Part shown: one piece after another, positions 1 to 64,000 of the stretch | Numbering within the stretch: the stretch's first letter is position 1 | Layout: every line of letters starts with the position of its first letter | Source of the DNA: Candidatus Eiseniibacteriota bacterium | Lineage (GTDB): Bacteria > Eisenbacteria > RBG-16-71-46 | Length of the DNA stretch: 64,000 nucleotides | NCBI GenBank assembly: GCA_963725865.1 | Contig: CAVSAC010000014.1 | Coordinates: 389,298-453,297 of the forward strand | Direction: 5' to 3' | Position numbers and translations under genes: made by a program | The notes under the pieces: generated by a model | Databases searched by the model: none | Told to the model about the DNA's origin: nothing | What the model saw: the letters and a program-made list of their open reading frames with translations, nothing else

Positions 1-3000
1 GTTCGTGTAGGTGCAGCCGTTGCGAACGCCGTAGATATCGCCCGTGGGGGAGATATCGGTGCTGACCTTCAGATCCGACCACTGCTCGAAGTTCGCCGCC
101 AGCGACCGATACGACTGGAAGTAGAAATCGAATCCCAGGTAGTCGGTCATGAACGCTTCCTGCTCGAGGCTCGTGTTCCAAGCGGACTCCGCGAAGCCGT
201 CGCCCTGGATCATGATGCCGCGCGGTGCACCCAGCGTGGCACCCAGCAGCCAGTTCTGAAGCAGCGTCACGTCATCCTGCGAGCGATCGTCGAACGGACC
301 GATCACACCCGAGTTCAGGTCACCCGAGAGGATGATGAGGACCTTGTAGTACGCGTCCAGCATCTCGGGCGTCGGAGCCATACGAGCGTACTTGTTGTGC
401 ACGAGGTTCGTCGGCGACGGGTCGGTGTAAGCGAGACGGCCGCCCAGGGCGCCCGCGCTCGTGGTCAGCGACTCCGAAGCCTTCACGCCGTACATGTCCC
501 ACGTGCTGCCGGGCTGGCCACCATGTGAGGAGACGTAGTAGGCCGGCGTGTTCAGGCTGACGCCCGCGGGCACGCCACCCCAACCGTTGTGAGCGCCACG
601 ACGAGTCGCCGCGGTCGCGCCGATCGAGTCGGCCACCGAGACAAACACGCGCTCGTCACCACGACGGTCATTGAGGTCGACGTACAGGGCGCACGCCATC
701 GTCGAACCAGGCGTGAAGTTTGCGTCCTTCCAACGATCCGGAAGAACACCGAACTGCTGCCACCGGTGGGCGTCGAAGCTCGGGCCCTCCGAGGACTGCG
801 GGAACACGGTGTTGGTATCCGGGCACATATCGAACACGGCAGGATTGGCGACCGTGCGCTTCGTGAAGAAGTACTCCACGTGAGCGCCAGGCGTCAGCAG
901 ACCGTCAGGAAGGATCTGCGTGGCCTCGACCGAGTTCGCATTGCCGTCGTACCCCGCGCGCGCCGCGAGAGGCGCGTTCAGCAGCCACGCCGGCACGGTG
1001 CTGCAGGTGACGTTCGCCGCGGTGGTGCCACCGAGCGTGTCGACGATGAAGCACTTGTGCTTCGAGATACCCAGAGTCGTGTAGTGAGCATCTGACTCGT
1101 GGAAGCTCGACATCCAGACGTTGGCATCCAGCTTGTCGTTGGTGCCGACATCGCCGAAGCCACGCGCCGCGACCGGGAACAGCCCGACCTGAGCGGTGTC
1201 GCAGCGAGCGCTACGCCACACGTTCGGGTTCCAGCCACCCGGCCAGCCCGCGTCGAGAGCCGCAGAACCAGGGGTCGCGAACTCGCCCGGGGTGGAGATG
1301 AACTGACCCCAGAACGAACCGGCACCCGCCGCCGCCGTGCTGGTCGGAACGGCACGCAGCCCGCTCGTCGGCACGCCGATGGTGATGTAGTTGCCGACGC
1401 CCGGCTTGATGCGGAAGACCATGTCCAAACGGATCGGCTCCGTCGGGCTGTCCGCCGCATTGATGACGACCGAGTCACCAGGAACGTCGTAACGGAATGC
1501 GTCACCAGTGGTCTGCGCGATGTTGAATCCCGTACGAAGGAGGGCCGAGGTCGTGTCGAAATTCGCCGTACCCGGCAGACCCGCGGTCTCATTGAACGGG
1601 AACGCATCGTTGATCCAGTTCCAGATGTCCACCGACATGGCCTGCGGCGTTCCGTCGATGATCGCGAACGACGTGTTGTCCATGTAGGCGCCGTCCGTCG
1701 GCGAGCAGCCCGTCGTGACGCCGAAGCGGTAGCACTGCTGGAGCTTGCGAAGGCTGATGCGGATCGAGTCCGGACGCGCCAGGCCCGAGCCGTTCGCCGA
1801 CAGGATCTGGCCCTGCGAGCCCAGGTCCTCGAGCGACGAATAGCACTGCACCAGCGGATTGAAATAGAGGAACTGCGGCAGCCGCTGCTCGCCCCAGTTG
1901 GGCGTGCCGGGTGCCGGGCCACCCGCCACCTGCAACGCAGGATAGGTCTGGCAGGTGAACTGCCAGGCATTGCCCTGGTTGAAGATGTCGAAGATGCCCA
2001 TGTAGAACTCGTACTGCATGTGGTAGCCCTGCGTCGGGGTCGCCTGCTCCAGCGTGAGGCCGAAGCTGTTCGGCACACCCGAGGCCGCCACGAGTCCGAT
2101 GGTCGGCGACACGATGCCCCAGTTACCTTCCTCTTCGGTGGTACCCGGGAGTCCGCCGGCAGCCTCGCCAGCGTCGTGGTCGCCCATCGAAACCACACCA
2201 CCGCGCATGTCGCAGATGCGGTAGATGCTGTTGATGTCACCGCAGACATCGTTCCAAGCCAGCGTGTTCAGATCGTGCTGGTGGAAGTAGATGGCCGGCG
2301 GCTTGCCCGTCGAATGCCACGCCGCGGAGGCCGCCACCGAGTTGTCGATGGAGCCTGCTAGCCTCGAAGTCTCCGATCGAGACCGGGCCAGCGCCCAGGT
2401 CGATCGTGACATCGTCCACCTGCGCAGCGCCCCTGCCCTGCGAGGTGAAGGTCGCCGGACCCGATTCATCCGAGCTGCCGGCGTTGGTGTGGACACGGAA
2501 CACGACACGCAGCGTGTTGTTGCCGCCGGCCTTGAGGGCCGCGACATTCGCCGCGCTGATCGTGATGCTCTGGGTCGAAGCGGCGTTGGAGCCCGCGGCG
2601 CCATACACCCACAGGCGCTGACCCTTCGTGAGGACTTCATTGAACCAGCGGCGCAGCGGATCGTAGATCGTGCGCGAGACATTGTCCGACGCGACGAACG
2701 TACCTTCCACCGGCTTGCCCACGTAGACCTGGAACGAGTCGATCGGGGCCTCCGCGTTCGCGGGGGTGCCGGCTTCCGCCGAGACGAAGTTGCCCGGGGT
2801 GATCGCGTTCACGGTCAGCGGGTCACCCTCGAACCAACCCGTGCGGGACGCCGGGGTGGTCCCCTTCAGCGTCGACATCTCGGTCGCGTACTTGAAGCCC
2901 AGCGTGATCGCACCGGCCGCCGACGTGATGTCGACGTCGCGGTACAGCATCTGATCCATCTGCGCGCCGTAGCCCGGGAACGTCTTGCTGGTGCCCGTCC

Positions 3001-3676
3001 CGATACCACCGGAGCCGTTGAAGATCAGAGCGTCCACGTTGAACGGATTGCCCGTGATCGCATCGGACACGGTCAGGTCGTTGTGCTGACGCAGACCCAT
3101 CCACGCGGAGAACGAGCCGCCCAGCGGCGCCCAGTTGACGCCGGTGCCACCCGTGCCCTGAGGTCCAGGGACGGTGTTGCCCGGGTCACGGTGCCACACG
3201 CCGACCACACCGAAGGTGCGCTTGAAGCCAGCACCCTGGTTGATCACGTAGTTGGCCTGGTTACCGTTCTCGATGGCCCACCACGGACGATTCTCGTCCG
3301 TACGGACGGCGCCCGAGGCGTTGGTGTGAGGGAAACGTACCGGCCACCAGCCCTGAAGGCTGTCGCCGTGAATCGGGTTATCCCACTCCCAGTTGCCGGT
3401 GGTGAACGGCGTGGGACGGTTGGGACCGGGACCGACTTGCCAGTAGTTGGTGACACCCGCGGCCGTGCTGAAACCGACCCACGTGGTATCGCCGACACCG
3501 GCGGTTCCGGAGACGCCCTGCCGGGCCGCTGCGCTGCGCGCCTGGATCTGGAGCTGGGCATTGTTCAGCTTGAGGCCGAACTGATCCCCACCTTCCATTT
3601 CCGCCGCGAACGCCGCCGTCGCCAAGCAAGTCGCCGCTCCCGCGAGGAGAAGCAGCGCGACGAACGACTTCCTCAT
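1..3676 (-). CDS. Very large secreted protein (>1220 aa, 3' end beyond window), N-terminal signal peptide. Reading frame breaks near 2345-2360, so it is either a frameshifted pseudogene or a sequencing error.
   Basis: ORF 2237..3709 begins MRKSFVALLLLAGAATCLATAAFA (Sec signal) with a GGAGG RBS upstream of ATG 3676. Its last ~40 codons look non-coding. A +1-shifted frame continues as clean high-GC3 protein-like sequence from ~2350 to nt 1 with no stop. I translated this myself (...GSIDNSVAASAAWHSTGKPPAIYFHQHDLNTLAWNDVCGD...GVRNGCTYTN). It is absent from the ORF track only because it runs off the window edge. Confidence 0.6.
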
Positions 3677-4020
3677 GTGACTACCTCCATCGTCGCAATG
3701 CATGGGCAATGCGAAGTCTTCCGAAGTACGGATTGCGAGCGAGGTGTCTCAGAAAACAAAGCCGCCGACGGGTCTCGAATGAATCTCATGCGAGAACTCC
3801 CTCGGCAGTCTGCTGCACGAGTACCGATCCCCCCTTTCCGCTGTCGCGCTCGGACCCTTAGGCAGTTCGGGCCGCACGCGACACTGTGATTGCGCGTGAA
3901 CTCGTACGGAGTCGACATGAAGCGGCACGCCGCTGCCAGCGCATCGGACCATGACGACCGCGGAACTCGAGGTGCATCTGGGGGTTTTCAAGACGCACCA
4001 ACTACCCCAGCACGAGTCAG

Positions 4021-4052
4021 AGGCTAGGCCCCCTGACAGGGTTCTGTCAATC
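4021..4052 (-). promoter_or_regulatory. Candidate sigma70-like promoter (minus-strand TTGACA, 18 nt spacer, TAGCCT) embedded in a TGACAG-N4-CTGTCA palindrome, ~350 nt upstream of the giant secreted gene
   Basis: A 6-bp-arm palindrome (CTGACAGggttCTGTCAA) overlaps the -35-like hexamer. It sits in the only lower-GC intergenic stretch (3700-4088). Confidence 0.2.
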
Positions 4053-4087
4053 CGTTTTTTTGCTGGGACTTGGCAGGATAGCCCGGT

Positions 4088-5395
4088 TCATGTCGAGAGT
4101 CTGACACGCCGCGCCGCGATCGAGTCCAGCCACTGTGGGTCCTGGCTCGCCACCATCACCGGCGTCGTGAGCGAATGGCGCAGAATCGCGGCGGCAGCGG
4201 CGGCCCGCCGTGAGCGGTCGAGCCCGGCGGTCGGCTCGTCCAGCAGCAGCAGTCCGGCCGGCGCCGTGAGGGCCCCGACCAGCTGGACCACCCGCTTCTC
4301 GCCGCCCGAGAGCCCCCACACGCGCCGCCCCTCGAGGGCGCCGCAGCCGAGCTCCTCCAGCAGGGCAACGGCTGTATCGACCGCAGCTTGGCGCTTCGCT
4401 CCTCGCTGGACGGCGGCCCACGTCACTTCGGCCAGAACCTGCTCTTCGAAGATCTCGTGTTCCGGGTACTGGGTCGCGAGCAGCGGTGGATCCTCGAGGG
4501 TTCGCCGCCAGTCCACCCGCACCTGAGGCAGCTCGATCGCACCGGCGATCGCGGCGAGCAGGACGCTCTTGCCGGCGCCATTGGGCCCCTCGAGGGCGGT
4601 CACGCCGGCGGCGGCCACCTCGATCGAGAGCGGAGCGGCGACGGGCACCCGCGGACCGTGGCAGGACGGCGGCGGGGCAACCTCGACGACGACGAGCGCG
4701 GGTTGGACACCCGGAGGCCCGGACTCGGCCCGGAAGGCCGGGTGGCTCACCCCATCGAGTTCGCCGATGATGAGTTCGCGATGCGCCGCCGCGCGCTCCT
4801 GTGGGTCCTGGGTCACCCAGACCAGCGCGAGTCCCTCGGCCACTTCCTGACGCAGGACCTCGAGCACCCGACCGCGGGTTGCGGCGTCGAGATGCGCCCC
4901 CGCCTCGTCGGCGATCAACAGCCGCGGCCGCGCCGCGAGCGCCGCAGCGAGGAGCACCAACTGTTGCCGGCCGGCGGAGAGTTCGCGCGGGTCGCGTTCC
5001 AGGTCCGCCGTGAGGTCCAACTGCTCCGACAGTCGCGCGATCTCCCGCGCGACCTCGCCGGGCGCGCGTCCGAGATTGCGCGGCGCCATTGCGAGTTCCG
5101 CGGCGACCGTCGACTGGAGGAGCTGGATCCCCGGGTCCTGCATCACCACCGCGACCGCCGCGCGCGCCGCGGCGGGCGCCCCCGGCTGCAACGGTCGCCC
5201 CTCGAACTCCACGACGCCGCGCTGCGCGGGCCACAGTCCGCCCAGCACCATCGCCAGCGTGGTCTTGCCACCCCCGTTGGGCCCGTGGAGCGCGATCCAC
5301 TCGCCGGCGCCCACCTCTAGAGAGACGCCCCGGACCGCGGGGTCCGGGGCTCCGGGCGGCGCGGCCCACACGTCGCGGGCACTCAGGCCACTCAC
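4088..5395 (-). CDS. Fused tandem ABC ATPase of ECF-transporter type (EcfA-EcfA'/CbiO-like), two nucleotide-binding domains in one polypeptide
   Basis: Two Walker A motifs (GPNGGGKTT, GPNGAGKS), two signature motifs (LSAGRQQ, LSGGEKR) and a Q-loop QYPEHEIF. GTG start overlaps the larC stop (GTGA). Confidence 0.75.
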   Translation of the reverse strand: MSGLSARDVWAAPPGAPDPAVRGVSLEVGAGEWIALHGPNGGGKTTLAMVLGGLWPAQRGVVEFEGRPLQPGAPAAARAAVAVVMQDPGIQLLQSTVAAELAMAPRNLGRAPGEVAREIARLSEQLDLTADLERDPRELSAGRQQLVLLAAALAARPRLLIADEAGAHLDAATRGRVLEVLRQEVAEGLALVWVTQDPQERAAAHRELIIGELDGVSHPAFRAESGPPGVQPALVVVEVAPPPSCHGPRVPVAAPLSIEVAAAGVTALEGPNGAGKSVLLAAIAGAIELPQVRVDWRRTLEDPPLLATQYPEHEIFEEQVLAEVTWAAVQRGAKRQAAVDTAVALLEELGCGALEGRRVWGLSGGEKRVVQLVGALTAPAGLLLLDEPTAGLDRSRRAAAAAAILRHSLTTPVMVASQDPQWLDSIAARRVRLST

Positions 5396-6573
5396 GCGTC
5401 CTGGCCCTCCGAGCGCCAGGCCGCGAGCGCCGCTTCGGCCACCTCGCGCCACGGACGCCCCGCGCGCTCGGCCGCCGCGCGTACCGATTCGAACTCCGGT
5501 ACCGCTCGCTCACTCCCGTCGGGCAGCGTCGCGATCTTCAGCGCCACCGCGCCGAAGGCCGTCGCGACCTCCGCGGCGCGCCGCGGCAGCTCCACGCGCT
5601 CCTCGTGACGCATGCGCACGCCGAGCGTGCCGGTTTCGGTGAGCAACCGGCGGGCGAGTGCCTCGGCCTGGTGTGGCTCGGCGATCACCACCAGCCACAG
5701 ACCGGGGCGGCCCTTCTTCATCACTGTGGGCACCACCATCGCGTCGAGCGCGCCCTCCGCGAGCAGCCGTGGGATCAGCGCGCCCACCACCTGTGGATTC
5801 TCGTCGTCGAGCGAGGTTTCGAGCACCGTGACCGCGCGCCGCTCGAGCCCTGCGTCTCCGGTGTTGCCGATGAGGATGCGCAGCACGTTCGGCTGTTCCG
5901 CCAGCTCGCGCCCGCCGGCACCCAGTCCGACGCGCTCGAGCGTGTACGTGGGCGGTGGGCCCCACGTGTGCACCAGCGTGGCGAGCAGCGCGGCGCCGGT
6001 CGGCGTGACCAGTTCGGCGCGCACGTCGGTGGGCGCGATCGGGATTCCCTGCACCAGCAGCGCGGTCGCCGGTGCCGGCACCGGCATGCGGCCGTGCTCG
6101 CACTCCACGGTGCCGTTGCCGAGCGGCAACGACGAGGCGAACACGCGCTGGACACCGAGCGCCTCCAGGCCGAGCACGGTACCCACCACGTCCACGATGG
6201 CGTCCACGGCGCCGACCTCGTGGAAGTGCACCTGCTCGACGGTCGTGCCGTGCACGGTGGCCTCCGCCTCGGCCAGGCGGCGGAACACCGCGCGGGCCCG
6301 CGCGCGCACCGTCTCCGGCAGGTCGCCGGCGTCGATCATCGCCTCGATGTGCCGCAGATGACGGTGCGGCTGACCGCCCGCGGCATTCACCTCGACCCGC
6401 GTGGCCTCGAGCGCGCCGCGTCGCGCGCGACCCACGGTGACCGTGGCGCCTGCGAGCTTCAGGCGCGCCGGCAGCGCCACGAGCTCCGCGGCCGGCCAGC
6501 CCGCCGCGACCAGGGCCGCGAGGCACATGTCCCCGCTCACCCCGGAGAAGCAGTCGAAGTACGCGATCCGCAT
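5392..6573 (-). CDS. larC: Nickel-pincer nucleotide cofactor nickel-insertion protein LarC (DUF111 family)
   Basis: Hallmark N-terminus MRIAYFDCFSGVSGDM. Full length 393 aa with the expected C-terminal domain. Confidence 0.8.
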   Translation of the reverse strand: MRIAYFDCFSGVSGDMCLAALVAAGWPAAELVALPARLKLAGATVTVGRARRGALEATRVEVNAAGGQPHRHLRHIEAMIDAGDLPETVRARARAVFRRLAEAEATVHGTTVEQVHFHEVGAVDAIVDVVGTVLGLEALGVQRVFASSLPLGNGTVECEHGRMPVPAPATALLVQGIPIAPTDVRAELVTPTGAALLATLVHTWGPPPTYTLERVGLGAGGRELAEQPNVLRILIGNTGDAGLERRAVTVLETSLDDENPQVVGALIPRLLAEGALDAMVVPTVMKKGRPGLWLVVIAEPHQAEALARRLLTETGTLGVRMRHEERVELPRRAAEVATAFGAVALKIATLPDGSERAVPEFESVRAAAERAGRPWREVAEAALAAWRSEGQDA

Positions 6574-6607
6574 GTCGTCCCCCAGGCCGCCGCGTCGTCG
6601 CCGCGCG

Positions 6608-7393
6608 TCAGCCGCGCGCGCGTCGGCCCCCGGCGACCGCGCGCCGGACGTTCGCGGTGTTCACCAGATGGGCGGCGTAGCCGGCCCCGAATCCGTTGTC
6701 GATGTTCACCACGGTCACGCCGGCCGCGCACGAATTGAGCATCGCGAGCAACGGCGCGAGGCCGTGGAAGTGCGCGCCGTAGCCGACGCTGGTCGGCACC
6801 GCGATCAGCGGCCGGTCGGTGAGTCCGCCCACCACGCTCGCGAGCGCGCCCTCGAGTCCCGCCACCACCACCAGCACGCGGGCGCCGCGCAGCTTCTCGC
6901 GATGCGCGAGCAGCCGGTGGAGCCCCGCCACCCCGACGTCGGCGACCAGTTCCGCGCGACTGCCCAGGGTGCGCGCGGTCACGAGCGCCTCCTCGGCGAC
7001 CGGCAGGTCCGCGGTTCCCGCGCACAGCACCACCACGCGGCCGATCGCACGGCCCGCGCGCCGGCGCACCACGACGGCGCGCGCGCGCCCCCACACCTCG
7101 GCGCGCGGGAACGCCGCGCGCAACCGTGCCTGGGCGTCCTCGCTCGCGCGCGTCACCAGCACCACGCCATGGCGCGCATACAAGCGCTGCACGATGGCCA
7201 CGATCTGCGCCGGCGCCTTCCCCTGGCCGAACACCACTTCGGGGAAGCCGGTGCGCAGCGCGCGCTGGTGGTCGAGGGTCGCGAACTCGAGCTGCTCGAA
7301 CGGCGCCTCGCCGATGGCCTGGGCCGCCGCGCCGACCGAGACGGCCCCACGCCGCACGCGGCCGAGCAGGCGCTTCAGGTCATCCGGTCGCAC
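6608..7393 (-). CDS. larB: LarB, PurE-like pyridinium-3,5-biscarboxylic acid mononucleotide synthase
   Basis: PurE/AIR-carboxylase-like core (VVVLCAGTADLPVAEE...VVVAGLEGALASVVGGL...IAVPTSVGYG) with the N-terminal extension typical of LarB. GTG start overlaps the dus stop. Confidence 0.7.
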   Translation of the reverse strand: MRPDDLKRLLGRVRRGAVSVGAAAQAIGEAPFEQLEFATLDHQRALRTGFPEVVFGQGKAPAQIVAIVQRLYARHGVVLVTRASEDAQARLRAAFPRAEVWGRARAVVVRRRAGRAIGRVVVLCAGTADLPVAEEALVTARTLGSRAELVADVGVAGLHRLLAHREKLRGARVLVVVAGLEGALASVVGGLTDRPLIAVPTSVGYGAHFHGLAPLLAMLNSCAAGVTVVNIDNGFGAGYAAHLVNTANVRRAVAGGRRARG

Positions 7394-8423
7394 GCGCGTC
7401 CTCCAGGTCGCGGGGCGGGTCCGCCGCCGCGAGCCCGCCGCGCTCCAGTTCGGCCAGGTAGCCGCGCAGCAGAGCGACCATCTCCTCGACCGAGCGGGTG
7501 TGGTTGACCTGCTCGCGCACGCGCGCGCTGTGCGGCAGGCCCTTGATGTACCACGCGACGTGCTTGCGCATCTCGCGCGCGGCCGACTCCGGACCCACCG
7601 CTTCGACGAGCATCCCGAGGTGGCGCACCCCGGCTTCGAGGCGCGCGGCCGCGGTCGGCGGCGCCAGCACCTCGCCGCGCTCGTGGAACGCGCGCAGGCG
7701 CCGGAACACCCACGGGTCACCGAACGCCGCGCGGCCGAGCATCACGCCGTCGCAGCCGGTGGTGGCGAGCATGCGGAGCGCGTCCTCGGGCCCGCGCACG
7801 TCCCCGTTGCCGATCACCGGGATCCTCACCGCCTGCTTGGCCGCGCCGATCATGTCCCAGTGCGCGTGGCCCTCGAACTTCTCCGAGCGCGTGCGCGCGT
7901 GGATCGCGACCGCCGCGGCCCCCGCGTCCTCGAGCGCGCGGCTCACCTCGACGACGTTCGTCGAGGAGCCGTCCCAGCCGAGCCGGATCTTGGCGGTGAC
8001 GGGCACGGTGGCGACCGCTCGCATCGCGGTGACGATCGCGTGGATGCGCGAGACGTCCTGCAACAGCGCGGCGCCCGCGCAGCGGTTGACCACCTTGCGC
8101 ACCGGGCAGCCCATGTTGATGTCGATGAGGTCCGGCCGGCGCTCCGGCGGCAGGTCGCACAGCACGCGCGTGGCGTCGGCCATCACGGCCGGATCGGAGC
8201 CGAACAGTTGGATGCCGATCGGGCGCTCCTCGGGCGCGAACGCGATGTAGTCGAACGTGGCGCGCTGGCCGCGCACGAGCCCGTCGGAGGACACCATCTC
8301 GGTGTACACCGCGGCCGCGCCCTGCTCGCGTGCGAGCCGCCGGAACGGCGAGTCGCTCACCCCCGCGAGCGGCGCGAGGAGGAAGGGCGATTCGAACTGG
8401 AGGGAGCCGATGCGCAACGACAT
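7380..8423 (-). CDS. dus: tRNA-dihydrouridine synthase
   Basis: MSLRIGSLQFESPFLLAPLAGVSD...DINMGCPVRKV...KIRLGWD. FMN/TIM-barrel Dus signature. Confidence 0.8.
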   Translation of the reverse strand: MSLRIGSLQFESPFLLAPLAGVSDSPFRRLAREQGAAAVYTEMVSSDGLVRGQRATFDYIAFAPEERPIGIQLFGSDPAVMADATRVLCDLPPERRPDLIDINMGCPVRKVVNRCAGAALLQDVSRIHAIVTAMRAVATVPVTAKIRLGWDGSSTNVVEVSRALEDAGAAAVAIHARTRSEKFEGHAHWDMIGAAKQAVRIPVIGNGDVRGPEDALRMLATTGCDGVMLGRAAFGDPWVFRRLRAFHERGEVLAPPTAAARLEAGVRHLGMLVEAVGPESAAREMRKHVAWYIKGLPHSARVREQVNHTRSVEEMVALLRGYLAELERGGLAAADPPRDLEDARATG

Positions 8424-8454
8424 GTGGGGTCCGATGCCCGGGGTCTCGAGCGAT

Positions 8455-9123
8455 TCAGCCGCGCGGGGGCACGCCGGCGGGCCGGCGCCGCGCCCAGTCG
8501 GCGATGTCGGCGAAGGTCTCGAACGGTACCGCGGCCAGTCGTTCGCGGCGGCACCACTCCAGCAGTCCACGATGAGCGAGCACGGTCTCGGCGGCGCGGG
8601 CACCGCAGCGGTCGGAGAGGCCGTCGCCGACCAGCACCGTGTGGTAGCCGAGCGCGCGGTAGCGACGCACGTGCTGGGCCTTGCAGTTGCCGCATTGTCC
8701 GCAGCCGCCCACCAGATACGGGAACTCCGGCACCGCGCGGCCGCCCTCGAAGCGCAGGCGGTTCGCGGCGTAGGGCAGTTCGCCGAGGCCGGCCCGCTGC
8801 AGTTGATCGCGCACGTAGAGGTCGAACCCCTCGCTCACGACCATCACGGCATCCCCGCGACCGAGCGCCTCGCGCGCGAACGCGGCGAAATGCTCGTCGA
8901 TCCGGAAGCTCCGCGTGAACTCGAGTGCCTCGGCCTCGGCCACCCGCACGTCGGCGCACTGCGCCTCGGTCAGCTCCCGGTGTCCGATGCCGCCCGCGAA
9001 CCAGCGGTCGAGCAGCCGCTGGTGGGCGGCCGAGTCCCCGGTCGAGAACCGCCTCACGAGCGCGGCCCCGATGTCGGACGGCGACACGGTGCCGTCGAAA
9101 TCGCACAGGTACGCGTAGGGCAT
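8455..9123 (-). CDS. HAD-superfamily (subfamily IB, MtnX-like) phosphatase
   Basis: N-terminal HAD motif I CDFDGTV, 222 aa. Tightly packed between the S41 protease and dus. Confidence 0.5.
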   Translation of the reverse strand: MPYAYLCDFDGTVSPSDIGAALVRRFSTGDSAAHQRLLDRWFAGGIGHRELTEAQCADVRVAEAEALEFTRSFRIDEHFAAFAREALGRGDAVMVVSEGFDLYVRDQLQRAGLGELPYAANRLRFEGGRAVPEFPYLVGGCGQCGNCKAQHVRRYRALGYHTVLVGDGLSDRCGARAAETVLAHRGLLEWCRRERLAAVPFETFADIADWARRRPAGVPPRG

Positions 9124-9125
9124 GT

Positions 9126-10745
9126 TCAGTGCGAGGCTCCGGCCGCGATCGGCGCCGGCGCGGCCGCCAGCGGCGCACGCGCGGCCGGCGTCAGGACGGC
9201 GAACACGTCGCGCGCGCCCCGGGCGCGGCGCAGCACGGCCAGCGCGCGCTCGAACACGGCATCACCTTCGAGCGCGACCTTCGCGCCGGCCGCCTCGCCC
9301 TCGGTGCGGCGGGCCAGCTCGCGGCGCAGCGCGCGCTCCAGCAGCGGGCGCTCGGCGGTCTGCTCGGCCGCGTCGCCGGGCAGCCGCTCCTGGCTCAGGA
9401 AGTCCTCGAAGCCGCGGCGCATCGCGTCGTCGATCGTCGCATGCGCGCCGGGGTGGGTGGTGACCCAGCGGCTCGCGAAGCGCAGCGCGAGCCCGCGTCG
9501 CTCGACCTCGCGCGCCAGCGGCGGAAGCGAGTCCGGCGTGATCTCGAGATCCGGCGCGATGCCGCCGCCACCGTAGACGATGCGCCCCGACTTGGTGCGG
9601 AATTGCGGTCGTTCCGCGGCGGCACCGGCAGGCGTGGAGTCCGCAGGGCTGTCGGAGTCGTCCTCCTCGTCCACGCTCCCCTCGCCCGGGCGCGGGCCGC
9701 GGTGGATCGAGCGACCGCTCGGCGTGAAGTAGAGCGCGGTGGTGAGCTTGACCGCCCCGTTGCCGCCCGGCAGTGGGAACACGCTCTGCACCGAACCCTT
9801 GCCGAACGACGTCTGACCCACGACCAGCGCGCGGTCGAGATCCTGGAGCGCGCCGGCCACGATCTCGGAGGCCGAGGCCGTGCCCCGGTCGATCAGCACC
9901 ACCAGCGGGGCGCTCACGTCGGCGCGCGCGTCGGCCGCGGAGTAGCGGGCGTCCGCGCCGCGGGCGCGGCCGTCGGTGTACACCACCAGCGCGCCGCGCG
10001 GCAGGAACTGCTGCGCCACGCTCACCGCCTGGTCGAGCAGCCCGCCCGGATTCAGGCGCAGGTCGAGCACGAACGCGCGCGCGCCCTGGCGCCGCAGCGC
10101 GCCGAGCGCGGCCTGCAGCTCGGTCGCCGAGGTCTCCGAGAAGCTCGCGAGGCGCACGTAGCCGATCCCCGGCTCCGCCAGGAAGGCGTACGGCACGCTC
10201 TTCGTGTGGATGGTGCGGCGCGTGAGGGTGAGCTCGCGCTCGGTGGACTCGCCCTCGCGATCGATGGACAGGCTCACCGTGGACCCCTCGGGTCCGCGCA
10301 GCAGGTTCGCGATGTCCTCCATGGCGAGCCCCGCCGTGCTCTTGCCGCCGATCCGCACGATCACGTCGCCGGCGCTGATCCCCGCCTCCCATGCGGGAGT
10401 GCCCTCGATCGGAGCGATCACGGTCGGGAAGTTGTCGCGGATGCCGACCACCGTGCCGATCCCGTCGAACGAGCCCTGCGCGCTGCTCTGCAGCAGGCCG
10501 TACGACTTGGCGTCGAGGTACTGCGAATAGGGATCGAGGTCGCGCAACATGCCGCGCATCGCGCCGGAGACCAGCTTCTGGGGATCCACCGGATCGACGT
10601 AGTTCTGGTCGACCTTGTGGAGCACCTCGATGAACAGGTCGAGATTGCCGTAGAGGCCGCCCGCAGCGCCGCCGCGCCCCGCCCACCAGCCGAGCACGAA
10701 GAGCAGGACGAACAGAGCAGCGAGGAGTGCGCGAGTGCGGATCAA
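9126..10745 (-). CDS. ctpA: Carboxyl-terminal processing protease (S41 peptidase with PDZ domain), N-terminal membrane anchor
   Basis: PDZ region (GDVIVRIGGKSTAGL), S41 catalytic region (LVVLIDRGTASASEIVAGALQD...GQTSFGKGSVQS). TTG start with AGGAGAGG RBS. Confidence 0.8.
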   Translation of the reverse strand: MIRTRALLAALFVLLFVLGWWAGRGGAAGGLYGNLDLFIEVLHKVDQNYVDPVDPQKLVSGAMRGMLRDLDPYSQYLDAKSYGLLQSSAQGSFDGIGTVVGIRDNFPTVIAPIEGTPAWEAGISAGDVIVRIGGKSTAGLAMEDIANLLRGPEGSTVSLSIDREGESTERELTLTRRTIHTKSVPYAFLAEPGIGYVRLASFSETSATELQAALGALRRQGARAFVLDLRLNPGGLLDQAVSVAQQFLPRGALVVYTDGRARGADARYSAADARADVSAPLVVLIDRGTASASEIVAGALQDLDRALVVGQTSFGKGSVQSVFPLPGGNGAVKLTTALYFTPSGRSIHRGPRPGEGSVDEEDDSDSPADSTPAGAAAERPQFRTKSGRIVYGGGGIAPDLEITPDSLPPLAREVERRGLALRFASRWVTTHPGAHATIDDAMRRGFEDFLSQERLPGDAAEQTAERPLLERALRRELARRTEGEAAGAKVALEGDAVFERALAVLRRARGARDVFAVLTPAARAPLAAAPAPIAAGASH

Positions 10746-10857
10746 GACCTCTCCTGAAGCGGCTCCGGACCGGGCGGACGCGGGTCCGCCGGGAGGAGCC
10801 GGCGGACGAAGAGCGCACGGACTATAGCACAGCGCCGCGCGGCGGCCGGGCCCCGGC

Positions 10858-12456
10858 TCAGCGCCCGGCCGCGGGCGGGAGCGCGCCGCGAGCGGCCTCG
10901 AACAGCATCGCTTCGACGGTGGCCGCGGTGCGCTCGACATCGGGCGGCAGCGGGCCGAGCGCGCGCGCGCGCGTCAGACAGCGCCGCGCCGCGAGCGGAT
11001 CTCCCGCCGCCAGCCAGCCCTGGCTGGCGAGCAGCAGGTGGCGCGGGTTCGGCAGGATCGCGCTCGCGCGCTCGAAGTGACGCGCCGCCGTCCCGAAGTC
11101 ACGCTGCGCCGCGGCGCGATACGCGAGGTAGGTGAGTGCGTGGTTGCGCTGCTCGGCCGGCGGGGCCCATGCCCCGTCGACCAGCGCGAGCGCGCGGCGC
11201 TCACCGGCCCCGGCGTCGGCGTTCACCGCGACCCAGCCGAGCGCCTGCAGGGCGAGCACCGGGAGCAGCCAGCGGAGCGCGCGCTCCAGTCGCGCCGTCG
11301 GGACGCCTCCGAGCAGCGACGCGGCGCCGGCGCTCGCGAGCAGGCCGGGCAGCGCCACCAGGTCCCAGTCCCGCATCGCGCCCATGCCATGCGGCGCGAC
11401 CGGAAACACCAGCAGCAGCGGAGCCAGTGGCACCAGCGCGGAGAACGCGAGCGCGCCGCGCGGCGAGCGCGCGAACGCGGCCAGCGCGTCGCGCCCGGCC
11501 GCGAGCGGCGCGATCACCGCCAGCGGCAGCGCCAGCGCCACCAGGTTCACGAGGTCCCAGGGCGGCGTGAGCCGCAGGTCCCGCGCGGACAGACTGCGCA
11601 GCAGATCGCCCGCGTCGCGGCCGAGCGTCGCTCCACCCGGCAGCGCGGCCGCCGCGAGGGCGAGTACTGCGGCCGCCAGCGTGAGCCCCACGTGCAGGCG
11701 CCGCACCGCGCGGCGGTCGTCGGCGAGCGCGGGGCCGAACCCGCGCCAGGCCTGCGCGATCAGCAGCACCAGGGCGAGCCGGTGGGCGAGCAGCAGCAGC
11801 AGCCACAGCAGCGCGGTGCGCACCGCATCGCGGGGATGCGCGAGCGGGCGCAGGAGCACCGCCCACCACCACGCGGCCACCGCGAGCGCGAGCGCCCAGG
11901 CTTCCGCGTAGCCCGCGAACGCCTGCAGCGTCCCGGCCAGCAGCAGCGCCAGCGTCAGGGAGCGCCGCCGGTCGGCCGGGGCACTCGCGGCCACCACGCT
12001 TCGCACGCCGGCCGCGTACAGCAGGAACAGCGCCAGCCCGATCACCGCGATCGCGGTCGGGATCGACCACCCGAGCCGCGCCAGGATCAGCGGCAGCGTG
12101 ACGTTCACGAGGGCGTCGAGCGGCTGCGCGTGCAGGAAGCGCGCGAACGCGGCCAGATCCCAGCCGCCGGCGCCGCGGTCGGCGAGGGCGATCAGCGTGC
12201 GGAAGCGCATCTCGGTGTCGCCGAGCAGATGGGGCTGCTCGCGGAGTGGGAACGCGAGCGCCAGCCCCAGCGCGGCCACGATCGCCGCGAGCGGCACCCG
12301 CGGCAGCCGTGCCGCCGCCGCGAGCGCCACGCATCCCACCACCAGGGCCGCGGCCATCGCGGGACGGACGGAACGCAATCCGTCGAGCGCCCAGACCAGA
12401 TTCGAGGCGGGCGGGGCGACGGCCAGCACCGCGAGCCACGCCAGCGTGAGGACCAT
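10858..12456 (-). CDS. Polytopic inner-membrane protein with C-terminal TPR repeats (function unknown)
   Basis: Multiple hydrophobic helices followed by a TPR-like C-terminus (YLAYRAAAQRDFGTAARHFERA...). An alternative GTG start at 12522 overlaps the tmk stop. Confidence 0.5.
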   Translation of the reverse strand: MVLTLAWLAVLAVAPPASNLVWALDGLRSVRPAMAAALVVGCVALAAAARLPRVPLAAIVAALGLALAFPLREQPHLLGDTEMRFRTLIALADRGAGGWDLAAFARFLHAQPLDALVNVTLPLILARLGWSIPTAIAVIGLALFLLYAAGVRSVVAASAPADRRRSLTLALLLAGTLQAFAGYAEAWALALAVAAWWWAVLLRPLAHPRDAVRTALLWLLLLLAHRLALVLLIAQAWRGFGPALADDRRAVRRLHVGLTLAAAVLALAAAALPGGATLGRDAGDLLRSLSARDLRLTPPWDLVNLVALALPLAVIAPLAAGRDALAAFARSPRGALAFSALVPLAPLLLVFPVAPHGMGAMRDWDLVALPGLLASAGAASLLGGVPTARLERALRWLLPVLALQALGWVAVNADAGAGERRALALVDGAWAPPAEQRNHALTYLAYRAAAQRDFGTAARHFERASAILPNPRHLLLASQGWLAAGDPLAARRCLTRARALGPLPPDVERTAATVEAMLFEAARGALPPAAGR

Positions 12457-12524
12457 CAGCGCGCGCGACGTCCGCGCCTCGGCGCCCGCGACCGATGCGA
12501 CCGGGCGAGCGGAAACGCCCACGC

Positions 12525-13163
12525 TCACGCCTTCCGGCCGGCGCCCACCAGTCGTGGCTCGAGCACCTCCCACGCGCGGGTCTCGAGCAGGTCGGGGCCC
12601 TGTCGCGCATCCAGCGTCACCCAGCGGCGGGGCTCGGCGGCGGCGAGCGCACGATAGGCATCGTGCACGCGAGTGTGGAACGCGAGGTCCTCGCGATCGA
12701 GCCGGTTCGTGTCGTCGGCGGCGCCCGCGCGGCGCGCGAGCCCGACCTCGGGCGCGAGGTCGAACCACAGCGTGAGATCGGGCGCCAGCCCCCCGGTCGC
12801 CACGCGATTCCATTCGGCGAGCATCGCGCGATCGAGTCCGCGACCGCCACCCTGGTAGGCGAGCGTCGAGTCGGCGTAGCGGTCGCAGAGCACCACGCGC
12901 CCCTGCGCGAGCGCGGGGCGGATCACCGCGGCGACCAGATCGGCGCGCGCCGCCTCCATGAGCAGCGCCTCCGACACCGCGCCGGGTGCGAGCGACGGCG
13001 TGAGCAGCAGCGCGCGCACGCCCTCGGCGAGCGGCGTGCCGCCGGGCTCGCGCGTCAACAGCGGATCGTGGCCGGCGGTGCGCAGGCGCTCCGCCAGCCG
13101 GCGGAGCACCGTGGTCTTGCCCGAGCCCTCGCCGCCCTCGAAGGTGACGAAGAGCCCGGGCAT
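12525..13163 (-). CDS. tmk: Thymidylate kinase
   Basis: MPGLFVTFEGGEGSGKTT P-loop and LID region. ~212 aa. Confidence 0.85.
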   Translation of the reverse strand: MPGLFVTFEGGEGSGKTTVLRRLAERLRTAGHDPLLTREPGGTPLAEGVRALLLTPSLAPGAVSEALLMEAARADLVAAVIRPALAQGRVVLCDRYADSTLAYQGGGRGLDRAMLAEWNRVATGGLAPDLTLWFDLAPEVGLARRAGAADDTNRLDREDLAFHTRVHDAYRALAAAEPRRWVTLDARQGPDLLETRAWEVLEPRLVGAGRKA

Positions 13164-13188
13164 CCGTCGCTCCGCGTGGCCCACGCGC

Positions 13189-14418
13189 TCAGCGCGCGCG
13201 GCCCGCCTTCGCCTTCGCGCGCCGGGCCGGCTTGCGCGCCGCGGTTGTGCGCGCCTTCGGTCCGGAACCGTTCACGGCGGGGCCCGTGGTCGGCGCGGCC
13301 TCGCGCTGGACGGTCGGCGCCTTGATGCGCAGCGACCGCTCGACGCCCTTCGGGTCGCGGATGAACGCTTCGGTCAACTCGCGCGCGGCGTCGTCCGGGA
13401 TCTGCACCGGCGGCGACTTCTTGAAGTACGACGACGGCGCGATGAGCGCGCCCTTGAGGCCGTGGTCGAGCCCGATCTTGGCGCAGCGCACCGCATCGAT
13501 CACCACGCCGGCCGAGTTGGGCGAGTCCCAGACCTCGAGCTTGAGCTCCAGGTTGAGCGGCACGTCACCGAACGTCGTGCCCTCCATCCGGATGTGGCAC
13601 CACTTGCGGTCCTTGAGCCACGGGATGTAGTCGCTGGGGCCGACGTGGATGTCGTCCTCGTGCAGCTCGTACGGCATGATGCTGGTGACGGCGCGGGTCT
13701 TCGAGATCTTCTTCGACTCGAGGCGCTCGCGCTCGAGCATGTTGAGGAAGTCGGTGTTGCCCCCGAAATTGAGCTGATACGTGCGGTCGATGCGCACCGC
13801 GCGGTCCACGAACAGCCGCGTCAGCACGCGGTGGGTGATGGTCGCGCCGACCTGCGACTTGATGTCGTCCCCGATCACGGGCAGCCCGCGCTTCTCGAAC
13901 CGCCGCTGCCAGTACGGCTCGCGGGCGATGAACACCGGGATGCAGTTCACGAACGCGCAGCCGGCCTCGAGCACCTGCTCGACGTACCACTTGGTGGCCT
14001 CCTCGGAGCCCACCGGCAGGTAGTTCACGACCACGTCGGTCTGCGTGTCCCTGAGCAGCTTCACGATGTCGACGGTGGAGCCCGGCGCCTTCTGGATGAT
14101 CTGCGAGAGGTACTTGCCGAGCCCGTCGTGCGTCATGCCGCGCTGCACCGTCACGCCCATCTTGGGCACCTTGGTGAACACGAACGTGTTGTTCGGCCAT
14201 TCCACGATGGCCTGCGAGACATCCTTGCCCACCTTGTTCTTGTCGATGTCGATGGCGGCCACGATCTCGACGTCGCGGATGTGGTATCCGCCGAGGTTCG
14301 CGTGCATGAGCCCCGGGATGCGGTCGCTCTCCTTGGCATTGCGGTAGTAGTGGAGCCCCTGCACGAACGAGGACGCGCAATTGCCCACACCGATGATCGC
14401 GACTCGGACCTTGCCCAT
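13189..14418 (-). CDS. ino1: myo-Inositol-1-phosphate synthase (archaeal/bacterial short type)
   Basis: [21 protein letters not shown] Rossmann N-terminus and the conserved catalytic core. 409 aa with a basic C-terminal tail. Confidence 0.85.
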
Positions 14419-14432
14419 CGAGACCGAACCTC

Positions 14433-15161
14433 CTATCCGTCCTGACCCGCTCCGCGGGTGATCTTCCAAACGTGGACGACGCGCTGCGCCGCCGTGATGA
14501 ACGAGAGCAGCGCCAGCAACAGCAGTGCGCCGGACATCGCCCAGAACACCTTGAGCAGCCCCGCCAGGATGAGCAGCGCGAGCCGCTCCGGGCGCTCGAA
14601 CCAGCCCACCTTGCACGCCAGCCCGAGCCCCTCGGCCCGCGCCCGCGTGTACGACACCATGAACGAACCCAGCGCGGCGACCATCGCGGTCACGGCGAGC
14701 AGCGCCCAGGTCACCGGCAGCAGGCCCATGGCAGCCTGCTCGAGCACGCGCCGGGGATCGAACACGAGCGCCAGCAGGTTGCGGATGTAGAAGCCCGCGA
14801 TGCCGATCAGCACCGCGCCTTCGGCGACGCGGTCGAGCGTGGAATCGAAGAACGCACCGAAGCGCGTCTCACCCCCCGAGCCGCGCGCCACCTGTCCGTC
14901 GAGGATGTCGCAGAGCCCGGCCAGCAGCAGGAACACCGCGCCCAACTGTGGGTGCGCGTCGAAGAACGCGTACGCCGCCAGCAGGCTGAGCAGCAGCCCC
15001 GCCACCGTGAGGTGGTTGGCGCGGATGCCCACGCCCACCAGCCCGCGCACCACCGGGTCGAGCACCGCGTGCGCGCCGACGCGCAGGCGCGCCTTGAGCG
15101 CCTGCAGCGCTCCCGCGCGCGGCGGCGCCGGCGTGCCGGAGACGGCCTGGCGCACGGTCAC
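14433..15161 (-). CDS. CDP-alcohol phosphatidyltransferase (phosphatidylinositol-phosphate / inositol-phosphate synthase-like)
   Basis: CDP-OH_P_transf motif D-G-x2-A-R...G...D ([28 protein letters not shown]), ~6 TM segments. GTG start overlaps the rsmI stop (GTGA). Confidence 0.75.
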
Positions 15162-15904
15162 GCTCCCGCCTCGTCCTTGCGCGTCCACCCCCCGAGCACC
15201 AACACCATCTCGCCTCGTCTCTGGTCGGGCCGCAGCGCCGCGCGCACCTCGCTCGCGGTCCCGCGCAGCACCTGTTCGTGCACCTTCGTCAGCTCGCGCG
15301 CCAGCGCGATGGGCCGCTCGCCCCAGACCGCCTCGAGATCCTCGAGGCACGCCACGATGCGATGCGGCGATTCGAACGCCACCAGCGTCTCGCGCCGGTC
15401 GCGCCACTCCTCCAGGCGGCGGCGGCGCGCCGCGCCCTTCACCGGCAGGAACCCCACGAACGTGAACGCGTCCGTCGGCAGTCCGCTGACCTGGAGCGCG
15501 GCGATCACCGCGCTCGGCCCCGGCACGCTCTCGACCCGCACGCCCGCGGCGACTGCGGCCCGCACCAGCGGATACCCTGGATCGCTCACGCCCGGCGAGC
15601 CCGCGTCGGTCACCAGGGCGACCGAGTCGCCCTCCTCCAGCCGCCGCAGCAGACCCGGGATGCGCGCGCGCTCATTGTGCTCGAACACGCTGGTGACCGG
15701 CACCGACAACCCGAAGTGCTCGAGCAGCCGCCGCGTGTGACGCGTGTCCTCGGCGGCCACGAGCGCCACCTCGCCGAGCACGCGCAGCGCGCGCCGGGTG
15801 ATGTCCTCGAGATTGCCGATGGGGGTCGCCACCAGGAACAGAGTCCCCGGCGGCCGCGCGTCGGTCACAGATGTCCTTAGAGCCCGCGGGTGCCCCGCAG
15901 TCAT
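15158..15904 (-). CDS. rsmI: 16S rRNA (cytidine1402-2'-O)-methyltransferase
   Basis: LFLVATPIGNLEDITRRA...TDAGSPGVSDPG tetrapyrrole-methylase fold. 248 aa. Confidence 0.85.
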   Translation of the reverse strand: MTAGHPRALRTSVTDARPPGTLFLVATPIGNLEDITRRALRVLGEVALVAAEDTRHTRRLLEHFGLSVPVTSVFEHNERARIPGLLRRLEEGDSVALVTDAGSPGVSDPGYPLVRAAVAAGVRVESVPGPSAVIAALQVSGLPTDAFTFVGFLPVKGAARRRRLEEWRDRRETLVAFESPHRIVACLEDLEAVWGERPIALARELTKVHEQVLRGTASEVRAALRPDQRRGEMVLVLGGWTRKDEAGA

Positions 15905-16022
15905 GTCGGAAACCGGCGCAAGGTAGCACCGGGGCCCCGGCGACGTCTACTGACGGCGCGCCGGGACCGCGCGCGGGTGGCGTCGGTGCGCCGAGCGCGA
16001 CCGCTCCGGTCCGCCGCGGGAG

Positions 16023-17087
16023 TCAGCGTGCGGCCGCCCGCTGCGCCTCGACCGCCGCGCGGAATCCGGTGATCGCGCGGTCGATGCCCGCGTCGTCCAC
16101 GTCGAGATGCACGATCGCGCGCAGGCGGCGGGCGCCGAACGCCACCATGCGGACGCCGCGCTCGCTGAGCGCGGCGAGCACCGCGGCCGGATCGAGCGAC
16201 GGATGCTCGAGCGCGACGATCACGATGTTGGTCTCGGGCGTCGCCACCTTCACCCCGGGCACCGCACCGAAACCGCTCGCGAGCCGGCGCGCGCGCGCGT
16301 GGTCCTCCGCCAACCGCTCGACGTGGTGATCGAGCGCGTGCAGGCACGCGGCCGCCAGGATGCCGACCTGCCGCATGCCGCCGCCCCAGCGCTTGCGGGT
16401 CCGGCGCGCGGCGCGCACCACGTCGGCGGGTCCCACGAGGATCGAGCCGATCGGCGCCCCGAGGCCCTTCGAGAAGCACATCATCACGGTGTCCGCGCAC
16501 GCCGCCCAGTCGCGGATGGGAATCCCGCTCGCCACGCTCGCGTTCCACAGCCGCGCCCCGTCGAGGTGCACGCGCATGCGGTGCGCGCGCGCCGCGGCCG
16601 CCAGGTCGCGCAGCGTGTCGAGCGGCACGATGACGCCGCCGTGACGGTTGTGCGTGTTCTCGAGGCAGAGCAGCGAGACCCGCGCCACGTGCTCGTCGGC
16701 CGCATCACGCACCGCGGCGTCGATCTCCGCCGCGTCGAACGTCCCGTGCACGCCCCGCACCGGGTGTGCGAGGCAGCCGGAGTTCGCCGCGATGCCACCC
16801 TGCTCGTACAGCAGGATGTGCGCCTCGGCCTCCAGCACCACTTCGTCACCCGGGCGTGTCAGCGCGTTCACCGCGAGCTGATTGCCCATGGTGCCGCTCG
16901 GCACGTACAGCGCGGAATCCTTGCCCGCGAGCTCCGCGACGCGGCGCTCGAGCGCCTGGACGGTGGGATCGTCCCCGAACACGTCGTCCCCCACCACGGC
17001 CTCGGCCATCGCGCGTCGCATCGCGGCGGTCGGGCGTGTGACGGTGTCGCTGCGCAGATCGACGGCGGGCAGGGTCGTGGAGGACAT
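16023..17087 (-). CDS. ltaE: Low-specificity L-threonine aldolase
   Basis: [20 protein letters not shown]...GTMGNQLAV...[12 protein letters not shown] (PLP Lys). 354 aa. Embedded in a longer spurious ORF. Confidence 0.8.
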
Positions 17088-17375
17088 GGATCCGACTCCG
17101 GAGGGGGTGAGCGACGACCGAGCAAGGTCCGCGCAGGATACGACATCGGGCGCCGACCGCCGCCGAGCGCCTCGGCGGCTGGACCGAGACTTGACACGAA
17201 GCGCTTCCGGATGCCTTTTCATGGGTGCCGCACGTCTCGTGCGAGCGCGCGCGGCGCGCCCGGAACGATTCCGGGAAACCAGCGGCCGCCGCCCCGCATC
17301 CTGACGGGCGACGCGCCGTGGACGGCGCTCCGCCCGGATCTCCCGGCGGAAGAACCACCGAAGGAGTGATGCGAC

Positions 17376-18074
17376 GTGTTCCCCATGTTCGGCTTCGATC
17401 CCACCTTCCTGCTGCTCATCCCGGCGATGATCTTCGCCATGTGGGCACAGTGGAAGGTCCAGAGCACGTACGCGCGGTATGCCCGGGTGCCCGCCGGCAA
17501 TGGGATGACCGGTCGCCAGATGGCGGCGGCGATCATGAACCGCAACGGCGTCAATGACGTGAAGATCGAGCCGGTCGGTGGAACGCTCAGCGACCACTAC
17601 GACCCGCGCTCGAAGACGGTGCGGCTTTCGGAGCCGATCTACGCCGGCGACTCGGTATCGGCGATCGCGGTCGCGGCGCACGAAGTCGGGCACGTGCTCC
17701 AGCACGCGCAGGGCTACGCGCCGCTGGCGTTGCGCGCGAGCCTGGTGCCGGTCGCGAACTTCGGCAGCATGCTCGCCATGCCGCTGTTCTTCATCGGCTG
17801 GTTCTTCGGTCGTGGCCAGCTCGTGTGGCTCATGGACCTCGGCATCCTGTTCTTCGCGGCCGCAGTGGTGTTCCACCTGGTGACGCTGCCGGTGGAGTTC
17901 GACGCCTCGAAACGGGCGCTCGCGCAGTTGACGAGCAGCGGCGCGATCGCGCCCGGCGAGGTCGCGGGCGCCAGGAAGGTGCTGAACGCGGCGGCGCTCA
18001 CCTATGTGGCGGCGGCCGCGATGTCGGCGCTGCAGCTGGTGCGGCTGCTGATGCTGCGCGACAGCCGGCGCTGA
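17376..18074 (+). CDS. Membrane-associated putative neutral zinc metallopeptidase (Zn_peptidase_2 family)
   Basis: HEVGH zinc motif ([11 protein letters not shown]), hydrophobic N- and C-terminal segments. Confidence 0.7.
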
Positions 18075-18098
18075 CGGCGCATCGGCGCCCAACGGGAC

Positions 18099-18128
18099 GG
18101 GGCGGGCTCTCGTGCGAGAGCCCGCCCC
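18099..18128. terminator. Perfect 13-bp-stem hairpin between convergent Zn-peptidase and HU genes (bidirectional terminator candidate)
   Basis: GGGGCGGGCTCTC-gtgc-GAGAGCCCGCCCC. Confidence 0.5.
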
Positions 18129-18168
18129 GAAGTCGTTGTGCGGCGCGGATCGAGGGGCCGCCCCGCGC

Positions 18169-18447
18169 TCAGCCTTGGGCGACCATGTCCTTCAGTTCCT
18201 TGGACACCTTGAACACCGGGACCTTGCGCGCCGCGACCGGCACGGCTTCGCCCGTCCGCGGGTTGCGAGCGATGCGAGGCTTGCGGTCCTTCACGCGGAA
18301 GGTCCCGAAGCCGCGGATCTCGATGTGGTGGCCGTTCGCGAGCGCCTTGGCGACCGCGGATAGGAACGAGTCGACGGTCTCGGCGACGTCCTTCTTGGTC
18401 AAACCCGTACGCTCTGCGATCTGGTCCACGATATCGGCTTTGGTCAT
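18169..18447 (-). CDS. hup: Nucleoid-associated DNA-binding protein HU/IHF family
   Basis: [26 protein letters not shown]...[23 protein letters not shown]. 92 aa. Confidence 0.85.
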
Positions 18448-18574
18448 TCCATCCTCCTCGAGCCGGCGGCCTGGGGTTCCCGCCCTGGTCGATACCCCGG
18501 CGAAGTCGACGGCAGGCTAGCAAGCCACACGAAGGCGTGTCAATGCCTTCATGGACAAGGCCTTGGGCCGTTCC

Positions 18575-19534
18575 TTACCGCCCCCCGCCCTCTTCCGGGC
18601 CCGCGCCGAGTGCGCGCCGGCGGGCCGCTTCGATGGGATGAGCCTGCGCACGCGCCTGAGCGGCCCGCATGCGAGGCCGGCCTGCGGCGTCCTCCGCGCG
18701 CCATTCGCTGGCGAACGCGCCGCTACGGATCTCGGCCAGGATCTCCCGCATGGCGGAACGCGCGGCCGGGCCGATCACGCGCGGACCGCGGGTGAGATCG
18801 CCGTAGAGCGCGGTGCCGCTGATGCCCTCGCGCATGCCGCTGACGCCGCGCGCGTGCAGCGCCTCGGCGAGGTAACGCAACTGGTGGACGCACTCGAGGT
18901 AGGCGACCTCGGGCGCGTAGCCGGCCTCGACCAGGGTCTCGAACGCCGCCGTCACCAGTGCGTTCATGCCGCCGCACAGCACGGTCTGCTCGCCGAAGAG
19001 GTCGACCTCGGTCTCCTCGCGCACCGTCGTGCTCCAGGTGGGCGCGCATCCGATGCCCGCCGCCCAGGCCGCGGCGAGCGATGCGCCGGTGCCGCTCGCG
19101 TCCTGGTGCACGGCGAGGTAGGCCGGCAGCTTCTCACCGCGCGCGACCGCGGCGCGCAGCACGGCGCCCGGCGCGGTCGGCGCCACCAGCACCACGTCCG
19201 CGCGCGGCGACAGCGCGAGATCGGAGTACAGGAGATTGAATCCGTGCGCGAACACGAACCCCGCGTCCGCGCGCGCCGCGCCGGCGAGGGCTCCCCACGC
19301 CGCGGGCACCGCCTCGTCCGGCAGCAGCACCGCGATCACCTCGGCGTCCCGCGCTGCGATCTCCGGCGGCCGGATCTCGAAGCCGTGCGCGCGAGCGCGC
19401 GCCTCGGCCGCGCGGCCCGGACGCGCGCCGACCAGCACGCGGTGCCCCGCGTCGCGCAGGTTGAGCGCCTGCGCCTCGCCCTGGTGCCCGAAGCCCACGA
19501 TCGCCAGCGTCGCGCCCTCGAGTCGTCCGCTCAT
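18575..19534 (-). CDS. ilvC: Ketol-acid reductoisomerase (class I)
   Basis: LAIVGFGHQGEAQALNLRDAGH NADPH site and conserved C-terminal knotted domain. 319 aa. Confidence 0.85.
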   Translation of the reverse strand: MSGRLEGATLAIVGFGHQGEAQALNLRDAGHRVLVGARPGRAAEARARAHGFEIRPPEIAARDAEVIAVLLPDEAVPAAWGALAGAARADAGFVFAHGFNLLYSDLALSPRADVVLVAPTAPGAVLRAAVARGEKLPAYLAVHQDASGTGASLAAAWAAGIGCAPTWSTTVREETEVDLFGEQTVLCGGMNALVTAAFETLVEAGYAPEVAYLECVHQLRYLAEALHARGVSGMREGISGTALYGDLTRGPRVIGPAARSAMREILAEIRSGAFASEWRAEDAAGRPRMRAAQARAQAHPIEAARRRALGAGPEEGGGR

Positions 19535-19563
19535 CGCTCCGTCCTCCTCGCCCGAACGCGCGA

Positions 19564-19594
19564 CGCCGCGCGACCCGGCTCGGGCCGCGCGGCG
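19564..19594. terminator. GC-rich hairpin downstream of the TPR gene and upstream of ilvC
   Basis: CGCCGCGCG-acccggctcgggc-CGCGCGGCG, 9-bp stem with an inner 4-bp stem. Confidence 0.3.
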
Positions 19595-19613
19595 CCGGTG
19601 GGTCGTGGTCGCG

Positions 19614-21083
19614 TTACTTCTTGGGCGCGCCCGAGGCAGTCGCCGGGGCGGACCAGTCCGACTTCATCACCAGGTTGCCCGCCTTGAAGTGGAACGCCTG
19701 GCCCTTGGTCCAGTAAAGCCACGTCCGGTAGGTGTCTCGGTCGGCCTTCCATTCGAAGATCTCATCCGGCTTGCCCATCGCCTTGAAGGTGTTGACCTCG
19801 GCGGTCGCTCCGGCGGAGGCCGCCGACTCGGCGTCCGGCAACGCGGTGCCACTGCGCAGCGCGAGGTAGACCATCGCTTCCTCGGTGCTCTTGGACTTGT
19901 TGCCGCCCTTGTCGTACGCGGCGCTGAGCAGCTGATGGAACTCGGCCTTCTTCGGGTTCTTCATCAGCACCTTGTAGACGACCGCGACCGCGTCGTCGAA
20001 CTTGCCCTGCTCGATCAGGCTCTTGCCGAGTGCGCGCGGCACGTCGAGATCGTCGGGGTTGATCGACAGCGCGCGGCGGAACTGCGCCTCGGCCTGTGCG
20101 GGATCGCCGCCGTTCTGGAACGCCACGCCCGCGTTGTACGCCAGGTCGAACTCGCCCGGCCGCACCGCGCCCGCCTTGGACCACGCCTCGCCCGCCGACT
20201 TGAAGAAGCTCTTCTTGTCCGCGTCCGAGACACCGGGCGCCTGTGCCTTCTCGAAGTAGGCATTGCCGAGGCCGAGCTGCAGGTCCGCGTTGGCCGGCTC
20301 CGACTTGAGCAGGTCATTGAAGAACGTGATGGCCTCGTCGTACTTCTTGTCGTTGATGAGCTGGTTCGCGATGTTCTTGCGCAGGTTCGTCATCGAGGTG
20401 AGCAGCAGGCTGTCGTTCGGCGCCATCTTCAGCCCGGCCTTGAAGGTCGCCTCGGCGTCATCGAAGCGGCCGACATACTGGTACGCCTGGCCCATGCTCA
20501 GGTACGCGACCGGATCCTCGGGCTTCAGCTGCGTGGCCTTGGTGAACCAGCCGATCGCCTCGCTGTACTTGGCGCGCGTGTCGTTGAACATGCGCACCTC
20601 GCTCGCGTCCTCGCTCTTGGGCTTCAGCCCGATGTCCGGGTACAGCTCGAGGGCCGCCTTCATCAGGTTGATGCCCTTGTTGTAGAAGCCCACCCAGTAG
20701 CCCTGGCGATTGTCCTTCCACTGCTGGAGCTTCTTGTCGCCCTTGGCCGTGAGCCCGTCGAGGCAGCGCTTGAACGCGGCGCCCGATGGCGCGGCGCTGT
20801 CGAGCTCGGCGTAGGCCCAGCCCAGATAGCCCATGGCCTCGTAGTCGTCGGGGTCGCCCTCGGCGCACATCTCGAGCTGCTGGATGGCCTTGTGCATCTG
20901 GTTCAGGTAGTCCTCGGTATTGCCCTTGTCCTTGTCGCGCATGCCGCCCACGACATACTGGATGCCGCCGGCGCAATGCTCGTTGCGGGCCTGAGCGACA
21001 CCACCGAGCGTCACCGCCGTCAGGACGGCCAGCGCCGTTCCGATTGCGAACGCACGACGATTCACGGTCCCCTCCTCCCTCAC
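19614..21083 (-). CDS. Secreted TPR-repeat protein (Lys-rich)
   Basis: Signal peptide (NRRAFAIGTALAVLTAVTLGGVAQA), then ~10 TPR-like repeats (AYLSMGQAYQYVGRFDDAEATFKAGLKMAPND ...). Confidence 0.6.
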   Translation of the reverse strand: MREEGTVNRRAFAIGTALAVLTAVTLGGVAQARNEHCAGGIQYVVGGMRDKDKGNTEDYLNQMHKAIQQLEMCAEGDPDDYEAMGYLGWAYAELDSAAPSGAAFKRCLDGLTAKGDKKLQQWKDNRQGYWVGFYNKGINLMKAALELYPDIGLKPKSEDASEVRMFNDTRAKYSEAIGWFTKATQLKPEDPVAYLSMGQAYQYVGRFDDAEATFKAGLKMAPNDSLLLTSMTNLRKNIANQLINDKKYDEAITFFNDLLKSEPANADLQLGLGNAYFEKAQAPGVSDADKKSFFKSAGEAWSKAGAVRPGEFDLAYNAGVAFQNGGDPAQAEAQFRRALSINPDDLDVPRALGKSLIEQGKFDDAVAVVYKVLMKNPKKAEFHQLLSAAYDKGGNKSKSTEEAMVYLALRSGTALPDAESAASAGATAEVNTFKAMGKPDEIFEWKADRDTYRTWLYWTKGQAFHFKAGNLVMKSDWSAPATASGAPKK

Positions 21084-21808
21084 ATGAGACGCGTGCCGTT
21101 CACCGTGAGCCCGTACGCGGCTCCCAGGAACGACGCCGCCTTGCGAGACACCAGTAGGCGCGTCATGAAGATCTCGAAGTACTCCATCACATGAGAGATG
21201 CCGGTGTCCACGGTGAGCTCCAACGTGATCTGCTTGCCGGCCTCGTCCACGTTCAGGAAGGACTTCTGCACCGCGTAGTTCACGCGGTCGTGGATGTCGA
21301 ACTTGATCATCTCCGGGTTCCGCACCCGGCTGCGGTGCACGTCGCTCTTGTCGGCGAGGATGAGCGCGGCGCTCACCGCGGTCACCGGATCGCCGTCCGT
21401 CTCGTGATGGTTGCCGATCGCGGAGATCACGGTGATCGTCTCCTCGGTCGGCATCCCCATCTCGGTCAGGATCTGCATCGCCATCACCGCCCCGCTCTGG
21501 GCGTGGTGGTCGCGATTCACGACATTGCCGATATCGTGCAGGTAGCCGGCGATGCGCGCCAACTCCACGTCCCGCTCCGGGTAGCCGAGCCGCTTCAGGA
21601 TGTTCCCGGCGATGTTTGCGACCAGTCCCACGTGCCGCTCCCCGTGCTCGGTGTATCCGATCTTCTCGAGCGACTCGTCCGCCTTGCGGATGTGCAGCCG
21701 GACCCGCGGATGGTCCTTCACCATCTCGAAGGTGATGTGCGCGCCTCCGCCGACGGCCGGCGGCGCCGTGTCCGGCTGGGCATGGTTCGGAGTGTGGTGA
21801 CGAGTCAT
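21080..21808 (-). CDS. HD-domain phosphohydrolase
   Basis: HD motif region (GYLHDIGNVVNRDHHAQSGAVMA). Stop overlaps the TPR gene start (ATGA). Confidence 0.6.
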   Translation of the reverse strand: MTRHHTPNHAQPDTAPPAVGGGAHITFEMVKDHPRVRLHIRKADESLEKIGYTEHGERHVGLVANIAGNILKRLGYPERDVELARIAGYLHDIGNVVNRDHHAQSGAVMAMQILTEMGMPTEETITVISAIGNHHETDGDPVTAVSAALILADKSDVHRSRVRNPEMIKFDIHDRVNYAVQKSFLNVDEAGKQITLELTVDTGISHVMEYFEIFMTRLLVSRKAASFLGAAYGLTVNGTRLM

Positions 21809-22020
21809 GTCCTCAGCCTTCTAGTGCGGGAAGGATGCCAGAGTCCGGGAGCCGGGCATCGGGACGGCGGGAGCGGCGACTGTAGGTCTGCAATTCGAGA
21901 TGCGTCAAGGGCATCGCCTGGACGGGCACGCGCGCCTGTCGAATCCCTGACACGCGCGGCAGCGGCGTCGCTGCGACGCGGTGTGGCGCACCGGAGACGC
22001 CTGCCCGTGCGCGCGGTGCC

Positions 22021-22644
22021 TCAGCGGCGCGGCTGCCGGCGGCGGGCGTTCGCCTCGAGGTACGTCGCAAGCGAATCCGGACGGCCGGGCGGCGCGACCT
22101 CGAAGCGGAGCCTCAGCGCGTCGGCGCCGGTGACCACGTAGGTGAGTCGGAAGCGTGGCGTGCCGGGCGCGGGCTCGCTCACGAACTCGAACGTGTCGCG
22201 GGCCGCCGAGACCCGCGCCGTGTAGTCGATCGCGTGCCCCTCGTTGTCGAGGTACAGCGCGCGCACGCGGCCCGATCCGTCCTCGTGGCGCAGCATCATG
22301 AGATCGTCGTGGCGGCTGGCGGGTCGCCCCGGCGCAGCCGGGTACTCGGCGAAGCTGCGCCGCACGAGGATGCGCCCCTGCAGATCGAGCGCGAACGAGA
22401 ACGCGCCGCTGCCGTGTCCCGGCGCCCCGTCGCCCTCGCCGATCCAGTCGCCCATCAACGGGCGCCACCCCTCCCATGTCGTCGCGGTGGAGTCGCCCGA
22501 CGCCGCACGCACGACGTCGGTCCGCCACCCGATCGTCGCCAGCCCCACCACCACGACGGCGACGGCGATCGCGCGCCAGCGACCGCCCGATCCGCTCGGC
22601 GCTTCGCGCCGGGATCCTCGAATGCCCGCGAGCGTGAGTCTCAC
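22021..22644 (-). CDS. Hypothetical membrane-anchored/secreted protein, translationally coupled to priA
   Basis: GTG start overlaps the priA stop (GTGA). N-terminal hydrophobic segment (RWRAIAVAVVVVGLATIGW). The rest (208 codons) has protein-like composition and high GC3. Confidence 0.45.
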   Translation of the reverse strand: MRLTLAGIRGSRREAPSGSGGRWRAIAVAVVVVGLATIGWRTDVVRAASGDSTATTWEGWRPLMGDWIGEGDGAPGHGSGAFSFALDLQGRILVRRSFAEYPAAPGRPASRHDDLMMLRHEDGSGRVRALYLDNEGHAIDYTARVSAARDTFEFVSEPAPGTPRFRLTYVVTGADALRLRFEVAPPGRPDSLATYLEANARRRQPRR

Positions 22645-24650
22645 AGCACCTCCACCGGGTCGATGTCCACCACCACCTTGACCGTGCGCTTGTGCCCGTG
22701 TTCCTCGGCCGCCTCCAGCGCCGCCGCGGCGATGGCGCGCAGCCTGGGCGCGCTGCCGCCCTTGAGCAGCAGGTGCCAGCGGTGGCGGCCGCGCAGTCGC
22801 GCGAGCATCTGGGGCGCGGGGCCCAGCACGCGCACGTCCGCCGCAGCGGCCGCCGCCGCGATGGCCTCGCCGACCGCGCTCGCGACGCGCTCCACGTCGG
22901 CCTCGTCGGCGCCGGTGAACAGCACCGCGGCGAGCCGCACGTACGGCGGGTAGCCGGCCTCGCGCCGCGTCGCGAGCTCGCCGTCGACGAACGCCGCGGC
23001 GTCGTGCCGCGCCGCCGACACGACCGCCGGATGCTCCGGCGTGCACGTCTGCACGAACACCTCGCCCGGCGTCTTGCCACGGCCCGCGCGGCCCGAGACC
23101 TGGACCAGCAGTTGCCAGGTGCGCTCGGCGGCGCGGAAGTCGGGCAGGTGGAGCGCCACGTCGGCGTCCAGCACCCCCACCAGCGTGACACGCGGGAAGT
23201 CGAGCCCCTTCGCGATCATCTGGGTGCCGAGCAGCACGTCGGCCTCGCCGCGCGCGAATGCGCGCAGCACGCGCGCGGGCTCGGCGCGGTCCCGCGCCAC
23301 GTCGGTGTCGAGCCGCAGCACGCGCGCCTGCGGGAACACCGTCGCCAGCTCGCGCTCGACCCGCTGCGTGCCCGCGCCGCCGAATCGCAGCAGCGCCGCG
23401 TGGCACTTCGGGCACTGCGCCCCGGCCGGTTCCTGGTGATCGCAATAGTGGCAGCGCCAGACGCGCGGGCTCACGTGCAGCGTCAGCGTGATGTCGCAGT
23501 GCGGGCACTCCGGCACCCACCCGCACGCGCGGCACTGGGTGTGGTGGGAATGGCCGCGGCGATTGAGGAACAGCAGCATCTGCTCGCCGCGCGCGAGCCG
23601 CTCGCCGATGGCGGCGCGGAGCGGACGCGAGAGCAGCGAGCCGCCCTCGCCCTCGCGGCGCAGGTCCACGACCCGCACCTCGGGCAGCCGGCGGCGGTCG
23701 ATGCGCTCGGGCATCGCGAGGCGGCGGTACTTGCCGCGGCCGGCGTTGGCGAGCGACTCCAGGCTCGGCGTCGCCGAGCCCAGCACCACCGGGATGCCCA
23801 GCAGTTGCGCGCGCCGCACCGCGACGTCGCGGCCGTGGTAGCGGAGTTGTTCGCTCTGCTTGTAGGCCGGCTCGTGCTCCTCGTCCACCACGATCAGCCT
23901 CAGCGACGGCAGTGGCGCGAACACGGCCGAGCGCGCGCCCACCACCACGTCGAGCGCGCCGCGGCTCGCCAGCTCCCAGTTGCGCCGCCGCTCGCCGACC
24001 GACAGATACGAGTGCAGCACTCCGACGCGCCCGCCGAAGCGCTGCTCGAACGCCGCCACGACCTGCGAGCCCAGCGCGACCTCGGGCACCAGCACGAGCG
24101 TCTGCCCGCCCGCCTCGCGCGCCGCGCGCGCCGCGCGCAGGTAGACCTCGGTCTTGCCGCTCGCCGTCACGCCGTGGAGCAGCAGCGGCGCGAACGCTTT
24201 CGCCACGACCGCCGCCTCGACCGCGCGCACCGCCGCCGCCTGGGGTGGCGTCATCGTGATGCGCTCCGGCATCGCGAGCCGCATCACGGCGTCCTCGCTC
24301 GCGTGCGCTCGCGCGCGGCTCCGCGCGAAGCCCTCCAGCCCGCCGGGCAGCGTCGCGGCGAGCACCTCGCCGAGCGCCGCGAGGTAGTAGTCCGCGATCC
24401 AGCGCGCCAGCGCCATCAGGTGGGCGGAGATCGGCGCCACGGGCAGCACCGCGCCGAGGTCGAGCAGCCGCGCCGGCGCGTCCGCCGGCGGCTCGGCGAG
24501 TACCTCGACCACGAACCCGCGCGCGGCACGGTTGCGGAACGGCACCGTGACCTGCACACCCGGTTTCAGGCGGGCGATCAGACTCTCGGGGACGCGGTAG
24601 ACGAAGGTGCGCCGCAGCGGGATCGGCAGCGCGACGCGAACGAAGGACAT
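22641..24650 (-). CDS. priA: Primosomal protein N' (replication restart helicase)
   Basis: DEAD/DEAH helicase motifs (LLHGVTASGKTEVY, VVDEEH), cysteine-rich zinc-binding insert (CRACGWVPECPHCD...CHYCDH...CPKCH). 669 aa. Confidence 0.85.
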   Translation of the reverse strand: MSFVRVALPIPLRRTFVYRVPESLIARLKPGVQVTVPFRNRAARGFVVEVLAEPPADAPARLLDLGAVLPVAPISAHLMALARWIADYYLAALGEVLAATLPGGLEGFARSRARAHASEDAVMRLAMPERITMTPPQAAAVRAVEAAVVAKAFAPLLLHGVTASGKTEVYLRAARAAREAGGQTLVLVPEVALGSQVVAAFEQRFGGRVGVLHSYLSVGERRRNWELASRGALDVVVGARSAVFAPLPSLRLIVVDEEHEPAYKQSEQLRYHGRDVAVRRAQLLGIPVVLGSATPSLESLANAGRGKYRRLAMPERIDRRRLPEVRVVDLRREGEGGSLLSRPLRAAIGERLARGEQMLLFLNRRGHSHHTQCRACGWVPECPHCDITLTLHVSPRVWRCHYCDHQEPAGAQCPKCHAALLRFGGAGTQRVERELATVFPQARVLRLDTDVARDRAEPARVLRAFARGEADVLLGTQMIAKGLDFPRVTLVGVLDADVALHLPDFRAAERTWQLLVQVSGRAGRGKTPGEVFVQTCTPEHPAVVSAARHDAAAFVDGELATRREAGYPPYVRLAAVLFTGADEADVERVASAVGEAIAAAAAAADVRVLGPAPQMLARLRGRHRWHLLLKGGSAPRLRAIAAAALEAAEEHGHKRTVKVVVDIDPVEVL

Positions 24651-24796
24651 GCGCGCACTCTACATCAGCCCCGCGCGGCTCAAGGGACGCGCCGCGGCGC
24701 GGCGGGAGCGTCCGGGCTCACGGAGGCGGAGCCTGGTGGAAGCGTCGAGCCGGGTCAGCCCGGTTCGCGCGGGGCGCGGGGTGCCCGCTCCACCGC

Positions 24797-24849
24797 CGGG
24801 CAACACAAAGCCGGGCCGGCGGCGTGCGTCAGGCACACGCCGGCCCGGC
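24797..24849 (-). terminator. Rho-independent terminator after the REC gene (end of c-di-GMP operon)
   Basis: Minus-strand reading: GCCGGGCCGGCG-loop-CGCCGGCCCGGC (12-bp stem) followed by TTTGTGTT. Confidence 0.55.
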
Positions 24850-24884
24850 CTCCAGGGACACGTTGCTGCGGTCCGTGTGGAGGC

Positions 24885-25280
24885 CTAGGCCTGCATGCGG
24901 TTCGGGCTGGACTGCCCGAGGATCGCGTTGATGCGTTCGACCAGCTTGCGGGGGCTGAACGGCTTGGTGATGTAGTCGTCCGCTCCCACCTCGAAGCCGA
25001 TCTTCTGGTCCACGTTGCGGCCCTTCGCCGACAGCAGGATGACCGGGATCTGCTTGGTGTTGTCGTCCGCCTTCAGCAGCTTGCAGGTCTCGTAGCCGTC
25101 CAGCTTCGGCATCATGATGTCGAGGACGATGAGATCGGGATGCTCCGCTCTCGCCTTCTCGAGTGCCTGTTCGCCGTCCAGCGCGGTCAGGACCTCGTAG
25201 CCCTCCATGCCGAGACTGAAGTCCAGGATGTGCACGATGTAGATCTCATCGTCCACCACCAGGATCTTTCCCTTCGCCAT
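24885..25280 (-). CDS. Stand-alone response-regulator receiver domain (CheY-like)
   Basis: ILVVDDE...LIVLDIMMPKLDGYE...ILLSAKG...DDYITKPF. 131 aa, no output domain. Confidence 0.8.
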   Translation of the reverse strand: MAKGKILVVDDEIYIVHILDFSLGMEGYEVLTALDGEQALEKARAEHPDLIVLDIMMPKLDGYETCKLLKADDNTKQIPVILLSAKGRNVDQKIGFEVGADDYITKPFSPRKLVERINAILGQSSPNRMQA

Positions 25281-25286
25281 TGCGAC

Positions 25287-28067
25287 TCACCTCCCTGCGT
25301 GCGGGGTCACGTGCTCGCCCGTCATGGGCGACGTGCCGGACTCGTGCTCCACGTCCGCCAGCGCTTCCGCGAAGACCGCGACGATCTCCGGGTCGAACTG
25401 ACGCCCTCCAAGCCGGCGCAACTCCTCGAGCGCCTGCTCTCGCGACAGAGCAGGCCGATGGGGCCGCCCCACCGTCATGCTCTCCCATGCATCCACCACC
25501 GCCAGGATCCGGCTGCCGACCGGGATCGCCTCGCCGGCGATGCCGCGCGGATAGCCGCTCCCATCCCACCACTCGTGGTGACTCAGGACGATGTCGCGCA
25601 CGGCGCCCATGGTCTCGAGCGGGCGCAGCAGCTCGGCGCTCAGCTCGGGATGGCGTTCGAGCGCCTCGCGCCCGCTCGGCGACAGGGCGCCGGTGGCGCC
25701 GGTCACTTCGTCTCCGATGTTCGCCATGCCGACATCGTGGATGCTGGCGGCGAACGAGATCACGCCGGCCTCCGACTCGCCGAGCCCGTGACGGCGCGCC
25801 AGCGCGCGCGCGATGCGCACGCGATCGGGGGCGCGGTCGCGGCTGCGATCGAGGTGTCGCAGCACGTCGCGCAGCGCCTGCGTGGTGTCGGTCACGTGCC
25901 CCTGCGACTCCTCCATCACGAGCGCCTGCTCCCACGCCACGGTGACCCGGTCGGCGAGATGCAGGAGCAGGTGGCAGTCCTCGGCGTCGAACGGCTTCTG
26001 CGCGACCGGATCGGTGACGCTGAGCACGCCGAGCAGCCCGCGCTCGCCCTCGAGCGGCACGGACAGGAAGGTGCCGGTGCGGTAGTCCGAGCGGCCCGAC
26101 GGCTGGACCTCGGCGCGCGACTCGTCGCCCGCGACGCACACCGGGCGACGGTGCTCCATCACCCAGCCGGCCACGCCCTGACCGCGATGGATGCGCGCAT
26201 CGCGCACCACCTGCTCGTCGAGCCCGAGAGCCGCCTGGATGCGCAGGTCTCCACTCTCGTCGGGTGCGAGCAGCGAGACCACGCGCGCGTTCATGACTTC
26301 CGCCACCATCTCGATCGCCAGCCTCAGGACGTCTTCCGACCCCTCACGTGGACGCGGAGTCTCGCGTACGGTGACGCGCGGTCCGGTCCGCCTCGGCAAC
26401 ACCACCGTGAAGCGCGAACCGCGGCCGGGCGTGCTCTCCGCGAAGACCCGACCTCCGTGCCACTCCACGATCGACTTACAGATCGCCAGACCGAGCCCGC
26501 TGCCTCCGAAGCGTCGCACGAGCGAGGAATCCACCTGGTAGAAGCGCTCGAAGACCTTCTCGAGCGCCTCCTCGGGGATTCCGATGCCCGTGTCCTCCAC
26601 CTGGAGCGTCACGTCGCGGGTGTCACCCGTCAGGCGGAGGACCACGTTCCCGCCCTCGGGAGTGAACTTGACCGCGTTGCCGCCCAGATGGAGGACCAGT
26701 TGACGGAGCTGGTCCCGGTCGGCGTCGATCCCGGTATCGGCCGCCAGCACCTCGGCCTTGAGAGTCACCTGGCCGGCCTGGGCCATGGGATCCAGCAGCC
26801 GCCGGCCCTCCTCGAGCAAGTCACCGAGGTCCACGCTCTGGCGGTTGAGTCGCATCTGCCCAGAATCGAAACGGTTCAGGTCGAGAACCGATTCGATCAG
26901 CCGGGACAGCCGCTGGCTCTCTTCGTCGATGATGCCGAGGAACCGCCGGACCTGGGCGGGCGGCAGCTCGTTGTCCCCCGCCGACAGCAGGGTCTCGACG
27001 TAGGCGCGGATCGCGGTGAGCGGGGTGCGCAGCTCGTGCGAGACGGTCGAGAGGAACGTGCCGCGCAACGCGTGCAGCTCGTGCATGCGCTTGCCCGAGC
27101 CCTCGAGATCGCGGGTGTGTTGTTCGAGCTCGCCGTAGAGGCGGGCGTTCTCGATCGCGACGACCGCGTGGTGCCCGAACATCTCGATCACCTCGACCGT
27201 CTCGCTGGAGGGCACCAGCCGGTCCACGGGATCGTCGAGCGAGAAGTACGCGACCAGCTGCCCCGCGCGATCGAACAGCGGCACCAGCAGCACGTCGTCC
27301 GGGTGCCACTCCCAATCCTCCCGCGGGCCCAGGTCGCTGGTGACCCCGGCGGGCAGCTCGGCGTTGAACGGACTGGAGTGGCTTATGAAGTAGGAGCGCC
27401 CGACCTTGAATTCGTCCTTGAGCCACGAGAGGAACCGCTCGACGCCGATCTCCTCCGCGTCGAGCTTCGTGCGAGCCTCGGCATCGAGCCCGGCGAACGC
27501 GCGCGCGCGCAGGCGTTCGGTGCCCGGCTCGCGCACGCGCAGCAGCGCGATGCGGAATCCGAGCGAGGACTGCAGCGTGTCGACCAGCCGCGTGAACAGC
27601 CGGTCCTGGTCCAGCTCGGAGTTGATCTGGACGATATGCTGCAGCACCTCGTGGAGCTTCTGCGCGCGCTTGCGGTTCTCCTCGACCTGATTGAAGTAGA
27701 GGCGCGCGAGTCGCTGCCGCGTCTCGGTGAGGTCGTGCACCTGCTGGCGGAGCGCGTCCACCTCGGCGGGGCTGCCGTCCTCGGGGCCGCTCGCCAACGC
27801 GGCCGCCAGGTCGGCGGCGGCCTCGGCCACCGCGTCGTCGTGCGCGGCCGTCGCGGCGTCCTCGCGGGCGCTCACCGCCGCCTCGCGCGCCGTGACCGCG
27901 GCCGACCGGACCTCGGCCGCGCGGCCCACGGTCGGCGAATCGGGGGCGAGACCGTGCGCCTTCTTCAGCTTGCCCAGCTCGCGCCGGGTGCGATCCAGCT
28001 CCGAGCGCAGCCGGAGCTCCTCGGCCGACGGTCCGGTCCCGTGTCCCTTGCGGTTGGTGTTGCTCAT
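25287..28067 (-). CDS. Cytoplasmic hybrid sensor: coiled-coil, GAF, HisKA, HATPase_c, GAF, HD-GYP (histidine kinase fused to c-di-GMP phosphodiesterase-type domain)
   Basis: H-box LSTVSHELRTPLTAIRAY. G-boxes (VEDTGIGIP...GGSGLGLAICK). C-terminal HD...HHEWWDGSGYPRG HD-GYP signature. No TM segments. ATG overlaps the upstream paralog stop (ATGA). Confidence 0.8.
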   Translation of the reverse strand: MSNTNRKGHGTGPSAEELRLRSELDRTRRELGKLKKAHGLAPDSPTVGRAAEVRSAAVTAREAAVSAREDAATAAHDDAVAEAAADLAAALASGPEDGSPAEVDALRQQVHDLTETRQRLARLYFNQVEENRKRAQKLHEVLQHIVQINSELDQDRLFTRLVDTLQSSLGFRIALLRVREPGTERLRARAFAGLDAEARTKLDAEEIGVERFLSWLKDEFKVGRSYFISHSSPFNAELPAGVTSDLGPREDWEWHPDDVLLVPLFDRAGQLVAYFSLDDPVDRLVPSSETVEVIEMFGHHAVVAIENARLYGELEQHTRDLEGSGKRMHELHALRGTFLSTVSHELRTPLTAIRAYVETLLSAGDNELPPAQVRRFLGIIDEESQRLSRLIESVLDLNRFDSGQMRLNRQSVDLGDLLEEGRRLLDPMAQAGQVTLKAEVLAADTGIDADRDQLRQLVLHLGGNAVKFTPEGGNVVLRLTGDTRDVTLQVEDTGIGIPEEALEKVFERFYQVDSSLVRRFGGSGLGLAICKSIVEWHGGRVFAESTPGRGSRFTVVLPRRTGPRVTVRETPRPREGSEDVLRLAIEMVAEVMNARVVSLLAPDESGDLRIQAALGLDEQVVRDARIHRGQGVAGWVMEHRRPVCVAGDESRAEVQPSGRSDYRTGTFLSVPLEGERGLLGVLSVTDPVAQKPFDAEDCHLLLHLADRVTVAWEQALVMEESQGHVTDTTQALRDVLRHLDRSRDRAPDRVRIARALARRHGLGESEAGVISFAASIHDVGMANIGDEVTGATGALSPSGREALERHPELSAELLRPLETMGAVRDIVLSHHEWWDGSGYPRGIAGEAIPVGSRILAVVDAWESMTVGRPHRPALSREQALEELRRLGGRQFDPEIVAVFAEALADVEHESGTSPMTGEHVTPHAGR

Positions 28068-30376
28068 GCGACGTCCTCGCGCTCCAGCACGCGCAGGAAC
28101 GCCGCCACCACCTCGGGGTCGAACTGGCTGCCGGCCGAGCGGTCCATCTCGGCGCGCGCGGGCTCGCGCTGCAGCGACGGCCGCCACGGGCGGCCGCGCG
28201 TCATGCTCTCCCAGGCATCCACGACCGCGAGCACGCGCGCGCCCATCGGGATCTCGGCGCCCGCCAGGCCGCGCGGGTAGCCGGACCCGTCCCAGCGCTC
28301 GTGGTGTCCAAGGATGATCTCGCGCACCGAGCCGAGGTACTCAAGCGGGCGCAGGATCTCCACGCTCACCTCGGGGTGGTGGAGCACCGCCTCGCGGTCC
28401 GCCTCGTCCAGCGGCGCGCTGCTGCGCACCGCCGCCGGTAGCCGCGTCATGCCGACGTCGTGGATGCTCATCGCGTAGCCCACCACGTCGATGTCGGCCG
28501 GGCCGAGTCCCAGCTCGCGCGCCAGCTCGCGCGCCATCCGCACGGCGTGGTGGCCGCCCAGCATGTGCTCGCGGCGCAGCCGGGTCACCGAGCGCACCAT
28601 CTCGAGCGCCTCCTCGACCACGCGCCCCGACCCGGGGTGGGCGCAGGCGCGCTCGAGCGCGCTGCCGATGCGATCCACCAGCGCGGTGAGGACCCCGAGA
28701 TCGGCGTCGTCGAACGAGGCGCCGTCGCGCTTGTTGTTCACGTTGATCACGCCCAGCACCTCGTTGTCCACGCGCATGGGGACGCACAGCAGCGACTTGG
28801 TGTGGTACTGGGGATGGTTGAGCCGGCGGAAGCGCCGGTCGGTCTCGATGTTGTCGACCAGCAGCGGGCGGCCCCACGCGGCGACGGCGCCCGCCACGCC
28901 GGAGCGGACCGGCGTGCGGCGGCCCTTCAACTGCGCGGTGTCCAGTCCCCGCGCCGCCGCGACGAACAGATCGCCGCGCTCGGGGTCCACCAGCATGAGC
29001 GAGGAGATCTCGGCGTCCATCGCGACCGAGACCATCTCCACGGTGTGATCGAGCAGCGCGCGCAGGTCCTTGCGCGCCAGCACCAGCCGCGCGACGCGGC
29101 GCGCCTGGGCCGAGGCGAGCTGCCGCAGCGGCAGCGAGAACTGGAAGCGGGCGCCCCGCGGCGTGCGGTTCTCGACCCCGATCGTGCCGCCGTGCAGCTC
29201 CACGATGCCGCGCGCGATCGGCAGGCCGAGCCCGGTCCCCTCGGGCGACTCGCCCTCGCTCGCCGCGCGGGCGCGGTAGAAGCGCTCGAACACGTGCGGG
29301 ATGTCGTCGGGCGCGATCCCGGGGCCCCCGTCCTCGACCGCGCCGATCCAGACGTCGCCCTGGGACTGCGCGACCAGCCGCACCGGGGAACCGTACGGCG
29401 CGTGCTTGATCGCGTTGGTGAGCAGATTGATGAGCAGGCGGCGCAGCAGATCGGGATCGGCCTCGGGCTGCAGGTCACCCTCCACCTCGACCTCGAACGT
29501 CGCGTGGCGAGCCTTGGCCACCGGCTGGAGGCCCTCGATGGTCTCGTTCACGAGCTCCGCGAGCGAGAAGCGCGCGAGCCGCAGCGGGCGCTGCCCGGCC
29601 TCGAGTCGCGAAAGATCGAGGATGTCGGTCACGAGCCGCCCGAGGCGGTCGCACTCATCGTTGATGATGCCGAGGAAGCGCTGTCGCGGCGCTTGCGCGT
29701 TGTGCAGGTTGTCGAGCATCGCCTCGGTGTACGCCTTGATCGCGGTCAGCGGCGTGCGGATCTCGTGCGCGACCACCGACATCAGGCTCGAGGAGGTCTC
29801 CTCGCTGCCCGCGAGGCGGTGCTGCAGCTCCGCGGCACGCCGGCGCTCGTCCTCGATCTGGCGCTCGAGCTCGCCGCGCGCGAGCGCCAGCGCGAGCCCG
29901 TCGCCGATCATCTGCAGCATCAGGCGCTCGTCGGGGATCAGCCGTCGCGGGGCCTCGAAATCCACCAGCAGGAACCCGTGGATCGTGCCGCCCAGCGCGA
30001 GCGGCACCGCGGCGATCGCTGCCGGGGGGGACCCCCACAGGCCGTTCTCGCGCGGCTGCGCGGGATCCTCGCCCTCGTCGAACACCGCGCGGCCCTCGCG
30101 CAGCACCCGCTCGAGCGGGCCACCGGGCTCCGCCAGCCAGGGCATCGTCACGCCCGCGGCGTCGGTCGCGCGCATCGAGCCGCTGCGCGGGTCGAGCCTC
30201 ACGACGCGATGATCCGACGCGTCGAGCGCGCGGACGACACAGCTGCCGGCGATCGCGCACGCGGTCTCGAGGTCGGCGGTCGAGCGCAGCGCCAGCAGCG
30301 CCTCGGCGAGCGGCGCGAGCACGGGCGAGCCGGGGCCCGGAGAGCCGTTCATCGGACGCAACAGATCGGTCGCCAT
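28064..30376 (-). CDS. Paralogous hybrid sensor: GAF, HisKA, HATPase_c, GAF, HD-GYP
   Basis: H-box MSVVAHEIRTPLTAIKAY. HATPase (VEDGGPGIAP...GTGLGLPIARG). C-terminal HD...HHERWDGSGYPRG. Same architecture as the neighbouring gene. Confidence 0.8.
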   Translation of the reverse strand: MATDLLRPMNGSPGPGSPVLAPLAEALLALRSTADLETACAIAGSCVVRALDASDHRVVRLDPRSGSMRATDAAGVTMPWLAEPGGPLERVLREGRAVFDEGEDPAQPRENGLWGSPPAAIAAVPLALGGTIHGFLLVDFEAPRRLIPDERLMLQMIGDGLALALARGELERQIEDERRRAAELQHRLAGSEETSSSLMSVVAHEIRTPLTAIKAYTEAMLDNLHNAQAPRQRFLGIINDECDRLGRLVTDILDLSRLEAGQRPLRLARFSLAELVNETIEGLQPVAKARHATFEVEVEGDLQPEADPDLLRRLLINLLTNAIKHAPYGSPVRLVAQSQGDVWIGAVEDGGPGIAPDDIPHVFERFYRARAASEGESPEGTGLGLPIARGIVELHGGTIGVENRTPRGARFQFSLPLRQLASAQARRVARLVLARKDLRALLDHTVEMVSVAMDAEISSLMLVDPERGDLFVAAARGLDTAQLKGRRTPVRSGVAGAVAAWGRPLLVDNIETDRRFRRLNHPQYHTKSLLCVPMRVDNEVLGVINVNNKRDGASFDDADLGVLTALVDRIGSALERACAHPGSGRVVEEALEMVRSVTRLRREHMLGGHHAVRMARELARELGLGPADIDVVGYAMSIHDVGMTRLPAAVRSSAPLDEADREAVLHHPEVSVEILRPLEYLGSVREIILGHHERWDGSGYPRGLAGAEIPMGARVLAVVDAWESMTRGRPWRPSLQREPARAEMDRSAGSQFDPEVVAAFLRVLEREDVA

Positions 30377-30389
30377 CGCTCGCTCCGCG

Positions 30390-31382
30390 TCAGGCCACGT
30401 CGCGTTCGCTGCCCGGCGCCGTGTCGCTGCGGCGCCGTTCGCCGACCAGCACGCTGCCGGGGATGCCCTTGCCGTGCTCCTTCAGCTCCTGGGCCACGTC
30501 GATGAGCTGCGCGAGGTGCGTGACCGGCATCCGATCGGTGCTCACCATCGCAATCGTCACGCTCATGAGCGGGAATCGCTCCGGCACGTGGAGGCGATTG
30601 CGCACCTCGATGTGCCCGCGGGCCACGTCCGCCTCGTCGTAGAGGGCCGGCACCGCCTCGGTGAACTGGGCGATGATCTCGTGGCCGATCGGCTCGGCGT
30701 GCTCCGGAGACGTCAGCAGCACGAAGTCGTCGCCGCCGATGTGCCCCACGAATCCGCCCGCGCCGCCGAGCCGCGCGGAGACCTCGACCAGGATCGCCGC
30801 GAGGCGCTGAATGGCCTCGTCTCCGCGCGCGTAGCCGTAGTGGTCGTTGAACGCCTTGAAGAAGTCGATGTCGACCTGGAGCATCGCGAACGGCAGCCCG
30901 CTCGCGAGGCGGAGCTGGATCTCGTCGTGGATCGAGATGTTGCCCGGCAGCCCGGTGAGCGGGCTCATCGCGCGCTGCTGGCGGCTCCACTCCAGCATGT
31001 TGCGGATGCGCAGCAGCAGCTCGCGGTGCTCCCACGGCTTGGTCACGTAGTCGTTGGCGCCATCCGCGAGCCCCGAGACCTTGTCGGCGACCTCGGACTT
31101 CGCGGTGAGCATGATGATCGGGAGCGTGCGGGTCTCGAACGCGGCGCGCAGCCGGCGACACACCTCGTAGCCGTCGAGCCGGGGCATCATCACGTCGAGC
31201 AGCATCAGATCGGGGCGGTACGACAGCGCGTACTCGAGGGCCTGCTGTCCGTCGCGGGCTTCGATCACGTCGAAGCCGGCGCCCTCCAGCTGGAAGCGAA
31301 GCACCTCTCGGAGGTGGGGCTCATCCTCGGCGATGAGGATCCGGGTCGTGTTCACGCCGTCGTGGCTCCTGTGGAGTCGCAT
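30390..31382 (-). CDS. Response regulator REC-GGDEF (PleD/WspR-like diguanylate cyclase) with non-canonical GGDDF active-site motif
   Basis: REC (ILIAEDEP...LMLLDVMMPRLDGYE...TAKSE...DYVTKPW). GGDEF domain (FKAFNDHYGYARGD...GHIGGDDFVLL). No RxxD I-site upstream of the motif. Confidence 0.8.
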   Translation of the reverse strand: MRLHRSHDGVNTTRILIAEDEPHLREVLRFQLEGAGFDVIEARDGQQALEYALSYRPDLMLLDVMMPRLDGYEVCRRLRAAFETRTLPIIMLTAKSEVADKVSGLADGANDYVTKPWEHRELLLRIRNMLEWSRQQRAMSPLTGLPGNISIHDEIQLRLASGLPFAMLQVDIDFFKAFNDHYGYARGDEAIQRLAAILVEVSARLGGAGGFVGHIGGDDFVLLTSPEHAEPIGHEIIAQFTEAVPALYDEADVARGHIEVRNRLHVPERFPLMSVTIAMVSTDRMPVTHLAQLIDVAQELKEHGKGIPGSVLVGERRRSDTAPGSERDVA

Positions 31383-31787
31383 CGTTGAGTTCGGAACACA
31401 GATCAGCCGTGGACACCTCGGAGGCCGCGACCCGCTGGACTCCGACCGCCCGAGCGTCGCGAGGACGCGCGAGCACCACGCGACGGGCCGTGGAGGGAGC
31501 ACGCCGCGTGTCCGGCCGGGATCCGGGGCGGGAAGTGACTGCCCCGTGTACCCCTAGGCTTTCCCCTGACTTATCGGCGCAGGGCGGGGGTTACTTGACC
31601 GTCGTCTGGGGCGCGAGCCAATGGGGAAGGCGGAGTCCGGCCCGACTGGACCGGGCCGCAGGCACGGCCACGGACCTCGCGAGTCGCGTGCATCTGAACA
31701 CCTGCCGGCCCGCACTGGGCGGGCATCAGCGCCCTGCGGAGGGCGCCGGCGGCGCGTGGCGAGCGGTGGTCCCGGGCCCGGACCGCG

Positions 31788-32828
31788 TCAATCGCCGCGC
31801 ATCGCGAGGCCCGACTCCTCGAGGGCCGCGACCGCGTCCAGCTCGGGCTCGGCCACATCGCCGCGCTCGAGCATCCAGGCGCCGAGCTGGGCGATCATCG
31901 CCGCGTTGTCCGCGCACAGCCGCAGGGACGGCACGCGCAGCACCACGCCGGCGCGACCGCAGGTCTCGGCCAGGCGCGAGCGCAGCGCGCGGTTCGCGGC
32001 GACACCGCCGCCGAGGTTGAGCGCGCGCGCGCCGACCGCCGCCACCGCGCCCATGGTGCGCGCGACGAGCGTGTCGACCACCGCGGCCTGGAACGAGGCC
32101 GCCACGTCGGCGACCAGCGCGGCGGGCCAGGGACCGGGCCCCCGCGCCGCGAGCGCCTGCACGACGGCGGTCTTGAGCCCCGAGAACGAGAAGTCGAATC
32201 CCGGCCGGTCGAGCATCGGACGCGGGAACGCGAACGCGGTCGGATCGCCGGACGTGCTGAGGCGATCGAGCACGGGGCCGCCGGGGAAGCCGAGGCCGAG
32301 CAGCTTGGCGACCTTGTCGTACGCCTCGCCCGCCGCATCATCGCGGGTGCTCCCCATCCAGCGGTACTCGCCGACGCCCCGGACTTCGACCAACTCGGTG
32401 TGCCCGCCCGAGACCACCAGCGCGACCGCGGGATACGGCGAGGGCCCGTGCTCCAGCGTGCCCGCATGCAGGTGCGCCTCGATGTGGTTGACCCCCACCA
32501 CCGGGATGCCGAGGGCCAGGCCATAGGCCTTCGCGAACGCCACCCCGACCACCAGCGAGCCGATCAGGCCCGGCGCCCGGGTGACCGCGATCGCGGTGAG
32601 CGCGCGCGGCTCCACCTCGGCCTCCGCGAGCGCCTCGCGCACCAGCCGCGGGAGGTGCTCGAGGTGCGCGCGCGAGGCGAGCTCGGGCACCACGCCGCCG
32701 TAGAGCCGATGCACGTCCTGCGCGGCGATCAGGTGGGCGCGCAGCCGGGTGCCGCGTTCGAGCACCGCGACGCTGGTGTCGTCACAGGAGCTCTCGATGC
32801 CGAGCACCAGATCGGTGGCGTGGCTCAT
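31788..32828 (-). CDS. tsaD: tRNA N6-adenosine threonylcarbamoyltransferase
   Basis: LVLGIESSCDDTSVAV...GVNHIEAHL...VSGGVAAN Kae1/TsaD motifs. 346 aa. Confidence 0.85.
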   Translation of the reverse strand: MSHATDLVLGIESSCDDTSVAVLERGTRLRAHLIAAQDVHRLYGGVVPELASRAHLEHLPRLVREALAEAEVEPRALTAIAVTRAPGLIGSLVVGVAFAKAYGLALGIPVVGVNHIEAHLHAGTLEHGPSPYPAVALVVSGGHTELVEVRGVGEYRWMGSTRDDAAGEAYDKVAKLLGLGFPGGPVLDRLSTSGDPTAFAFPRPMLDRPGFDFSFSGLKTAVVQALAARGPGPWPAALVADVAASFQAAVVDTLVARTMGAVAAVGARALNLGGGVAANRALRSRLAETCGRAGVVLRVPSLRLCADNAAMIAQLGAWMLERGDVAEPELDAVAALEESGLAMRGD

Positions 32829-32925
32829 GGCGGACCAGCGGACTCCTTCCCATGGCCGCCCGCGAGGGCGCGGGCCGCGATCGACCGCGGCCGGCGCGGA
32901 ACGCTTCGCGGAGCGGAGTCGGGCC

Positions 32926-33267
32926 TCAGCGCGACGGCGGGCCCGGCTCGGGTTCCAGCGCCGACTCGAGCCAGGCCAGGTACTTCGGCGCACCGGCCGC
33001 GATGCGGACGGCGACGCATTCCGGAACGTCGTACGGATGCAGCTCGTGAAGGCGCGACATCAGCGCCGTCCAGTCCTGCTTGCGCGTCTTCAGCAGCACG
33101 GTGACCTCGCGTGCGTCCGCGATGCTGCCCTCCCAGCGATAGAGCGACCGCGCGCCCGGCAGCAGCGTGCCGCACGCGGCGAGCCGCTCCTCGACCAGCA
33201 CGCGCACGACGCGCGCGGCGTCGTCCTCGGTGGCGAACGTGGTGAACACCATCAGCATCTCGGTCAT
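32926..33267 (-). CDS. cutA: Divalent-cation tolerance protein CutA
   Basis: MLMVFTTFATEDDAARVVRVLVEERLAACGTLLPGARSLYRWEG...HPYDVPE. 113 aa. Confidence 0.75.
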   Translation of the reverse strand: MTEMLMVFTTFATEDDAARVVRVLVEERLAACGTLLPGARSLYRWEGSIADAREVTVLLKTRKQDWTALMSRLHELHPYDVPECVAVRIAAGAPKYLAWLESALEPEPGPPSR

Positions 33268-33382
33268 CGCGCTCCTCCGGCGGGACGGGCGGCCAGTCTA
33301 GCATCGCGCGCCCGCGGGGCGGTCGCCCGTGGCCGCCGCGCGCGCGCGGCCTCGCGATGCGGCGCTCGCGGGCACGCGGCGT

Positions 33383-34210
33383 TCAACGCACCCCCACGAC
33401 CACCGCCAGCCAGCCCGCCTGCTGCTCGAAGCGCGTGCGCCGCCGATAGACCTGGTCGGGCTCGTCGCGCTGCTCGTTCCAGCCCTCGACGTACACCTGC
33501 ACGTCGGCGAATCCGGCCTCGCGCATGGCATCGCGGACCTCGGGCAGCGTCCACATCCGCCAGTCGTAGGTGTAGGCGCGCTCGATCGAGCGGCCGTCGC
33601 GCAGGCGGAAGTGGATGTGGCAGAGCAGCCGGTGGTCGATCGGGTTGAACGCGACCTGGTCCCACACGTACGTGAATGGCGGCACCCGCTCGCCGTCCGG
33701 CCCCTGCGAGCCGGCGATACGGCGCGTCTCGACCAGCGGGCCCATGGCGTCGCTGCCGCCGAACGCGTTCGCGAACATCAGCCCGCCCGGGGCCAGCGTA
33801 CGCCGCGCGGCGCGCAGGTAGTCGATCAGCGCGGCGCGCTCGTGGAACACCCACCACGAGAAGTTCATCGCGCAGATCACGTCCACCCGGGGCACCCGCG
33901 CGTGTCGCACGTCGGCGCGCACCAGCGTGACGCGGCGGCCCGCCTCGCGCATGCGCGCGAGATGGTGCGCGCGCGACCACGCCAGCGTCTCCGCGTCGAG
34001 GTCCACCCCCCACGCGCGGTGCGAGCGGTCGCGCAGGGCCCACGCGCAGGCCAGCGCGGCGGTGCCGCAGAAGTCCTCGCGGAAGCGCGTGAACGCGCGG
34101 CCGCGCAGGCGGCGGTAGACGCGCGCGAAGAAGTCGAGGTCGTACTCCACGCCCTGGACGGCGGCCTCGTAGAGCACGTGGCGGTCGGGCAGCGGAACGT
34201 GCTTCGGCAT
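33383..34210 (-). CDS. Class I SAM-dependent methyltransferase
   Basis: Methyltransferase motif I context (FCGTAALACAWA...WGVDLDAETL) and post-I acidic residue. ~275 aa. Confidence 0.55.
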   Translation of the reverse strand: MPKHVPLPDRHVLYEAAVQGVEYDLDFFARVYRRLRGRAFTRFREDFCGTAALACAWALRDRSHRAWGVDLDAETLAWSRAHHLARMREAGRRVTLVRADVRHARVPRVDVICAMNFSWWVFHERAALIDYLRAARRTLAPGGLMFANAFGGSDAMGPLVETRRIAGSQGPDGERVPPFTYVWDQVAFNPIDHRLLCHIHFRLRDGRSIERAYTYDWRMWTLPEVRDAMREAGFADVQVYVEGWNEQRDEPDQVYRRRTRFEQQAGWLAVVVGVR

Positions 34211-34374
34211 GGGGTGGTGACTCCGGGTGGGGCGCGAGGGTCGAGCGCGCACCGTACACCGCCGCCCGGGACCGGAAAAGTACACGCCGCGGGTCGTGAG
34301 CCCGCGGCGTGTCCCCGTGGTCGGATGAGTACTGCGTGGCGCGGCGCCCACGCGGGGCGCCGCACGCGGAGGCC

Positions 34375-34614
34375 TTACTTGCCGGCCGCGGGCTTCTGCT
34401 CCTCCATTTTGGCGTCACCGGTCTTCTTGGCGCGCTTGGCGTGCTTCTTCGTGGTCTTGTGCTTCGCATCCGACTTGACCGGCGCCGACTGGGCCGGGGC
34501 GGACGACGGTGACGCCGGCGCCGGCGCCGGCGTGCCCTGCGCGTAAGCGAAGAGCGGCAGCGCGAACGCCATCACGACGGCGACGAGGACGGCGAGCGAC
34601 AGACGGGACTTCAT
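34375..34614 (-). CDS. Small secreted Lys-rich protein (79 aa)
   Basis: Strong RBS (AGGAGGA) 7 nt before ATG. Signal peptide MKSRLSLAVLVAVVMAFALPLFAYA, then a Pro/Ala/Ser linker and a basic tail (KHKTTKKHAKRAKKTGDAKMEEQK). Confidence 0.45.
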   Translation of the reverse strand: MKSRLSLAVLVAVVMAFALPLFAYAQGTPAPAPASPSSAPAQSAPVKSDAKHKTTKKHAKRAKKTGDAKMEEQKPAAGK

Positions 34615-34709
34615 GGTGATCCTCCTGGTGTCCCGAGGGCAGTGGTGGTCGGAGCCGTCCTGCCCTCCGCGACGGGCGGCTCCCGGTGAACAGCGGTGCT
34701 GCGGATCGA

Positions 34710-35153
34710 TTACTTCTGCTTCGCGATCACGTACGGCGCGAGCTTGGCGTACATCGCCCGGTTCACGATCCCCTTGGTCAGCAGCTCGTTCTTCGCCTTG
34801 AACGGACGGCCGGCGATGATCTTGCTCACCGTCGCCTCGCCGATGCCGGGGATCTTCATGAGCTCGTCCTTGGTGGCGGTGTTGAGGTCCACCTTCATCG
34901 ACTGAGTGACCGCGCTCGGCGGCGTGGTGGTCTTGCCCGGCGTGGCTGCCTTCGTCGCGGGTGTGGCGGCCGCGACCTTGGCCGCCGGCGCGGCGGGGGC
35001 CGCAGCCATCGGCTTCGCCGCGGGAGTCGCGGCGGCGGCGGCGGCCGGCTTGGCGGCTGCCTTGCTCGGCGCGGTGACGGTCGAAGCGAACACCGGACTC
35101 GCGGCGACGACCAGCGCCAGCGCGAGCGCAGTGAGGGACGTGGAACGCTTCAT
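34710..35153 (-). CDS. comEA: ComEA-like periplasmic helix-hairpin-helix DNA-binding protein
   Basis: Signal peptide, then Ala/Pro/Lys linker, then C-terminal HhH motif VDLNTATKDELMKIPGIGEATVSKIIAGRPF. GGAGG RBS. Confidence 0.65.
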   Translation of the reverse strand: MKRSTSLTALALALVVAASPVFASTVTAPSKAAAKPAAAAAATPAAKPMAAAPAAPAAKVAAATPATKAATPGKTTTPPSAVTQSMKVDLNTATKDELMKIPGIGEATVSKIIAGRPFKAKNELLTKGIVNRAMYAKLAPYVIAKQK

Positions 35154-35872
35154 CGAGAACCTCCGAACGGGGGCTCGAGTGGGTTCGCCGCCGCGCCCCC
35201 GCGGCGGACGGCGAGGGTGCGGCCAGGCCACACCCGGGAAGCGGCCGCCCGCCGATGGCCGCGCGGACGCGGCGAGGCGGAGCGGACAACGGAGCGGCGC
35301 GCGCGTCGGAACGCGGGCGGCGCGGAGTGCATGTGCGGAAGCGGGATGGAACCAGGGTCCGGGACCGGACCGGAGGCGCGCGCCGAGGGAACACGGGCGC
35401 ACGCGAAGGAACGCAGGGCGAAGGTCGCGTGGGGGCTCGCGCGCGGGGGACCCCGGCCCGCCTCACGCAACTGGCTCGGATCGTGATTGCTCAGGTGCAG
35501 GTCGGTCAGCAGCATTCCGGGACCCGCCGCTGCCCGCGGGAGCGCGACCGAGGGCAGCACCGCGTAGCGCGCGCCATCGCGCGGCGTGCGGTGATGAATG
35601 CGGGTGCCGGCCGGGGTGGTCGCGTGGCGGCGCGGCGCCGGGCGTGCCGGCGCGGGCGCGGCGGGCACGCGAGTCGCGCCAGCGGTCGTGTGCAACTGGC
35701 TGCGAGCGTGCGCATGATGCGCGTGGTGGAGATGCGAACGAGGCTGCCCGGAGGTGTAGCGGGTGGACTGCGCCGCCGCGACGGGGTGCGGGACTCGCGC
35801 GCTCGCGCCGGCGCCACTCGCATGGACGGCGAGGGCCAGGACCGCGATGATGATCAGGCGCGCGACGCTTCG
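35150..35872 (-). CDS. Hypothetical secreted His-rich protein (C-terminal extent uncertain)
   Basis: ATG with GAGAGG RBS. Signal peptide MRSVARLIIIAVLALAVHASGAGA. His cluster HLHHAHHAHARSQLH. High GC3 throughout. No stop until it overlaps the comEA start, so the true end is unclear. Confidence 0.3.
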   Translation of the reverse strand, partial: RSVARLIIIAVLALAVHASGAGASARVPHPVAAAQSTRYTSGQPRSHLHHAHHAHARSQLHTTAGATRVPAAPAPARPAPRRHATTPAGTRIHHRTPRDGARYAVLPSVALPRAAAGPGMLLTDLHLSNHDPSQLREAGRGPPRASPHATFALRSFACARVPSARASGPVPDPGSIPLPHMHSAPPAFRRARRSVVRSASPRPRGHRRAAASRVWPGRTLAVRRGGAAANPLEPPFGGSR

Positions 35873-35991
35873 CATGAGACCTCTCGAGTGGGCGCGCATC
35901 CACATGCTGCGTGCGACGCACCACGAACCGCTTCGAGACTCCGATGACACGGGCAATTTCGATGAACCCGCGCGGCCGCCGGTGCGCGACT

Positions 35992-36918
35992 ATGGCACCG
36001 CCTCCGCGGGTGGGAAGTGAAATCTCTGTGAAGCGAGTCCGTCCCACGTCCGCGCTTCGTCTCACGCGCGCCGGGCTGCTGGTCCTGGCGGCGGCCGCGC
36101 TGGGCGCGGTCGCGGCCCGCGCGGGAGGCCGCTGCGTCCGCACGCAGATGACGTCGCCCACGCTCGGCGATCGCGAACGCACCGTCCGCCTCTACCTGCC
36201 GCCCAGCTACGACCGCGCCGACGCGGCCGGGCGCCGCTATCCGGTCGTCTACCTGCTCCACGGCTGGCCGGGCTCCGACGGCAATTGGGTGACGATGGGC
36301 CATGCCTGCGAGACCGCGGACTCGATGATCGCCGCGGGCGAGATGCCCGAGGTCATCCTGGTGTTCCCGAATGGCGCGGGCCCCGGGCTGCTCGGGCGTT
36401 CGTTGTGGATGGACTCCTACGACGGCAGGTGGCGCCTCGAGAGCTACCTGGCGCACGACCTGGTGGCGTGGACCGACTCGCTCTACCGCACCGTGCGCAG
36501 CGCCCGCGGCCGCGCGGTGATCGGGCTATCCGATGGCGGGACCGGCGCGTTCAACCTCGCATTCCGCCACCCCGAGGTCTTCGGCGGATGCGCCAGCCAC
36601 AGCGGGGAGTTCCGCCTGCGGCGCAGCATGGGCGACGGCGGCGTGGTCGGCCCCGAGCCGGGTGCGACCGCGCTCCTGGCGCGCAACAGCCCCGCCGTTT
36701 ACGTGGACGGCATCGTGGCGCGGGTGAAGACGCTGGATATCTACTTCGACTGTGGCAGCGGCGACGAGTCCATCGCCGACAACCGCGCGTTCCACGAGCA
36801 ACTCGCCGCGCTCGGCGTGCCGCACGAGTTCCGCGAGTTCCCGGGCACGCACGATTGGACCTACTGGCGAGCCCACCTCCATCAGTCGCTGGCCGCGGTG
36901 ACCCAGCACATGCGGTAG
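35992..36918 (+). CDS. Secreted esterase (putative esterase/S-formylglutathione-hydrolase-like alpha/beta hydrolase)
   Basis: VVYLLHGWPGSDGNW...GLSDGGTGAF (nucleophile elbow)...HDWTYW. Signal-like N-terminus. An alternative GTG start lies at 36031. Confidence 0.65.
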   Translation: MAPPPRVGSEISVKRVRPTSALRLTRAGLLVLAAAALGAVAARAGGRCVRTQMTSPTLGDRERTVRLYLPPSYDRADAAGRRYPVVYLLHGWPGSDGNWVTMGHACETADSMIAAGEMPEVILVFPNGAGPGLLGRSLWMDSYDGRWRLESYLAHDLVAWTDSLYRTVRSARGRAVIGLSDGGTGAFNLAFRHPEVFGGCASHSGEFRLRRSMGDGGVVGPEPGATALLARNSPAVYVDGIVARVKTLDIYFDCGSGDESIADNRAFHEQLAALGVPHEFREFPGTHDWTYWRAHLHQSLAAVTQHMR

Positions 36919-36932
36919 TGCCCGCTGCGGCT

Positions 36933-38829
36933 TCAGGCGCGCGCGTGCCTGGCCGGAACGTCGGCCGCCGCCATCATCTGGCTGAAGTAGCCGTCGACCG
37001 CGAGCAGCTCCTGCGGCGTGCCGTCCTGCTCGATGCGGCCACCGCGCAGCACCAGCACGCGGTCGACATCGGTGAGCATGCTGCGCCGGTGCGCGACCAC
37101 CACCGTCGTGCGACCGCTCGAGAGGATCTCGAGCGCCTCCTTCACCGCCTCCTCGGTCTTGAAGTCGAGGTTGGCGGTGGCCTCGTCGAGCACCAGCACC
37201 ACCGGCCTCGCCACGAACGCGCGCGCCAGCAGGACGCGCTGCCGTTCGCCCATCGACAGCTCCACGCCGCGTTCGCCGATCGGCGTCGCCAGCCCGTCGG
37301 GCAACCGCTGGAGCAACGGTTCGAGGCCGGCGAGCCGCGCCGCCTCGGCGACCTCGGCGTCGCTCGCTTCCTGGCGCGCGTAGCGGATGTTCTCCGCCAC
37401 GGTCATGCGGAACAGCGTGCCGTCCGCCGCCACGCTGCGCACCGCCGCCCGCACCGACGACGGCGCGACCTCGTCGAGACGCTGGCCGTCGATGCGGACC
37501 ACGCCCGAGTTGGGGTGGTAGAGGCCGGCCAGCAGGTCGGTGATCGTGGTCTTGCCAGCGCCCGAGGGGCCGACCAATCCGACGCGCTCCCCCGCGCGAA
37601 TGCGGAACGTGACGCCCGTCCAGCACGCGCCGCTTCGGGGTGTAGCCGAACACCACGTCCTCGAACTCGATCGCGCCGCCGCGCGGCGCGAACGGCGGCC
37701 GGTCCTCGCCCGGCGCCTGCGGCGTCGCGAGCAGTCGCTGCGCGCGCTGGAGACTCGACAGGTGCTCCTGCAGCGAGGTGTACAGCTCGGTGAGGTTCTC
37801 GATCGGCGAGTACACCTGGTCCAGGTAGGCCACGAACAGCACCACGTCGCCGGGGGTGAGCTGGTGCTGGAGCGCCTTGATGCCGCCGAGCAGCAGGGCG
37901 GCCGCCTTCGAGAAGGAGACGATGCTCTCCTGGACGAAGGTGTAGCGATTGAGCATGCGGGCGCGCTCGACGTAGGTCTCGAACGCGCGATCGCTGGCGG
38001 CATCGAGCTGGCGCTCCTCCCAGCCCGAGGCGCCGTGGGTGATCACCGTCTTGATCCCGGCCACCGCCTGCTGGATGCGGCTCGAGACCTCGTCCCAGAG
38101 CCCGTAGTACTGCTCGAGCTGCGTCTCGAGGCGACGGGCCATGTGCCACGTCACCAGCGCGTACACCGGCACCGCGATGAAGGTCACGAGCGCGAGCGTG
38201 AGGTTGAGCGACGACATGATGGCGAGGATGGCGGCGAGCCGGAAGAAGTCGGGCCAGAACTCCTGCGCAAGCGCGGTGAAGACCGGCGCGACGTGGTCGC
38301 TCTGATCGATCTGCCGCGCCACCGCGCCGCTGGCGCGGCGCCCGAAGAAGTCGAGCGGCAATCGCAGCACGTGGTGGAACGTGCGCAGGATGTAGCCGCG
38401 CTCGAGATCGCTCGAGAGCCGCGTCGCGCGGTCGTCCCCACGCAGGCGGAACAACTCCGAGATCAGCCGCGTCACCAGCAGCAGGCAGGCGCCGAGGATG
38501 ACGGTGGCGACCGCCTGCGGCGGAGTGCGCGGGGCGAGCCGCCGCGGCACCCCGGGCTCCGCGCGCAAGCGCTGGAGCGGGGCGCGGAAGATGTGCCGGC
38601 TGCTGCGCTCGAAGTGGCCGGCCGCCGAGCCCACGTGCTCGAAGAATCGCTCGGCCTCGGCCACCGGACGCGGGGCCACGAACACGCCGGCGATGTCGTC
38701 GACGATGGCGCGGTAGATCCAGGGTTCGAACAGCGAAGCGGCGGTGCCGATCGACACCAGTACCGCCACCCACAGGAACCCGCGCAGGCGTCCGCGAGCG
38801 AGGGCGAGGATCGCGAGCAGCGAGCGCAT
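36933..38829 (-). pseudogene. MsbA-type ABC exporter (fused TMD-NBD), disrupted by a +1 frameshift near 37625-37630 (extra G in a G-run). Pseudogene or sequencing error.
   Basis: ORF 36526..38829 encodes a 6-TM exporter TMD through ...IEFEDVVFGYTPKRRVLDG. ORF 36933..38003, in another frame, continues VTFRIRAGERVGLVGPSGAGKTT...LSMGERQRV...LVLDEATANLD. The junction lies at ctggacGGGcgtcacg. Confidence 0.7.
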
Positions 38830-38855
38830 GGGCGGCGGAACGCGGGCGGCGGGGC

Positions 38856-39815
38856 CTAGCCCGACGCCTCCTCGGGCTGCGGCCGCTCGTCGGGCGGTGG
38901 TGGCGGCGGCAGCCGCGCGATGCGTGCGCGAACCGCTCGCGCGGCGGCGGCCTCGCCCGCGGCCTCGAGCACGCGCGCGTACTCGGACAGCACGTCGGCG
39001 TCGCCGGGAGCGAGCTCGGCGGCGAGCGCGAGCTGCCGGCGCGCCTCGGCGGCGCGACCCGTCTGCTCGAGCAGCAGCGCCAGGTCGTATCGCGACATCG
39101 CGTCCAGCGAGTCGAGGGCGACCGCGCGACGGTACTCGGACTCGGCCTCCTGCAGCCGACCCTGGTCGCCGTAGAGATTGCCGAGGTGGATGTGCGGATC
39201 GTCGCTGGCTGGATCCAGCCGCGCGGCCTCGCGGAACGCGTCCTCGGCCTCGCGCGTACGGCCCGCGCCGACCAGGAACAATCCGTAGGAGCCGAGCGTG
39301 GCGGCGCGCGGCCGCCCGCGGCCCGCGCGCTTCTGCATCTGCAGTAGGTAGAGGAAGTCGCTCTCATGCAGCCCCTGCGGGTTCTTGAGCCCCCAGGTCG
39401 GATCGGCGCTCACCTGTTCGACGCGCGCCTCGAGCCGCAGCTCCTCGATGTCGAGCCGCCGGTTCTCCGACAGCTCGAACGCCTTGCTGAACGACTCCTC
39501 GGCGAGCCGGTAGCGCCCGGCGTCCATGAAGTCGCGGCCGAGCTCGACGTAGCGCTGGATGACCTGCCGCGACTGGAGCCGGTCCCACTGGTCCTGCAGA
39601 GAAGGCAGGAAGAACGCGAGCAGCGTGACGGCGGCGCTCGCCGCGCCCGCGATCCAGGGCCGGATCCGCTTCCACGGCGAGGGCGAGCGGCGCGCCTCCA
39701 ACTCCTCCACCAGCGCATCGAGCAGCAGCTCCCGCACGCGCGGCTCGTGGATGAGTTCGCGCAACGATTCCTCGTCCGGCGGCCCGGGAGGACGGGGCGG
39801 GGTGGTCTCGGCCAT
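38856..39815 (-). CDS. Membrane-anchored TPR-repeat protein
   Basis: Single TM (IAGAASAAVTLLAFFLP), then TPR-like repeats (YRLAEESFSKAFEL..., HIHLGNLYGDQGRLQEAESEYRRAVALD). Confidence 0.5.
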   Translation of the reverse strand: MAETTPPRPPGPPDEESLRELIHEPRVRELLLDALVEELEARRSPSPWKRIRPWIAGAASAAVTLLAFFLPSLQDQWDRLQSRQVIQRYVELGRDFMDAGRYRLAEESFSKAFELSENRRLDIEELRLEARVEQVSADPTWGLKNPQGLHESDFLYLLQMQKRAGRGRPRAATLGSYGLFLVGAGRTREAEDAFREAARLDPASDDPHIHLGNLYGDQGRLQEAESEYRRAVALDSLDAMSRYDLALLLEQTGRAAEARRQLALAAELAPGDADVLSEYARVLEAAGEAAAARAVRARIARLPPPPPPDERPQPEEASG

Positions 39816-39938
39816 GCGCGGCGAGGATAGCACCGCCCATCGGTGGACGCGCGTCGATGCGCTGAAGCGCCACGCGGAGATCCGCGCCGCGCCGTCATCG
39901 AGACCTGCTCCACCCGCGGCGCCGGGTCGTCTTCCGTT

Positions 39939-40601
39939 CTACGGCTTGATCCGGTACGGGAAGTTCCCCGCGACCTTCTTGAGCAGGGACTTCGTCATCG
40001 CCTCCACGGAGTTCGCGAGTCCGCCCTTGTCCGTATGGTCGTAGCTCCAGAGCAGCGCGCCGTCCGCACCGTTGTGCACGACCATGTTGATGTCGACCCG
40101 CTGCGTGCTGCCGCTGAACCCGAGCAAGAACGTCTGCGCCATCGCGGCGCCGGTGGACGTGGGCTGAGCCTGGTGGATCGTGCCCGAGACCAGCGCATCG
40201 ACGCCGAGGACCTTCGCCACTTCGTCGCGCGTGTGCAGCGCGAGACTGTCTGCGGTGATTCCACTGCGGGCGAGGAGCACGTTCGTCTGGTCGACGTCCT
40301 GGAAGCCGACCCGATACTCCCCGTCCTGGGAACGCTGGAGGAACCGGGCGTAGAGCTGCTTCTGGAATTCGAGCCCCTCCTCCCGCTCGGACTTCTGGAC
40401 CATCTCGAGCGTCATCCCCTTCGGCAGCCGGGCGGTGTCGATCGTGACCTTGAACGGGAGGACGGCGATCGTCTTGTGGGCCTCGCTGAGCTCGGCGAAG
40501 CGGGGATTGAGGTATTGCTGCGCAGCGGCGAGTGCCAGCGCGGCGACGGCCACGACGGGGATTGCCGCCGTCAGCGGGACGATCCAGTGTCGGTTCGCCA
40601 T
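39939..40601 (-). CDS. Hypothetical secreted/periplasmic protein
   Basis: Signal peptide MANRHWIVPLTAAIPVVAVAALALAAA. 220 aa, protein-like composition. Confidence 0.45.
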   Translation of the reverse strand: MANRHWIVPLTAAIPVVAVAALALAAAQQYLNPRFAELSEAHKTIAVLPFKVTIDTARLPKGMTLEMVQKSEREEGLEFQKQLYARFLQRSQDGEYRVGFQDVDQTNVLLARSGITADSLALHTRDEVAKVLGVDALVSGTIHQAQPTSTGAAMAQTFLLGFSGSTQRVDINMVVHNGADGALLWSYDHTDKGGLANSVEAMTKSLLKKVAGNFPYRIKP

Positions 40602-40880
40602 GGTGGAGCCTCCTGGTCCGGATCTGGGGACGAACGCGACCGGCGTCCCGTGTCCGGACGGCCGGCGAACGCGTGCAGCATCCAGTGCCGGAGTCCCGCC
40701 CGCAAGCCCGATCCCATCCTGCCGGCCGCGGCGCTCGGGGCCGACCGGTGCCGGTCGCGGCGAAGGGGCTCCGTTGCCGCGCGTCGGAGCGCTCCTCTAT
40801 ATTCCCCAGCCCGACCCCGAACGGGCTCGGCACGACCCCGCGACCCAGCCACTTCATGCCCTCCCAACGGTGAGACTTCC

Positions 40881-41870
40881 ATGGCCCAAGTGATCGACGT
40901 GCTCCTGCTGCTCGCGTTGCCCGCGTCCGGCAAGTCCGAGGTGCGGCGCTATCTCGCGAGTCTCACTCCCGAGCAGTGCCGCGACGAGTTGCACCTCGGA
41001 CCCACGGTCCAGCTCGACGACTACCCCTACGTGCACATGATGCGCCGCGTCAGCCAGGAGCTGCGCGCGCTGGGGCGCGACGGGGTGTTCTTCGACTCCG
41101 ACGACCTGCCCATGAAGGACGGCCGTGACTGGGGCATGCTGGTCGAGCTGATCAACGAGGACTTCGACGACCTGGTGCACCGCCGCAAGGCCGCGCCCGC
41201 CTCGGCCGCCACCTGGCTGCTCGACCGCTGCGATGTGGCTCGCGCAAAGAGCGGCGCCGAGGCCGCGTTCGCGAAGCTGCCGGCCGACGTGCGCGCGAAG
41301 CTGGTCGCGAAGCTCGAGCCCGAGGCGCGGGAGCTGGTGAGCGAGAAGAACGCCGGCATCCCCGACTCGCTCGCCGGGCGCACCGTGGTGATCGAGATGG
41401 CGCGCGGCGGCCCCGACCAGGCCGTGCCGCCGCTGCCCGCCCCGCTCGGGTACCAGTACACGCTCGCCACGCTCAGCGACGCCATCCTGTCGCACGCATC
41501 GATCCTGTACGTGTGGGTGACGCCCGAGGAGTCGCGCCGCAAGAACACCGAGCGCGCCAAGCCCGGCCCGCAAGGCGACCAGTCGATCCTGCACCACGGG
41601 GTGCCGATGGCGGTCATGCTGGGCGACTACGGCACCGACGACATGGACTACCTGATCCAGACGAGCGGCAAGCCCGACACCGTGAAGGTGGTCACGCGCG
41701 GCAACACGTTCATGATCCCGGTCGGACGGTTCGACAACCGCGTCGACAAGACCACGTTCGTGCGCGAGGACCGCGCGCACTGGCCGTCCGCGAACGTGAA
41801 GGCGCTGCACGAGGGTCTCGCGGGCGCGCTCGCTGCCATCGCGCGCGCCGGGGCGCCGATGAAAGACTGA
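40881..41870 (+). CDS. Hypothetical P-loop-containing protein (kinase/NTPase-like)
   Basis: N-terminal Walker-A-like LLALPASGKSE. 329 aa. Embedded at the 3' end of a longer spurious ORF. Confidence 0.45.
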   Translation: MAQVIDVLLLLALPASGKSEVRRYLASLTPEQCRDELHLGPTVQLDDYPYVHMMRRVSQELRALGRDGVFFDSDDLPMKDGRDWGMLVELINEDFDDLVHRRKAAPASAATWLLDRCDVARAKSGAEAAFAKLPADVRAKLVAKLEPEARELVSEKNAGIPDSLAGRTVVIEMARGGPDQAVPPLPAPLGYQYTLATLSDAILSHASILYVWVTPEESRRKNTERAKPGPQGDQSILHHGVPMAVMLGDYGTDDMDYLIQTSGKPDTVKVVTRGNTFMIPVGRFDNRVDKTTFVREDRAHWPSANVKALHEGLAGALAAIARAGAPMKD

Positions 41871-41916
41871 CGGGCGCCCCACTCCCGGCACTACAGCGCT
41901 ACGCCCGTCGGCGCGC

Positions 41917-42342
41917 TCACCGCGCGCGCAGCGAGGCGATCAGCGCGGCGCCGGTGAGGGCGAGGTTCTCGAGCAGCTTCTTCGCTCCCACCCGGGTGGC
42001 GTCGGCGGTGCCGAAGCAGCCGCATTCGAAGTCGAGATGCCGCGCCATCGCGGACGCCACCATGATCGTGAACGCCGCCATCATCGCGGCGGCGAGCCAC
42101 GCGCCCGAGCGCGGCCGCACCTGCAGCACCAGCGCGAGCCCGGTGAGCAGTTCGACCCACGGCAGCAGCACCGCGACCAGGTTCTCGAGGGCCACCGGCG
42201 CGATCCGGAAATGGTGGATCTGGGTGGCGAAGGAGCCCGGGTCGCCGATCTTGGCGAGCGCGGCGGCGATGAACACCACGCCGACCGCGATGCGGCAGAG
42301 CCCGACCAGCCACGGCGAGGTCAGCACGCGCGGGGCGCCCAT
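41917..42342 (-). CDS. DoxX/MauE-family membrane protein
   Basis: Four hydrophobic helices and conserved DFECGCFG motif. ATG overlaps the rhodanese stop. Confidence 0.6.
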   Translation of the reverse strand: MGAPRVLTSPWLVGLCRIAVGVVFIAAALAKIGDPGSFATQIHHFRIAPVALENLVAVLLPWVELLTGLALVLQVRPRSGAWLAAAMMAAFTIMVASAMARHLDFECGCFGTADATRVGAKKLLENLALTGAALIASLRAR

Positions 42343-43262
42343 CACCGACCTCCCGCGGATGCGCCGGTGGCCACCGGGTAGCCGGCGCGCTGCCACTCGG
42401 GGAAGCCGCCCTCGTACACCAGCACGCGCTTGCGCCCGTTCTCGATCATCAGCCTGGCCAGGTCCATCGACGCCTCGCACGCCCCGCCGCTGCAGTACAC
42501 GACGATCGGCCGCCCCGCTTCGCCCATGCGCTGCATGCGCTCGGGCTCGGCCAGCGCGTCGTTGTACGGCAGGCTGAGCGCGCCGACGATGTGCCCCTCG
42601 GCATACTCGTCCGCCTCGCGCGCGTCCACCACCAGCACCGCGCCCGCGTCGTAGAGCTGCTTGAGCATCGTCATCTGGAGCTTGATGGGCTTGCCGAGAT
42701 CGGGGATCACGGGCAACTCGGCCGCGGGCGCCGCCGGCGCGGCCGCGCCGGGTGCCGTCGGCGCGTTCGCGGGCGCCGGAGCGGCGGTCGATGCGGGCGC
42801 CGAGCCGCCGGGCGCGGGCCCGGTGCCCGTGGGCGCGGGTCGCACCGCCGGGTTCGGCACCGTGGATCCCGCATGCCCAGGTGCGCCCGAAGGCGATGCG
42901 ACGGTCGACGGCGAGGGCGCGCCGGAGCCATTCGCGCCCGACCGCACCGGCCCCCCGCCGGGCGACACGACGCTCGCGCCCGGCGAGGCGACGCTCGCAC
43001 CGGGCGACACGATGCTCGCGCCCGACGGTGGCGCGGCCGCGCGGGCCACGCTGTCGGCCCCCGCGGCCGGGGTGGCGGGCTGCAGCGATTCCAGGCTCGC
43101 CACCTCTTCGGCGTGCTTCACCCACGCGAGACCGTGCTTCGGATGGCTGGCGAGTCCGATCGAGTTGTACAGCGCCCCGAGGGCGAGGCCCGCCGCGACG
43201 ATGAGGATCGCGCCGCGGAGGGTCGCAGAAGTACCCGGGTCGTTTCCGAGATCGTTGGTCAT
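42342..43262 (-). CDS. Membrane-anchored rhodanese-domain sulfurtransferase with long Pro/Ala/Ser-rich linker containing a tandem heptad repeat
   Basis: N-terminal TM (LRGAILIVAAGLALGALY). C-terminal rhodanese with active-site loop VVYCSGGACEAS. Linker contains SIVSPGASVASPGASVVSPGG. Confidence 0.65.
   Translation of the reverse strand: MTNDLGNDPGTSATLRGAILIVAAGLALGALYNSIGLASHPKHGLAWVKHAEEVASLESLQPATPAAGADSVARAAAPPSGASIVSPGASVASPGASVVSPGGGPVRSGANGSGAPSPSTVASPSGAPGHAGSTVPNPAVRPAPTGTGPAPGGSAPASTAAPAPANAPTAPGAAAPAAPAAELPVIPDLGKPIKLQMTMLKQLYDAGAVLVVDAREADEYAEGHIVGALSLPYNDALAEPERMQRMGEAGRPIVVYCSGGACEASMDLARLMIENGRKRVLVYEGGFPEWQRAGYPVATGASAGGR
42961..43023. repeat. 3 x 21-bp imperfect tandem repeat inside the rhodanese linker (encodes the ASV(V/A)SPG units)
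   Basis: GGCGACACGACGCTCGCGCCC / GGCGAGGCGACGCTCGCACCG / GGCGACACGATGCTCGCGCCC. Confidence 0.6.
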
Positions 43263-43284
43263 GGGGTCCTCTGGACTCGCGGGC

Positions 43285-44250
43285 TCAGCCCGCGAGCATC
43301 ACCATGAGCGCCTTCTGCGCGTGGAGTCGGTTCTCGGCCTGGTCGATGAGCGCGGAGTTCGGCGTGCGCGACGTCGCGTAGTCGATCTCCTCGCCGTAGT
43401 GCGCCGGCAGGCAGTGCAGGATCACCGCGTCGCGCTGCGCGAGCTTCATGAGGCCGTCGTTCACCTGGTAGCCCTGAAAGTCGCGCAGGCGCTTCTTGGT
43501 CTCGGCCTCCTGCCCCATGCTGGTCCACACGTCGGTGTAGACGACGTCGGCGCCCTTCACGGCCGCGCGTGGATCGTTCATCACGCGCAGCGTCGCGCCG
43601 CTCGCCTTCGCGACGTTCTGCGCGTCGGCCAGCAGCGCCTTCGGCGGCTCGTAGCCCTTCGGGCAGGCGACCGTCACGTCCATCCCGAGCAGGGCGCCGC
43701 CGTAAAGCAGCGAGTTCGCGACGTTGTTGCCGTCGCCCACGAACACCGTGCGGAGTCCGTCGACGCGGCCCTTGCGCTCGATGATGGTGAGCAGGTCGCC
43801 GAGGATCTGGCAGGGGTGCTCGCGGTCCGACAGTCCGTTGATGACCGGCACCGTCGCCCACTTCGCCAGCTCGACCACGATGTCGTGTCCGAACACGCGC
43901 GCCATGATCAGGTCGGCCATCCGCGACAGCACCAGCGCGATGTCCTCGGTGGTCTCGCGGGCGCCGAGCTTGATGTCGTCGGGACCCAGGTAGATGGCGT
44001 GGCCGCCCAGCTGCGACATGCCCGCCTCGAACGAGACGCGGGTCCGCAGCGAGGGCTTCTGGAAGATCATCGCCAGGGTCTGGCCGGCGAGGTGCGCGTG
44101 CTTGCGGCCGCGCGCGCGGTCGCGCTTGAGGTCGAGCGCCAGTCGCAGCAGGTCGAGTGTCTCGCCCGCGGACAGACTGGTGGTGGAGAGGTAGTGGCGG
44201 GGCAATGGCTGGGCCACGGCGGAGCGCGGCCGTTTCTTCGTCGTCGGCAT
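43285..44250 (-). CDS. argF: Ornithine carbamoyltransferase
   Basis: STRTR carbamoyl-phosphate motif (KPSLRTRVSFE), HPCQ and HCLP motifs. 321 aa. Confidence 0.85.
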   Translation of the reverse strand: MPTTKKRPRSAVAQPLPRHYLSTTSLSAGETLDLLRLALDLKRDRARGRKHAHLAGQTLAMIFQKPSLRTRVSFEAGMSQLGGHAIYLGPDDIKLGARETTEDIALVLSRMADLIMARVFGHDIVVELAKWATVPVINGLSDREHPCQILGDLLTIIERKGRVDGLRTVFVGDGNNVANSLLYGGALLGMDVTVACPKGYEPPKALLADAQNVAKASGATLRVMNDPRAAVKGADVVYTDVWTSMGQEAETKKRLRDFQGYQVNDGLMKLAQRDAVILHCLPAHYGEEIDYATSRTPNSALIDQAENRLHAQKALMVMLAG

Positions 44251-44342
44251 GGATTCGATTCCCGTCGATGGGGCGCCGGGCGCGGCCCGGCGCGCGTGGC
44301 GCGCCGCGCGAGGCCGAGGCCCCGCGCGGCGCACGCGAGCGT

Positions 44343-45578
44343 TCAGGCGAGCACGCGGGCGATGCGCTCGTACGCCCAGTCCAGGTCCTTGCTCTCGATG
44401 ACGAGCGGCGGCGCGATGCGCAGCACGCTCTCCACCGTATCCTTGCACAGGACGCCTTCGTCCTTCAGCCGTTTCGCGTACTGCCTGGCGGGACCGGCCT
44501 CGGGTCTCAGCTCGATGCCGATCAGCAGGCCCTTGCCGCGGACCTCCTTCACCTTCGACGACGCCATGGCCCTCAGTCGTTGCATGAAGGCCTCGCCGAG
44601 CGCCGCGGCGCGCTCCGGCAGGCGCTCGCGCACCAGCAGCTCGAGCGCCTTGCGCGCCACCGCGCAGCCCAGCGGATTGCCGCCGAACGTGCTGCCGTGG
44701 TCGCCGGGCTGGAACACCCCGAGCACCTCGCGCGAGGCGAGCACCGCGGAGACCGGCATCATGCCGCCGCCGAGCGCCTTGCCCAGGATCAGCACGTCGG
44801 GCTTCACGCCCTCGTGGTCGCATGCGAACATCCGTCCGGTGCGGCCGAGCCCGGTCTGGATCTCGTCGGCGATGAACAGCACGCGGTGCTTCGCGCACAG
44901 CTCCTTCGCCGCCTTCAGGTATCCGGCCGGCGGCACCAGGATGCCGCCCTCGCCCTGGATCGGCTCGACCAGGAAGCCCACCGTGTTCGGTCCGATCGCC
45001 GCCTCGAGCGCGTTCAGGTCGCCGTACGGCACCAGCGGGAATCCGGGCGTGAACGGCCCGAACCCGTCGCGGTACTGCGCGTCGTCGGAGAACGACACGA
45101 TGGTGACCGTGCGGCCGTGGAAGTTCCCGAGGCAGCAGATGATCTCGGCCTTGCCGTCGGGCACGCCCTTGACCTGGTAGCCCCACTTGCGCGCGGTCTT
45201 GATCGCGGTCTCGACGCCCTCGGCGCCGGTGTTCATGGGCAGCACCAGGTCCTGCCCGCACAGCGCGGTGATCTCCTGGCAGAACGGTCCGAACTGGTCG
45301 TTCTGGAACGCGCGCGAGGTGAGCGAGAGCCGCTGCGCCTGTTCGACGAACGTGGCGACGATCTCGGGATGGCCGTGGCCGAAGTTGAGCGCCGAGTACG
45401 CGCTCAGCATGTCGAGGTAGCGATGCCCCTCGACGTCCTCCACCCACGCGCCGTGTCCCTTCGCGATGACCACGGGCAGCGGCGCATAGTTGCGGGCGCT
45501 GTAGCGGTCGATCAGCTCGTTGTGGCGGCGGGTGGCCGTGCCCGGCTCGTGTCCCGCCGCGGTGATGTCGGGCTGCAT
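44343..45578 (-). CDS. rocD: Class-III PLP aminotransferase, ornithine aminotransferase-like (could be acetylornithine aminotransferase)
   Basis: NYAPLPVVIAKGHGAWVEDVEGHRYLDMLSAYSALNFGHGHPEI...DEIQTGLGRTG...LGKALGGG. 411 aa. Confidence 0.75.
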   Translation of the reverse strand: MQPDITAAGHEPGTATRRHNELIDRYSARNYAPLPVVIAKGHGAWVEDVEGHRYLDMLSAYSALNFGHGHPEIVATFVEQAQRLSLTSRAFQNDQFGPFCQEITALCGQDLVLPMNTGAEGVETAIKTARKWGYQVKGVPDGKAEIICCLGNFHGRTVTIVSFSDDAQYRDGFGPFTPGFPLVPYGDLNALEAAIGPNTVGFLVEPIQGEGGILVPPAGYLKAAKELCAKHRVLFIADEIQTGLGRTGRMFACDHEGVKPDVLILGKALGGGMMPVSAVLASREVLGVFQPGDHGSTFGGNPLGCAVARKALELLVRERLPERAAALGEAFMQRLRAMASSKVKEVRGKGLLIGIELRPEAGPARQYAKRLKDEGVLCKDTVESVLRIAPPLVIESKDLDWAYERIARVLA

Positions 45579-45586
45579 GGCGCCTC

Positions 45587-46933
45587 CTAGCGGGTGTGGG
45601 CCGGCTCGCGGCCGACGGCGCGGGCGATGGCGGCGGGCAGCACGCTGCGATCGTGCTCCGCCAGCTCGTAGAGCACGCGCGTCGACGGCTTGCCGATGGT
45701 CAGCACGTGCCCGAGGTCGATCGGTGTCGCGACCAGCACCAGGTCGCACGGCGTCGCGTCGATGGTCGCCTTGAGCTCGGCCACCTGCTTGTCCCCGTAG
45801 CCCATCGCCGGCAGCACCTGCGTGACGTGCGGGTACTTCTCGAACGTGGCCTTGATCGAGCCCCGCGCGTACGGCCGCGGATCCACGATCTCCGCCGCGC
45901 CCAGCTTGCGGGCGGCGACCAGGCCGGCACCATAGCGCATCTCGCCGTGCGTGAGCGTGGGGCCGTCCTCGATCACCAGCACGCGCTTGCCCTTCACCGC
46001 GCCGGGGTCGCTCACGGTGACCGGGGAGTCGGCGCGCAGCACGATCGCGCGCGGATTGAGCGCGCGGACGCTCCGCTCGACCTGCTCGACGTTGGCGGGC
46101 TCGGCGGTGTCGACCTTGTTCAGGATGACCAGGTCGGCCATCCGCACGTTGATCTCGCCGGGGTAGTAGCGCTGCTCGTGACCGGCGCGGTGCGGATCGG
46201 CGACGACGATGTTCAGATCGGGCTGATAGAACGGCGTGTCGTTGTTGCCGCCGTCCCACAGCACCACGTCGGCCTCGGCCTCGGCGGCGCGCAGGATGCG
46301 CTCGTAGTCGACGCCAGCGAACACCACGTTGCCCATCGCGGTGTGCGGCTCGTACTCCTCGCGCTCCTCGATGGTGCACTTCTGGTCGTCCATGTCCTTC
46401 ACCGACGCGAAGCGCTGCACCGCCTGCGCGGCGAGGTCGCCGTACGGCATCGGATGGCGCACGACCGCCACCTTGAGTCCCATCTCGCGCAGGATCTGCG
46501 TGACGCGCCGCGAGGTCTGGCTCTTGCCGCAGCCGGTCCGCACGGCGCCGACCGCGATGACGGGCCTGGTGCTCTTCAGCATCGTCTGCGCCGGGCTGAG
46601 CAGGACGAACTCGCAACCCGCGGCGTTGGCGCGCGAGGCGGCGTGCATGATGTGGTCGTAGGAGACGTCGGAGTAGGCGAACGTCACCACGTTCGCGCGC
46701 AGGTCCCGGATCAGGTCCTCGAGCTGCTCCTCGGGATGGATCGGGATGCCCTGCGGGTACTGCGGGCCGGCGAGCACGGACGGGTACACGCGCCCGGCGA
46801 TGTCGGGGATCTGATTGGCGGTGAAGGCGACCACCTCGACGCCGCTCTGATGCTTCCACCACACGTTGAAGTTGTGGAAGTCGCGGCCTGCCGCACCCAT
46901 GATGATCACGCGCTGCCGTTTCGGCTCGGTCAT
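45587..46933 (-). CDS. P-loop protein of the cyclic 2,3-diphosphoglycerate-synthetase-like family (function in bacteria unknown)
   Basis: RVIIMGAAGRDFHNFN N-terminus. Walker A GAVRTGCGKSQT. 449 aa. Family assignment from memory, not verified. Confidence 0.45.
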   Translation of the reverse strand: MTEPKRQRVIIMGAAGRDFHNFNVWWKHQSGVEVVAFTANQIPDIAGRVYPSVLAGPQYPQGIPIHPEEQLEDLIRDLRANVVTFAYSDVSYDHIMHAASRANAAGCEFVLLSPAQTMLKSTRPVIAVGAVRTGCGKSQTSRRVTQILREMGLKVAVVRHPMPYGDLAAQAVQRFASVKDMDDQKCTIEEREEYEPHTAMGNVVFAGVDYERILRAAEAEADVVLWDGGNNDTPFYQPDLNIVVADPHRAGHEQRYYPGEINVRMADLVILNKVDTAEPANVEQVERSVRALNPRAIVLRADSPVTVSDPGAVKGKRVLVIEDGPTLTHGEMRYGAGLVAARKLGAAEIVDPRPYARGSIKATFEKYPHVTQVLPAMGYGDKQVAELKATIDATPCDLVLVATPIDLGHVLTIGKPSTRVLYELAEHDRSVLPAAIARAVGREPAHTR

Positions 46934-47321
46934 CGGACACCGTCCTTCGAGCGGCCCCTGTGGCTCGTCGATCTCTCTTCGGCCGGGCACCCGCGGCGCA
47001 CTCCGCCTTCCCCGGAGGGCTCGCGACCCGACAGCCGGCTGATCGATCGAGGCATGGGGTCCACTTTGGTTGGCATCCTGCATGCCACCGCCCCCGCGCA
47101 TCAACGTCCCACGCAAGTGCTTGCTCGGCAATGGCACGAGTGACCGCCGGGGCTGCCAGTCCAGCGCTCCCTGACCGCCGGCCCTGACAGGCCGTCAGGC
47201 GCGAGCCGGCCGGCCGCGGTCGCGCCCCACGACGCGCTCAAGTCCGGCGCGGCAGCTGCCGATGCCAGTTGTCCACGCCCCCGTTCCTCGGACTCCCATC
47301 TCCCACCCATCGGAGGACATC

Positions 47322-47897
47322 GTGAAGGCATCACTGCGCCCATTCGTGGTCGCGATCGCGGCCACGTTGGCCCTGGCGTGTACGACGCGCGCCCGGGCCG
47401 CGACTGCCTCGCCGGCTGCGCCGCTGCCCGCGCTCCATGCGGGCGAACCGGCACCGGATTTCAGCTACCGCTCGCACGACTATCGTTGGCTGTCGCTGCA
47501 GGACCTGGTGGAGCAGGGCGACCTGCTGCTGGTGTTCGGCGCCGACGACGCCCTGCTGCTGCGGCTCGAGGACGAGCGCGCGGCGCTCATCACGAGCGGG
47601 GTGCTGCCGGTCGCGGTGCTGGACCGGCGCGACGACGAGGTGTGGAACACCGTGAATCGGCTGCAGCTCGGGTACAGCGTCATGAGCGACCCGAAGCGCA
47701 CCGTGGCCGGGATGTACGGCGCCATCGACTCCGCGAGCGGGAAGACCGGCCGCGCGTGGTTCGTGATCGACCGTGCCGGCAAGGTGCGCGCCAGTGGGCA
47801 CGATGCCCCGCCCGCGTCGACGGGCTGGAGCACGCTCGCCAGCGACGCCCTGCGTCGTCCGGCGGCCGGGCAGGCGCGGAGCGCCAGCGCGCATTGA
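47322..47897 (+). CDS. Secreted thioredoxin-fold (AhpC/TSA-redoxin-like) protein lacking the catalytic cysteine
   Basis: GGAGGA RBS then GTG. Signal peptide, then GEPAPDFSYRSHDYRWLSLQDLVEQGDLLLVFGADD, where the usual F(T/V)CPTE is replaced by GADD. No Cys in the mature protein. Confidence 0.5.
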   Translation: MKASLRPFVVAIAATLALACTTRARAATASPAAPLPALHAGEPAPDFSYRSHDYRWLSLQDLVEQGDLLLVFGADDALLLRLEDERAALITSGVLPVAVLDRRDDEVWNTVNRLQLGYSVMSDPKRTVAGMYGAIDSASGKTGRAWFVIDRAGKVRASGHDAPPASTGWSTLASDALRRPAAGQARSASAH

Positions 47898-47911
47898 CGC
47901 GCGTCCCCGAC

Positions 47912-47948
47912 GACGACGCCCCGGCGGAGGGATCCGCCGGGGCGTCGT
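47912..47948 (+). terminator. Hairpin terminator candidate after the redoxin-like gene
   Basis: GACGACGCCCCGGCGG-aggga-tCCGCCGGGGCGTCGT (15-16 bp stem). Confidence 0.45.
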
Positions 47949-48047
47949 GCATTCCTGCGGGCCGACCGCCCCGCGTCACGCCGCGGTGATGCGCAGCCCC
48001 AGCCTGGGGTCGACGGTGAACAGCGAGCCGACCAGTGGCTCCTTCAG

Positions 48048-48404
48048 GTGTACGGCTCCCGAGGGCGTCTTCTCGAACAGCAGGAACACCGCGGCCTGTG
48101 CGGTGGCGAGTGCGATGCCGATGAACGCCTCGAGCGGCACGCTGCACGCGCGACCACGCAGCCAGGCGAACAGCTCGGCGCCGATGAACGTCATGCCGTG
48201 CAACTCGTCGCGGCCGGCGTCGACGTGACCGTCATCCGCAGCGGGCTCGGCCACGTGCACCTCGACACCACGTTTCTCCAAGCCCAGGCCAACGCCGAGA
48301 CCAAGCGCCGGGCGAGCGATCTCGTCGGCGGTCCCGCGCGATCCGTCCGACCGTCACGGTGGAAGCGCGACCCGGCATTGCTCGCCTGGCTCGACCCGCT
48401 GTGA
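48048..48404 (+). pseudogene. Degraded tyrosine-recombinase (integrase) C-terminal remnant
   Basis: ...AVQLVAAGVDVTVIRSGLGHVHLDTTFLQ resembles the integrase box-II region (LLxxGvDlxxIqxLLGHxsixTTqiYtH), but the catalytic Tyr is absent and the upstream region is out of frame. No start or RBS. Confidence 0.3.
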
Positions 48405-48424
48405 GTTGGGGTCTGACGCCTGAC

Positions 48425-50632
48425 TTAGTGGAGCACGCCCGTCGAGACGGCGAGGCGGATGGTGCGTGGCGCCTGGGGATGCGTATGCACGTCGGCGATA
48501 CCTTGCGGTGGCTCGCCACGAAGGCGAGACGTGTAGTAGTAGTCCACGTCGCTCACGGCACGATCGAGGAGATTGAACACTTCGAGCGCGACGGTCCAAC
48601 GGCCACGCGCGCAGCAGCCGATCCGAGTGTTCAGAATCGTCGATGCGGTGGAGCGCACCGTGTTGTCCTCGATCAGAGGCCGCGGCCCGAAGTACCGCAG
48701 GCGCAGCTCGGCGAACTCGCCCGAGGGTTGCTGGTACTCGATGCCGACCGATGCAACTCCTTCCACGGCGCCCGGGATGCGATCACCGACCGGATCACTG
48801 TCCGTGAAGCGCGCTCGCGAGTACGCCAGATCGGCGTCCATGTGCACGCGGTCGACCAGTCGACACTCACCCGACAGCTCGATGCCGGTTCGACGGCTCG
48901 GACGGCTCGGCTCGCTCGTGGCGGCGTCCCCTTGGAAGACTTGCTCCGAAGCGATGTCGAGCCCCCAGAGCGATGCGCTGGTCGACCAGCGGGATCCACC
49001 TGTGAGGCGCGCACCCACCTCGGCGCCTTTCGTGCGAATGAGCAATGCGCTGCGTTGGATCGGCGGCCCGCCCTGCACCGGGAAATGTTCGGGTGCCGGT
49101 TGAACTCCCTGCGCGGGGCTGCTGCCGCCGGAACTGAAGCGCGCCCCACGCACGTCGTCCGAATGGAAGCCGTACCCGCCGTTCACGAAAAGGTCGAACC
49201 CGCCCCAGGGCCCGAGGATGAGCGAGGCCTTGGGAGACACGATACCGGTGACGTCCGAGCCCGAGAATGATTGATAGCTGGACGTCACGTTGAAGCGATA
49301 GAGATCCGCCCGGGCCCCGAGGATCGTCCGCAGGAAAGACATCAACTGCGCATCGCTCTGCACGAAAGGCGACATGCTTTCCTCGGCGATCTGGTCTTCG
49401 CGAACCGTGGCGAGCCGACGCCGTGCCGCGGTGTGGAAGATCCCCACGCTCGCGATGTTGTCACTGCGGACGTCCACGCCGATCATCTGCCGCACCTCGC
49501 GATCGCGCGACCCGGTGATGCCCACATGCGAGAGATGAATCCCCGACACCACCCGTTGATCGGCCTGCTCGAACTGGTCCCCGTCGAGCGTGTCGTTCAG
49601 GAAGTAGGTGAAGTCCGAGAACAGGTCCAGCCGGTATGCGACGATGTAGGCGCTCGCCTTGGTGATGGACCCCGGCTCGACGTCATGGAACTCGGTCGAG
49701 AGGCTGTAGCGATACGACTGCCCGCCGTCCGTGGGGTCGATCGCGCCGAATCGGGAGACCTCGCCGGAGGCCACGGCCCGCTCCGGAATCTGGTCCGTCG
49801 AGTTCCACCGACCGTCGTAGCCCATCGCGGTGACGCTCAGGCCAAGCTCTGAGGCGCCGTTGTCATAGCGGATTAGCCCGTTGATCTTCCGGTACTCGTC
49901 CTGGTGCACCCACGGACCATCGTTCCGGATCAGCTCGATCGTGCCCAGCGCACTGCCGGATGCCAGCGGTGGCGACACAGCTACCAACGCCCGACGGTAT
50001 CCTTCCCCTCCCAGCGTGAGCGAGACGATCGGGCTCGGCAGCATGTTCCGATAGGAGATATGGGCCGAGCCGGCGCTCGAGAAGTCCCCGTCCTCGACCG
50101 AGTACGTGCCCTTTCGGTACTGAACCTCGCTCACCAGTTCGGGGATGACGAAGTTCAGATCGGTGTAGCCCTGCCCGTGGGCATGCGTGGGCATGTTCAC
50201 CGGCACACCCTCGATCGTCGTCGCGAAGTCGGTGCCGTGGTCGAGGTTGAAGCCGCGCAGGTAGTACTGGTTCGCCTTGCCCTCGCCGCTGTGCTGGCTG
50301 ATGAGCACGCCGGGGATGCTCTCGAGCACATCCCCGGCTCGGAGCAACGGTCGGAGCGCAAGCTGCTTCGGCGTCACGACACCCTGCGACGCGGCCGACC
50401 GCCGTGCGAGCGAGTCCTCGCACGAACCAAACACGTCGATCGGCGGAAGCGCGTACACACGAGTGCTGTCGGGCCCTGTCTGCTTTGCGCGCGTATCACC
50501 CGGCGCACCAGCCACGCTCCCGGCTCGGGCAGCGGGCGCGCTTGCGAGGAGACAGCTGGTCGAGACCGCCAGCAGGACCGCTATGCCCTGACCACAACCG
50601 ATAGGTACGACACGCCGAGGCCCGGTGGTCAC
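48425..50632 (-). CDS. TonB-dependent outer-membrane receptor
   Basis: Signal peptide, plug domain (DVLESIPGVLISQHSGEGKANQYYLRGFN), then a long beta-barrel with alternating hydrophobic pattern. 735 aa. Confidence 0.8.
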   Translation of the reverse strand: MTTGPRRVVPIGCGQGIAVLLAVSTSCLLASAPAARAGSVAGAPGDTRAKQTGPDSTRVYALPPIDVFGSCEDSLARRSAASQGVVTPKQLALRPLLRAGDVLESIPGVLISQHSGEGKANQYYLRGFNLDHGTDFATTIEGVPVNMPTHAHGQGYTDLNFVIPELVSEVQYRKGTYSVEDGDFSSAGSAHISYRNMLPSPIVSLTLGGEGYRRALVAVSPPLASGSALGTIELIRNDGPWVHQDEYRKINGLIRYDNGASELGLSVTAMGYDGRWNSTDQIPERAVASGEVSRFGAIDPTDGGQSYRYSLSTEFHDVEPGSITKASAYIVAYRLDLFSDFTYFLNDTLDGDQFEQADQRVVSGIHLSHVGITGSRDREVRQMIGVDVRSDNIASVGIFHTAARRRLATVREDQIAEESMSPFVQSDAQLMSFLRTILGARADLYRFNVTSSYQSFSGSDVTGIVSPKASLILGPWGGFDLFVNGGYGFHSDDVRGARFSSGGSSPAQGVQPAPEHFPVQGGPPIQRSALLIRTKGAEVGARLTGGSRWSTSASLWGLDIASEQVFQGDAATSEPSRPSRRTGIELSGECRLVDRVHMDADLAYSRARFTDSDPVGDRIPGAVEGVASVGIEYQQPSGEFAELRLRYFGPRPLIEDNTVRSTASTILNTRIGCCARGRWTVALEVFNLLDRAVSDVDYYYTSRLRGEPPQGIADVHTHPQAPRTIRLAVSTGVLH

Positions 50633-50767
50633 GTGATGAACCCTCTTACGCCCAAGGTCCGAATGGTGGCGCGCAACGCCTGGCCCCCGATCGCGGACGG
50701 TGCGTCGGCGCTCAGGGTGACGAAACGAACCTGCCCAGGAGGCTCCCGAGTAAGCCGCCGGACGCGC

Positions 50768-51664
50768 TCATGGATGGACCGTGTCGGCGGCGTTCTCCTC
50801 CGATCCGAACCCCGGCACTTCGGCACGCGTGCCGTTCAGCTTGTCGTCGACGTACTTCATGCGGACCGAGAGCGAGACGATGGCCACCGTCACGCCGAAC
50901 AGGACCACGATGGTGGCTCCCATCGGCCAGTCCCTGAGGTAGGAGAACACCGCGCCCAGGATGGAGACCACGAACGCGATGGCCCAGGCCCAGTAGAGCT
51001 GGACCCGGCCGTGCCGGCCCAGAAGCTTCGAGCAGACCACGGGGACGATCAGATAGGAGAACACCGCCAGCACGCCCGACACCTTCACCGAACTCGTGAC
51101 GACGAGCCCGAACGACGCGTAGAAGAAGAAGTCCCATTTCTTCACCGACAGTCCCATCGCGCGCGCTTTCTTGGGATTCTCGGAACACAGGATGAGCTTG
51201 CGGCGGTTGAAGAACAGGAACGCACCGACGAGCACGTACAGCGTCGCCATGATCGTGATGTCTTTCCACGTCACCCAGCCGAGCGCCTCTCCGCTCAGGG
51301 TCGCGCTGACGTGCTCCGCTCCGTGAGGAGCGTTCGACAGCAGCAGCAACGTGGCCGCCGTCGCCAGCGCGAAGGAGATCCCGATGAACGCCTCCTGCAG
51401 CACCGAGTGTTCGCGGTCCCACAGGAAGCTGAAGAGTGCGGCGCCCAGCAGCGTGAAGCCGAAGGACCAGAAGTACATGCTGGGGTCGTGCGGCTGCGCC
51501 CCCAGCAGGTACGCAACGCTCTGACCCAGCGCGGCGATCTGCGCCAGCGCGAGGTCCACGAAGATCACCCCCCGGGCCAGCACGTGCTGGCCCAGGGCGG
51601 GGTGGATCAGGACGAGAAGCAGGCACGCCAGCAGCGGCAGTGCCATGACCATGAAGAAGTTCAC
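50768..51664 (-). CDS. ABC-3 family metal (Zn/Mn) transporter permease (ZnuB/MntB-like)
   Basis: 8-9 TM helices. Conserved ABC-3 regions (LLGAALFSFLW..., VLAVFSYLIVPVV). 298 aa. Confidence 0.8.
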   Translation of the reverse strand: MNFFMVMALPLLACLLLVLIHPALGQHVLARGVIFVDLALAQIAALGQSVAYLLGAQPHDPSMYFWSFGFTLLGAALFSFLWDREHSVLQEAFIGISFALATAATLLLLSNAPHGAEHVSATLSGEALGWVTWKDITIMATLYVLVGAFLFFNRRKLILCSENPKKARAMGLSVKKWDFFFYASFGLVVTSSVKVSGVLAVFSYLIVPVVCSKLLGRHGRVQLYWAWAIAFVVSILGAVFSYLRDWPMGATIVVLFGVTVAIVSLSVRMKYVDDKLNGTRAEVPGFGSEENAADTVHP

Positions 51665-51673
51665 TTCTGCCCC

Positions 51674-52591
51674 CTATCTTCCGGATAGCGCCTTGGCCAT
51701 CGACGACACCAGGACGTCGAACTTGGTGAAGACGTCGTTCGTTCCGGGCACGCCGCCCACTTCGGTCGCGACCTCCACGGCGGTCCCGCCGGCCCGCTTG
51801 GCCACCTCGTTGCTGGCGTCCGCGCTGTAGTACGGCTGATACACGATCACCTTGACGCCCGCCTTCTTCATCGCCTCGGCCAGCTCGGTGATGTGTCGCG
51901 GGCTGGGCGGGATGCCGGGCTTGGGCTCGACGGTGCCGAAGAGCTTCAGCCCGAAGCGATCGGCGAAGTAGTCGAAGTTCCGGTGATACGGCACGACCGA
52001 CGCCCCCTTGTACGGCGCCAGCTCCTTCTCCCACTTCGCCAGCGATGCCTCCATCCTTTCGTCGAAGGCCTTGGCGTTCGCGGCGTACTCCGCCGCGTTC
52101 GCAGGGTCCAGCTGAGAGAAGACGTCCGCCAGGTGGTTGGCCACCACCTCGAGGTTCTTCGGATCGGCGTAGTAGTGCGGATTCCCGAGCGGGTGGATGT
52201 CCCCCTCCGCCCGGCTGACCGTGCCCACCGGCTTCTCGAGCACGTCGATCCCTTGTGAGGCGTCCACGAAGCCCTTTGTGCCCGGCTGGATCTTGGGATT
52301 GCGGCTGCCGGGAAGGACCAGCGGCAGCCAACCGCCGTCCAGTTCCAGGCCGGTCGACACGAACACGTTCGCGTTCTGGATCGCCTTCATCAGGCTGGGC
52401 TTCGCCGGAACAAAGTGCGGATCCTCGTACCCCCGGCAGAGGCTCTGGGCCGTCACGTGCCTTCCACCCACGAACTGGGCGACGGAAGCGAGATCGGTCA
52501 ACGACGTGGCGACCTTCAGGTCCGCGAGCGCAGGTGCCGCGGCCAGCAGGCCCAGCACCGTTACAACCGCGCAACGAAGCAGCGACTTCAT
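51674..52591 (-). CDS. Metal ABC transporter substrate-binding protein (ZnuA/TroA family)
   Basis: GGAGGA RBS. Signal peptide MKSLLRCAVVTVLGLLAAAPALA. Metal-binding His residues (DPHFV..., HPLGNPHYY). 305 aa. Confidence 0.8.
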   Translation of the reverse strand: MKSLLRCAVVTVLGLLAAAPALADLKVATSLTDLASVAQFVGGRHVTAQSLCRGYEDPHFVPAKPSLMKAIQNANVFVSTGLELDGGWLPLVLPGSRNPKIQPGTKGFVDASQGIDVLEKPVGTVSRAEGDIHPLGNPHYYADPKNLEVVANHLADVFSQLDPANAAEYAANAKAFDERMEASLAKWEKELAPYKGASVVPYHRNFDYFADRFGLKLFGTVEPKPGIPPSPRHITELAEAMKKAGVKVIVYQPYYSADASNEVAKRAGGTAVEVATEVGGVPGTNDVFTKFDVLVSSMAKALSGR

Positions 52592-52652
52592 GAAGTTCCT
52601 CCGATTCTTGAGTGTCATTGGCAGCACCATCCGTCGTGCGCGGGTCGTCGTC

Positions 52653-53753
52653 TCAGTACGCATGGGCCGGGTGATAACCGATCGTGTAGCTCATCTGGAT
52701 CATGATCCGGTCGTCGCTGGGCTTGATCCCGTTGCCGCCGTCCGCCTGGGCGTGGCTGTACTCGAGTCGGACGAACGAGAACTCCGAAGGCGTCCACGCG
52801 AGGTTGGCCGAGAAGCGGTTCACCTTGCCGGCGATCGGACTGCCGGCGCCGTCGACCAGGAAGTCCGTGAAGCTGTTGCGGGCCTGCTCGGCGCGGATGC
52901 CGGTCCACCAGACCTGTGAAGCGCGATACTGGAACGAGAGGTACCCGCCGTCGCCTTCCCGCGCGTAGTTGCCTTCGGCCGACGAGCCCTTCTGGAGGTA
53001 TTCGCTCTGGAGGATCCATCCGCGCCGGTTCGAGTTCCTCGCAGGGACGTTTCGAAGCGTCACGTCGGCGCCATAGGCCGCATGCCGGGCACCATCAGTT
53101 CCGCGACCCTGCAGGATGGACTGACCGAGCTCCATCGTCGTTGCGTCGTTCACGTCAAACTGGTTCTTGAAGTGCCCCAGGTACGGCACGTTGTCGTGCC
53201 GGGTGGACCCGAAGTCGAGCGGGTGGTCGTCATCGGTGGCGATGGCCTCGTAGACGCCTCCCGTCAGCTCGGAGAACCAGGGCAGTGGCGTGAGCCACGA
53301 GGCTTCCGCACCGGCATCCTTGAACCCTTCCCCGCCGATGGTGTTTTCCATGACGATCGGACCCTGGATGAACGGAAACGCGTGGGTGTGGAGCAGCCCG
53401 TGCTTTCCGAACGTGCCGCGGATCTTCCCGAGCTTCAGCTGGATGCCGGGGATGTTGGTGCTGCGGACCCAGACTTCCTCGGGGTCCACCGTCCCGTCCC
53501 CCACGAAGACGATGTTGCTCACGAAGGTCCAGTACGGATCCACAACGGAGATGAGGCTGATCTCCGCCTCGTCGAAATGCAGCCCGTAGGGTTGGTTGAT
53601 GTTGCGGGCGGCCTGCCCGGAGAAGAGGGCGTTCATCCCCATCGCCGGGTTTGCCAGGTTCGAAAACATCGATGACGTCTGGGCAGTCGCGAGCGCTGGA
53701 ACGCAGGCCAGCACGACGACCAGGCAGGCAAGCATGCGAAGTCTCATGCGCAC
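52653..53753 (-). CDS. Outer-membrane beta-barrel (porin-like) protein, probably metal-regulated
   Basis: Signal peptide MRMRLRMLACLVVVLACVPALATA. Alternating amphipathic strands. C-terminal aromatic (…HPAHAY). 366 aa. Confidence 0.55.
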   Translation of the reverse strand: MRMRLRMLACLVVVLACVPALATAQTSSMFSNLANPAMGMNALFSGQAARNINQPYGLHFDEAEISLISVVDPYWTFVSNIVFVGDGTVDPEEVWVRSTNIPGIQLKLGKIRGTFGKHGLLHTHAFPFIQGPIVMENTIGGEGFKDAGAEASWLTPLPWFSELTGGVYEAIATDDDHPLDFGSTRHDNVPYLGHFKNQFDVNDATTMELGQSILQGRGTDGARHAAYGADVTLRNVPARNSNRRGWILQSEYLQKGSSAEGNYAREGDGGYLSFQYRASQVWWTGIRAEQARNSFTDFLVDGAGSPIAGKVNRFSANLAWTPSEFSFVRLEYSHAQADGGNGIKPSDDRIMIQMSYTIGYHPAHAY

Positions 53754-54256
53754 TGTTCCTCCTGAGAGTAGGAAGGACGAAGCGGTCCCGCTGCGTCCTG
53801 GATTCCGTTCACGGTCATGCGAAGGAAGGCCGGGGAGATCTCGGGCATTGACGCCGAGTTCCCCAGCCTTCTTGAGATAATGTGCTGCTGCTCATAATGC
53901 GTGGGATTCAGCTTGCCGAACCCCACGCGGTACTTGCCGCCCTTGAGCGCGAGGCTGGCCGGCAGGCCGCGGTTCATCTGGAAGAATCCCTCTTCGAGCG
54001 TCATCCCGTCGGCGCCGAGCGAGCCGACGAACGTCCCCCGCGCGTACGGATTCAGCGCGGCGTCGAACACGAACTCGGTCTCGCCGGCGTCGAGCGTCGC
54101 GCGCTTGCTCGCCGGGTCGCCGGCGGCGTCGGTCCAGCGCGCGAGTGGCTGGCCGATCACCGAGATGTCGGGGTTGACCACGCCGGCGCGCGCGGTCGCG
54201 GCGAGCGCCGCGCCCAGCGCCATCGTGGCGATGAGTCTGAACAGTCGTCGAAGCAT
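53744..54256 (-). pseudogene. Truncated paralog of the adjacent outer-membrane beta-barrel gene (only the N-terminal ~130 residues are homologous)
   Basis: Signal peptide MLRRLFRLIATMALGAALAATARA. Region ...GKYRVGFGKLNPTHYEQQH aligns with the downstream protein's ...GKIRGTFGKHGLLHTHAFPF. The reading frame runs 10 nt into the next gene's start. Confidence 0.4.
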
Positions 54257-54366
54257 GGAGCCGCCTCCGTCGGAAACGGATGTCGGACCGCCGGCGTCGC
54301 CCGGTGGGGGACGCGCGGAGTCGTGAACGCGGAGTGGAGACCGCGGCGCGGGCCGCGGCGGAGCGT

Positions 54367-54693
54367 TCAGCCGCGCGGAGGCGCGCGCGGGTCGCCGCAC
54401 ACGCGCGTCGCGGAGACGGGCGCGAGCGCGGCGGGCGCGAACAGCGGGGACGGCGTGAACGGGGCCGGCGGAGTCGCGGTGATCGTGCTCGCCACCACGG
54501 CCGCGCCGTGGAGCGCGGCGCACGCCACGCACGGGTGCGCGGCCGGGCCGTGGCCCTCGCCACAATCGGGATCGGTGAGGTGATGCCACAGGTGCGCGGC
54601 GCCGCCGAGCACCAGCACCGCGATCAGCAGCAGCGCGGACGCGCGACGGGCGGGCCGGCGAGGAGGCGTGGGGTGGAGGGTCTCACGGTCCAT
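54367..54693 (-). CDS. Small membrane-anchored Cys/His-containing protein (DUF2946-like?)
   Basis: TM (ALLLIAVLVLGGAAHLW) then HHLTDPDCGEGHGPAAHPCVACAALHG. The family assignment is a guess based on size, the Cys/His pattern and adjacency to a TonB receptor. Confidence 0.3.
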   Translation of the reverse strand: MDRETLHPTPPRRPARRASALLLIAVLVLGGAAHLWHHLTDPDCGEGHGPAAHPCVACAALHGAAVVASTITATPPAPFTPSPLFAPAALAPVSATRVCGDPRAPPRG

Positions 54694-55155
54694 GGGAGGC
54701 GGGATTCTTCCACGAAGCGACCGGGCGCGGCAAGACCCAAGCGGCACCCAAGCGGCACGGCCGCGACGATGTCCAGACGATGTGTGCCCGGTGGTGCTTC
54801 GCCCCCGATGGGTCGCCGGGTCGTCGGCCGCGCGTGGCTGAAGCCGCGTGCAAGCGCTGCCGATGACCCTCGGAGCGGACCCCCTCCCGTTTGTCGGTGC
54901 CCGACGGGCGCTGATACGATGCGCTCACCCCCCACGGAGGGGACGTGTACCACCGTGGTTCCACACGCGCGGACGCCGCTCGTCGCGGTACTCCGCAGGA
55001 CCTTCGCGCCGTCGCGATGTCGGCGCGCATCGGCTCCTTCGCATCCTCCCCGACCATCCATCCCATCCCGGCCTCGCATCGATCCGGCGCCGCTCCGTGT
55101 CCTGCCGGCGGCGGTTGCGCGCAGTTCGATCGTGCGATGGTCCCGGAGATCTCCC

Positions 55156-56283
55156 ATGTCCGCCCATGATGCGAGCCCCCGCTCGGTGATCGAGCGGGGT
55201 GATCTCGACCGGCTCCTCTCGGCCCTGCGCGAGCGCGGCTACTCGGTCATCGGCCCGGTGCGGCGCGGCGACGCGATCGTCCTCGACACGATCGAGTCCG
55301 CCGCCGACCTGCCCGCGGGCTGGACCGACGAGCAGGAGGCCGGTCACTACCGATTGCGACGGCGCGACGACGACATGCTGTTCGGATACAACGTCGGCCC
55401 GTGGTCGTGGAAGCGCTTCCTGTTCCCGCCCGCCCTGCGTCTGTGGCAGGCGCGGCGCGTCGAGCGCGGTTTCGAGCTGGTGGAGGACGGCGCCCGCGCG
55501 CCGCGCTACGCATTCCTCGGCGTGCGCGCGTGCGAGATCGCGGCGCTCGCGATCCACGACCAGGTGCTCACCGGCGGTCCGTACGTCGATCCCGAGTACC
55601 GCGAGCGCCGCGCCCAGGCGTTCATCGTGGCGGTGCCGTGTGTTCAAGCGGGCGCGACGTGCTTCTGCGCCTCGATGGGCACCGGGCCCGCGGTTCGCGA
55701 GGGCTTCGACCTGGCGCTCGCCGAGGTGGTCGAAGGCGGCCGTCACATGTTCGTGGTCACGGTGGGCTCGGAGCGCGGCGCCGAGGTGATGGAGGACGTG
55801 CCCCACCGGCCGGCGGTCGAGGCCGACGTGGCCGCCGCCGCCCGCGCGGTGGAGGGCGCCGCCCGGATGGGTCGCACGCTCGACACCGAGGGGCTCGCGC
55901 CCCTGCTCGCCAAGCAGCACGAGCATCCGCGCTGGAACAAGGTCGCCGAGCGCTGCCTGACGTGCGGCAACTGCGCACTGTCGTGCCCGACCTGCTTCTG
56001 TCACACGGTCGAGGACCTCGCGGACCTCGGCGGCGAGACCGCCGAGCGCGTGCGCCGCTGGGACTCGTGCTTCTCCCTGGAGTTCTCGTTCATCCACGGC
56101 GGCAGCGTGCGGCCCTCCGCGCGCTCGCGCTATCGCCAGTGGCTGACCCACAAGCTCTCGAGCTGGCACGACCAGTTCGGGTCGTCGGGTTGCGTCGGAT
56201 GCGGTCGGTGCATCACCTGGTGCCCGGCCAAGATCGATATCACCGAAGAGGTCCGCGCGATCCGCGAAACGCAGCGCGCGTGA
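55156..56283 (+). CDS. hydB: [NiFe]-hydrogenase group 3b (sulfhydrogenase-type) beta subunit, 4Fe-4S cluster protein
   Basis: Cys clusters CLTCGNCALSCPTCFC and CVGCGRCITWCP. 375 aa. First gene of hydBGDA. Confidence 0.7.
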   Translation: MSAHDASPRSVIERGDLDRLLSALRERGYSVIGPVRRGDAIVLDTIESAADLPAGWTDEQEAGHYRLRRRDDDMLFGYNVGPWSWKRFLFPPALRLWQARRVERGFELVEDGARAPRYAFLGVRACEIAALAIHDQVLTGGPYVDPEYRERRAQAFIVAVPCVQAGATCFCASMGTGPAVREGFDLALAEVVEGGRHMFVVTVGSERGAEVMEDVPHRPAVEADVAAAARAVEGAARMGRTLDTEGLAPLLAKQHEHPRWNKVAERCLTCGNCALSCPTCFCHTVEDLADLGGETAERVRRWDSCFSLEFSFIHGGSVRPSARSRYRQWLTHKLSSWHDQFGSSGCVGCGRCITWCPAKIDITEEVRAIRETQRA

Positions 56284-56294
56284 GGAGGTCCGCC

Positions 56295-56768
56295 GTGCAG
56301 ACACTGGAACCGATTCTGACCGAGGCTCCGTTCTTCCAGGGCATGAAGCACGAACACCTGGCGCACCTCTCGGGCTGCGCATCGAACGTGCGTTACGAAC
56401 CCGACGAGTTCCCGGGGCGCGCCGGCGATCCGGCCGACCGCTTCTGGGTCGTCCGGCAGGGCCGCGTGGCGCTGGAGATCCACGCCCCCGGGCGCGGGGC
56501 GATCACCATCGGCACCATGGGTGAAGGCGATGTCGTCGGCTTCTCCTGGCTGCTGCCGCCCTATCAGCTGCGTTTCGACATCCACGTGCTCTCCGCGACG
56601 CGCGCGATCATGTTCGACGGGCGCTGCCTGCGCGGAAAGTGCGCCACCGATGCGGAATTCGGATACGAGCTCCTCAGCCGCTTCTCGCGGCTGATGGCGG
56701 AGCGCCTGGAGTCCATGAGCCTGCAGCTCCTGGACGTCTATGGCGACCACTATGCCGACCATGACTGA
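56295..56768 (+). CDS. Stand-alone cyclic-nucleotide-binding (CAP-effector) domain protein inserted in the hydrogenase operon
   Basis: GAGGAGG RBS then GTG. FFQGMKHEHLAHL...GDPADRFWVVRQGRVALEI...GTMGEGDVVGFSWLL matches the cNMP-binding beta-barrel pattern. 157 aa, no DNA-binding HTH. Confidence 0.6.
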   Translation: MQTLEPILTEAPFFQGMKHEHLAHLSGCASNVRYEPDEFPGRAGDPADRFWVVRQGRVALEIHAPGRGAITIGTMGEGDVVGFSWLLPPYQLRFDIHVLSATRAIMFDGRCLRGKCATDAEFGYELLSRFSRLMAERLESMSLQLLDVYGDHYADHD

Positions 56769-57621
56769 ACCGATCGCCCCGGAGACACGTGCCACGGCCG
56801 CGCCGATGCGGCCCGCGCCGTGGCGCATCGTCCGGACCAGCACGGAGACCCGGGACACCTTCACGATCACGCTCGAGCCGGAGGATCCCAAGACGACGTA
56901 CGCGTTCCGGCCCGGGCAGTTCAACATGCTCTACACGTTCGGGGTCGGCGAGGTGCCGATCTCGATGAGCGGCCCGCCCGGCGACGGCCGGCGCGTGATC
57001 CACACCCTGCGCGCCGTCGGCCCGGTGACGCAGACCTTCCACCGCCTCAGGCGCGGGGACGTCGTCGGCCTGCGCGGCCCGTACGGCACCCCGTGGCCGG
57101 TGGACGGCGCGAAGGGCCACGACATCGTGCTGGTCGCCGGCGGCATCGGGCTCGCCCCGCTGCGCCCGGCGATCTACCACGTGCTCGCCCACCGCGCGCA
57201 GTACGGGCGCGTGGTGCTGCTGTTCGGCGCGCGGACGCCCGACGACATCCTGTTCGCGCGCGAGCTCGAGAACTGGCGCGGGCGCTTCGACATCGATGTC
57301 GGCATCACGGTGGACCGCGCGCAGCCCGGCTGGCACGGGCACGTCGGGGTCGTCACCACGCTCCTGCCGCGCGCCCCGCTCGATCCCGCCAACACGGCCG
57401 CGTTCGTGTGCGGCCCCGAGATCATGATGCTGTTCGCGGCGCGCGACCTCGAGAATCGCGGCGTGCCGAACGCGCGCATCTGGCTGTCGATGGAGCGCAA
57501 CATGAAGTGCGCGGTCGCGCTCTGCGGTCACTGCCAGTTCGGTCCCACCTTCATCTGCAAGGACGGCCCGGTGTTCCGGTACGACGCGCTGGCGCCGCTC
57601 CTCGCCGTGCGGGAGCTCTGA
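56761..57621 (+). CDS. hydG: Hydrogenase gamma subunit (FAD/NAD(P)-binding, C-terminal 2Fe-2S)
   Basis: [19 protein letters not shown] (FAD), [11 protein letters not shown] (NAD(P)), C-terminal [20 protein letters not shown]. Start overlaps the upstream stop. Confidence 0.7.
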
Positions 57622-57623
57622 TC

Positions 57624-58421
57624 ATGGCCGCGACGACCCGCAAACCCCGCCTGGCGGTCTGGAAGTTCGCCTCGTGCGACGGCTGTCAGCTCTCGATCCT
57701 CGATTGCGAGGACGAGCTGATGACGCTCGCCGGAGCGGTCCACATCGCCAACTTCGCCGAGGCGTCCCGCGCCATGGAGAAGGGCCCGTACGACCTGTCG
57801 CTGGTCGAGGGCTCGATCACCACGCCCCACGACGCTGAGCGCATCCACGCCGTCCGCCGCGCCTCCAAGGTGCTGGTCACCATCGGCGCCTGCGCCACCA
57901 CGGGCGGCATCCAGGCGCTCCGGAACTTCGCCGACGTGAAGGAGTGGATCCCGATCGTCTACGCCCGCCCGGAGCACATCGAGACGCTCCGCAACTCCAC
58001 CCCCATCGCGAACCACGTGCTCGTGGACTACGAGCTGCAGGGCTGCCCGGTGAACAAGCACCAGCTGCTGGAAGTGGTGCGTGCGTTCCTCGCCGGGCGG
58101 CGGCCGGTGCTTCCCGCATACAGCGTCTGCACGGAGTGCAAGCGCCGCGGTACCCCGTGCGTCGTCGTGAACTCGGGCCTGCCGTGCATGGGCCCGGTGA
58201 CGCGCACGGGCTGCGGTGCGCTGTGCCCGTCCTACGCCCGCGGGTGCTACGGCTGCTTCGGCCCGGTGCGCGGCGCCAATACCGCCGCGCTCGGCGACGT
58301 CCTCCACGGCCTCGGCCTCGACGATCCGGCAGTCGTCCGCGCGTTCCGCGGATTCAACGCCGGCTCCGAGGCGTTCCGCAAAGCGAGTGAATTCCATGAG
58401 CAGCGCCACCACGGCCAGTAA
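57624..58421 (+). CDS. hydD: [NiFe]-hydrogenase small (delta) subunit
   Basis: [10 protein letters not shown]...GACATTGG proximal-cluster Cys ligands, typical of short group-3 small subunits. 266 aa. Confidence 0.75.
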
Positions 58422-59709
58422 GCGCAATCGTTCCGTCGAGGTCGACGTGCTCGCCCGGGTCGAGGGCGAGGGCGGCATCGACGTCCGGATCCACAAGGGC
58501 GAAGTGACCGAGGTGAAGTTCCGCATCTACGAGCCGCCGCGCTTCTTCGAGGCGTTCCTGCGCGGGCGCTCGTACACCGAGGTCCCGGACATCACCGCGC
58601 GCATCTGCGGGATCTGTCCGGTCGCCTACCAGATGAGCGCGGTGCACGCCATCGAGCGCGCGTTCGGGGTCCAGGTCACGGGACCGCTGCGCGCGCTGCG
58701 GCGGTTGCTGTACTGCGGCGAGTGGATCGAGAGCCACGCGCTCCACATCTACCTGCTCCACGCTCCGGACTTCCTCGGGTACGAGAGCGGGATCCACATG
58801 GCGAAGGACCACGGCGACGCCGTGACCCGCGGCCTGCGGCTCAAGAAGACCGGCAACGCCCTCGTGACCGTGATCGGCGGCCGCGAGATCCATCCGCTCA
58901 ACGTGCGGGTGGGCGGCTTCTACCGCGCGCCCTCGAAGCGGGAGCTGCGCGGGCTGCTCGACGAGCTGCGCTGGTCCCGCGAGGCGGCGATCGAGACGGT
59001 GCGGCTGGTGGCCGGCTTCACGTTCCCCGATTTCCAGCGGGACTACGCGTTCGTGGCGCTCCGGCATCCGGACGAGTACCCGTTCAACGAGGGACGCGTG
59101 GTCTCCAGCCTGGGACTCGACATCGACGTCAGCGACTACGAACGCCACTTCACCGAGGAGCATGTCCAGCGCTCGAACGCGCTCCATTCGACCATGCGCG
59201 AGCACGGTCCGTATCACGTGGGCCCGCTCGCGCGCTACAGCCTCAACTTCGACCGGCTCTCGCCGATCGCCCAGGCGTGCGCGCGGGACGCGGGACTGGG
59301 GACGGAGTGTCGCAATCCGTTCCAGAGCATCGTCGTTCGCGCGGTCGAGACGGTGCAGGTCGTGGACGAGGCGGTGCGCACGATCGAGGCGTACGAGGAG
59401 CCCGACTCCCCGTCCGTGCAGGTGGAGCCGAAGGAGGGCGTGGGATGGGGCGCGAGCGAGGCGCCGCGGGGGATGCTCTACCACCGCTACCGTCTCGACG
59501 CGGCCGGGCTGGTGCGGGAGGCCAAGATCGTGCCGCCGACCTCGCAGAACCTGCGCACCATCGAAGCGGACCTCATGCGCTACGTCGCCAGTCATCTGGA
59601 ACTCGACGACGCGGCGCTCACCTGGGGATGCGAGCAGACGGTGCGCAACTACGACCCCTGCATCTCGTGCGCGACCCATTTCCTGCGCGTGCACATCGTG
59701 CGGGAGTGA
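58396..59709 (+). CDS. hydA: [NiFe]-hydrogenase large (alpha) subunit
   Basis: N-terminal [10 protein letters not shown] (L1 CxxC). C-terminal DPCISCATH (L2 DPCxxCxxH). 437 aa. Confidence 0.8.
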
Positions 59710-59722
59710 CACGGAGGCCCCG

Positions 59723-60181
59723 ATGCTGCGGGTGATCGGCGTCGGCAACGAGTTGCGCGGCGACGACGCGGCCGGGCCCCGGGTGATCGCGCACCTGCGG
59801 GCCCGCGCCGTGCCGGGACTCGCGGCCGTGCAGTGTCCGGCCGAGCCCGCGGCGCTGATGGAGGCGTGGCGGGAGGCCGACCACGTCGTCGTGGTGGACG
59901 CGATGCAGAGCGGGCGGCCGCCGGGCGCGGTCACGCGGTTCGACGCCACGCACACGCCGCTGCCGGTGTCCGGCTTCCGCTCCTCGACCCACGGCCTCGG
60001 CATCGCGGACGCGGTCGAGCTGGGACGCGCGCTCGGCCGCCTGCCCGCGCTGCTGGAGGTGATCGGCATCGAGGGCGCGGGCTGGGAACAGGGCGCGCCG
60101 CTGGACCCCGCCGTGGCGCGGGCGGTGAAGCAGGTGGTGGAGGCGCTCGTCCGCGACGCGGCCGGCGGCGGCGCGGGCTGA
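59723..60181 (+). CDS. Hydrogenase maturation endopeptidase (HycI/HoxW-like)
   Basis: MLRVIGVGNELRGDDAAGPRV...VVVDAM...THGLG motifs. 152 aa. Confidence 0.7.
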   Translation: MLRVIGVGNELRGDDAAGPRVIAHLRARAVPGLAAVQCPAEPAALMEAWREADHVVVVDAMQSGRPPGAVTRFDATHTPLPVSGFRSSTHGLGIADAVELGRALGRLPALLEVIGIEGAGWEQGAPLDPAVARAVKQVVEALVRDAAGGGAG

Positions 60182-60206
60182 GTCCGCCCGGACGCCGGAC
60201 GCGCCA

Positions 60207-60236
60207 GAGGCCCGCGACCGCGTGGTCGCGGGCCTC
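60207..60236. terminator. Perfect 13-bp hairpin between convergent hydrogenase operon and POT transporter gene
   Basis: GAGGCCCGCGACC-gcgt-GGTCGCGGGCCTC. Confidence 0.5.
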
Positions 60237-60260
60237 GCGCGTGGTGCGGGAGGCGGCCGC

Positions 60261-61721
60261 CTACACGTTCGCGCTCTCGTACTTGCGGATCCACAGCGAG
60301 TAGAGCCAGATCCCGACCGCCGAGGCGAACCCGATCGCCACGAACGGGTACCACACTCGGTACGGATGGTAAGTGGTCCAGAGCAGTTGCGTGGCCGCGT
60401 TGGGGTCGAGGTTCAGCACGCGCTCGAGCGACTCGACCGCGTTGGTGCGGTCCACGCCCGCCGGCACGCCGCCCGCCTTCTGCTCCAGGTAGCGCAGCGC
60501 CAGCCCCGCCTTCTCGCCGAGGCGCTCGTAGAAGTAGGCGCCCATCGCCGATGCCGCGACCCATCCGATCGCGAACGGCATGTTGGCGTAGCCCATGTAG
60601 AGCGCCTTCTTGCCCTCGGGAGCGATGACGCCGAGGTACTCGTTCATCTTGGGGCTCGACAGCATCTCGCCGAGCGCGAAGATCGCGATCCCGAGCAGGC
60701 ACATCCAGCCCGACTGGCTGAAGCCCGCCACGAACAGCCCCGCGGATGCGATGAGGATGCCGATGAAGATCGACTGCACCCGCTTCATGCGCGACGCGAG
60801 CGACGACACCCACACCACCAGCAGCACGATCAGCCCGGCGTCGAGGTTGATCATCCACTCCTGCGACACCATCGGCCCGCGCGGCGTGGGACTGGTGAAC
60901 ACCGAGGAGAGGTGGAGCGCCTGCACCACCGAGCGCGAGTCCACCCAGTCGACGATGAAGTTCGGCAGCAGGTCGTAGAGCTGCATGAACATCAGCCAGA
61001 AGCACGACATGATGAGGATGAAGCTCAGCAGCTGGGGGCGGAACAGGTTCACCGCCGTGGTCTTGAGCACCTGCATGACGCCGCCGGTCTGCGTGCCGCC
61101 CGCCGAGACCCCCGGGTACGTGAACAGCATCAGGTAGTTCAGCGACAGGATGGCCGCCGAGCCGGTGAAGACCATCGGCCACGACAAGCCGCGCAGGAAG
61201 TGCGCGAGCGGCGGCCCCAGGAATCCGCCCACGTTCACGACCATGTAGAACATGCCCCACCCGACCGAGGAGTTCTTCTCGGTCAGGCTGCGCACCATGG
61301 TGCCCTGCAAGCCGGGCTTGAAGATCGCGGTGCCGAGTCCGACGGTGCAGCAGCCCAGCATGAACGGCAGGTACGCGCGCTGCGTCGCCATCAGCACGTA
61401 ACCGAGGATGGTGATGGTGGTGGCGATGGCGATGGTCTTCTTGTAGCCGAAGCGGTCGGCGAAGCCGCCCGAGACGATCGGCACGCCGGCCTGCACCGCC
61501 GCCCACCAGGCGTAGATCACGCCCTTCTGCGCCATGGTGAAGTGCAGCCCGCCTGGCTCGTCGGCCTGCGCGATGTAGATCGGGACGACCACGCGCACGC
61601 CGTAGTAGGCGAGGCGCTCGAACATCTCCATGATGTTCGCCATCCAGAACGGACGCTTCAGCAGCGCGAGCTGGGCGAGTGCGCCGTGCGGCGTTGCGGC
61701 GGTATCGGACGCGTTCGACAA
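60261..61721 (-). CDS. Proton-dependent oligopeptide transporter (POT/PTR2 family MFS, DtpT-like)
   Basis: PTR2 signature region MEMFERLAYYGVR...KPGLQGT. ~14 TM helices. 486 aa. Confidence 0.75.
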   Translation of the reverse strand: MSNASDTAATPHGALAQLALLKRPFWMANIMEMFERLAYYGVRVVVPIYIAQADEPGGLHFTMAQKGVIYAWWAAVQAGVPIVSGGFADRFGYKKTIAIATTITILGYVLMATQRAYLPFMLGCCTVGLGTAIFKPGLQGTMVRSLTEKNSSVGWGMFYMVVNVGGFLGPPLAHFLRGLSWPMVFTGSAAILSLNYLMLFTYPGVSAGGTQTGGVMQVLKTTAVNLFRPQLLSFILIMSCFWLMFMQLYDLLPNFIVDWVDSRSVVQALHLSSVFTSPTPRGPMVSQEWMINLDAGLIVLLVVWVSSLASRMKRVQSIFIGILIASAGLFVAGFSQSGWMCLLGIAIFALGEMLSSPKMNEYLGVIAPEGKKALYMGYANMPFAIGWVAASAMGAYFYERLGEKAGLALRYLEQKAGGVPAGVDRTNAVESLERVLNLDPNAATQLLWTTYHPYRVWYPFVAIGFASAVGIWLYSLWIRKYESANV

Positions 61722-61945
61722 GGTGGCTCCTCCGGGTCGGGACCGCGCCGGGGCGCGGCGGCCGTGGGCGTGGCCGGGAGTGGCGCGACCACGCGAAGCG
61801 CGCCGCGGTCACGGCGCGCGCGGAGCATGCCCCGGCGGCGCCGGCGCGTCCATCCGGATCCCGACCGGCGCGGGAGTCCGCCGGACGCACGGCGGGCGGC
61901 CCGTGGGGCCGCCCGTTTCGGATCCCTTCGCGTGCGACGCCGGCG

Positions 61946-62665
61946 TCACTGCGCCTGGATCGTCACCTTGTTGATGAGCAACGGTTCGGTCGGATGCCCG
62001 CTCGGAGTGCCCTGGGCCTCGAGCGCGGCCAGCACGTCCATGCCCCCCGACACCTCGCCGAAGATCGTGTGCTTGCCGTCGAGCCACGGCGTCGGCACGA
62101 ACGTGAGGAAGAACTGGCTCCCGTCGGTCCCTTCGCCCGCATTGGCCATCGAGAGCAGCCCCGGCCGGTCGTGCTTCACGCCGGCCTTGAACTCCCCGCC
62201 GAACTGGTAGCCCGGGCCACCCGTGCCGGTGCCCAGCGGACAGCCGCCCTGCGCCATGAACTTGCTGATCACGCGATGGAAGGCGAGCCCGTCGTAGAAG
62301 CCGAGCTTGGCGAGATAGATGAACGACGTGACGTGCATCGGCGCCACGTCGGGCATCAGCTTGATGAGCAGGTCGCCCTTGCTGGTGCTCATCACGGCGT
62401 AGTAGCTGTGCGCGGGCTCGAACGTCGCCACCGTGGGCTTGGACAGGTGGGTGCGCCAGTCCGGCTTCGACTTGTCCACCTTGGCGGCGGTGATCATGTC
62501 CTGGATCTGCTGCATCGCGAGTTCCTTGGGCTTGACGAGTGGGGTGGCGGGCGTCCCCTGCAGCACGCTGGGCGCCGGGGACGCCGGGGTCGGCGTCCGT
62601 GTCGGCGTCGGAGCACCCGGGGCGACGACTGCCAGCACGAGCAGAAGGGAGAGCCAGGGGGTCAT
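61946..62665 (-). CDS. ppiA: Secreted cyclophilin-type peptidyl-prolyl cis-trans isomerase
   Basis: Signal peptide plus Pro/Thr linker. FHRVISKFMAQGGCP...GLLSMANAG...GSQFFLTF...HTIFGEV. 239 aa. Confidence 0.8.
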   Translation of the reverse strand: MTPWLSLLLVLAVVAPGAPTPTRTPTPASPAPSVLQGTPATPLVKPKELAMQQIQDMITAAKVDKSKPDWRTHLSKPTVATFEPAHSYYAVMSTSKGDLLIKLMPDVAPMHVTSFIYLAKLGFYDGLAFHRVISKFMAQGGCPLGTGTGGPGYQFGGEFKAGVKHDRPGLLSMANAGEGTDGSQFFLTFVPTPWLDGKHTIFGEVSGGMDVLAALEAQGTPSGHPTEPLLINKVTIQAQ

Positions 62666-62815
62666 GTCGCGTTCCTCGGTCGGCCGATGGTGAGGCGCGG
62701 GGAGCGGAGCAGCGCGCGGTGGCCGATGTACAGGCACGCGCGTGGCGGAGTACGGTACACGAGTGGCGGCATGCGGCCAACCCCCCTGGCCCCGCCGCAT
62801 GAGCCAGGAGCCCGG

Positions 62816-64000
62816 ATGCTCGAAGCACACACCCAGGACGTGGTGGTGGTGGGCGGTGGGATCGTCGGCCTGGCCACCGCGCGCGCGCTCCTGCACGGCA
62901 CCGGCGCCACCGTCGCGCTGCTCGAGGCCGAGAACACGCTGGCCGCCCACCAGACCGGCCACAACAGCGGGGTGCTGCACTCCGGGCTCTACTACCGGCC
63001 GGGATCCCTCAAGGCGCGCCTGTGCGGCGCCGGCCGCGAGGCGCTGCTGCGCTTCTGCGCCGAGCACGGGGTGGCGCACGAGCGCTGCGGCAAGGTGGTG
63101 GTGGCGACGCGCCCCGAGGAGCTGCCGCGGCTCGAGGAACTGGAGCGCCGCGGCCGCGCCAACGGCCTCGCGGGCGTGGCGCGGATCGGGCCGGAGGAGC
63201 TGCGCGAGCGCGAGCCGCACGCCGCGGGCCTCGCGGCGCTGCGAGTGCCCGAGACCGGCATCGTGGACTTCCGCGGCGCCTGCGAGGCGCTCGCCGCCGA
63301 GCTGCGCCGCGCCGGCGGCGCGGTGCACACCGGGGCGCGCGTCGAGCGCGTCACGCCGACCCCCGAGGGATTCACGATCGTGACCGGGCGCGGCGGACTC
63401 ACCGCGCGCCATCTGGTGACCTGCGCGGGGCTCCAGGCGGACCGTCTGGCGCGCGCGTGCGGCGTCGATCCGGGGGTCGCGATCGTGCCGTTCCGAGGCG
63501 AGTACCACGTGCTGAAGCCGGAGCGCGCCGCGCTGGTGCGCCACCTCATCTACCCGGTGCCCGATCCCCGCTTCCCGTTCCTCGGCGTGCACTTCACGCG
63601 CATGGTGCACGGGGGCGTCGAGGCCGGTCCGAACGCGGTGCTCGCGTTCGCGCGTCACGGCTACCGGCGCCGCGACGTGTCCCCGCGCGACCTCGCCGAG
63701 ATGCTCCGGTGGAGCGGCTTCTGGCGCCTCGCGAGCCGCCATCTCGCGATGGGATTCGAGGAGTCGTGGCGCTCGCACGTGAAGCGCGCGTTCGTGGCGG
63801 CGCTGCGGCGCCTGGTGCCCGACCTGCGCGAGTCCGACGTGATGCCGGGGGGCGCCGGCGTGCGCGCGATGGCGGTCGGGCCCGACGGCGCGATGCTCGA
63901 CGACTTCCACGTCGTCGAGGCCCCGCGCGCCATTCACGTGCTCAACGCCCCGTCGCCCGCCGCCACCGCCGCGCTCGCCATCGGCGAGCATCTCGCGGGG
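62816..64000 (+). CDS. lhgO: L-2-hydroxyglutarate oxidase/dehydrogenase (FAD-dependent), 3' end beyond window
   Basis: My own translation: MLEAHTQDVVVVGGGIVGLATARAL...HNSGVLHSGLYYRPGSLKARLC... with no stop to nt 64000. Not in the ORF track because it runs off the edge. Confidence 0.7.
   Translation, partial: MLEAHTQDVVVVGGGIVGLATARALLHGTGATVALLEAENTLAAHQTGHNSGVLHSGLYYRPGSLKARLCGAGREALLRFCAEHGVAHERCGKVVVATRPEELPRLEELERRGRANGLAGVARIGPEELREREPHAAGLAALRVPETGIVDFRGACEALAAELRRAGGAVHTGARVERVTPTPEGFTIVTGRGGLTARHLVTCAGLQADRLARACGVDPGVAIVPFRGEYHVLKPERAALVRHLIYPVPDPRFPFLGVHFTRMVHGGVEAGPNAVLAFARHGYRRRDVSPRDLAEMLRWSGFWRLASRHLAMGFEESWRSHVKRAFVAALRRLVPDLRESDVMPGGAGVRAMAVGPDGAMLDDFHVVEAPRAIHVLNAPSPAATAALAIGEHLAG

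What the first reader, a model, noticed from the sequence alone, without database searches (positions are those of the whole stretch)
4088..7393. larB-larC (nickel-pincer nucleotide cofactor genes) translationally coupled to a fused double ECF-type ABC ATPase, with no larA/larE or ECF S/T components nearby
LarB and LarC belong to the LarB/LarE/LarC pathway that builds the Ni-pincer cofactor of lactate racemase (LarA). Here larB and larC sit at the 3' end of a long mixed-function operon (S41 protease, HAD phosphatase, dus). The operon ends in a single polypeptide containing two CbiO/EcfA-like ATPase domains, whose start overlaps the larC stop. No EcfT, S-component, LarE or LarA is encoded in the window. 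The dedicated tandem ATPase may energise nickel (or cofactor-precursor) import for LarC, or act with an unlinked membrane module. Why larB and larC travel with tRNA-modification and protease genes is unclear. A LarA-independent use of the cofactor is possible, since several LarA-family racemases/epimerases are known.
Basis: partly seen in the sequence, partly recalled or inferred. Interest (0 to 1): 0.55.

Follow-up and report, generated by a model that had tools for sequence, protein, structure and literature searches.

The report
larB-larC plus orphan fused ECF-type ATPase
Two genuine nickel-pincer cofactor genes (larB, larC) are followed by, and overlap, a divergent two-domain ABC ATPase with no membrane partner nearby; this arrangement is conserved across the candidate phylum Eiseniibacteriota, which makes the ATPase a testable candidate helper of nickel-cofactor synthesis, though its role is still unproven.

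Summary
On the minus strand, larB is 6608-7393, larC is 5392-6573, and a 435-aa tandem ABC ATPase is 4088-5395. The ATPase GTG start overlaps the larC stop (GTGA).

LarB and LarC pass their curated equivalog HMMs and keep published catalytic residues. LarB is not PurE. No LarA, LarE, EcfT/CbiQ, S-component or NikMN gene lies in the 64 kb window.

New here:
- The window is from Candidatus Eiseniibacteriota.
- The block S41-(HAD)-dusB-larB-larC-ATPase is conserved in seven other contigs, down to about 37% ATPase identity.
- None of these eight loci has an EcfT gene, against 73 of 79 control ECF-ATPase loci that do.
- The ATPase descends from an EcfA1-EcfA2 fusion but is derived. It scores below every curated cut-off, has no C-terminal helices, and has Gln in place of the H-loop His in both halves.

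Best reading: it is the motor of an ECF-type importer whose membrane parts are encoded elsewhere, possibly for nickel. A soluble LarC-associated role is not excluded. LarA-independent use of the cofactor is already documented.

The finding is moderately interesting: a new variant of a known kind.

In passing, I found a conserved, structured leader RNA of about 350 nt just downstream, with no Rfam match.

The parts
6608..7393 (-). larB (261 aa), pyridinium-3,5-biscarboxylic acid mononucleotide synthase
   Evidence: NF033503 LarB scores 275.4 bits (cut-off 175). PurE scores 28.8 (cut-off 149.6). Residues 9-246 align to L. plantarum LarB 7mj0/8soq at 241 bits, and the Cys of the LNSCA motif is conserved. 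The GTG start at 7393 is preceded by GGAGG and overlaps the dusB stop by 14 nt.
5392..6573 (-). larC (393 aa, LarC1 and LarC2 fused), CTP-dependent nickel-inserting cyclometallase
   Evidence: PF01969 scores 450 bits; TIGR00299 219.4 (cut-off 90); NF052512 125.5 (cut-off 50). It aligns over its full length to M. thermoacetica LarC 12bi_D at 369.6 bits. E104, H108, H116, H118, H160, H70 and H72 are all conserved (residue roles from PMC13510736).
4088..5395 (-). Tandem (fused) ABC ATPase, 435 aa, of EcfA1-EcfA2 ancestry ('short form')
   Evidence: It has two PF00005 domains. The N-half best matches ECF_ATPase_1 at 129.5 bits; the C-half is diverged. It is 100% identical to P0001, which sits on a 1.71 Mb contig. 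GTG 5395 overlaps the larC TGA as GTGA. The AF2 model has pLDDT 88.2 and shows two NBDs joined by a disordered linker at residues 213-229, with no extra domain. The H-loop is Gln in both halves.
7380..8423 (-). dusB, tRNA dihydrouridine synthase (upstream operon member)
   Evidence: TIGR00737 DusB scores 367.2 bits (cut-off 293.3). The ATG at 8423 was chosen by alignment with the 351-aa orthologues.
8455..9123 (-). HAD-IB (MtnX-like) phosphatase (upstream operon member; present only in the short-form class)
   Evidence: PF12710 and TIGR01488 (52.8 bits, cut-off 45) match. The gene is absent from long-form loci L085-L087.
9126..10940 (-). S41 C-terminal processing protease (upstream operon member; true start uncertain)
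   Evidence: Peptidase_S41, PDZ and CtpB_N domains match; TIGR00225 scores 305.5 (cut-off 218.6). Its stop lies 2 nt before the HAD ATG.
3677..4065 (-). Operon boundary: conserved promoter-like element (AAAAAACGGATTGACA-N18-TAGCCT) and a ~350-nt conserved structured leader of the next gene
   Evidence: This stretch is near-identical DNA in relatives whose flanking ATPases are only 50-65% identical. Sixteen base pairs show compensatory changes, against 9.5 +/- 1.9 in shuffles. There is no Rfam match. The promoter call is my own reading; the scan tool does not call it.

Best explanation
Shown: larB and larC are genuine nickel-pincer nucleotide (NPN) biosynthesis genes. They form the distal end of an old, lineage-wide conserved operon of Candidatus Eiseniibacteriota. 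The last gene is a divergent fusion of EcfA1-like and EcfA2-like ABC domains. Its start codon overlaps the larC stop, so the two proteins are probably made together.

Inferred: the ATPase is the cytoplasmic motor of an ECF-type importer whose EcfT and substrate-capture subunits are encoded elsewhere in the genome. Because its coupling to larC has survived very deep divergence, its cargo is most plausibly the nickel that LarC inserts. This would parallel the ABC transporter genes that sit beside the lar genes of Lactiplantibacillus plantarum.

Also inferred: LarE (the sulfur-insertion step) and the enzyme that uses the cofactor must be encoded outside this 64 kb.
For: Gene identity:
- LarB and LarC score above their curated cut-offs.
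- The LarC catalytic residues E104, H108, H116, H118 and H160 are conserved.
- LarB aligns over its full length to the solved L. plantarum enzyme.

Coupling and conservation:
- The larC/ATPase junction is a GTGA overlap preceded by a GGAGG.
- The order dusB-larB-larC-ATPase holds in L001-L004 (ATPase 50-65% identical) and in L085-L087 (about 37% identical, 572-598 aa). Five of these seven relatives keep an overlap of 1-4 nt between larC and the ATPase.

ECF ancestry:
- The N-halves of both forms best match ECF_ATPase_1. The long-form C-half best matches ECF_ATPase_2 (174.3 bits), reaching profile position 262 of 279, so it keeps the EcfA C-terminal region.
- The Q-helix motif X-P-D/E-X-Q-phi, described as specific to ECF ATPases (PMC6828968), is present in both halves of the long form (PDPQF, PERQL) and in the C-half of the short form (YPExQI).
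- An acidic residue at the position of the EcfT-contacting residue is (nearly) invariant in both short-form halves (E100, E323).
- The best per-domain structural and sequence match is CbiO of CbiMQO, at 33-34% identity and rmsd 1.9-2.3.

Precedent and nickel demand:
- The L. plantarum lar locus includes an ABC transporter system (PMC10250755). From my own knowledge, this is the nickel ECF transporter Lar(MN)QO of Desguin et al. 2014.
- The same window encodes a NiFe hydrogenase with a HycI maturation protease, so the organism needs nickel.
Against: - No EcfT, S-component or NikMN gene lies within 10 kb in any of the eight loci, or within the 64 kb window. By contrast, 73 of 79 control ECF-ATPase loci carry an EcfT-like ORF. 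ECF ATPase genes are thus normally next to ecfT.
- All curated ECF and CbiO HMM cut-offs are missed by a wide margin.
- The short form has lost the C-terminal helices.
- The short-form N-half Q-helix lacks the acidic residue that 125 of 131 control domains have.
- The short form has Gln in place of the H-loop His in both halves (86/92 and 89/92 family members), against His in at least 136 of 146 control domains.
- The long form has Gln in place of the Walker B catalytic Glu in its N-half.
- Nothing ties the cargo to nickel except the neighbourhood.
- Whether any EcfT exists in these genomes is unknown.
Confidence: 0.45

Rival explanations
1. General-purpose ECF motor that merely hitch-hikes. 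The fused EcfA1-EcfA2 protein energises ordinary vitamin S-components together with a remote EcfT. It sits after larC only because this housekeeping gene block has been inherited intact. There is no functional tie to the nickel cofactor.
For: - The halves resemble group-II EcfA1 and EcfA2 more than metal-specific CbiO or NikO models. The top single-NBD PDB sequence hit is EcfA1 of the folate/vitamin ECF module 4huq.
- The whole block from rsmI to the ATPase mixes unrelated housekeeping functions and is conserved as a unit, so synteny alone does not imply shared function.
Against: - The start/stop overlap with larC is kept in most loci, while the genes downstream of the ATPase differ completely between the two classes. 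The ATPase therefore stays attached to larC specifically.
- A shared vitamin motor would be expected to stay canonical. This one has lost the H-loop His (short form) or the N-half catalytic Glu (long form).
- The lack of an adjacent ecfT is atypical.
Confidence: 0.25
2. Soluble accessory ATPase of cofactor assembly. The tandem ABC protein no longer docks to a membrane T subunit. Instead it acts on LarC or a downstream apo-enzyme, for example by loading nickel, resetting the LarC hexamer, or driving cofactor hand-over. This would be analogous to SufC in SufBCD, or to the tandem-ABC component A2 that activates the nickel enzyme methyl-coenzyme M reductase.
For: - No membrane partner gene occurs in any of the eight loci.
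- The co-translational arrangement with larC is conserved.
- The derived catalytic motifs and the trimmed, domain-free architecture suggest changed constraints.
- Among whole-chain structural neighbours is the MCR activation component A2, 8s7v_K (rank 5, TMq 0.63). This shows that soluble tandem ABC ATPases can serve nickel-cofactor enzymes.
Against: - No direct evidence of any interaction.
- The Foldseek ranking simply reflects tandem-NBD topology: OppD/DppD, EttA and ABCE1 score alike.
- The ECF-type Q-helix and the acidic groove residue remain conserved, which is what an EcfT-docking surface would need.
- In vitro NPN synthesis needs only LarB, LarE and LarC (PMC11770544).
Confidence: 0.2
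3. Mis-annotation. 'LarB' is an ordinary PurE, or 'LarC' is an unrelated DUF111 protein, so the cluster has nothing to do with the nickel-pincer cofactor.
For: LarB belongs to the AIR carboxylase (PurE) fold and hits PF00731.
Against: - The PurE equivalog scores 28.8 against a cut-off of 149.6, while LarB scores 275.4 against 175.
- LarB matches solved LarB at 241 bits but PurE 2ywx at only 29 bits.
- LarC matches solved LarC at 369.6 bits with all tested catalytic residues present.
Confidence: 0.01

Closest known systems
lar locus of Lactiplantibacillus plantarum: larABCDE plus the adjacent ABC/ECF nickel transporter operon, Lar(MN)QO with ATPase LarO (Desguin et al. 2014, from my own knowledge; locus composition also stated in PMC10250755)
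   Same: NPN biosynthesis genes are genetically linked to a CbiO/EcfA-family ATPase. The logic is to supply nickel to LarC.
   Different: Here there is no LarA, LarE, LarD or LarR, and no M/N (S) or Q (T) membrane subunit. The ATPase is a single fused two-domain chain, is co-translated with LarC, and has non-canonical catalytic motifs. The genes sit inside a housekeeping operon rather than a lactate-regulated one.
Fused ('duplicated') ECF ATPases such as YkoD-type EcfA1-A2 fusions (Rodionov et al. 2009, from my own knowledge); control loci L005, L007, L010, L016, L019, L025, L052, L061
   Same: One polypeptide carries an EcfA1-like and an EcfA2-like domain. The long-form orthologues (572-598 aa) match them in size and in the C-terminal regions.
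   Different: Eight of the ten fused controls tested have CbiQ/EcfT immediately downstream, and the other two have it just upstream. The Eiseniibacteriota genes never do. The short form is about 130 aa shorter and has Gln in place of the H-loop His.
Group-II ECF energising module EcfA-EcfA'-EcfT (e.g. PDB 4huq, 5jsz) and group-I CbiMQO (5x3x/5x41)
   Same: Best HMM and PDB similarity per domain. The Q-helix motif is present (fully in the long form, in the C-half of the short form).
   Different: Scores are far below the curated family cut-offs. There is no T gene nearby. The short form has no C-terminal dimerisation helices (allowed for group I, mandatory for group II according to PMC6828968).
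Soluble tandem ABC ATPases that serve cofactor enzymes: MCR activation component A2 (8s7v_K); SufC of SufBCD
   Same: ABC ATPase without its own membrane domain gene, linked to the maturation of a metallocofactor (nickel in the MCR case). Comparable whole-chain fold match (TMq 0.63).
   Different: There is no specific sequence relationship: TIGR03269 scores only 96 bits against a cut-off of 517 for the long-form C-half. This is an analogy only.

Membership tests
LarB (NPN biosynthesis carboxylase/hydrolase) | Scores above the curated LarB equivalog model and below the PurE model | tested here: met
   NF033503 scores 275.4 (cut-off 175). TIGR01162 purE scores 28.8 (cut-off 149.6).
LarB (NPN biosynthesis carboxylase/hydrolase) | Full-length similarity to solved LarB, including the active-site Cys (Cys221 of L. 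plantarum LarB; its role is recalled from Rankin et al. 2021) | tested here: met
   Residues 9-246 align to 7-245 of 7mj0/8soq at 241 bits. The LNSCA Cys is aligned and conserved.
LarC (CTP-dependent nickel cyclometallase) | Both LarC1 and LarC2 domains are present, each above its curated cut-off | tested here: met
   TIGR00299 scores 219.4 (cut-off 90). NF052512 scores 125.5 (cut-off 50). PF01969 scores 450 bits over profile positions 1-374 of 375.
LarC (CTP-dependent nickel cyclometallase) | Essential residues E104, H108, H118 and H160, plus the His cluster H70, H72 and H116 (M. thermoacetica numbering, PMC13510736) | tested here: met
   All are conserved in the alignment to 12bi_D. H53 is Gly; its substitution had only a moderate effect in the paper.
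Complete NPN pathway (LarB + LarE + LarC) with a cofactor user | LarE sulfur insertase and a LarA-family, NphT-type or other NPN enzyme in the same genome | not testable with these tools
   None is present in the 64 kb window or within 10 kb in the seven relatives. The rest of the genome could not be read.
ECF transporter ATPase (EcfA1/EcfA2/CbiO) | Reaches the curated family score | tested here: not met
   ECF_ATPase_2 scores 174.9 (cut-off 330), cbiO 173.3 (cut-off 211.8) and ECF_ATPase_1 163.5 (cut-off 315). These are still the top-ranked families.
ECF transporter ATPase (EcfA1/EcfA2/CbiO) | Q-helix motif X-P-D/E-X-Q-phi after the Q-loop (PMC6828968) | tested here: inconclusive
   The C-half has YPExQ/E-I, which fits. 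The N-half has DP[S/G/A]xQL and lacks the acidic residue in all 120 short-form members. The long-form orthologues have it in both halves. Among controls, 125 of 131 domains have it.
ECF transporter ATPase (EcfA1/EcfA2/CbiO) | Gene linked to an EcfT/CbiQ gene | tested here: not met
   0 of 8 loci have one (six-frame HMM search, E <= 10), against 73 of 79 control loci.
ECF transporter ATPase (EcfA1/EcfA2/CbiO) | Canonical catalytic set: Walker B Glu and H-loop His | tested here: not met
   The short form has H-loop Gln in both halves (86/92 and 89/92). The long form has DQ at the N-half Walker B. Among controls, at least 136 of 146 domains have His.
ECF transporter ATPase (EcfA1/EcfA2/CbiO) | Physical docking to EcfT coupling helices | not testable with these tools
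   The only indirect evidence is that an acidic residue at the groove position is conserved (E100, E323).
Lar(MN)QO / NikMNQO / CbiMNQO metal ECF transporter | M/N substrate-capture unit and Q (T) unit encoded with the O ATPase | tested here: not met
   No CbiM/NikM or CbiQ domain occurs in the window or in related loci.
ABC-F / ABCE1 / MCR-A2 soluble tandem ABC proteins | Family-specific inter-domain linker or extra domains, and family HMM score | tested here: not met
   The AF2 model shows only a disordered linker of about 17 residues and no extra domain. ABC-F, RLI and A2 models score far below their cut-offs.

The most novel reading that the evidence does not exclude
The tandem ABC protein may be a dedicated accessory factor of nickel-pincer cofactor biogenesis that works without an EcfT subunit. 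On this reading, an ECF motor was captured by LarC and now uses ATP binding or slow hydrolysis to load nickel onto the LarC hexamer, to reset it, or to hand the finished cofactor to apo-enzymes. That would be a fourth Lar maturation protein, analogous to SufC or to MCR component A2.
Probability: 0.2. Interest if true: 0.7.

Novelty: new variant of a known kind. Interest (0 to 1): 0.4.

Why it matters
NPN biology is an active field. A full-length LarC structure and a new NPN enzyme family were both published in 2026. How LarC obtains nickel in vivo, and whether further maturation factors exist, are still open questions.

This finding offers a concrete candidate: an ATPase kept fused in expression to larC across a whole candidate phylum, with no membrane partner beside it and with altered catalytic motifs. 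It is either a new way of wiring nickel import to cofactor synthesis or a new accessory protein.

The placement of larBC inside a core housekeeping operon also suggests that the cofactor is central to Eiseniibacteriota, an uncultured soil phylum. That makes the phylum a good place to look for new NPN-dependent enzymes.

If the ATPase turns out to be an ordinary vitamin ECF motor, the finding reduces to a lineage-specific gene-order curiosity.

Tried and rejected
Attempts to read the source genome or gather more relatives:
- Exact-protein look-ups of LarC and of the source ATPase P0001 returned nothing. The source genome could therefore not be read beyond the window.
- The single genome-contig scan, run with an ATPase alignment, was saturated by generic ABC motifs (ADE..AH.D, LDEPTAGLD). 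It returned no named Eiseniibacteriota genome. It did supply 79 control ECF loci and, by luck, L082.
- The single metagenome-contig scan was saturated in the same way by EGPNGAGK. It gave only two true relatives, L088 and L089.

Ideas rejected:
- Loci labelled Binatia, Bacteroidota, Dormibacteraeota or Limnocylindria looked at first like evidence that the linkage spans several phyla. I rejected this because they share the same long synteny block, so they belong to the same lineage or are mis-binned.
- The conserved C-terminal peptide 'SKKTD' of some ATPase homologues looked like a motif. I rejected this: it is the downstream promoter-like DNA read in frame.

Searches that found nothing useful:
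- Rfam found nothing in the window at gathering threshold, nor in 3600-4150 at E <= 1.
- The sigma-70 scan does not call the promoter I propose.
- Literature: the supplement of PMC13524815 is not held. No paper searched mentions an ABC ATPase next to larC. The primary Desguin 2014 and 2018 papers are not held.
- Foldseek against the PDB did not discriminate function. It ranks all tandem-NBD proteins together.

Not attempted: a LarC-ATPase multimer prediction. There is no multimer tool, and the paired alignment would be too shallow.

Full report
**1. What is at 4088-7393**

The window has about 75% G+C, so long spurious ORFs occur on every strand. Codon-position G+C and domain searches single out one minus-strand gene run.

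larB runs 6608-7393. Its GTG start is preceded by GGAGG and overlaps the stop of the upstream dusB by 14 nt. larC runs 5392-6573, with ATG 34 nt after the larB stop. A tandem ABC ATPase runs 4088-5395. Its GTG lies inside the sequence GCGTGAGTG, so start and larC stop overlap as GTGA, again with a GGAGG upstream.

Upstream on the same strand are dusB (7380-8423), a HAD-IB phosphatase (8455-9123) and an S41 protease (9126-10940). They are separated by 2-31 nt or overlap. The consensus scan finds no terminator-like site on that strand.

**2. Are the assignments right?**

Yes.
- LarB scores 275.4 bits on the NCBIfam LarB equivalog (cut-off 175). It scores only 28.8 on PurE (cut-off 149.6).
- LarB aligns nearly end to end with the solved L. 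plantarum LarB at 241 bits. The cysteine of the LNSCA motif is conserved.
- LarC scores 450 bits on PF01969 and passes both the LarC1 and LarC2 models.
- LarC aligns over 388 residues with the M. thermoacetica LarC cryo-EM chain at 369.6 bits. By my count of that alignment, every residue the 2026 structural paper reports as essential or conserved is present: E104, H108, H116, H118, H160, H70 and H72.

**3. What is missing locally**

I translated 60 ORFs covering the coding regions of the 64 kb and scanned them against Pfam. There is no LarA N-domain, no LarE-type PP-loop protein, no CbiQ/EcfT, no CbiM/NikM and no ECF S-component.

To make the EcfT negative robust, I built an EcfT HMM. I started from eight Pfam-confirmed CbiQ proteins next to fused ECF ATPases, then expanded to 72 sequences. 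A six-frame search of the window and seven related loci gave nothing better than E = 6.

**4. Where it comes from and how conserved it is**

The ATPase is 100% identical to a database protein on a 1.71 Mb contig. Its named relatives are Candidatus Eisenbacteria, phylum Eiseniibacteriota.

Four relatives with 50-65% identical ATPases (L001-L004) share one gene order: rsmI-like methylase, CDP-alcohol transferase, inositol-1-phosphate synthase, tmk, S41, HAD, dus, larB, larC, ATPase, then a giant secreted protein.

A second, deeper class (L082/L085, L086, L087) has only about 37% ATPase identity. It keeps the same block minus the HAD gene, with quite different genes after the ATPase. In L082 the larC/ATPase junction is again GTGA.

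Some of these contigs are labelled Binatia or Bacteroidota. The shared long synteny argues that they belong to the same lineage.

So larB-larC-ATPase is an ancient unit, and the ATPase stays with larC while its downstream neighbours change. This also answers why larBC 'travel with' dus and a protease: the block is an inherited housekeeping superoperon, not evidence of a shared pathway.

**5. Anatomy of the ATPase**

The protein has two nucleotide-binding domains joined by a disordered linker of about 17 residues, with no extra domain (AF2 model, pLDDT 88.2).

Scanned by halves:
- The N-half best matches EcfA1 (129.5 bits).
- In the long-form orthologue the C-half best matches EcfA2 (174.3 bits), including the C-terminal region.
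- The short-form C-half has drifted, scoring 75 on AztA and 69.6 on EcfA2.
- All scores lie far below the curated cut-offs.

The ECF-specific Q-helix motif (PMC6828968) is intact in both halves of the long form and in the C-half of the short form. The short-form N-half lacks the acidic residue, which 125 of 131 control domains have.

The catalytic motifs are unusual:
- The short-form family has Gln in place of the H-loop His in both halves (86/92 and 89/92). Controls have His in at least 136 of 146 domains.
- The long-form family has Gln in place of the Walker B Glu in its N-half, and Glu in place of the Q-loop Gln in both halves.

**6. The contrast with ordinary ECF loci**

The genome scan failed to return Eiseniibacteriota, but it provided 79 control loci with EcfA-type ATPases from many phyla. 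Of these, 73 carry an EcfT-like ORF within the locus, usually directly after the ATPase genes. Three of the six exceptions are contigs of about 5 kb or less. None of the eight Eiseniibacteriota loci does. The absence of a T gene is therefore a real peculiarity, not a sampling effect.

**7. Interpretation**

Three readings remain.

(a) *ECF motor with remote T and S units, serving nickel supply to LarC.* ECF ancestry, the retained Q-helix and groove residue, the conserved co-translation with larC, the precedent of an ABC/ECF nickel transporter beside the L. plantarum lar genes (PMC10250755; details from my own knowledge), and the nickel demand of a NiFe hydrogenase in the same window all fit. 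I rate it about 0.45.

(b) *The same motor serving unrelated vitamins.* Its position would be a historical accident (about 0.25).

(c) *A soluble ATPase acting on LarC or on cofactor hand-over* (about 0.2). This is the most novel reading. It fits the missing membrane genes and the altered catalytic motifs. It has an analogue in the tandem-ABC component A2 that activates nickel-dependent MCR, which appears among the structural neighbours. There is, however, no direct evidence for it.

AKR-fold NphT enzymes and an NPAD-dependent cyclodeaminase are published, and many genomes have larBCE without larA (PMC13524815).

**8. Limits**

I could not read the rest of any Eiseniibacteriota genome. Whether larE, a cofactor-using enzyme, ecfT or a nickel S-unit exists elsewhere is therefore untested. 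This is the decisive missing computation.

**9. Side observation**

Immediately after the ATPase stop lies the motif AAAAAACGGATTGACA-N18-TAGCCT, followed by about 350 nt. This DNA is almost identical in relatives whose flanking proteins are only 50-65% identical.

A consensus fold of six copies has 87 pairs. Sixteen show compensatory changes, against 9.5 +/- 1.9 in shuffles and 3-8 in slid controls. An invariant helix pairs the Shine-Dalgarno sequence of the downstream giant secreted-protein gene. No Rfam family matches. This looks like an undescribed structured leader and deserves its own follow-up.

**10. Verdict**

This is a new variant of a known kind (lar genes linked to an ECF-family ATPase), of moderate interest at 0.4.

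Noticed in passing
window 3677-4065 (minus strand); also L001:11340-11726, L002:11312-11710, L003:11324-11720, L004:11380-11770, L089:1561-1960: The intergenic region between the ATPase and the giant secreted-protein gene is almost identical at DNA level in relatives whose flanking ATPases are only 50-65% identical. It holds the motif AAAAAACGGATTGACA-N18-TAGCCT, a TGACAG/CTGTCA palindrome, and a leader of about 350 nt. The consensus fold has 87 pairs, 16 of them with compensatory changes (0 of 500 shuffles reach this). An invariant stem sequesters the GGAGG before ATG 3676. There is no Rfam match. This is a candidate new structured leader or riboswitch-like RNA.
   Followed up: partly
window 4047-4090; C-termini of P0008, P0048, P0077, P0087: Several annotated ATPase homologues end in '...SKKTD'. 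This is not a protein motif. It is the conserved AAAAAACGGATTGACA element read in frame, with the stop TGA lying inside TTGACA. In the window the same peptide appears in another frame just past the real stop.
   Followed up: yes
window 1-3676 (minus strand), break near 2190-2350: A giant secreted protein (signal peptide MRKSFVALLLL...) has single-ORF orthologues of 1435-1516 aa with a weak FlgD_ig hit. In the window it is split between two reading frames: orthologue residues 1-521 are in frame -3, and residues 478-1282 are in frame -1. This is a frameshift, either a pseudogene or an assembly indel. The region also has 64-66% G+C, against about 75% elsewhere.
   Followed up: partly
window 36933-38829 (minus strand): An ABC exporter has its ABC_membrane domain (38005-38829) and its ABC_tran domain (36936-38042) in different reading frames. 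This is either a second possible indel in the assembly or two overlapping genes.
   Followed up: no
window 45587-53891 (minus strand): A metal-uptake cluster holds a porin-like BBP2 protein, a ZnuA-type binding protein, an ABC-3 permease, a TonB-dependent receptor and a weak CobW-like GTPase. No ABC ATPase gene lies next to the permease.
   Followed up: no
window 54241-60178 (plus strand): A NiFe-hydrogenase gene set is present: a Fer4_22 protein, an NAD-binding/Fe-S subunit, a large subunit (NiFeSe_Hases) and a HycI-type maturation protease. The organism therefore has a second nickel demand besides the pincer cofactor.
   Followed up: no
window 24885-31553 (minus strand): Two large paralogous sensor proteins, each combining HisKA/HATPase_c, GAF and HD_5 domains, sit side by side. 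They are flanked by a stand-alone receiver and a receiver-GGDEF protein.
   Followed up: no
window 10858-12813 (minus strand); L001:3301-4662, L004:3069-4382: The slot between tmk and the S41 protease is variable. In the window it holds a 651-aa membrane protein with no Pfam hit, on the operon strand. In L001 it holds an unrelated 453-aa gene on the opposite strand. In L004 it holds a PMT_2 glycosyltransferase. In L002 and L003 it is empty.
   Followed up: no

Follow-up and report, generated by a model that had tools for sequence, protein, structure and literature searches.

Introduction

Does a myo-inositol-1-phosphate synthase (MIPS) gene lying next to a CDP-alcohol phosphatidyltransferase gene, among housekeeping genes, mean that a bacterium makes inositol phospholipids? 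The question is raised by the window, the whole of a 64-kb stretch of DNA from an uncultured soil bacterium of Candidatus Eisenbacteria, to my knowledge a phylum without a cultured member. Inositol lipids are considered rare in Bacteria; most of those characterised come from Actinobacteria and Bacteroidota (Heaver et al. 2022, PMC9246714). [quoted passage not shown] Is this reading right, and is the pair found in other genomes?

The gene block

By profile matches and in the sequence itself, four genes were found where the earlier note had placed them, all on the minus strand and transcribed in the order rsmI, transferase, MIPS, tmk. The rsmI gene (15158..15904) encodes the 16S rRNA (cytidine1402-2'-O)-methyltransferase (TIGR00096, 230.7 bits, cut-off 167.9; PF00590). 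Its TGA stop codon (15160-15158) shares a 4-nt overlap, GTGA, with the GTG start codon (15161-15159) of the transferase gene (14433..15161, 242 aa), a gene call matched by a public protein (P0001) of the same sequence and the same length. Between the transferase stop codon and the ATG of the MIPS gene (13189..14418, 409 aa) lie 14 nt that include a GGAGG ribosome-binding site (14419..14432), and the GTG of tmk (12525..13184; dTMP kinase, TIGR00041, 151 bits, cut-off 83) follows the MIPS stop codon after 4 nt. Thus, the start/stop overlap with rsmI that had been described is real, while the description of a MIPS followed by a transferase applies to plus-strand coordinates only, since the transferase is transcribed first.

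Further downstream on the same strand are a multi-pass membrane ORF (10858..12516, 552 aa), the S41 C-terminal processing peptidase gene ctp (9126..10940; PF03572; TIGR00225, 305 bits), and a gene for a HAD-IB family phosphatase (8455..9123; PF12710; TIGR01488, 52.8 bits, cut-off 45). The membrane ORF has a C-terminal TPR-like region, and no Pfam, NCBIfam or PDB match was found for it besides a weak TPR match. A homologue at the same position was detected only in one locus (L002), and its single-sequence AlphaFold model was unusable (pLDDT 53); the ORF is probably outside the inositol pathway. The co-directional block from rsmI to ctp is probably co-transcribed. When positions 7000-19000 were scanned for promoters and terminators, no promoter-like site came up and only 1 terminator-like site did, below the numbers in shuffled sequences; in this genome of 72% GC the scan says nothing on operon boundaries. 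The gene order, and only the gene order, would suggest the constitutive inositol-lipid production that had been proposed. Rfam and tRNA scans of the 64-kb window found nothing. The host looks diderm, in agreement with the Gram-negative organism assumed earlier: among the window products are a TonB-dependent receptor plug domain and an OmpL-like beta-barrel porin.

The MIPS

The Pfam score (PF01658, 128.7 bits, cut-off 27) and a crystallised homologue place the 409-aa protein among the myo-inositol-1-phosphate (inositol-3-phosphate) synthases (EC 5.5.1.4). Residues 3-353 match residues 15-365 of Mycobacterium tuberculosis Ino1 (1gr0) at 477 bits, far more strongly than any other solved MIPS structure, and a pairwise alignment gave 60% identity over the aligned core. 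The score on the mycothiol-type Ino1 model TIGR03450 is 528.3 bits, below the cut-off of 638; therefore the protein is a MIPS, but not the actinobacterial equivalog. The named matches in a protein search were mainly Eisenbacteria. Horizontal transfer of the gene from Actinobacteria was also considered. It was rejected, since 60% identity to M. tuberculosis Ino1 against 56-59% to the archaeal/Nitrospirae type shows no clear affinity.

The protein has a C-terminal extension (residues ~354-409; 13192..13359, minus strand), which is rich in Ala, Arg, Lys and Pro, strongly basic, and absent from M. tuberculosis Ino1. All of the 120 closest homologues likewise run 38-126 residues past the core motif, with a median net charge of +16 in the distal part.

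The transferase

What does the transferase make? [quoted passage not shown] The signature, D85-x2-D88-G-x2-A-R-x8-G-x3-D106-x3-D110 (DILDGQVAR-x8-G-AFF-D-STL-D) followed by R111, covers residues 85-110 (14832..14909, minus strand). In a six-frame motif search, DxxDGxxAR…GxxxDxxxD occurred once in the translated window, and a homologue alignment showed the signature to be invariant in 81 of 81 sequences. The full motif and the fold are those of the actinobacterial PIP synthases (Rv2612c/PgsA1 and the enzymes of R. salmoninarum and M. kansasii). Residues D68, D71, D89, D93, R94, S132, Y133, R137, R152-P153-E-R155 (the RPER motif) and R195 of M. tuberculosis PgsA1 (MtPgsA1) are all kept, and K135 is conservatively replaced by Arg; the residues that define the inositol-phosphate site of MtPgsA1 are thus all represented. 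The arginines and aspartates are invariant in the 81 homologues; among them are R193, R227 and R111, the equivalents of MtPgsA1 R155, R195 and R94. In MtPgsA1, R155 and R195 bind the phosphate of inositol phosphate (residue roles: PMC4634129, PMC6506517). By themselves, the phosphate-binding arginines would suit another phosphorylated alcohol too.

The transferase differs from MtPgsA1 in having Asn at the D31 position and ~20-25 extra residues between TM3 and TM4 (residues ~125-150; 14712..14789, minus strand; by alignment and model). This insertion is present in the displayed Eisenbacteria copies and not in the displayed copies of Gemmatimonadota, Latescibacterota and Zixibacteria. In the model it forms an extended TM3 and a short helix (136-144), and it divides the HMM matches of the transferase into two stretches.

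The closest solved relatives are the actinobacterial PIP synthases, both by sequence and by fold. The best PDB sequence match is MtPgsA1 (6h53, 1.3e-21), and the MtPgsA1, M. kansasii and R. salmoninarum entries together range from 1e-21 to 5e-16. The AlphaFold2 model (pLDDT 89.3) consists of a juxtamembrane helix and six long helices. Its top 14 Foldseek matches in the PDB are all PIP synthases (E 1e-8 to 5e-7, 29-33% identity, TM-score up to 0.79 on the target), while S. aureus PgsA (7drj) reached only E = 0.1 with 16% identity and phosphatidylserine (PS) synthase also ~0.1. With ~30-33% identity to the actinobacterial PIP synthases, the transferase scores 124.4 bits on their model (NF045883, MtPgsA1 type), below the cut-off of 170. 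It also stays below the cut-offs of the archaetidylinositol-phosphate synthase (AIPS) model NF040950 (156.3 bits, cut-off 180), which gave the highest curated score, and of the BT_1523-type PIP synthase model NF052561 (113.7 bits in two stretches, cut-off 350). The PgsA, PssA and Pcs models give 21-31 bits (for PgsA, 30.6 bits on TIGR00560, cut-off 109, and 29.2 bits on NF008090, cut-off 304).

The earlier note had named clustering with PgsA as the outcome that would speak against its interpretation. Profile scores and fold ranking, used here in place of a reference tree with AIPS, BT_1523, DIPP synthase and PgsA, left that interpretation standing (156, 124 and 114 bits against 30 for PgsA), and the closeness of the solved PIP synthases supports it. 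As judged from sequence and model, the transferase is of the inositol-phosphate lipid synthase type and not a PgsA.

Could the pair instead yield a soluble phosphodiester of inositol, for instance di-myo-inositol phosphate (DIP), the transferase then being a DIPP synthase with CDP-inositol as substrate? A relationship to DIPP synthase and AF2299 can indeed be detected, both by sequence (5e-4) and by fold (4e-5 to 7e-6). However, the score on the DIPP synthase model NF041135 is 41.4 bits against a cut-off of 580, the closest structures are lipid-donor enzymes, and no nucleotidyltransferase domain of an inositol-1-phosphate cytidylyltransferase, fused or separate, was found among the ~45 window ORFs scanned. 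DIP is a solute of hyperthermophiles, whereas the named relatives of the source genome were obtained from mesophilic habitats, groundwater among them. The solute option of the earlier note is thus disfavoured and seems extremely unlikely.

Another alternative is that the transferase uses inositol-1-phosphate but with another lipid donor (ether-linked or other CDP-activated lipids), or that the end product is not plain diacyl-PI. The donor part of this improbable alternative draws on the top model being that of the archaeal, CDP-archaeol-dependent AIPS, whose acceptor is also inositol-1-phosphate. The host is bacterial, as evidenced by rsmI, tmk and the TonB-dependent receptor in the window and by lipoprotein-type genes in the contexts of relatives; it is not an archaeon with CDP-archaeol. 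However, the AIPS model gives 131-178 bits to many clearly bacterial proteins. One of them (P0160) scores 178 bits although it lies beside bacterial lgt and lspA genes and a PlsC-type acyltransferase gene; therefore the model cannot part archaeal from bacterial proteins.

Linkage in other genomes

Is the linkage conserved? The order rsmI-transferase-MIPS-tmk is kept in 19 of 19 Eisenbacteria genome loci. The gap between transferase and MIPS is 5 to 41 nt in these loci, and a 4-nt overlap (-4 nt) was found in L087. Metagenome loci were then collected through the MIPS type of the window: in 51 of 80, a homologue of the transferase is encoded on the strand of the MIPS gene, and only 2 with ample flanks are without one. 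A single gene separates MIPS from transferase in 17 of the 51 linked loci. Where examined, it encodes the orthologue of PimA, the PI-specific mannosyltransferase (213 bits to 2gej against 91 bits to the next GT4), and its place beside MIPS and transferase ties the transferase family to PI production. Tight linkage is also seen in a Zixibacteria locus, where the MIPS belongs to a different sublineage (79% identity to Methanolobus MIPS, 56% to the window MIPS); a protein search with this MIPS returned methanogen, Nitrospirae and Planctomycetes proteins. At least three gene orders and many lineages show the linkage; the strand is always shared, and PimA often accompanies the two genes. The pairing of transferase and MIPS is not due to chance.

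In Latescibacterota and Gemmatimonadota, transferase homologues (40-45% identical) stand in the order transferase-tmk-ctp after yidC-mnmE-rsmG, and no MIPS was found within 8 kb of them. The substrate of the transferase family is therefore not secured in these phyla. Identity between the MIPS-linked metagenome transferases and the copies of Latescibacterota or Gemmatimonadota never exceeds 50%. In one lineage (P0249), the transferase is fused to tmk in a block without MIPS. The position of ctp downstream of tmk is conserved in the three phyla.

Such loci, together with the housekeeping nature of the block and the finding of no canonical pgsA within the 64-kb window, would suit a transferase that serves as the housekeeping synthase of anionic phospholipids and takes another phosphorylated alcohol (such as glycerol-3-phosphate, as a divergent PgsA), with MIPS incidentally adjacent and inositol made for other purposes. 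This is very unlikely. Both the profile scores and the structure ranking given above set the transferase apart from PgsA, MIPS is linked to it on the same strand in different gene orders and often with PimA, and even a Latescibacterota copy is PIPS/AIPS-like (167, 154 and 141 bits, against only 30 on PgsA).

Comparison with known systems

How does the Eisenbacteria pair compare with known inositol-lipid loci? The mycobacterial PIP synthase gene lies in a pgsA1-patA-pimA cluster; in contrast, the window transferase gene is coupled to MIPS between rsmI and tmk. The environmental clusters of the types MIPS-PimA-transferase and MIPS-PatA-PHP-PimA-transferase (L097, L152 and others) have the MIPS type of the window (73-79% identity), and their transferases belong to the same family (28-46% identity) with likewise sub-threshold profile scores; those of the MIPS-PimA clusters score 126-164 bits on NF045883, also under the cut-off of 170. 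On the other hand, the PimA orthologue, the lipid A-type acyltransferase and the PHP phosphoesterase of these clusters are absent from the window and from the Eisenbacteria loci. Their presence in the environmental clusters implies PI-mannoside-like glycolipids there. Environmental transferases that fall just below all curated PIPS and AIPS thresholds are numerous (2143 clusters at E ≤ 1e-10). For this reason they carry generic annotations only, or the mistaken name PgsA (in the JGI names), although some of them have a strong genomic context for PI synthesis.

In Bacteroides thetaiotaomicron, the cluster consists of BT_1523 (PIP synthase), BT_1525 (PgpA-like PIP phosphatase), BT_1526 (MIPS) and BT_1522 (inositol-phosphoceramide (IPC) synthase) (PMC9246714). 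It too belongs to a Gram-negative bacterium of the FCB group, with a MIPS and a PIP-synthase-type transferase clustered, and for the window pair, too, two steps by way of PIP are proposed. The differences are the low score of the window transferase on the BT_1523 model (114 bits against 350), a window MIPS that fits M. tuberculosis Ino1, and a neighbourhood without a PgpA-like phosphatase or an IPC synthase.

These loci bear on the other part of the improbable alternative, in which PI is only an intermediate that genes elsewhere in the genome turn into inositol-phosphoceramide or glycosylated inositol lipids. The PimA-like, PatA-like and PHP genes in the MIPS-transferase clusters of other lineages indicate that PI is further processed there, and the PI of Bacteroides feeds inositol sphingolipids (PMC9246714). 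However, neither the scanned window ORFs nor the Eisenbacteria loci showed a gene for PimA or IPC synthase, or any sphingolipid or ether-lipid gene.

Proposed pathway and the search for a phosphatase

It is likely that the two genes form a module for the prokaryotic inositol-phosphate route to PI, set in a housekeeping block of Candidatus Eisenbacteria. MIPS would convert glucose-6-phosphate to L-myo-inositol-1-phosphate. The transferase, with six helices and a di-metal DxxDG…D…D site, would then convert CDP-diacylglycerol and L-myo-inositol-1-phosphate to phosphatidylinositol phosphate and CMP, the substrate phosphate being held by the arginines equivalent to MtPgsA1 R155 and R195. Finally, a phosphatase would dephosphorylate PIP to PI. 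In the literature searched, no enzymology or lipid analysis was found for the transferase clade or the phylum.

Which gene may encode the phosphatase? The scanned ORFs of the 64-kb window showed no PgpA-like protein and none with a PAP2 or PHP domain; the window holds a MIPS and a predicted PIP synthase but, as far as scanned, no PIP phosphatase of that kind to complete the PI pathway. Close to the pair, only the HAD-IB gene is phosphatase-like. In every Eisenbacteria genome locus long enough to show it (11 of 11), this gene comes after ctp, and it accompanies MIPS also in L095 and, more distantly, in L116, while both are absent from L084. On the MtnX models it scores 57-69 bits, far under the cut-offs. 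Because L100 has MIPS and no HAD-IB gene within the 2.4 kb available, the gene is only a weak candidate for a PIP or inositol-phosphate phosphatase.

Significance

The results extend the MIPS and PIP-synthase route to Candidatus Eisenbacteria, where it spans the phylum and is firmly built into a housekeeping block. From Myxococcus, inositol sphingolipids are reported as well. No new mechanism is involved here; very probably, this is a known pathway in a lineage where it has not been described before, and the pair makes inositol phosphate and attaches it to a membrane lipid. The pair offers defined genes for expression, and it raises the checkable question of whether the cultured relative Gemmatimonas has PI. 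Nothing relevant turned up in literature searches that covered Eisenbacteria, PI among the polar lipids of Gemmatimonadetes, and MIPS in Gemmatimonas.

A wider reading starts from the gene neighbourhoods: the transferase gene lies between rsmI and tmk-ctp in Eisenbacteria and between yidC-mnmE-rsmG and tmk-ctp in Latescibacterota and Gemmatimonadota, and is fused to tmk in one lineage. It is a tentative and rather doubtful reading that the PIP-synthase-like gene is a core housekeeping gene across a group of FCB phyla, that its inositol phospholipid, or a closely related lipid, is basic and possibly essential in their membranes, and that the HAD-IB protein is the missing PIP phosphatase in Eisenbacteria. 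If this were true, an inositol phospholipid would be a basic membrane constituent, as in mycobacteria, of abundant and mostly uncultured soil and sediment bacteria.

Gene organization around the transferase and MIPS genes

In this window, which has a GC content of 72%, third-position GC marks the minus strand as the coding strand of the block analyzed here. In the direction of transcription, the block consists of rsmI (15904..15158), a gene for a 242-aa CDP-alcohol phosphatidyltransferase (15161..14433), a gene for a 409-aa myo-inositol-1-phosphate synthase (MIPS; 14418..13189), tmk (13184..12525), an ORF for a 552-aa membrane/TPR protein (12516..10858), the S41 C-terminal processing peptidase gene ctp (10940..9126), a HAD-IB phosphatase gene (9123..8455), and dusB (about 8603..7380), all on the minus strand. 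Profile searches with the window ORFs confirmed the gene identities and coordinates that an earlier note had read from the sequence alone. The adjacency of the MIPS and transferase genes also held, while their order had to be reversed: the transferase gene precedes the MIPS gene. A public gene call on a 1.7-Mb contig (P0001) is identical to the 242-aa sequence. The TGA of rsmI and the GTG of the transferase gene share bases (GTGA), the transferase stop codon is followed after 14 nt, including a GGAGG, by the ATG of the MIPS gene, and 4 nt separate the MIPS stop codon from the GTG of tmk. Since these reading frames overlap or nearly abut, translational coupling in one housekeeping transcription unit is suggested.

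The product of the 552-aa ORF between tmk and ctp is rich in hydrophobic helices, and its C-terminus is confidently TPR-like. It has no match in Pfam, NCBIfam or PDB, its single-sequence structure model is of very poor quality, and a homologue at the same position was detected in one compared locus (L002) only.

Classification of the transferase

A six-frame scan of the window found a single CDP-alcohol phosphotransferase motif. The earlier note had named phosphatidylglycerophosphate synthase (PgsA) as the competing assignment; profile scores, fold and residues favour an inositol-phosphate transferase. Among the NCBIfam models, those of archaetidylinositol-phosphate synthase (AIPS; 156 bits, cut-off 180), PIP synthase (PIPS; 124 bits, cut-off 170) and the BT_1523-type PIP synthase of Bacteroides thetaiotaomicron (114 bits, cut-off 350) scored highest, followed by DIPP synthase (41 bits, cut-off 580), the PgsA models TIGR00560 and NF008090 (31 and 29 bits, cut-offs 109 and 304), and the phosphatidylcholine, cardiolipin and PS synthase models (21-26 bits, cut-offs 107-300). 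By these scores the transferase groups with the inositol-phosphate lipid synthases, while it lies below the cut-off of every curated equivalog model in NCBIfam. By sequence, the solved structures nearest to it are those of M. tuberculosis PgsA1 (1.3e-21) and the PIP synthases of R. salmoninarum and M. kansasii. An AlphaFold2 model built with 50 homologues as input (pLDDT 89.3, pTM 0.82) was searched against PDB folds; the best 14 matches were PIP synthases only (E 1e-8 to 5e-7), with AF2299 and DIPP synthase at about 1e-5 and PS synthase and PgsA only at 0.1. The name mostly given to close homologues in public records, 'CDP-diacylglycerol--glycerol-3-phosphate 3-phosphatidyltransferase' (PgsA; JGI), is contradicted by these profile and structure comparisons.

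The hallmarks of PIP synthases are four motif aspartates, R94, which is kept among enzymes that use inositol phosphate, R155 and R195, which together bind the phosphate, the residues S132, Y133, K135 and R137, and P153 at the lipid entrance (PMC6506517, PMC4634129). In an HMMER alignment, the equivalents in the window transferase are D85, D88, D106, D110, R111, S170, Y171, R175, R190-P191-E-R193 and R227, whereas the position of K135 in M. tuberculosis PgsA1 is occupied by R173. The hallmark arginines and aspartates do not vary between the window transferase and 80 aligned homologues taken from genome loci. Eisenbacteria transferases have 20-25 additional residues between TM3 and TM4, modelled by AlphaFold2 as an extension of TM3 and a short helix. 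From the topology known for this family, this insertion would lie on the membrane side opposite the active site.

Among 1.84 billion cluster representatives, 5676 relatives were found at E ≤ 1e-3 and 2143 at E ≤ 1e-10. None of the ten medoids of the best 150 relatives reaches the AIPS or PIPS cut-off (142-178 and 128-161 bits, respectively). Falling short of curated cut-offs is thus a trait of a very large group and not peculiar to the window transferase. Nor does a high AIPS score imply archaeol: the gene of the top AIPS medoid (P0160, 178 bits) adjoins lgt, lspA and a PlsC-type acyltransferase gene. In another clade (P0151, P0163, P0194 and P0156), a long TPR-rich protein is fused at the C-terminus of a PIPS-like transferase domain; judged by eye, that of P0151 may end in a lytic-transglycosylase-type region.

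Conservation of the pair and features of MIPS

The named relatives are overwhelmingly from Candidatus Eisenbacteria MAGs. All 19 Eisenbacteria species loci have the MIPS gene next after the transferase gene, 5 to 41 nt apart; in a further locus (L087) the two overlap by 4 nt. As far as the contigs reach, these loci also carry rsmI on the upstream side, with tmk, ctp and the HAD-IB gene on the downstream side. A transferase gene followed by a MIPS gene also occurs in a Zixibacteria locus (L079), whose MIPS (8657-9676) is of a different sublineage: it is 56% identical to the window MIPS and 79% to that of Methanolobus. The L079 MIPS is 75-79% identical to Methanosarcinales (Methanolobus) sequences and 76% to a Nitrospirae MIPS; these identities suggest inter-domain transfer of the Zixibacteria-type MIPS.

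Residues 3-353 of the window MIPS align to M. tuberculosis Ino1 (1gr0) with 477 bits and 60% identity. With the actinobacterial mycothiol-type model the protein reaches 528 bits (cut-off 638), and a five-membered cyclitol-phosphate synthase is far more distant (193 bits). Unlike M. tuberculosis Ino1, the window MIPS has a C-terminal extension (13192-13359, minus strand), as do all of its 120 closest homologues, in which it is 38-126 residues long. The extension comprises a short conserved segment, DPKGxERxLR..APTVxRE, and then a tail rich in Ala/Arg/Lys/Pro, whose median net charge in these homologues is +16. The extension could be a tether to anionic membranes or nucleic acid.

Linkage of MIPS, transferase and PimA in metagenomes

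Scanning metagenome contigs with a MIPS alignment gave 80 loci (GC 0.46 to 0.73) with a MIPS 73-88% identical to that of the window. A transferase homologue (28-65% identity) is nearby in 51 of them, always on the same strand; 27 of the remaining 29 have short flanks. The order is transferase–MIPS in 24 loci, of which eight share the flanking rsmI and/or tmk of Eisenbacteria; it is MIPS–one gene–transferase in 17 loci and MIPS–transferase in three. Where examined, the product of the intervening gene is orthologous to the PI-specific mannosyltransferase PimA and matches M. smegmatis PimA (2gej, 4n9w) over its full length with 213 bits versus 91 for the next GT4 enzyme. A PimA-like gene is present in about 35 of the loci. 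Further loci have the order MIPS–lipid A-type acyltransferase (PatA-like)–PHP phosphoesterase–PimA–transferase. MIPS–PimA and MIPS–PatA-like clusters include L097:11118-12338, L152:1245-6774, L117, L135, L158 and L168, among others. Their transferases are sub-threshold like that of the window (PIPS 126-164, AIPS 131-157 bits). The transferase family is therefore repeatedly tied to an inositol-phosphate supply and a PI-consuming enzyme, and this linkage is the strongest contextual evidence for PI(P) as the transferase product. As judged from gene content, the PimA-bearing clusters imply that PI-mannoside-type glycolipids are also made by lineages other than the known producers. Found in 15 loci, the PHP/PHP_C protein is a candidate PIP phosphatase, an enzyme long sought; among the literature matches listed, none had 'PHP domain' and PimA together.

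The housekeeping context in other lineages

In 55 of 61 non-Eisenbacteria genome loci, mostly of Latescibacterota and Gemmatimonadota, tmk comes next after a transferase gene whose product is 40-45% identical to that of the window, and ctp then follows in 53 of the 55. Upstream in most of them is yidC–mnmE–rsmG, so that the two phyla share the order yidC–mnmE–rsmG–transferase–tmk–ctp (L020-L078, about 3900-11000 per locus). The yidC–mnmE–rsmG genes form the classic origin-proximal housekeeping cluster. MIPS is absent within 8 kb of the transferase in these loci, which leaves a small opening for the enzyme serving another phosphorylated alcohol there, but the Latescibacterota transferase likewise scores as PIPS/AIPS-like (167, 154 and 141 bits, against 30.5 for PgsA). 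In L084 (2059-3474), a single 471-aa ORF (P0249) is a PIPS-like transferase fused to dTMP kinase, within a block rsmI–[transferase::tmk fusion]–ctp–dusB–larB–larC that has neither MIPS nor HAD-IB. This fusion and the transferase–tmk adjacency in three phyla hint at a functional or expression link between the two genes. The divergent metagenome loci L095, L100 and L104 retain rsmI–transferase–MIPS–tmk–ctp. From its retention with or without MIPS across lineages, it follows that the transferase–tmk–ctp backbone is old, with MIPS at this site in some lineages only.

Phosphatase candidates and other genes of the window

The earlier note had called for a PIP phosphatase and an IMP cytidylyltransferase; neither was found by Pfam among about 45 window ORFs, which include no PgpA-like, PAP2, PHP or inositol monophosphatase protein and no nucleotidyltransferase. 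In Bacteroides the PIP phosphatase, BT_1525, is of the PgpA-like type. The mycobacterial PIP phosphatase was also still without an assigned gene in the literature as of July 2026. The HAD-IB gene directly 3′ of ctp, a weak candidate, is syntenic in all 11 Eisenbacteria genome loci extending so far and co-occurs with MIPS in most, not all, informative loci. Its product is a generic member (TIGR01488, 53 bits; MtnX models, 57-69 bits, far under their cut-offs) with MtnX as a distant best match (PDB 2fea, 4e-9), and no further methionine-salvage gene lies nearby.

Elsewhere in the window, two large tandem hybrid proteins with HisKA–HATPase–GAF–HD_5 domains (25287-30376, minus strand) are flanked by a stand-alone receiver (24885-25286, minus strand) and a receiver-GGDEF protein (30390-31502, minus strand), and may form a cyclic-di-GMP signalling cluster. 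Pfam matches also identified a [NiFe]-hydrogenase large-subunit gene (58216-59709, plus strand) preceded by genes for a Fer4_22 iron-sulfur protein and an NAD-binding/Fe-S subunit (set at 54280-59709, plus strand), and, separate from these, a LarC-type nickel insertion protein (5392-6573, minus strand).

Predicted pathway

MIPS would form L-myo-inositol-1-phosphate, the transferase would join it to CDP-diacylglycerol to give PIP, and a phosphatase would convert PIP to PI. This prokaryotic two-step PI route, one of the two outcomes named in the earlier note, is quite likely and the best-supported reading of the pair, being favoured by the profiles, fold, residues and MIPS/PimA linkage. The mechanism is already known; the finding offers a sound annotation for an uncultured phylum and a useful comparative context.

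Follow-up and report, generated by a model that had tools for sequence, protein, structure and literature searches.

The question raised by this locus is whether a compact operon in which histidine kinases are fused to HD-GYP domains forms, as a first-pass annotation had proposed, a self-contained circuit that both makes and degrades c-di-GMP. The window analysed is a stretch of 64,000 nucleotides from a Candidatus Eiseniibacteriota bacterium, and the operon occupies positions 31382-24885 of its reverse strand, on which four genes follow one another in the order G1, G2, G3 and G4. The genes are co-oriented and translationally coupled: G1 and G2 are separated by 13 nt containing a GGAG, the G2/G3 junction is an ATGA start/stop overlap, and G3 and G4 lie 6 nt apart with GGGAGG just upstream. 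Between G4 and priA (24800..24852, reverse strand) a GC-rich hairpin with a stem of about 20 bp is followed by UUUGUGUUG; its folding energy is -54.8 kcal/mol (z -2.5), and a homologous hairpin occurs in the closest relative (z -3.7). This element is likely an intrinsic terminator; a simple terminator scan made no call at 24800-24852. The open reading frames, their tight spacing, the strong hairpin and the ATGA overlap bear out the earlier description of a compact, terminated operon with coupled tandem kinase genes. The roughly 400 nt that separate tsaD from G1 (31383..31787, reverse strand; sequence read directly) presumably contain the promoter and leader; no sigma-70-like site was found there, and a search of Rfam gave no match at E<=1.

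The two large proteins are encoded by G2 (28064..30376, reverse strand, 770 aa) and G3 (25287..28067, reverse strand, 926 aa). Pfam, AF2 modelling and Foldseek showed that G2 is composed of a GAF domain (residues 20-147), a DHp domain (190-262, with H204), a CA domain (272-418), a second GAF domain (436-579) and an HD-GYP domain (585-769). The Pfam matches were to GAF_2 (two stretches), HisKA (8e-18), HATPase_c (5.5e-28), HD_5 (5.9e-33) and HD (4.6e-11), the N-terminal GAF alone scoring 34.5 bits against a threshold of 28.6, and the AF2 model had a pLDDT of 81 and a pTM of 0.75. For G3 the assignment was made from Pfam (HisKA 6.5e-20, HATPase_c 5e-31, GAF 1e-20, HD_5 3.4e-35), BLASTP against G2, orthologue N-termini and family motifs, and gave a conserved motif with a coiled coil (1-130), a diverged GAF (about 135-312), a DHp domain (H344), a CA domain, a second GAF (about 578-712) and an HD-GYP domain (about 725-905). 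The N-terminal region of G3 alone stayed below the Pfam threshold for GAF; it is read as a diverged GAF that follows some 130 aa of coiled-coil extension because the orthologue N-termini match GAF (11/12) and the GAF-like DUF3369 (7/12). The predicted architecture was therefore confirmed in both proteins, in G3 by way of its orthologues. The description of the two as near-identically organised holds for the layout but not for the sequence, of which only 40% is identical (BLASTP); as judged from their sequences, G2 and G3 are old paralogues.

Both proteins are soluble histidine kinases of the PhoR/WalK class, and the N-terminal GAF domain that gates each differs between them; no operon protein has hydrophobic segments above those of soluble neighbours such as tsaD. 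The closest kinase class is PnpS/PhoR/WalK, and the kinase core of G2 gave Foldseek matches to HK853/WalK, with DivL (4q20) among its structural neighbours. The H, N, G1 and G2 boxes (motif names, distinct from the genes) are intact in both kinases of the window and essentially invariant among the orthologues nearest to these (119 for G2, 118 for G3), so that kinase activity is under selection here.

Two receiver proteins accompany the kinases. G4 (24885..25280, reverse strand; Response_reg 9e-31) is a hyper-conserved single-domain receiver of 131 aa; its identity is 78-97% among 29 Eisenbacteria loci and 63% against its counterpart in Krumholzibacteriota. G1 (30390..31382, reverse strand) comprises 330 aa from an ATG at 31382, the database annotation having a GTG at 31355 and 321 aa, and contains a receiver (about residues 14-127), a helical linker and a GGDEF-type palm (about 146-318; Response_reg 4e-30, GGDEF 2.5e-12). 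The receivers of G1 (E19, D20, D63, T93, K115) and G4 (D10, D11, D54, S84, K106) carry the full D-D-D-T/S-K set, and their closest class is PhoB/RpaB/YycF, which matches the class of the kinases. The AF2 model of G1 (pLDDT 80) matched WspR (3bre/3i5a), DgcR (6zxb) and PleD best in Foldseek, which identifies it as a REC-GGDEF protein of the WspR/DgcR type, as first described.

The signature of its palm is, however, GGDDF rather than GGDEF. The fold is complete, with metal- and guanine-binding residues (D171, D173, N179, D188), the inhibitory RxxD site is absent upstream of the motif, and GHIGGDDF occurs in 27/27 locus orthologues and also in Krumholzibacteriota. The accepted active-site definition, [G/A/S]G[D/E]E[F/Y], does not include GGDDF, for which a single active precedent exists (PMC8835794). 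That precedent is GSU1937 of Geobacter, a Hypr GGDEF enzyme that makes cGAMP and the only GGDDF enzyme reported to be active (PMC8835794). Since GGDDF proteins are mostly inactive (PMC8835794), G1 might make no c-di-GMP at all, and the statement that one of the receivers makes c-di-GMP could not be upheld for a motif that is invariant, non-canonical and has one active precedent. Because D188, equivalent to D344, is Asp and not the Hypr Ser, and N179 is present, specificity for GTP is predicted.

A comparable picture was obtained for the degrading side. In G2 and G3 alike a complete PmGH-like GAF-HD-GYP module is present on the same chain as the kinase; that of G2 (436-579 and 585-769) aligns with PmGH of Persephonella marina (PDB 4MCW) over 355/361 columns at 25% identity (Foldseek), and the two have HD, H250, HHE, GYP, D305 and R314 in common. 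All seven metal ligands are found in G2 (H610, H639, D640, H667, H691, H692, D720) and six of seven in G3, whose first position is Asp; HD, HHE, GYP, the final Asp and RxxR are kept in both. Compared with PmGH, however, both lack D183, E185 and the KPG motif, the Lys of HDxGK (K225) is Met, and the substrate-contacting RxY[K/R] has become RPWR or RPHR. Met occupies the K225 position in all 119 G2 orthologues, whereas the G3 orthologues have Met or Leu there in 110 of 118 cases, and among 60 diverse kinase-fused representatives 59 have HDxGM or YDxG[LM] and one HDIGK, the His of HD being often Tyr in the wider clade. The H189 equivalent is D, S, N, Q, R or G in the family, the first metal His thus being unconstrained; a G2 orthologue of 84% identity has Gln in place of H610, and the G3 orthologue of the same relative has RDAVE where HDVGM stands. 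Erosion of the His ligands affects 10-15% of the G3 orthologues, while all 118 keep E278 and GYP. GHSERV, HDIGK, KPx and RPYRK are retained in the closest GAF-HD-GYP relatives that have no kinase, and with them the equivalents of K225, D183, E185 and H189. In PmGH the changes K225A, D183A and H189A abolished activity, and Ala changes in GYP, R314 or K317 hardly affected catalysis (PMC4159591). The strong conservation of H250, H276, H277, D222 and D305 in the family fits a retained, possibly catalytic metal centre. The idea that each polypeptide couples phosphotransfer to c-di-GMP turnover is thus not supported in the form in which it was put.

The order tsaD-G1-[G2 and/or G3]-G4-priA is shared by some 30 genomes of Candidatus Eisenbacteria and by Krumholzibacteriota, where the cassette contains both paralogues and a third, small kinase; the kinase-HD-GYP fusion occurs outside the cassette in Nitrospirota. 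The gene order is thus uncharacterised but not rare, being standard in these two groups, and the operon represents a signalling module, so far unstudied, that is conserved in two phyla of uncultured bacteria. The literature searched contained no characterised kinase/HD-GYP fusion, in agreement with the first-pass annotation. Among the 80 loci listed, 12 lineages have G2 only, the absence of G3 being judged from MAGs. In 11/12 of these the ATP lid is degenerate, the G1 and G2 boxes reading DxGPPL and xxRLGL, and in 7/12 the phospho-accepting His is also lost (His->Thr); the HD-GYP motifs are kept in all 12, and the DHp sequence and GAF domains are also conserved. The reverse of this pattern of dead kinase and kept HD-GYP was seen in two lineages. 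The cassette can thus persist without an encoded active kinase, which speaks against a self-contained circuit, and the retention of HD-GYP beside a dead kinase is evidence for an additional, docking role of the kinase core.

The original proposal, in which phosphorylated G1 would synthesize c-di-GMP and an active phosphodiesterase fused to a bifunctional kinase would degrade it as a self-contained timer, has to be regarded as rather doubtful. The operon, the domains, the intact kinases and receivers, the superposition of the whole C-terminal half on active PmGH and the near-invariant G-site and bridging ligands speak for it, as do the Geobacter precedent and the fact that Lysobacter RpfG is active without the H189 equivalent; since G2 has 7/7 ligands and G3 6/7 with Asp, real phosphodiesterase activity may exist in this genome. 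The loss of a Lys that is essential in PmGH, the missing D183/E185, the ligand replacements in a close relative, the frequent Tyr and the kinase-dead G2 lineages weigh against it, and because both the HD-GYP and GGDEF active sites are non-standard a make-and-break circuit is only partly supported. Still less probable is that HD-GYP and the GGDDF domain of G1 deal in another nucleotide (cGAMP, pGpG or another cyclic oligonucleotide): the altered substrate contacts and the cGAMP-producing GSU1937 would suit this very unlikely reading, but D188 and N179 are retained, and the cGAMP preference of HD-GYPs is tied to RxxQ or RxxN, not to the RxxR found here. Between these two in probability, though itself unlikely, stands a reversed flow in which HisKA/HATPase would serve as receptor for receivers phosphorylated from elsewhere and HD-GYP as the output. 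The degenerate G2-only kinases with their conserved DHp, GAF and HD-GYP motifs are consistent with it, as are the DivL neighbour (DivL being a pseudokinase that binds DivK~P) and the extreme conservation of G4, expected of a protein with several docking partners; the near-invariant kinase motifs around the window and the third kinase gained in Krumholzibacteriota argue for the opposite.

It is tempting, and only tentatively so, to prefer a cytoplasmic node of two kinases and two receivers in which the fused HD-GYP is a c-di-GMP-responsive regulatory or weakly catalytic domain rather than a robust phosphodiesterase, which it probably is not. G3, and here also G2, would autophosphorylate (H344 and H204) and pass the phosphoryl group on to G1 (at D63) and G4 (at D54), partners assigned by adjacency and class only. 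Phospho-G1 would dimerize through its linker helix and produce c-di-GMP, GGDDF notwithstanding. A derived subfamily with [H/Y]DxG[M/L], an unconstrained first His and neither catalytic Lys nor D183/E185 suggests a mainly regulatory or docking HD-GYP domain, at best a slow hydrolase, which could make the kinase/phosphatase balance of its own polypeptide respond to how much messenger is present or to contact with the GGDEF protein. G4 would dock on the DHp helices of both kinases as a shared diffusible partner, a DivK-like phosphate sink or allosteric modulator.

The logic of this proposed node is similar to that of the Caulobacter DivJ/PleC/DivL-DivK-PleD system, in which two paralogous kinases act with one single-domain receiver and one receiver-GGDEF protein, the receiver genes being adjacent; homology with G1-G4 is demonstrated as far as common domain families. 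DivL, which binds a phosphorylated single-domain receiver, parallels the His->Thr variants of G2. The Caulobacter kinases are membrane- or pole-associated and have no HD-GYP domain, and PleD combines a pair of REC domains with a canonical GGEEF and an I-site. G1 is laid out like WspR, DgcR and Rrp1, with a REC, a helical linker and a GGDEF domain, but differs in having GGDDF in place of GG[D/E]EF and no RxxD site. GSU1937 has the GGDDF motif in common with G1, but its base-specificity position holds the Hypr Ser and its N-terminus is transmembrane, where G1 has Asp and a REC input. Two-component control is likewise linked to HD-GYP in RpfC/RpfG of Xanthomonas and Lysobacter, whose RpfG also lacks the H189 ligand; RpfG works partly through protein contacts and is bound and inhibited by hybrid kinases (PMC8463545). 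The RpfG HD-GYP, however, sits on a response regulator and is governed through phosphorylation of the REC in that protein, whereas here it is part of the kinase with no REC between. Compared with PmGH, the module here follows a complete histidine kinase on the same chain. In the branched H-NOX/HnoK-HnoD c-di-GMP network of Shewanella the regulator HnoD is a catalytically inactive REC-HD-GYP protein with degenerate HD and HHE motifs, whereas G2 and G3 keep both motifs in a domain joined to the kinase itself.

The genes designated G1 to G4 are co-oriented on the minus strand between tsaD (32993..31788, -), their neighbour on the 5' side, and priA (24650..22641, -), that on the 3' side, in a window with a G+C content of about 72%. 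In the Pfam search, G1 (31382..30390, -) matched Response_reg (4e-30) and GGDEF; G2 (30376..28064, -; 770 aa) matched GAF, HisKA, HATPase_c, GAF and HD_5/HD; G3 (28067..25287, -; 926 aa from the ATG overlapping the G2 stop) matched HisKA, HATPase_c, GAF and HD_5/HD; and G4 (25280..24885, -; 131 aa) matched Response_reg only (9e-31). G1 and G2 are 13 nt apart, with GGAG inside the gap, G2 and G3 overlap by ATGA, and G3 and G4 are separated by 6 nt with GGGAGG ahead of the gap; these junctions support a predicted co-transcription of the four genes. A hairpin located 35-85 nt past G4, with about 20 bp in its stem and UUUGUGUUG behind it, showed a folding energy of -54.8 kcal/mol (z -2.5) and is kept in the closest relative, locus L012. 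Inspection and folding of the sequence brought it out, whereas the simple terminator scan returned two chance sites within genes and not this hairpin. The single terminated operon, the domain content of its products and the ATGA-coupled tandem paralogues described in the first-pass annotation were thus confirmed, as was the soluble nature of the large proteins, no hydrophobic stretch above that of soluble neighbours (e.g. the tsaD product) being found in the operon's proteins. The sigma-70 promoter scan gave no site, and neither a riboswitch or known RNA (Rfam) nor a tRNA was found in the 400-nt leader or the whole 64-kb window.

A 242-aa ORF (21080..21808, -) that separates priA from a TPR gene (19614..21083, -) codes for an HD-domain protein of the classical kind (Pfam HD 1e-11; YLHDIGN ... 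NHHE), a second HD-family protein adjoining the operon but not an HD-GYP protein; the G+C content of the stretch around it is lower, 0.657. The G+C content also falls from about 0.72 to 0.64-0.66 at positions 1-4000 and 48000-54000.

G2 and G3 share 40% identity over 673 residues and are old paralogues rather than products of a recent duplication. The AlphaFold2 model of G2 (pLDDT 81, pTM 0.75) contains a GAF domain (residues 20-147), a single long helix (148-222) leading into the DHp domain, a CA domain (272-416), a second GAF domain (436-579) and the HD-GYP domain (585-769). In the Foldseek comparison, HK853 and WalK were the matches of the kinase core, and PmGH (4mcw), a GAF-HD-GYP enzyme, that of the C-terminal half, over 355 of 361 columns. 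The complete set of HisKA kinase boxes (H-E-x-x-T, N box, DxGxG, GxGxG) was identified in G2 (H204 in AHEIRTPL, N321, D349-G-G-P-G, G380-T-G-L-G-L) and in G3 (H344, N464, D492-T-G-I-G, G522-S-G-L-G-L), these boxes being invariant in the nearest 118 G3 orthologues and near-invariant in the nearest 119 G2 orthologues. By NCBIfam the kinases are nearest to PnpS/PhoR/WalK and both receivers to PhoB/RpaB/YycF; the two classes are mutually compatible, and phosphotransfer between them is predicted from class and adjacency only.

The N-terminal GAF domain of G2 clears the Pfam threshold alone. That of G3 gave no GAF match when searched alone and is borne out by its orthologues, the N-termini of which matched GAF in 11 of 12 cases and the GAF-like DUF3369 in 7 of 12; a profile-profile match of the G3 N-terminus to alignment A1 was set aside as inflated, since A1 includes G3. 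About 130 additional residues extend G3 at its N-terminus and contain a coiled coil as well as a conserved GPSxxELxLRxxLDxxRRELxKLKK motif. In the alignment of G3 orthologues this motif is found at the extreme N-terminus (27990..28067, -; G3 residues about 1-26) and is followed by a variable Ala/Pro/Glu-rich spacer and the coiled coil, then by GAF. The motif may represent a localisation or partner-binding peptide.

The HD and HHExxDGxGYP motifs and the extended C-terminal helices of the HD-GYP signature are present in both G2 (IHDVGM and GHHERWDGSGYP; HD_5 6e-33) and G3 (IHDVGM and SHHEWWDGSGYP; HD_5 3e-35). Scored in PmGH numbering, the core metal ligands (H189, H221, D222, H250, H276, H277 and D305) are all retained in G2 (7/7: H610, H639, D640, H667, H691, H692 and D720), and six of the seven in G3, which has Asp in place of H189; E278, GYP and RxxR are kept in both. 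The signature motifs agree with the HD-GYP type named in the first-pass annotation; other catalytic residues of PmGH are missing. The position of the catalytic/stabilising lysine K225 (HDxGK) is occupied by Met in both proteins (HDVGM), E185 is replaced by Leu and D183 by His, and KPG is not present (SSA in G2; variable or HPG across the family). In PmGH, the K225A, D183A and H189A variants showed no activity, and Ala in GYP, R314 or K317 had little effect on catalysis (PMC4159591).

The same pattern extends through the family. Met occupies the K225 position in all 119 nearest G2 orthologues and in 102 of the 118 nearest G3 orthologues, with Leu in 8 more, and among 60 divergent kinase-fused representatives the motif was HDxGM or YDxG[LM], HDIGK occurring once. 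The H189 equivalent is D/S/N/Q/R/G across the family. H221 is Arg in 22 of the 119 nearest G2 orthologues (about 18%) and Tyr in many distant fused members; one of H221, H250, H276 and H277 is lost in 10-15% of the nearest 118 G3 orthologues, all of which keep E278 and GYP. In L012, Gln stands at the H610 position of the G2 orthologue, which is 84% identical, and the companion G3 has RDAVE where HDVGM is found in the window. Both arginines of RxY[K/R] (RPWR in G2, RPHR in G3) are near-invariant across the family. The closest non-kinase GAF-HD-GYP proteins (Omnitrophota, Planctomycetia and others) retain GHSERV, HDIGK, KPx and RPYRK; therefore the loss of the catalytic apparatus is specific to the kinase-fused clade. 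The strongest constraint, on E278, GYP, RxxR and the G-site ligands, is more in keeping with binding of a ligand or contact with a protein than with canonical catalysis. Outside this clade, an actinomycete GAF-less HD-GYP protein (locus L065, 6374..7465) also carries HDIGM, which suggests that the Lys-to-Met change may have arisen more than once.

The first-pass annotation had attributed c-di-GMP synthesis to G1. The accepted motif of active cyclases is [G/A/S]G[D/E]E[F/Y], and G1 has GGDDF (G216-G-D-D-F) in its place; proteins with GGDDF are generally held inactive, GSU1937 being the sole demonstrated active exception (PMC8835794). GHIGGDDF is invariant in 27 of 27 G1 locus orthologues and in two Krumholzibacteriota loci. 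The Mg-binding Asp and guanine-specific Asn/Asp residues are kept (D171, D173, N179, D188), and the AlphaFold2 model of G1 (pLDDT 80) matched WspR, DgcR and PleD over its full length. A truncated GGDEF domain, suggested by a Pfam match spanning 5-91 of 161 positions, was rejected, the model and these matches indicating a complete palm. There is no RxxD inhibitory site five residues ahead of the motif, the upstream sequence being GGFVGHIGGDDF; this allosteric site is optional for GGDEF family membership. With fold and substrate residues kept and the motif altered, G1 is a complete GGDEF-type palm of uncertain activity.

The acidic pair, phospho-acceptor Asp, Thr/Ser and Lys of receivers are present in G1 (E19, D20, D63, T93, K115) and G4 (D10, D11, D54, S84, K106). 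Among the Eisenbacteria loci, identity to the window was 78-97% for G4, as compared with 47-82% for G1, 39-84% for G2 and 42-74% for G3, and with 48-85% for tsaD and 45-86% for priA among the flanking housekeeping genes; constraint on the single-domain receiver thus far exceeds that on any other component. G4 is still 63% identical to the Krumholzibacteriota receiver. Such constraint, seen across loci L001-L032, is unusually strong for a single-domain receiver.

For G2 as for G3, at least 120 orthologues covering the full length were found at 54-84% identity, collinear across all five domains of the fusion and, where named, almost always assigned to Candidatus Eisenbacteria or Eiseniibacteriota. 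Several near-identical members come from metagenome-assembled genomes named Udaeobacter, Verrucomicrobiia, Saccharimonadaceae or Limnocylindria; since all their neighbours and nearest relatives are Eisenbacteria, an error of binning or of taxonomy is the probable origin of these labels. When one genome was scanned for each species, the order tsaD-G1-[G2 and/or G3]-G4-priA recurred in at least about 30 Eisenbacteria genomes; the loci listed include about 13 with both kinases, 12 complete and 2 partial with G2 only, and 3 with G3 only. The Krumholzibacteriota cassette reads tsaD, REC-GGDDF, small kinase, two kinase-HD-GYP paralogues, REC, priA, TPR and rho, and the downstream priA-TPR-rho-rpmE synteny is kept there as well. 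The gene order is not rare, and it is uncharacterised. The occurrence of both paralogues in Krumholzibacteriota indicates that the tandem pair is older than the split of the two phyla. The additional small kinase (L082, 2174..2995; L083, 2146..2952), placed between the REC-GGDDF gene and both kinase/HD-GYP genes, has 268-273 aa and comprises DHp and CA only. In an exhaustive HMMER search of 1.8 billion cluster representatives, dozens of proteins with 28-41% identity, counted as 50%-identity cluster representatives, aligned unbroken from kinase through HD-GYP; those named belong to Nitrospira, Nitrospirae, Thermodesulfovibrionales and Candidatus Krumholzibacteriota. Pfam confirmed the fusion in Nitrospira, Thermodesulfovibrionales and Krumholzibacteriota and revealed also a REC-kinase-GAF-HD-GYP variant; in Nitrospirota the kinase/HD-GYP gene is solitary. 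Long match spans in five loci of Desulfobacterota (L046, L049, L051, L055, L074) had suggested hidden kinase/HD-GYP fusions, but these loci carry kinase matches only.

The comparison of the loci showed that either half of the fusion can decay. In the 12 G2-only loci, HDxGM and HHExxDGxGYP are retained throughout, the ATP lid (G1 and G2 boxes) is degenerate in 11 (DxGPPL and xxRLGL versus DxGxG and GxGLGL), and in 7 of these (L007, L009, L010, L013, L015, L030, L031) Thr also replaces the phospho-accepting His; the other four are L006, L008, L011 and L014. As judged from these motifs, such proteins are natural pseudokinase/HD-GYP proteins. The reverse was observed in L021 and L022, where the kinases are intact and in both proteins HD is lost and HHE/GYP altered (RGE..GWP, RHE..GTP), and in the G3 protein of L028 both halves are degenerate (His to Arg, with a degenerate HD-GYP). 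The decay of either half alone shows that the kinase and HD-GYP halves are separable. Of the 13 loci that encode both kinases, 12 have a G2 with intact kinase motifs, and both kinases are under selection in the lineage to which the window belongs. Other lineages have kept the cassette in a form that encodes no active kinase; this is an argument for an additional, non-catalytic role of the DHp/CA core, for which docking of the receivers would be the simplest candidate. The Caulobacter pseudokinase DivL docks DivK~P.

These data suggest, tentatively and with somewhat less than an even chance of being right as a whole, a node of two kinases and two receivers in which the HD-GYP domains mainly read the messenger or contact the GGDEF protein and hydrolyse c-di-GMP slowly at most. 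With N-terminal GAF domains that have strongly diverged, G3 and G2 would respond to different ligands in the cytoplasm, autophosphorylate and pass phosphate to G1 and G4; phosphorylated G1 would dimerise as WspR or DgcR do and probably make c-di-GMP. The fused GAF-HD-GYP moiety would read this messenger, or touch the GGDEF protein through its GYP surface, as reported for RpfG, and then reset the kinase/phosphatase state, with G4 as a shared diffusible partner. Inactive HD-GYP regulators such as HnoD have precedent in the literature, and an HD-GYP protein is known to bind hybrid kinases, which inhibit it (PMC8463545). The timing circuit of the first-pass annotation, in which both catalytic domains are active and c-di-GMP is made and degraded, would agree with the metal ligands kept in G2; the loss of K225 and D183/E185 and the GGDDF motif speak against it, and we regard it as rather unlikely.

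A reverse flow, with the kinase core serving as a receptor for the receivers, would agree with the cassettes that persist on pseudokinases, but the intact kinase boxes of the window's lineage speak against it, and it is considered improbable. Least credible is an alternative nucleotide in place of c-di-GMP: GGDDF could be read as a Hypr (cGAMP) motif, but the specificity Asp retained in G1 disfavours this, and only a slight chance is left to it. It is tempting to speculate that the kinase-fused clade ([H/Y]DxG[M/L]) might be a new, phosphodiesterase-derived class of cyclic-dinucleotide receptors, which would set whether the attached kinase or pseudokinase acts as a kinase, acts as a phosphatase or docks receivers, and which would, together with the GGDDF cyclase and G4, form a DivK/PleD-like core regulatory oscillator of Eisenbacteria and Krumholzibacteriota, set in the conserved housekeeping neighbourhood tsaD ... 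priA-TPR-rho; this joint reading is a long shot.

The fusion family described here is real, widespread and uncharacterised; its HD-GYP domain is of a derived subtype, and it lies inside a phylum-conserved cassette. In the literature consulted, thin on subscription journals, no characterised kinase/HD-GYP fusion and nothing on c-di-GMP in Eisenbacteria was found, and kinase fusions are unmentioned in the text of the Galperin and Chou survey of HD-GYP architectures; automatic annotation already names such proteins 'histidine kinase/HD-GYP domain-containing protein'. Domain shuffling is common among signalling proteins, and each domain is familiar; what is undescribed is a complete histidine kinase joined covalently to GAF-HD-GYP, in a large family spanning Eisenbacteria, Krumholzibacteriota and Nitrospirota. 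The altered HD-GYP site, together with lineages inactivating either half, offers a natural experiment on the passage from phosphodiesterase to regulatory domain, and on the wiring of second-messenger and phosphorelay signalling in one polypeptide, in a candidate central regulator of two phyla without cultured members. Specific predictions, testable with recombinant proteins, follow from the systematic change of the active site, from the transitions between kinase and pseudokinase and from the extreme conservation of the receiver. Among known systems, PmGH is the closest relative of the C-terminal half of G2 and WspR and DgcR are those of G1; RpfC/RpfG is also among the closest relatives, and DivJ/PleC/DivL-DivK-PleD is alike by logic only.
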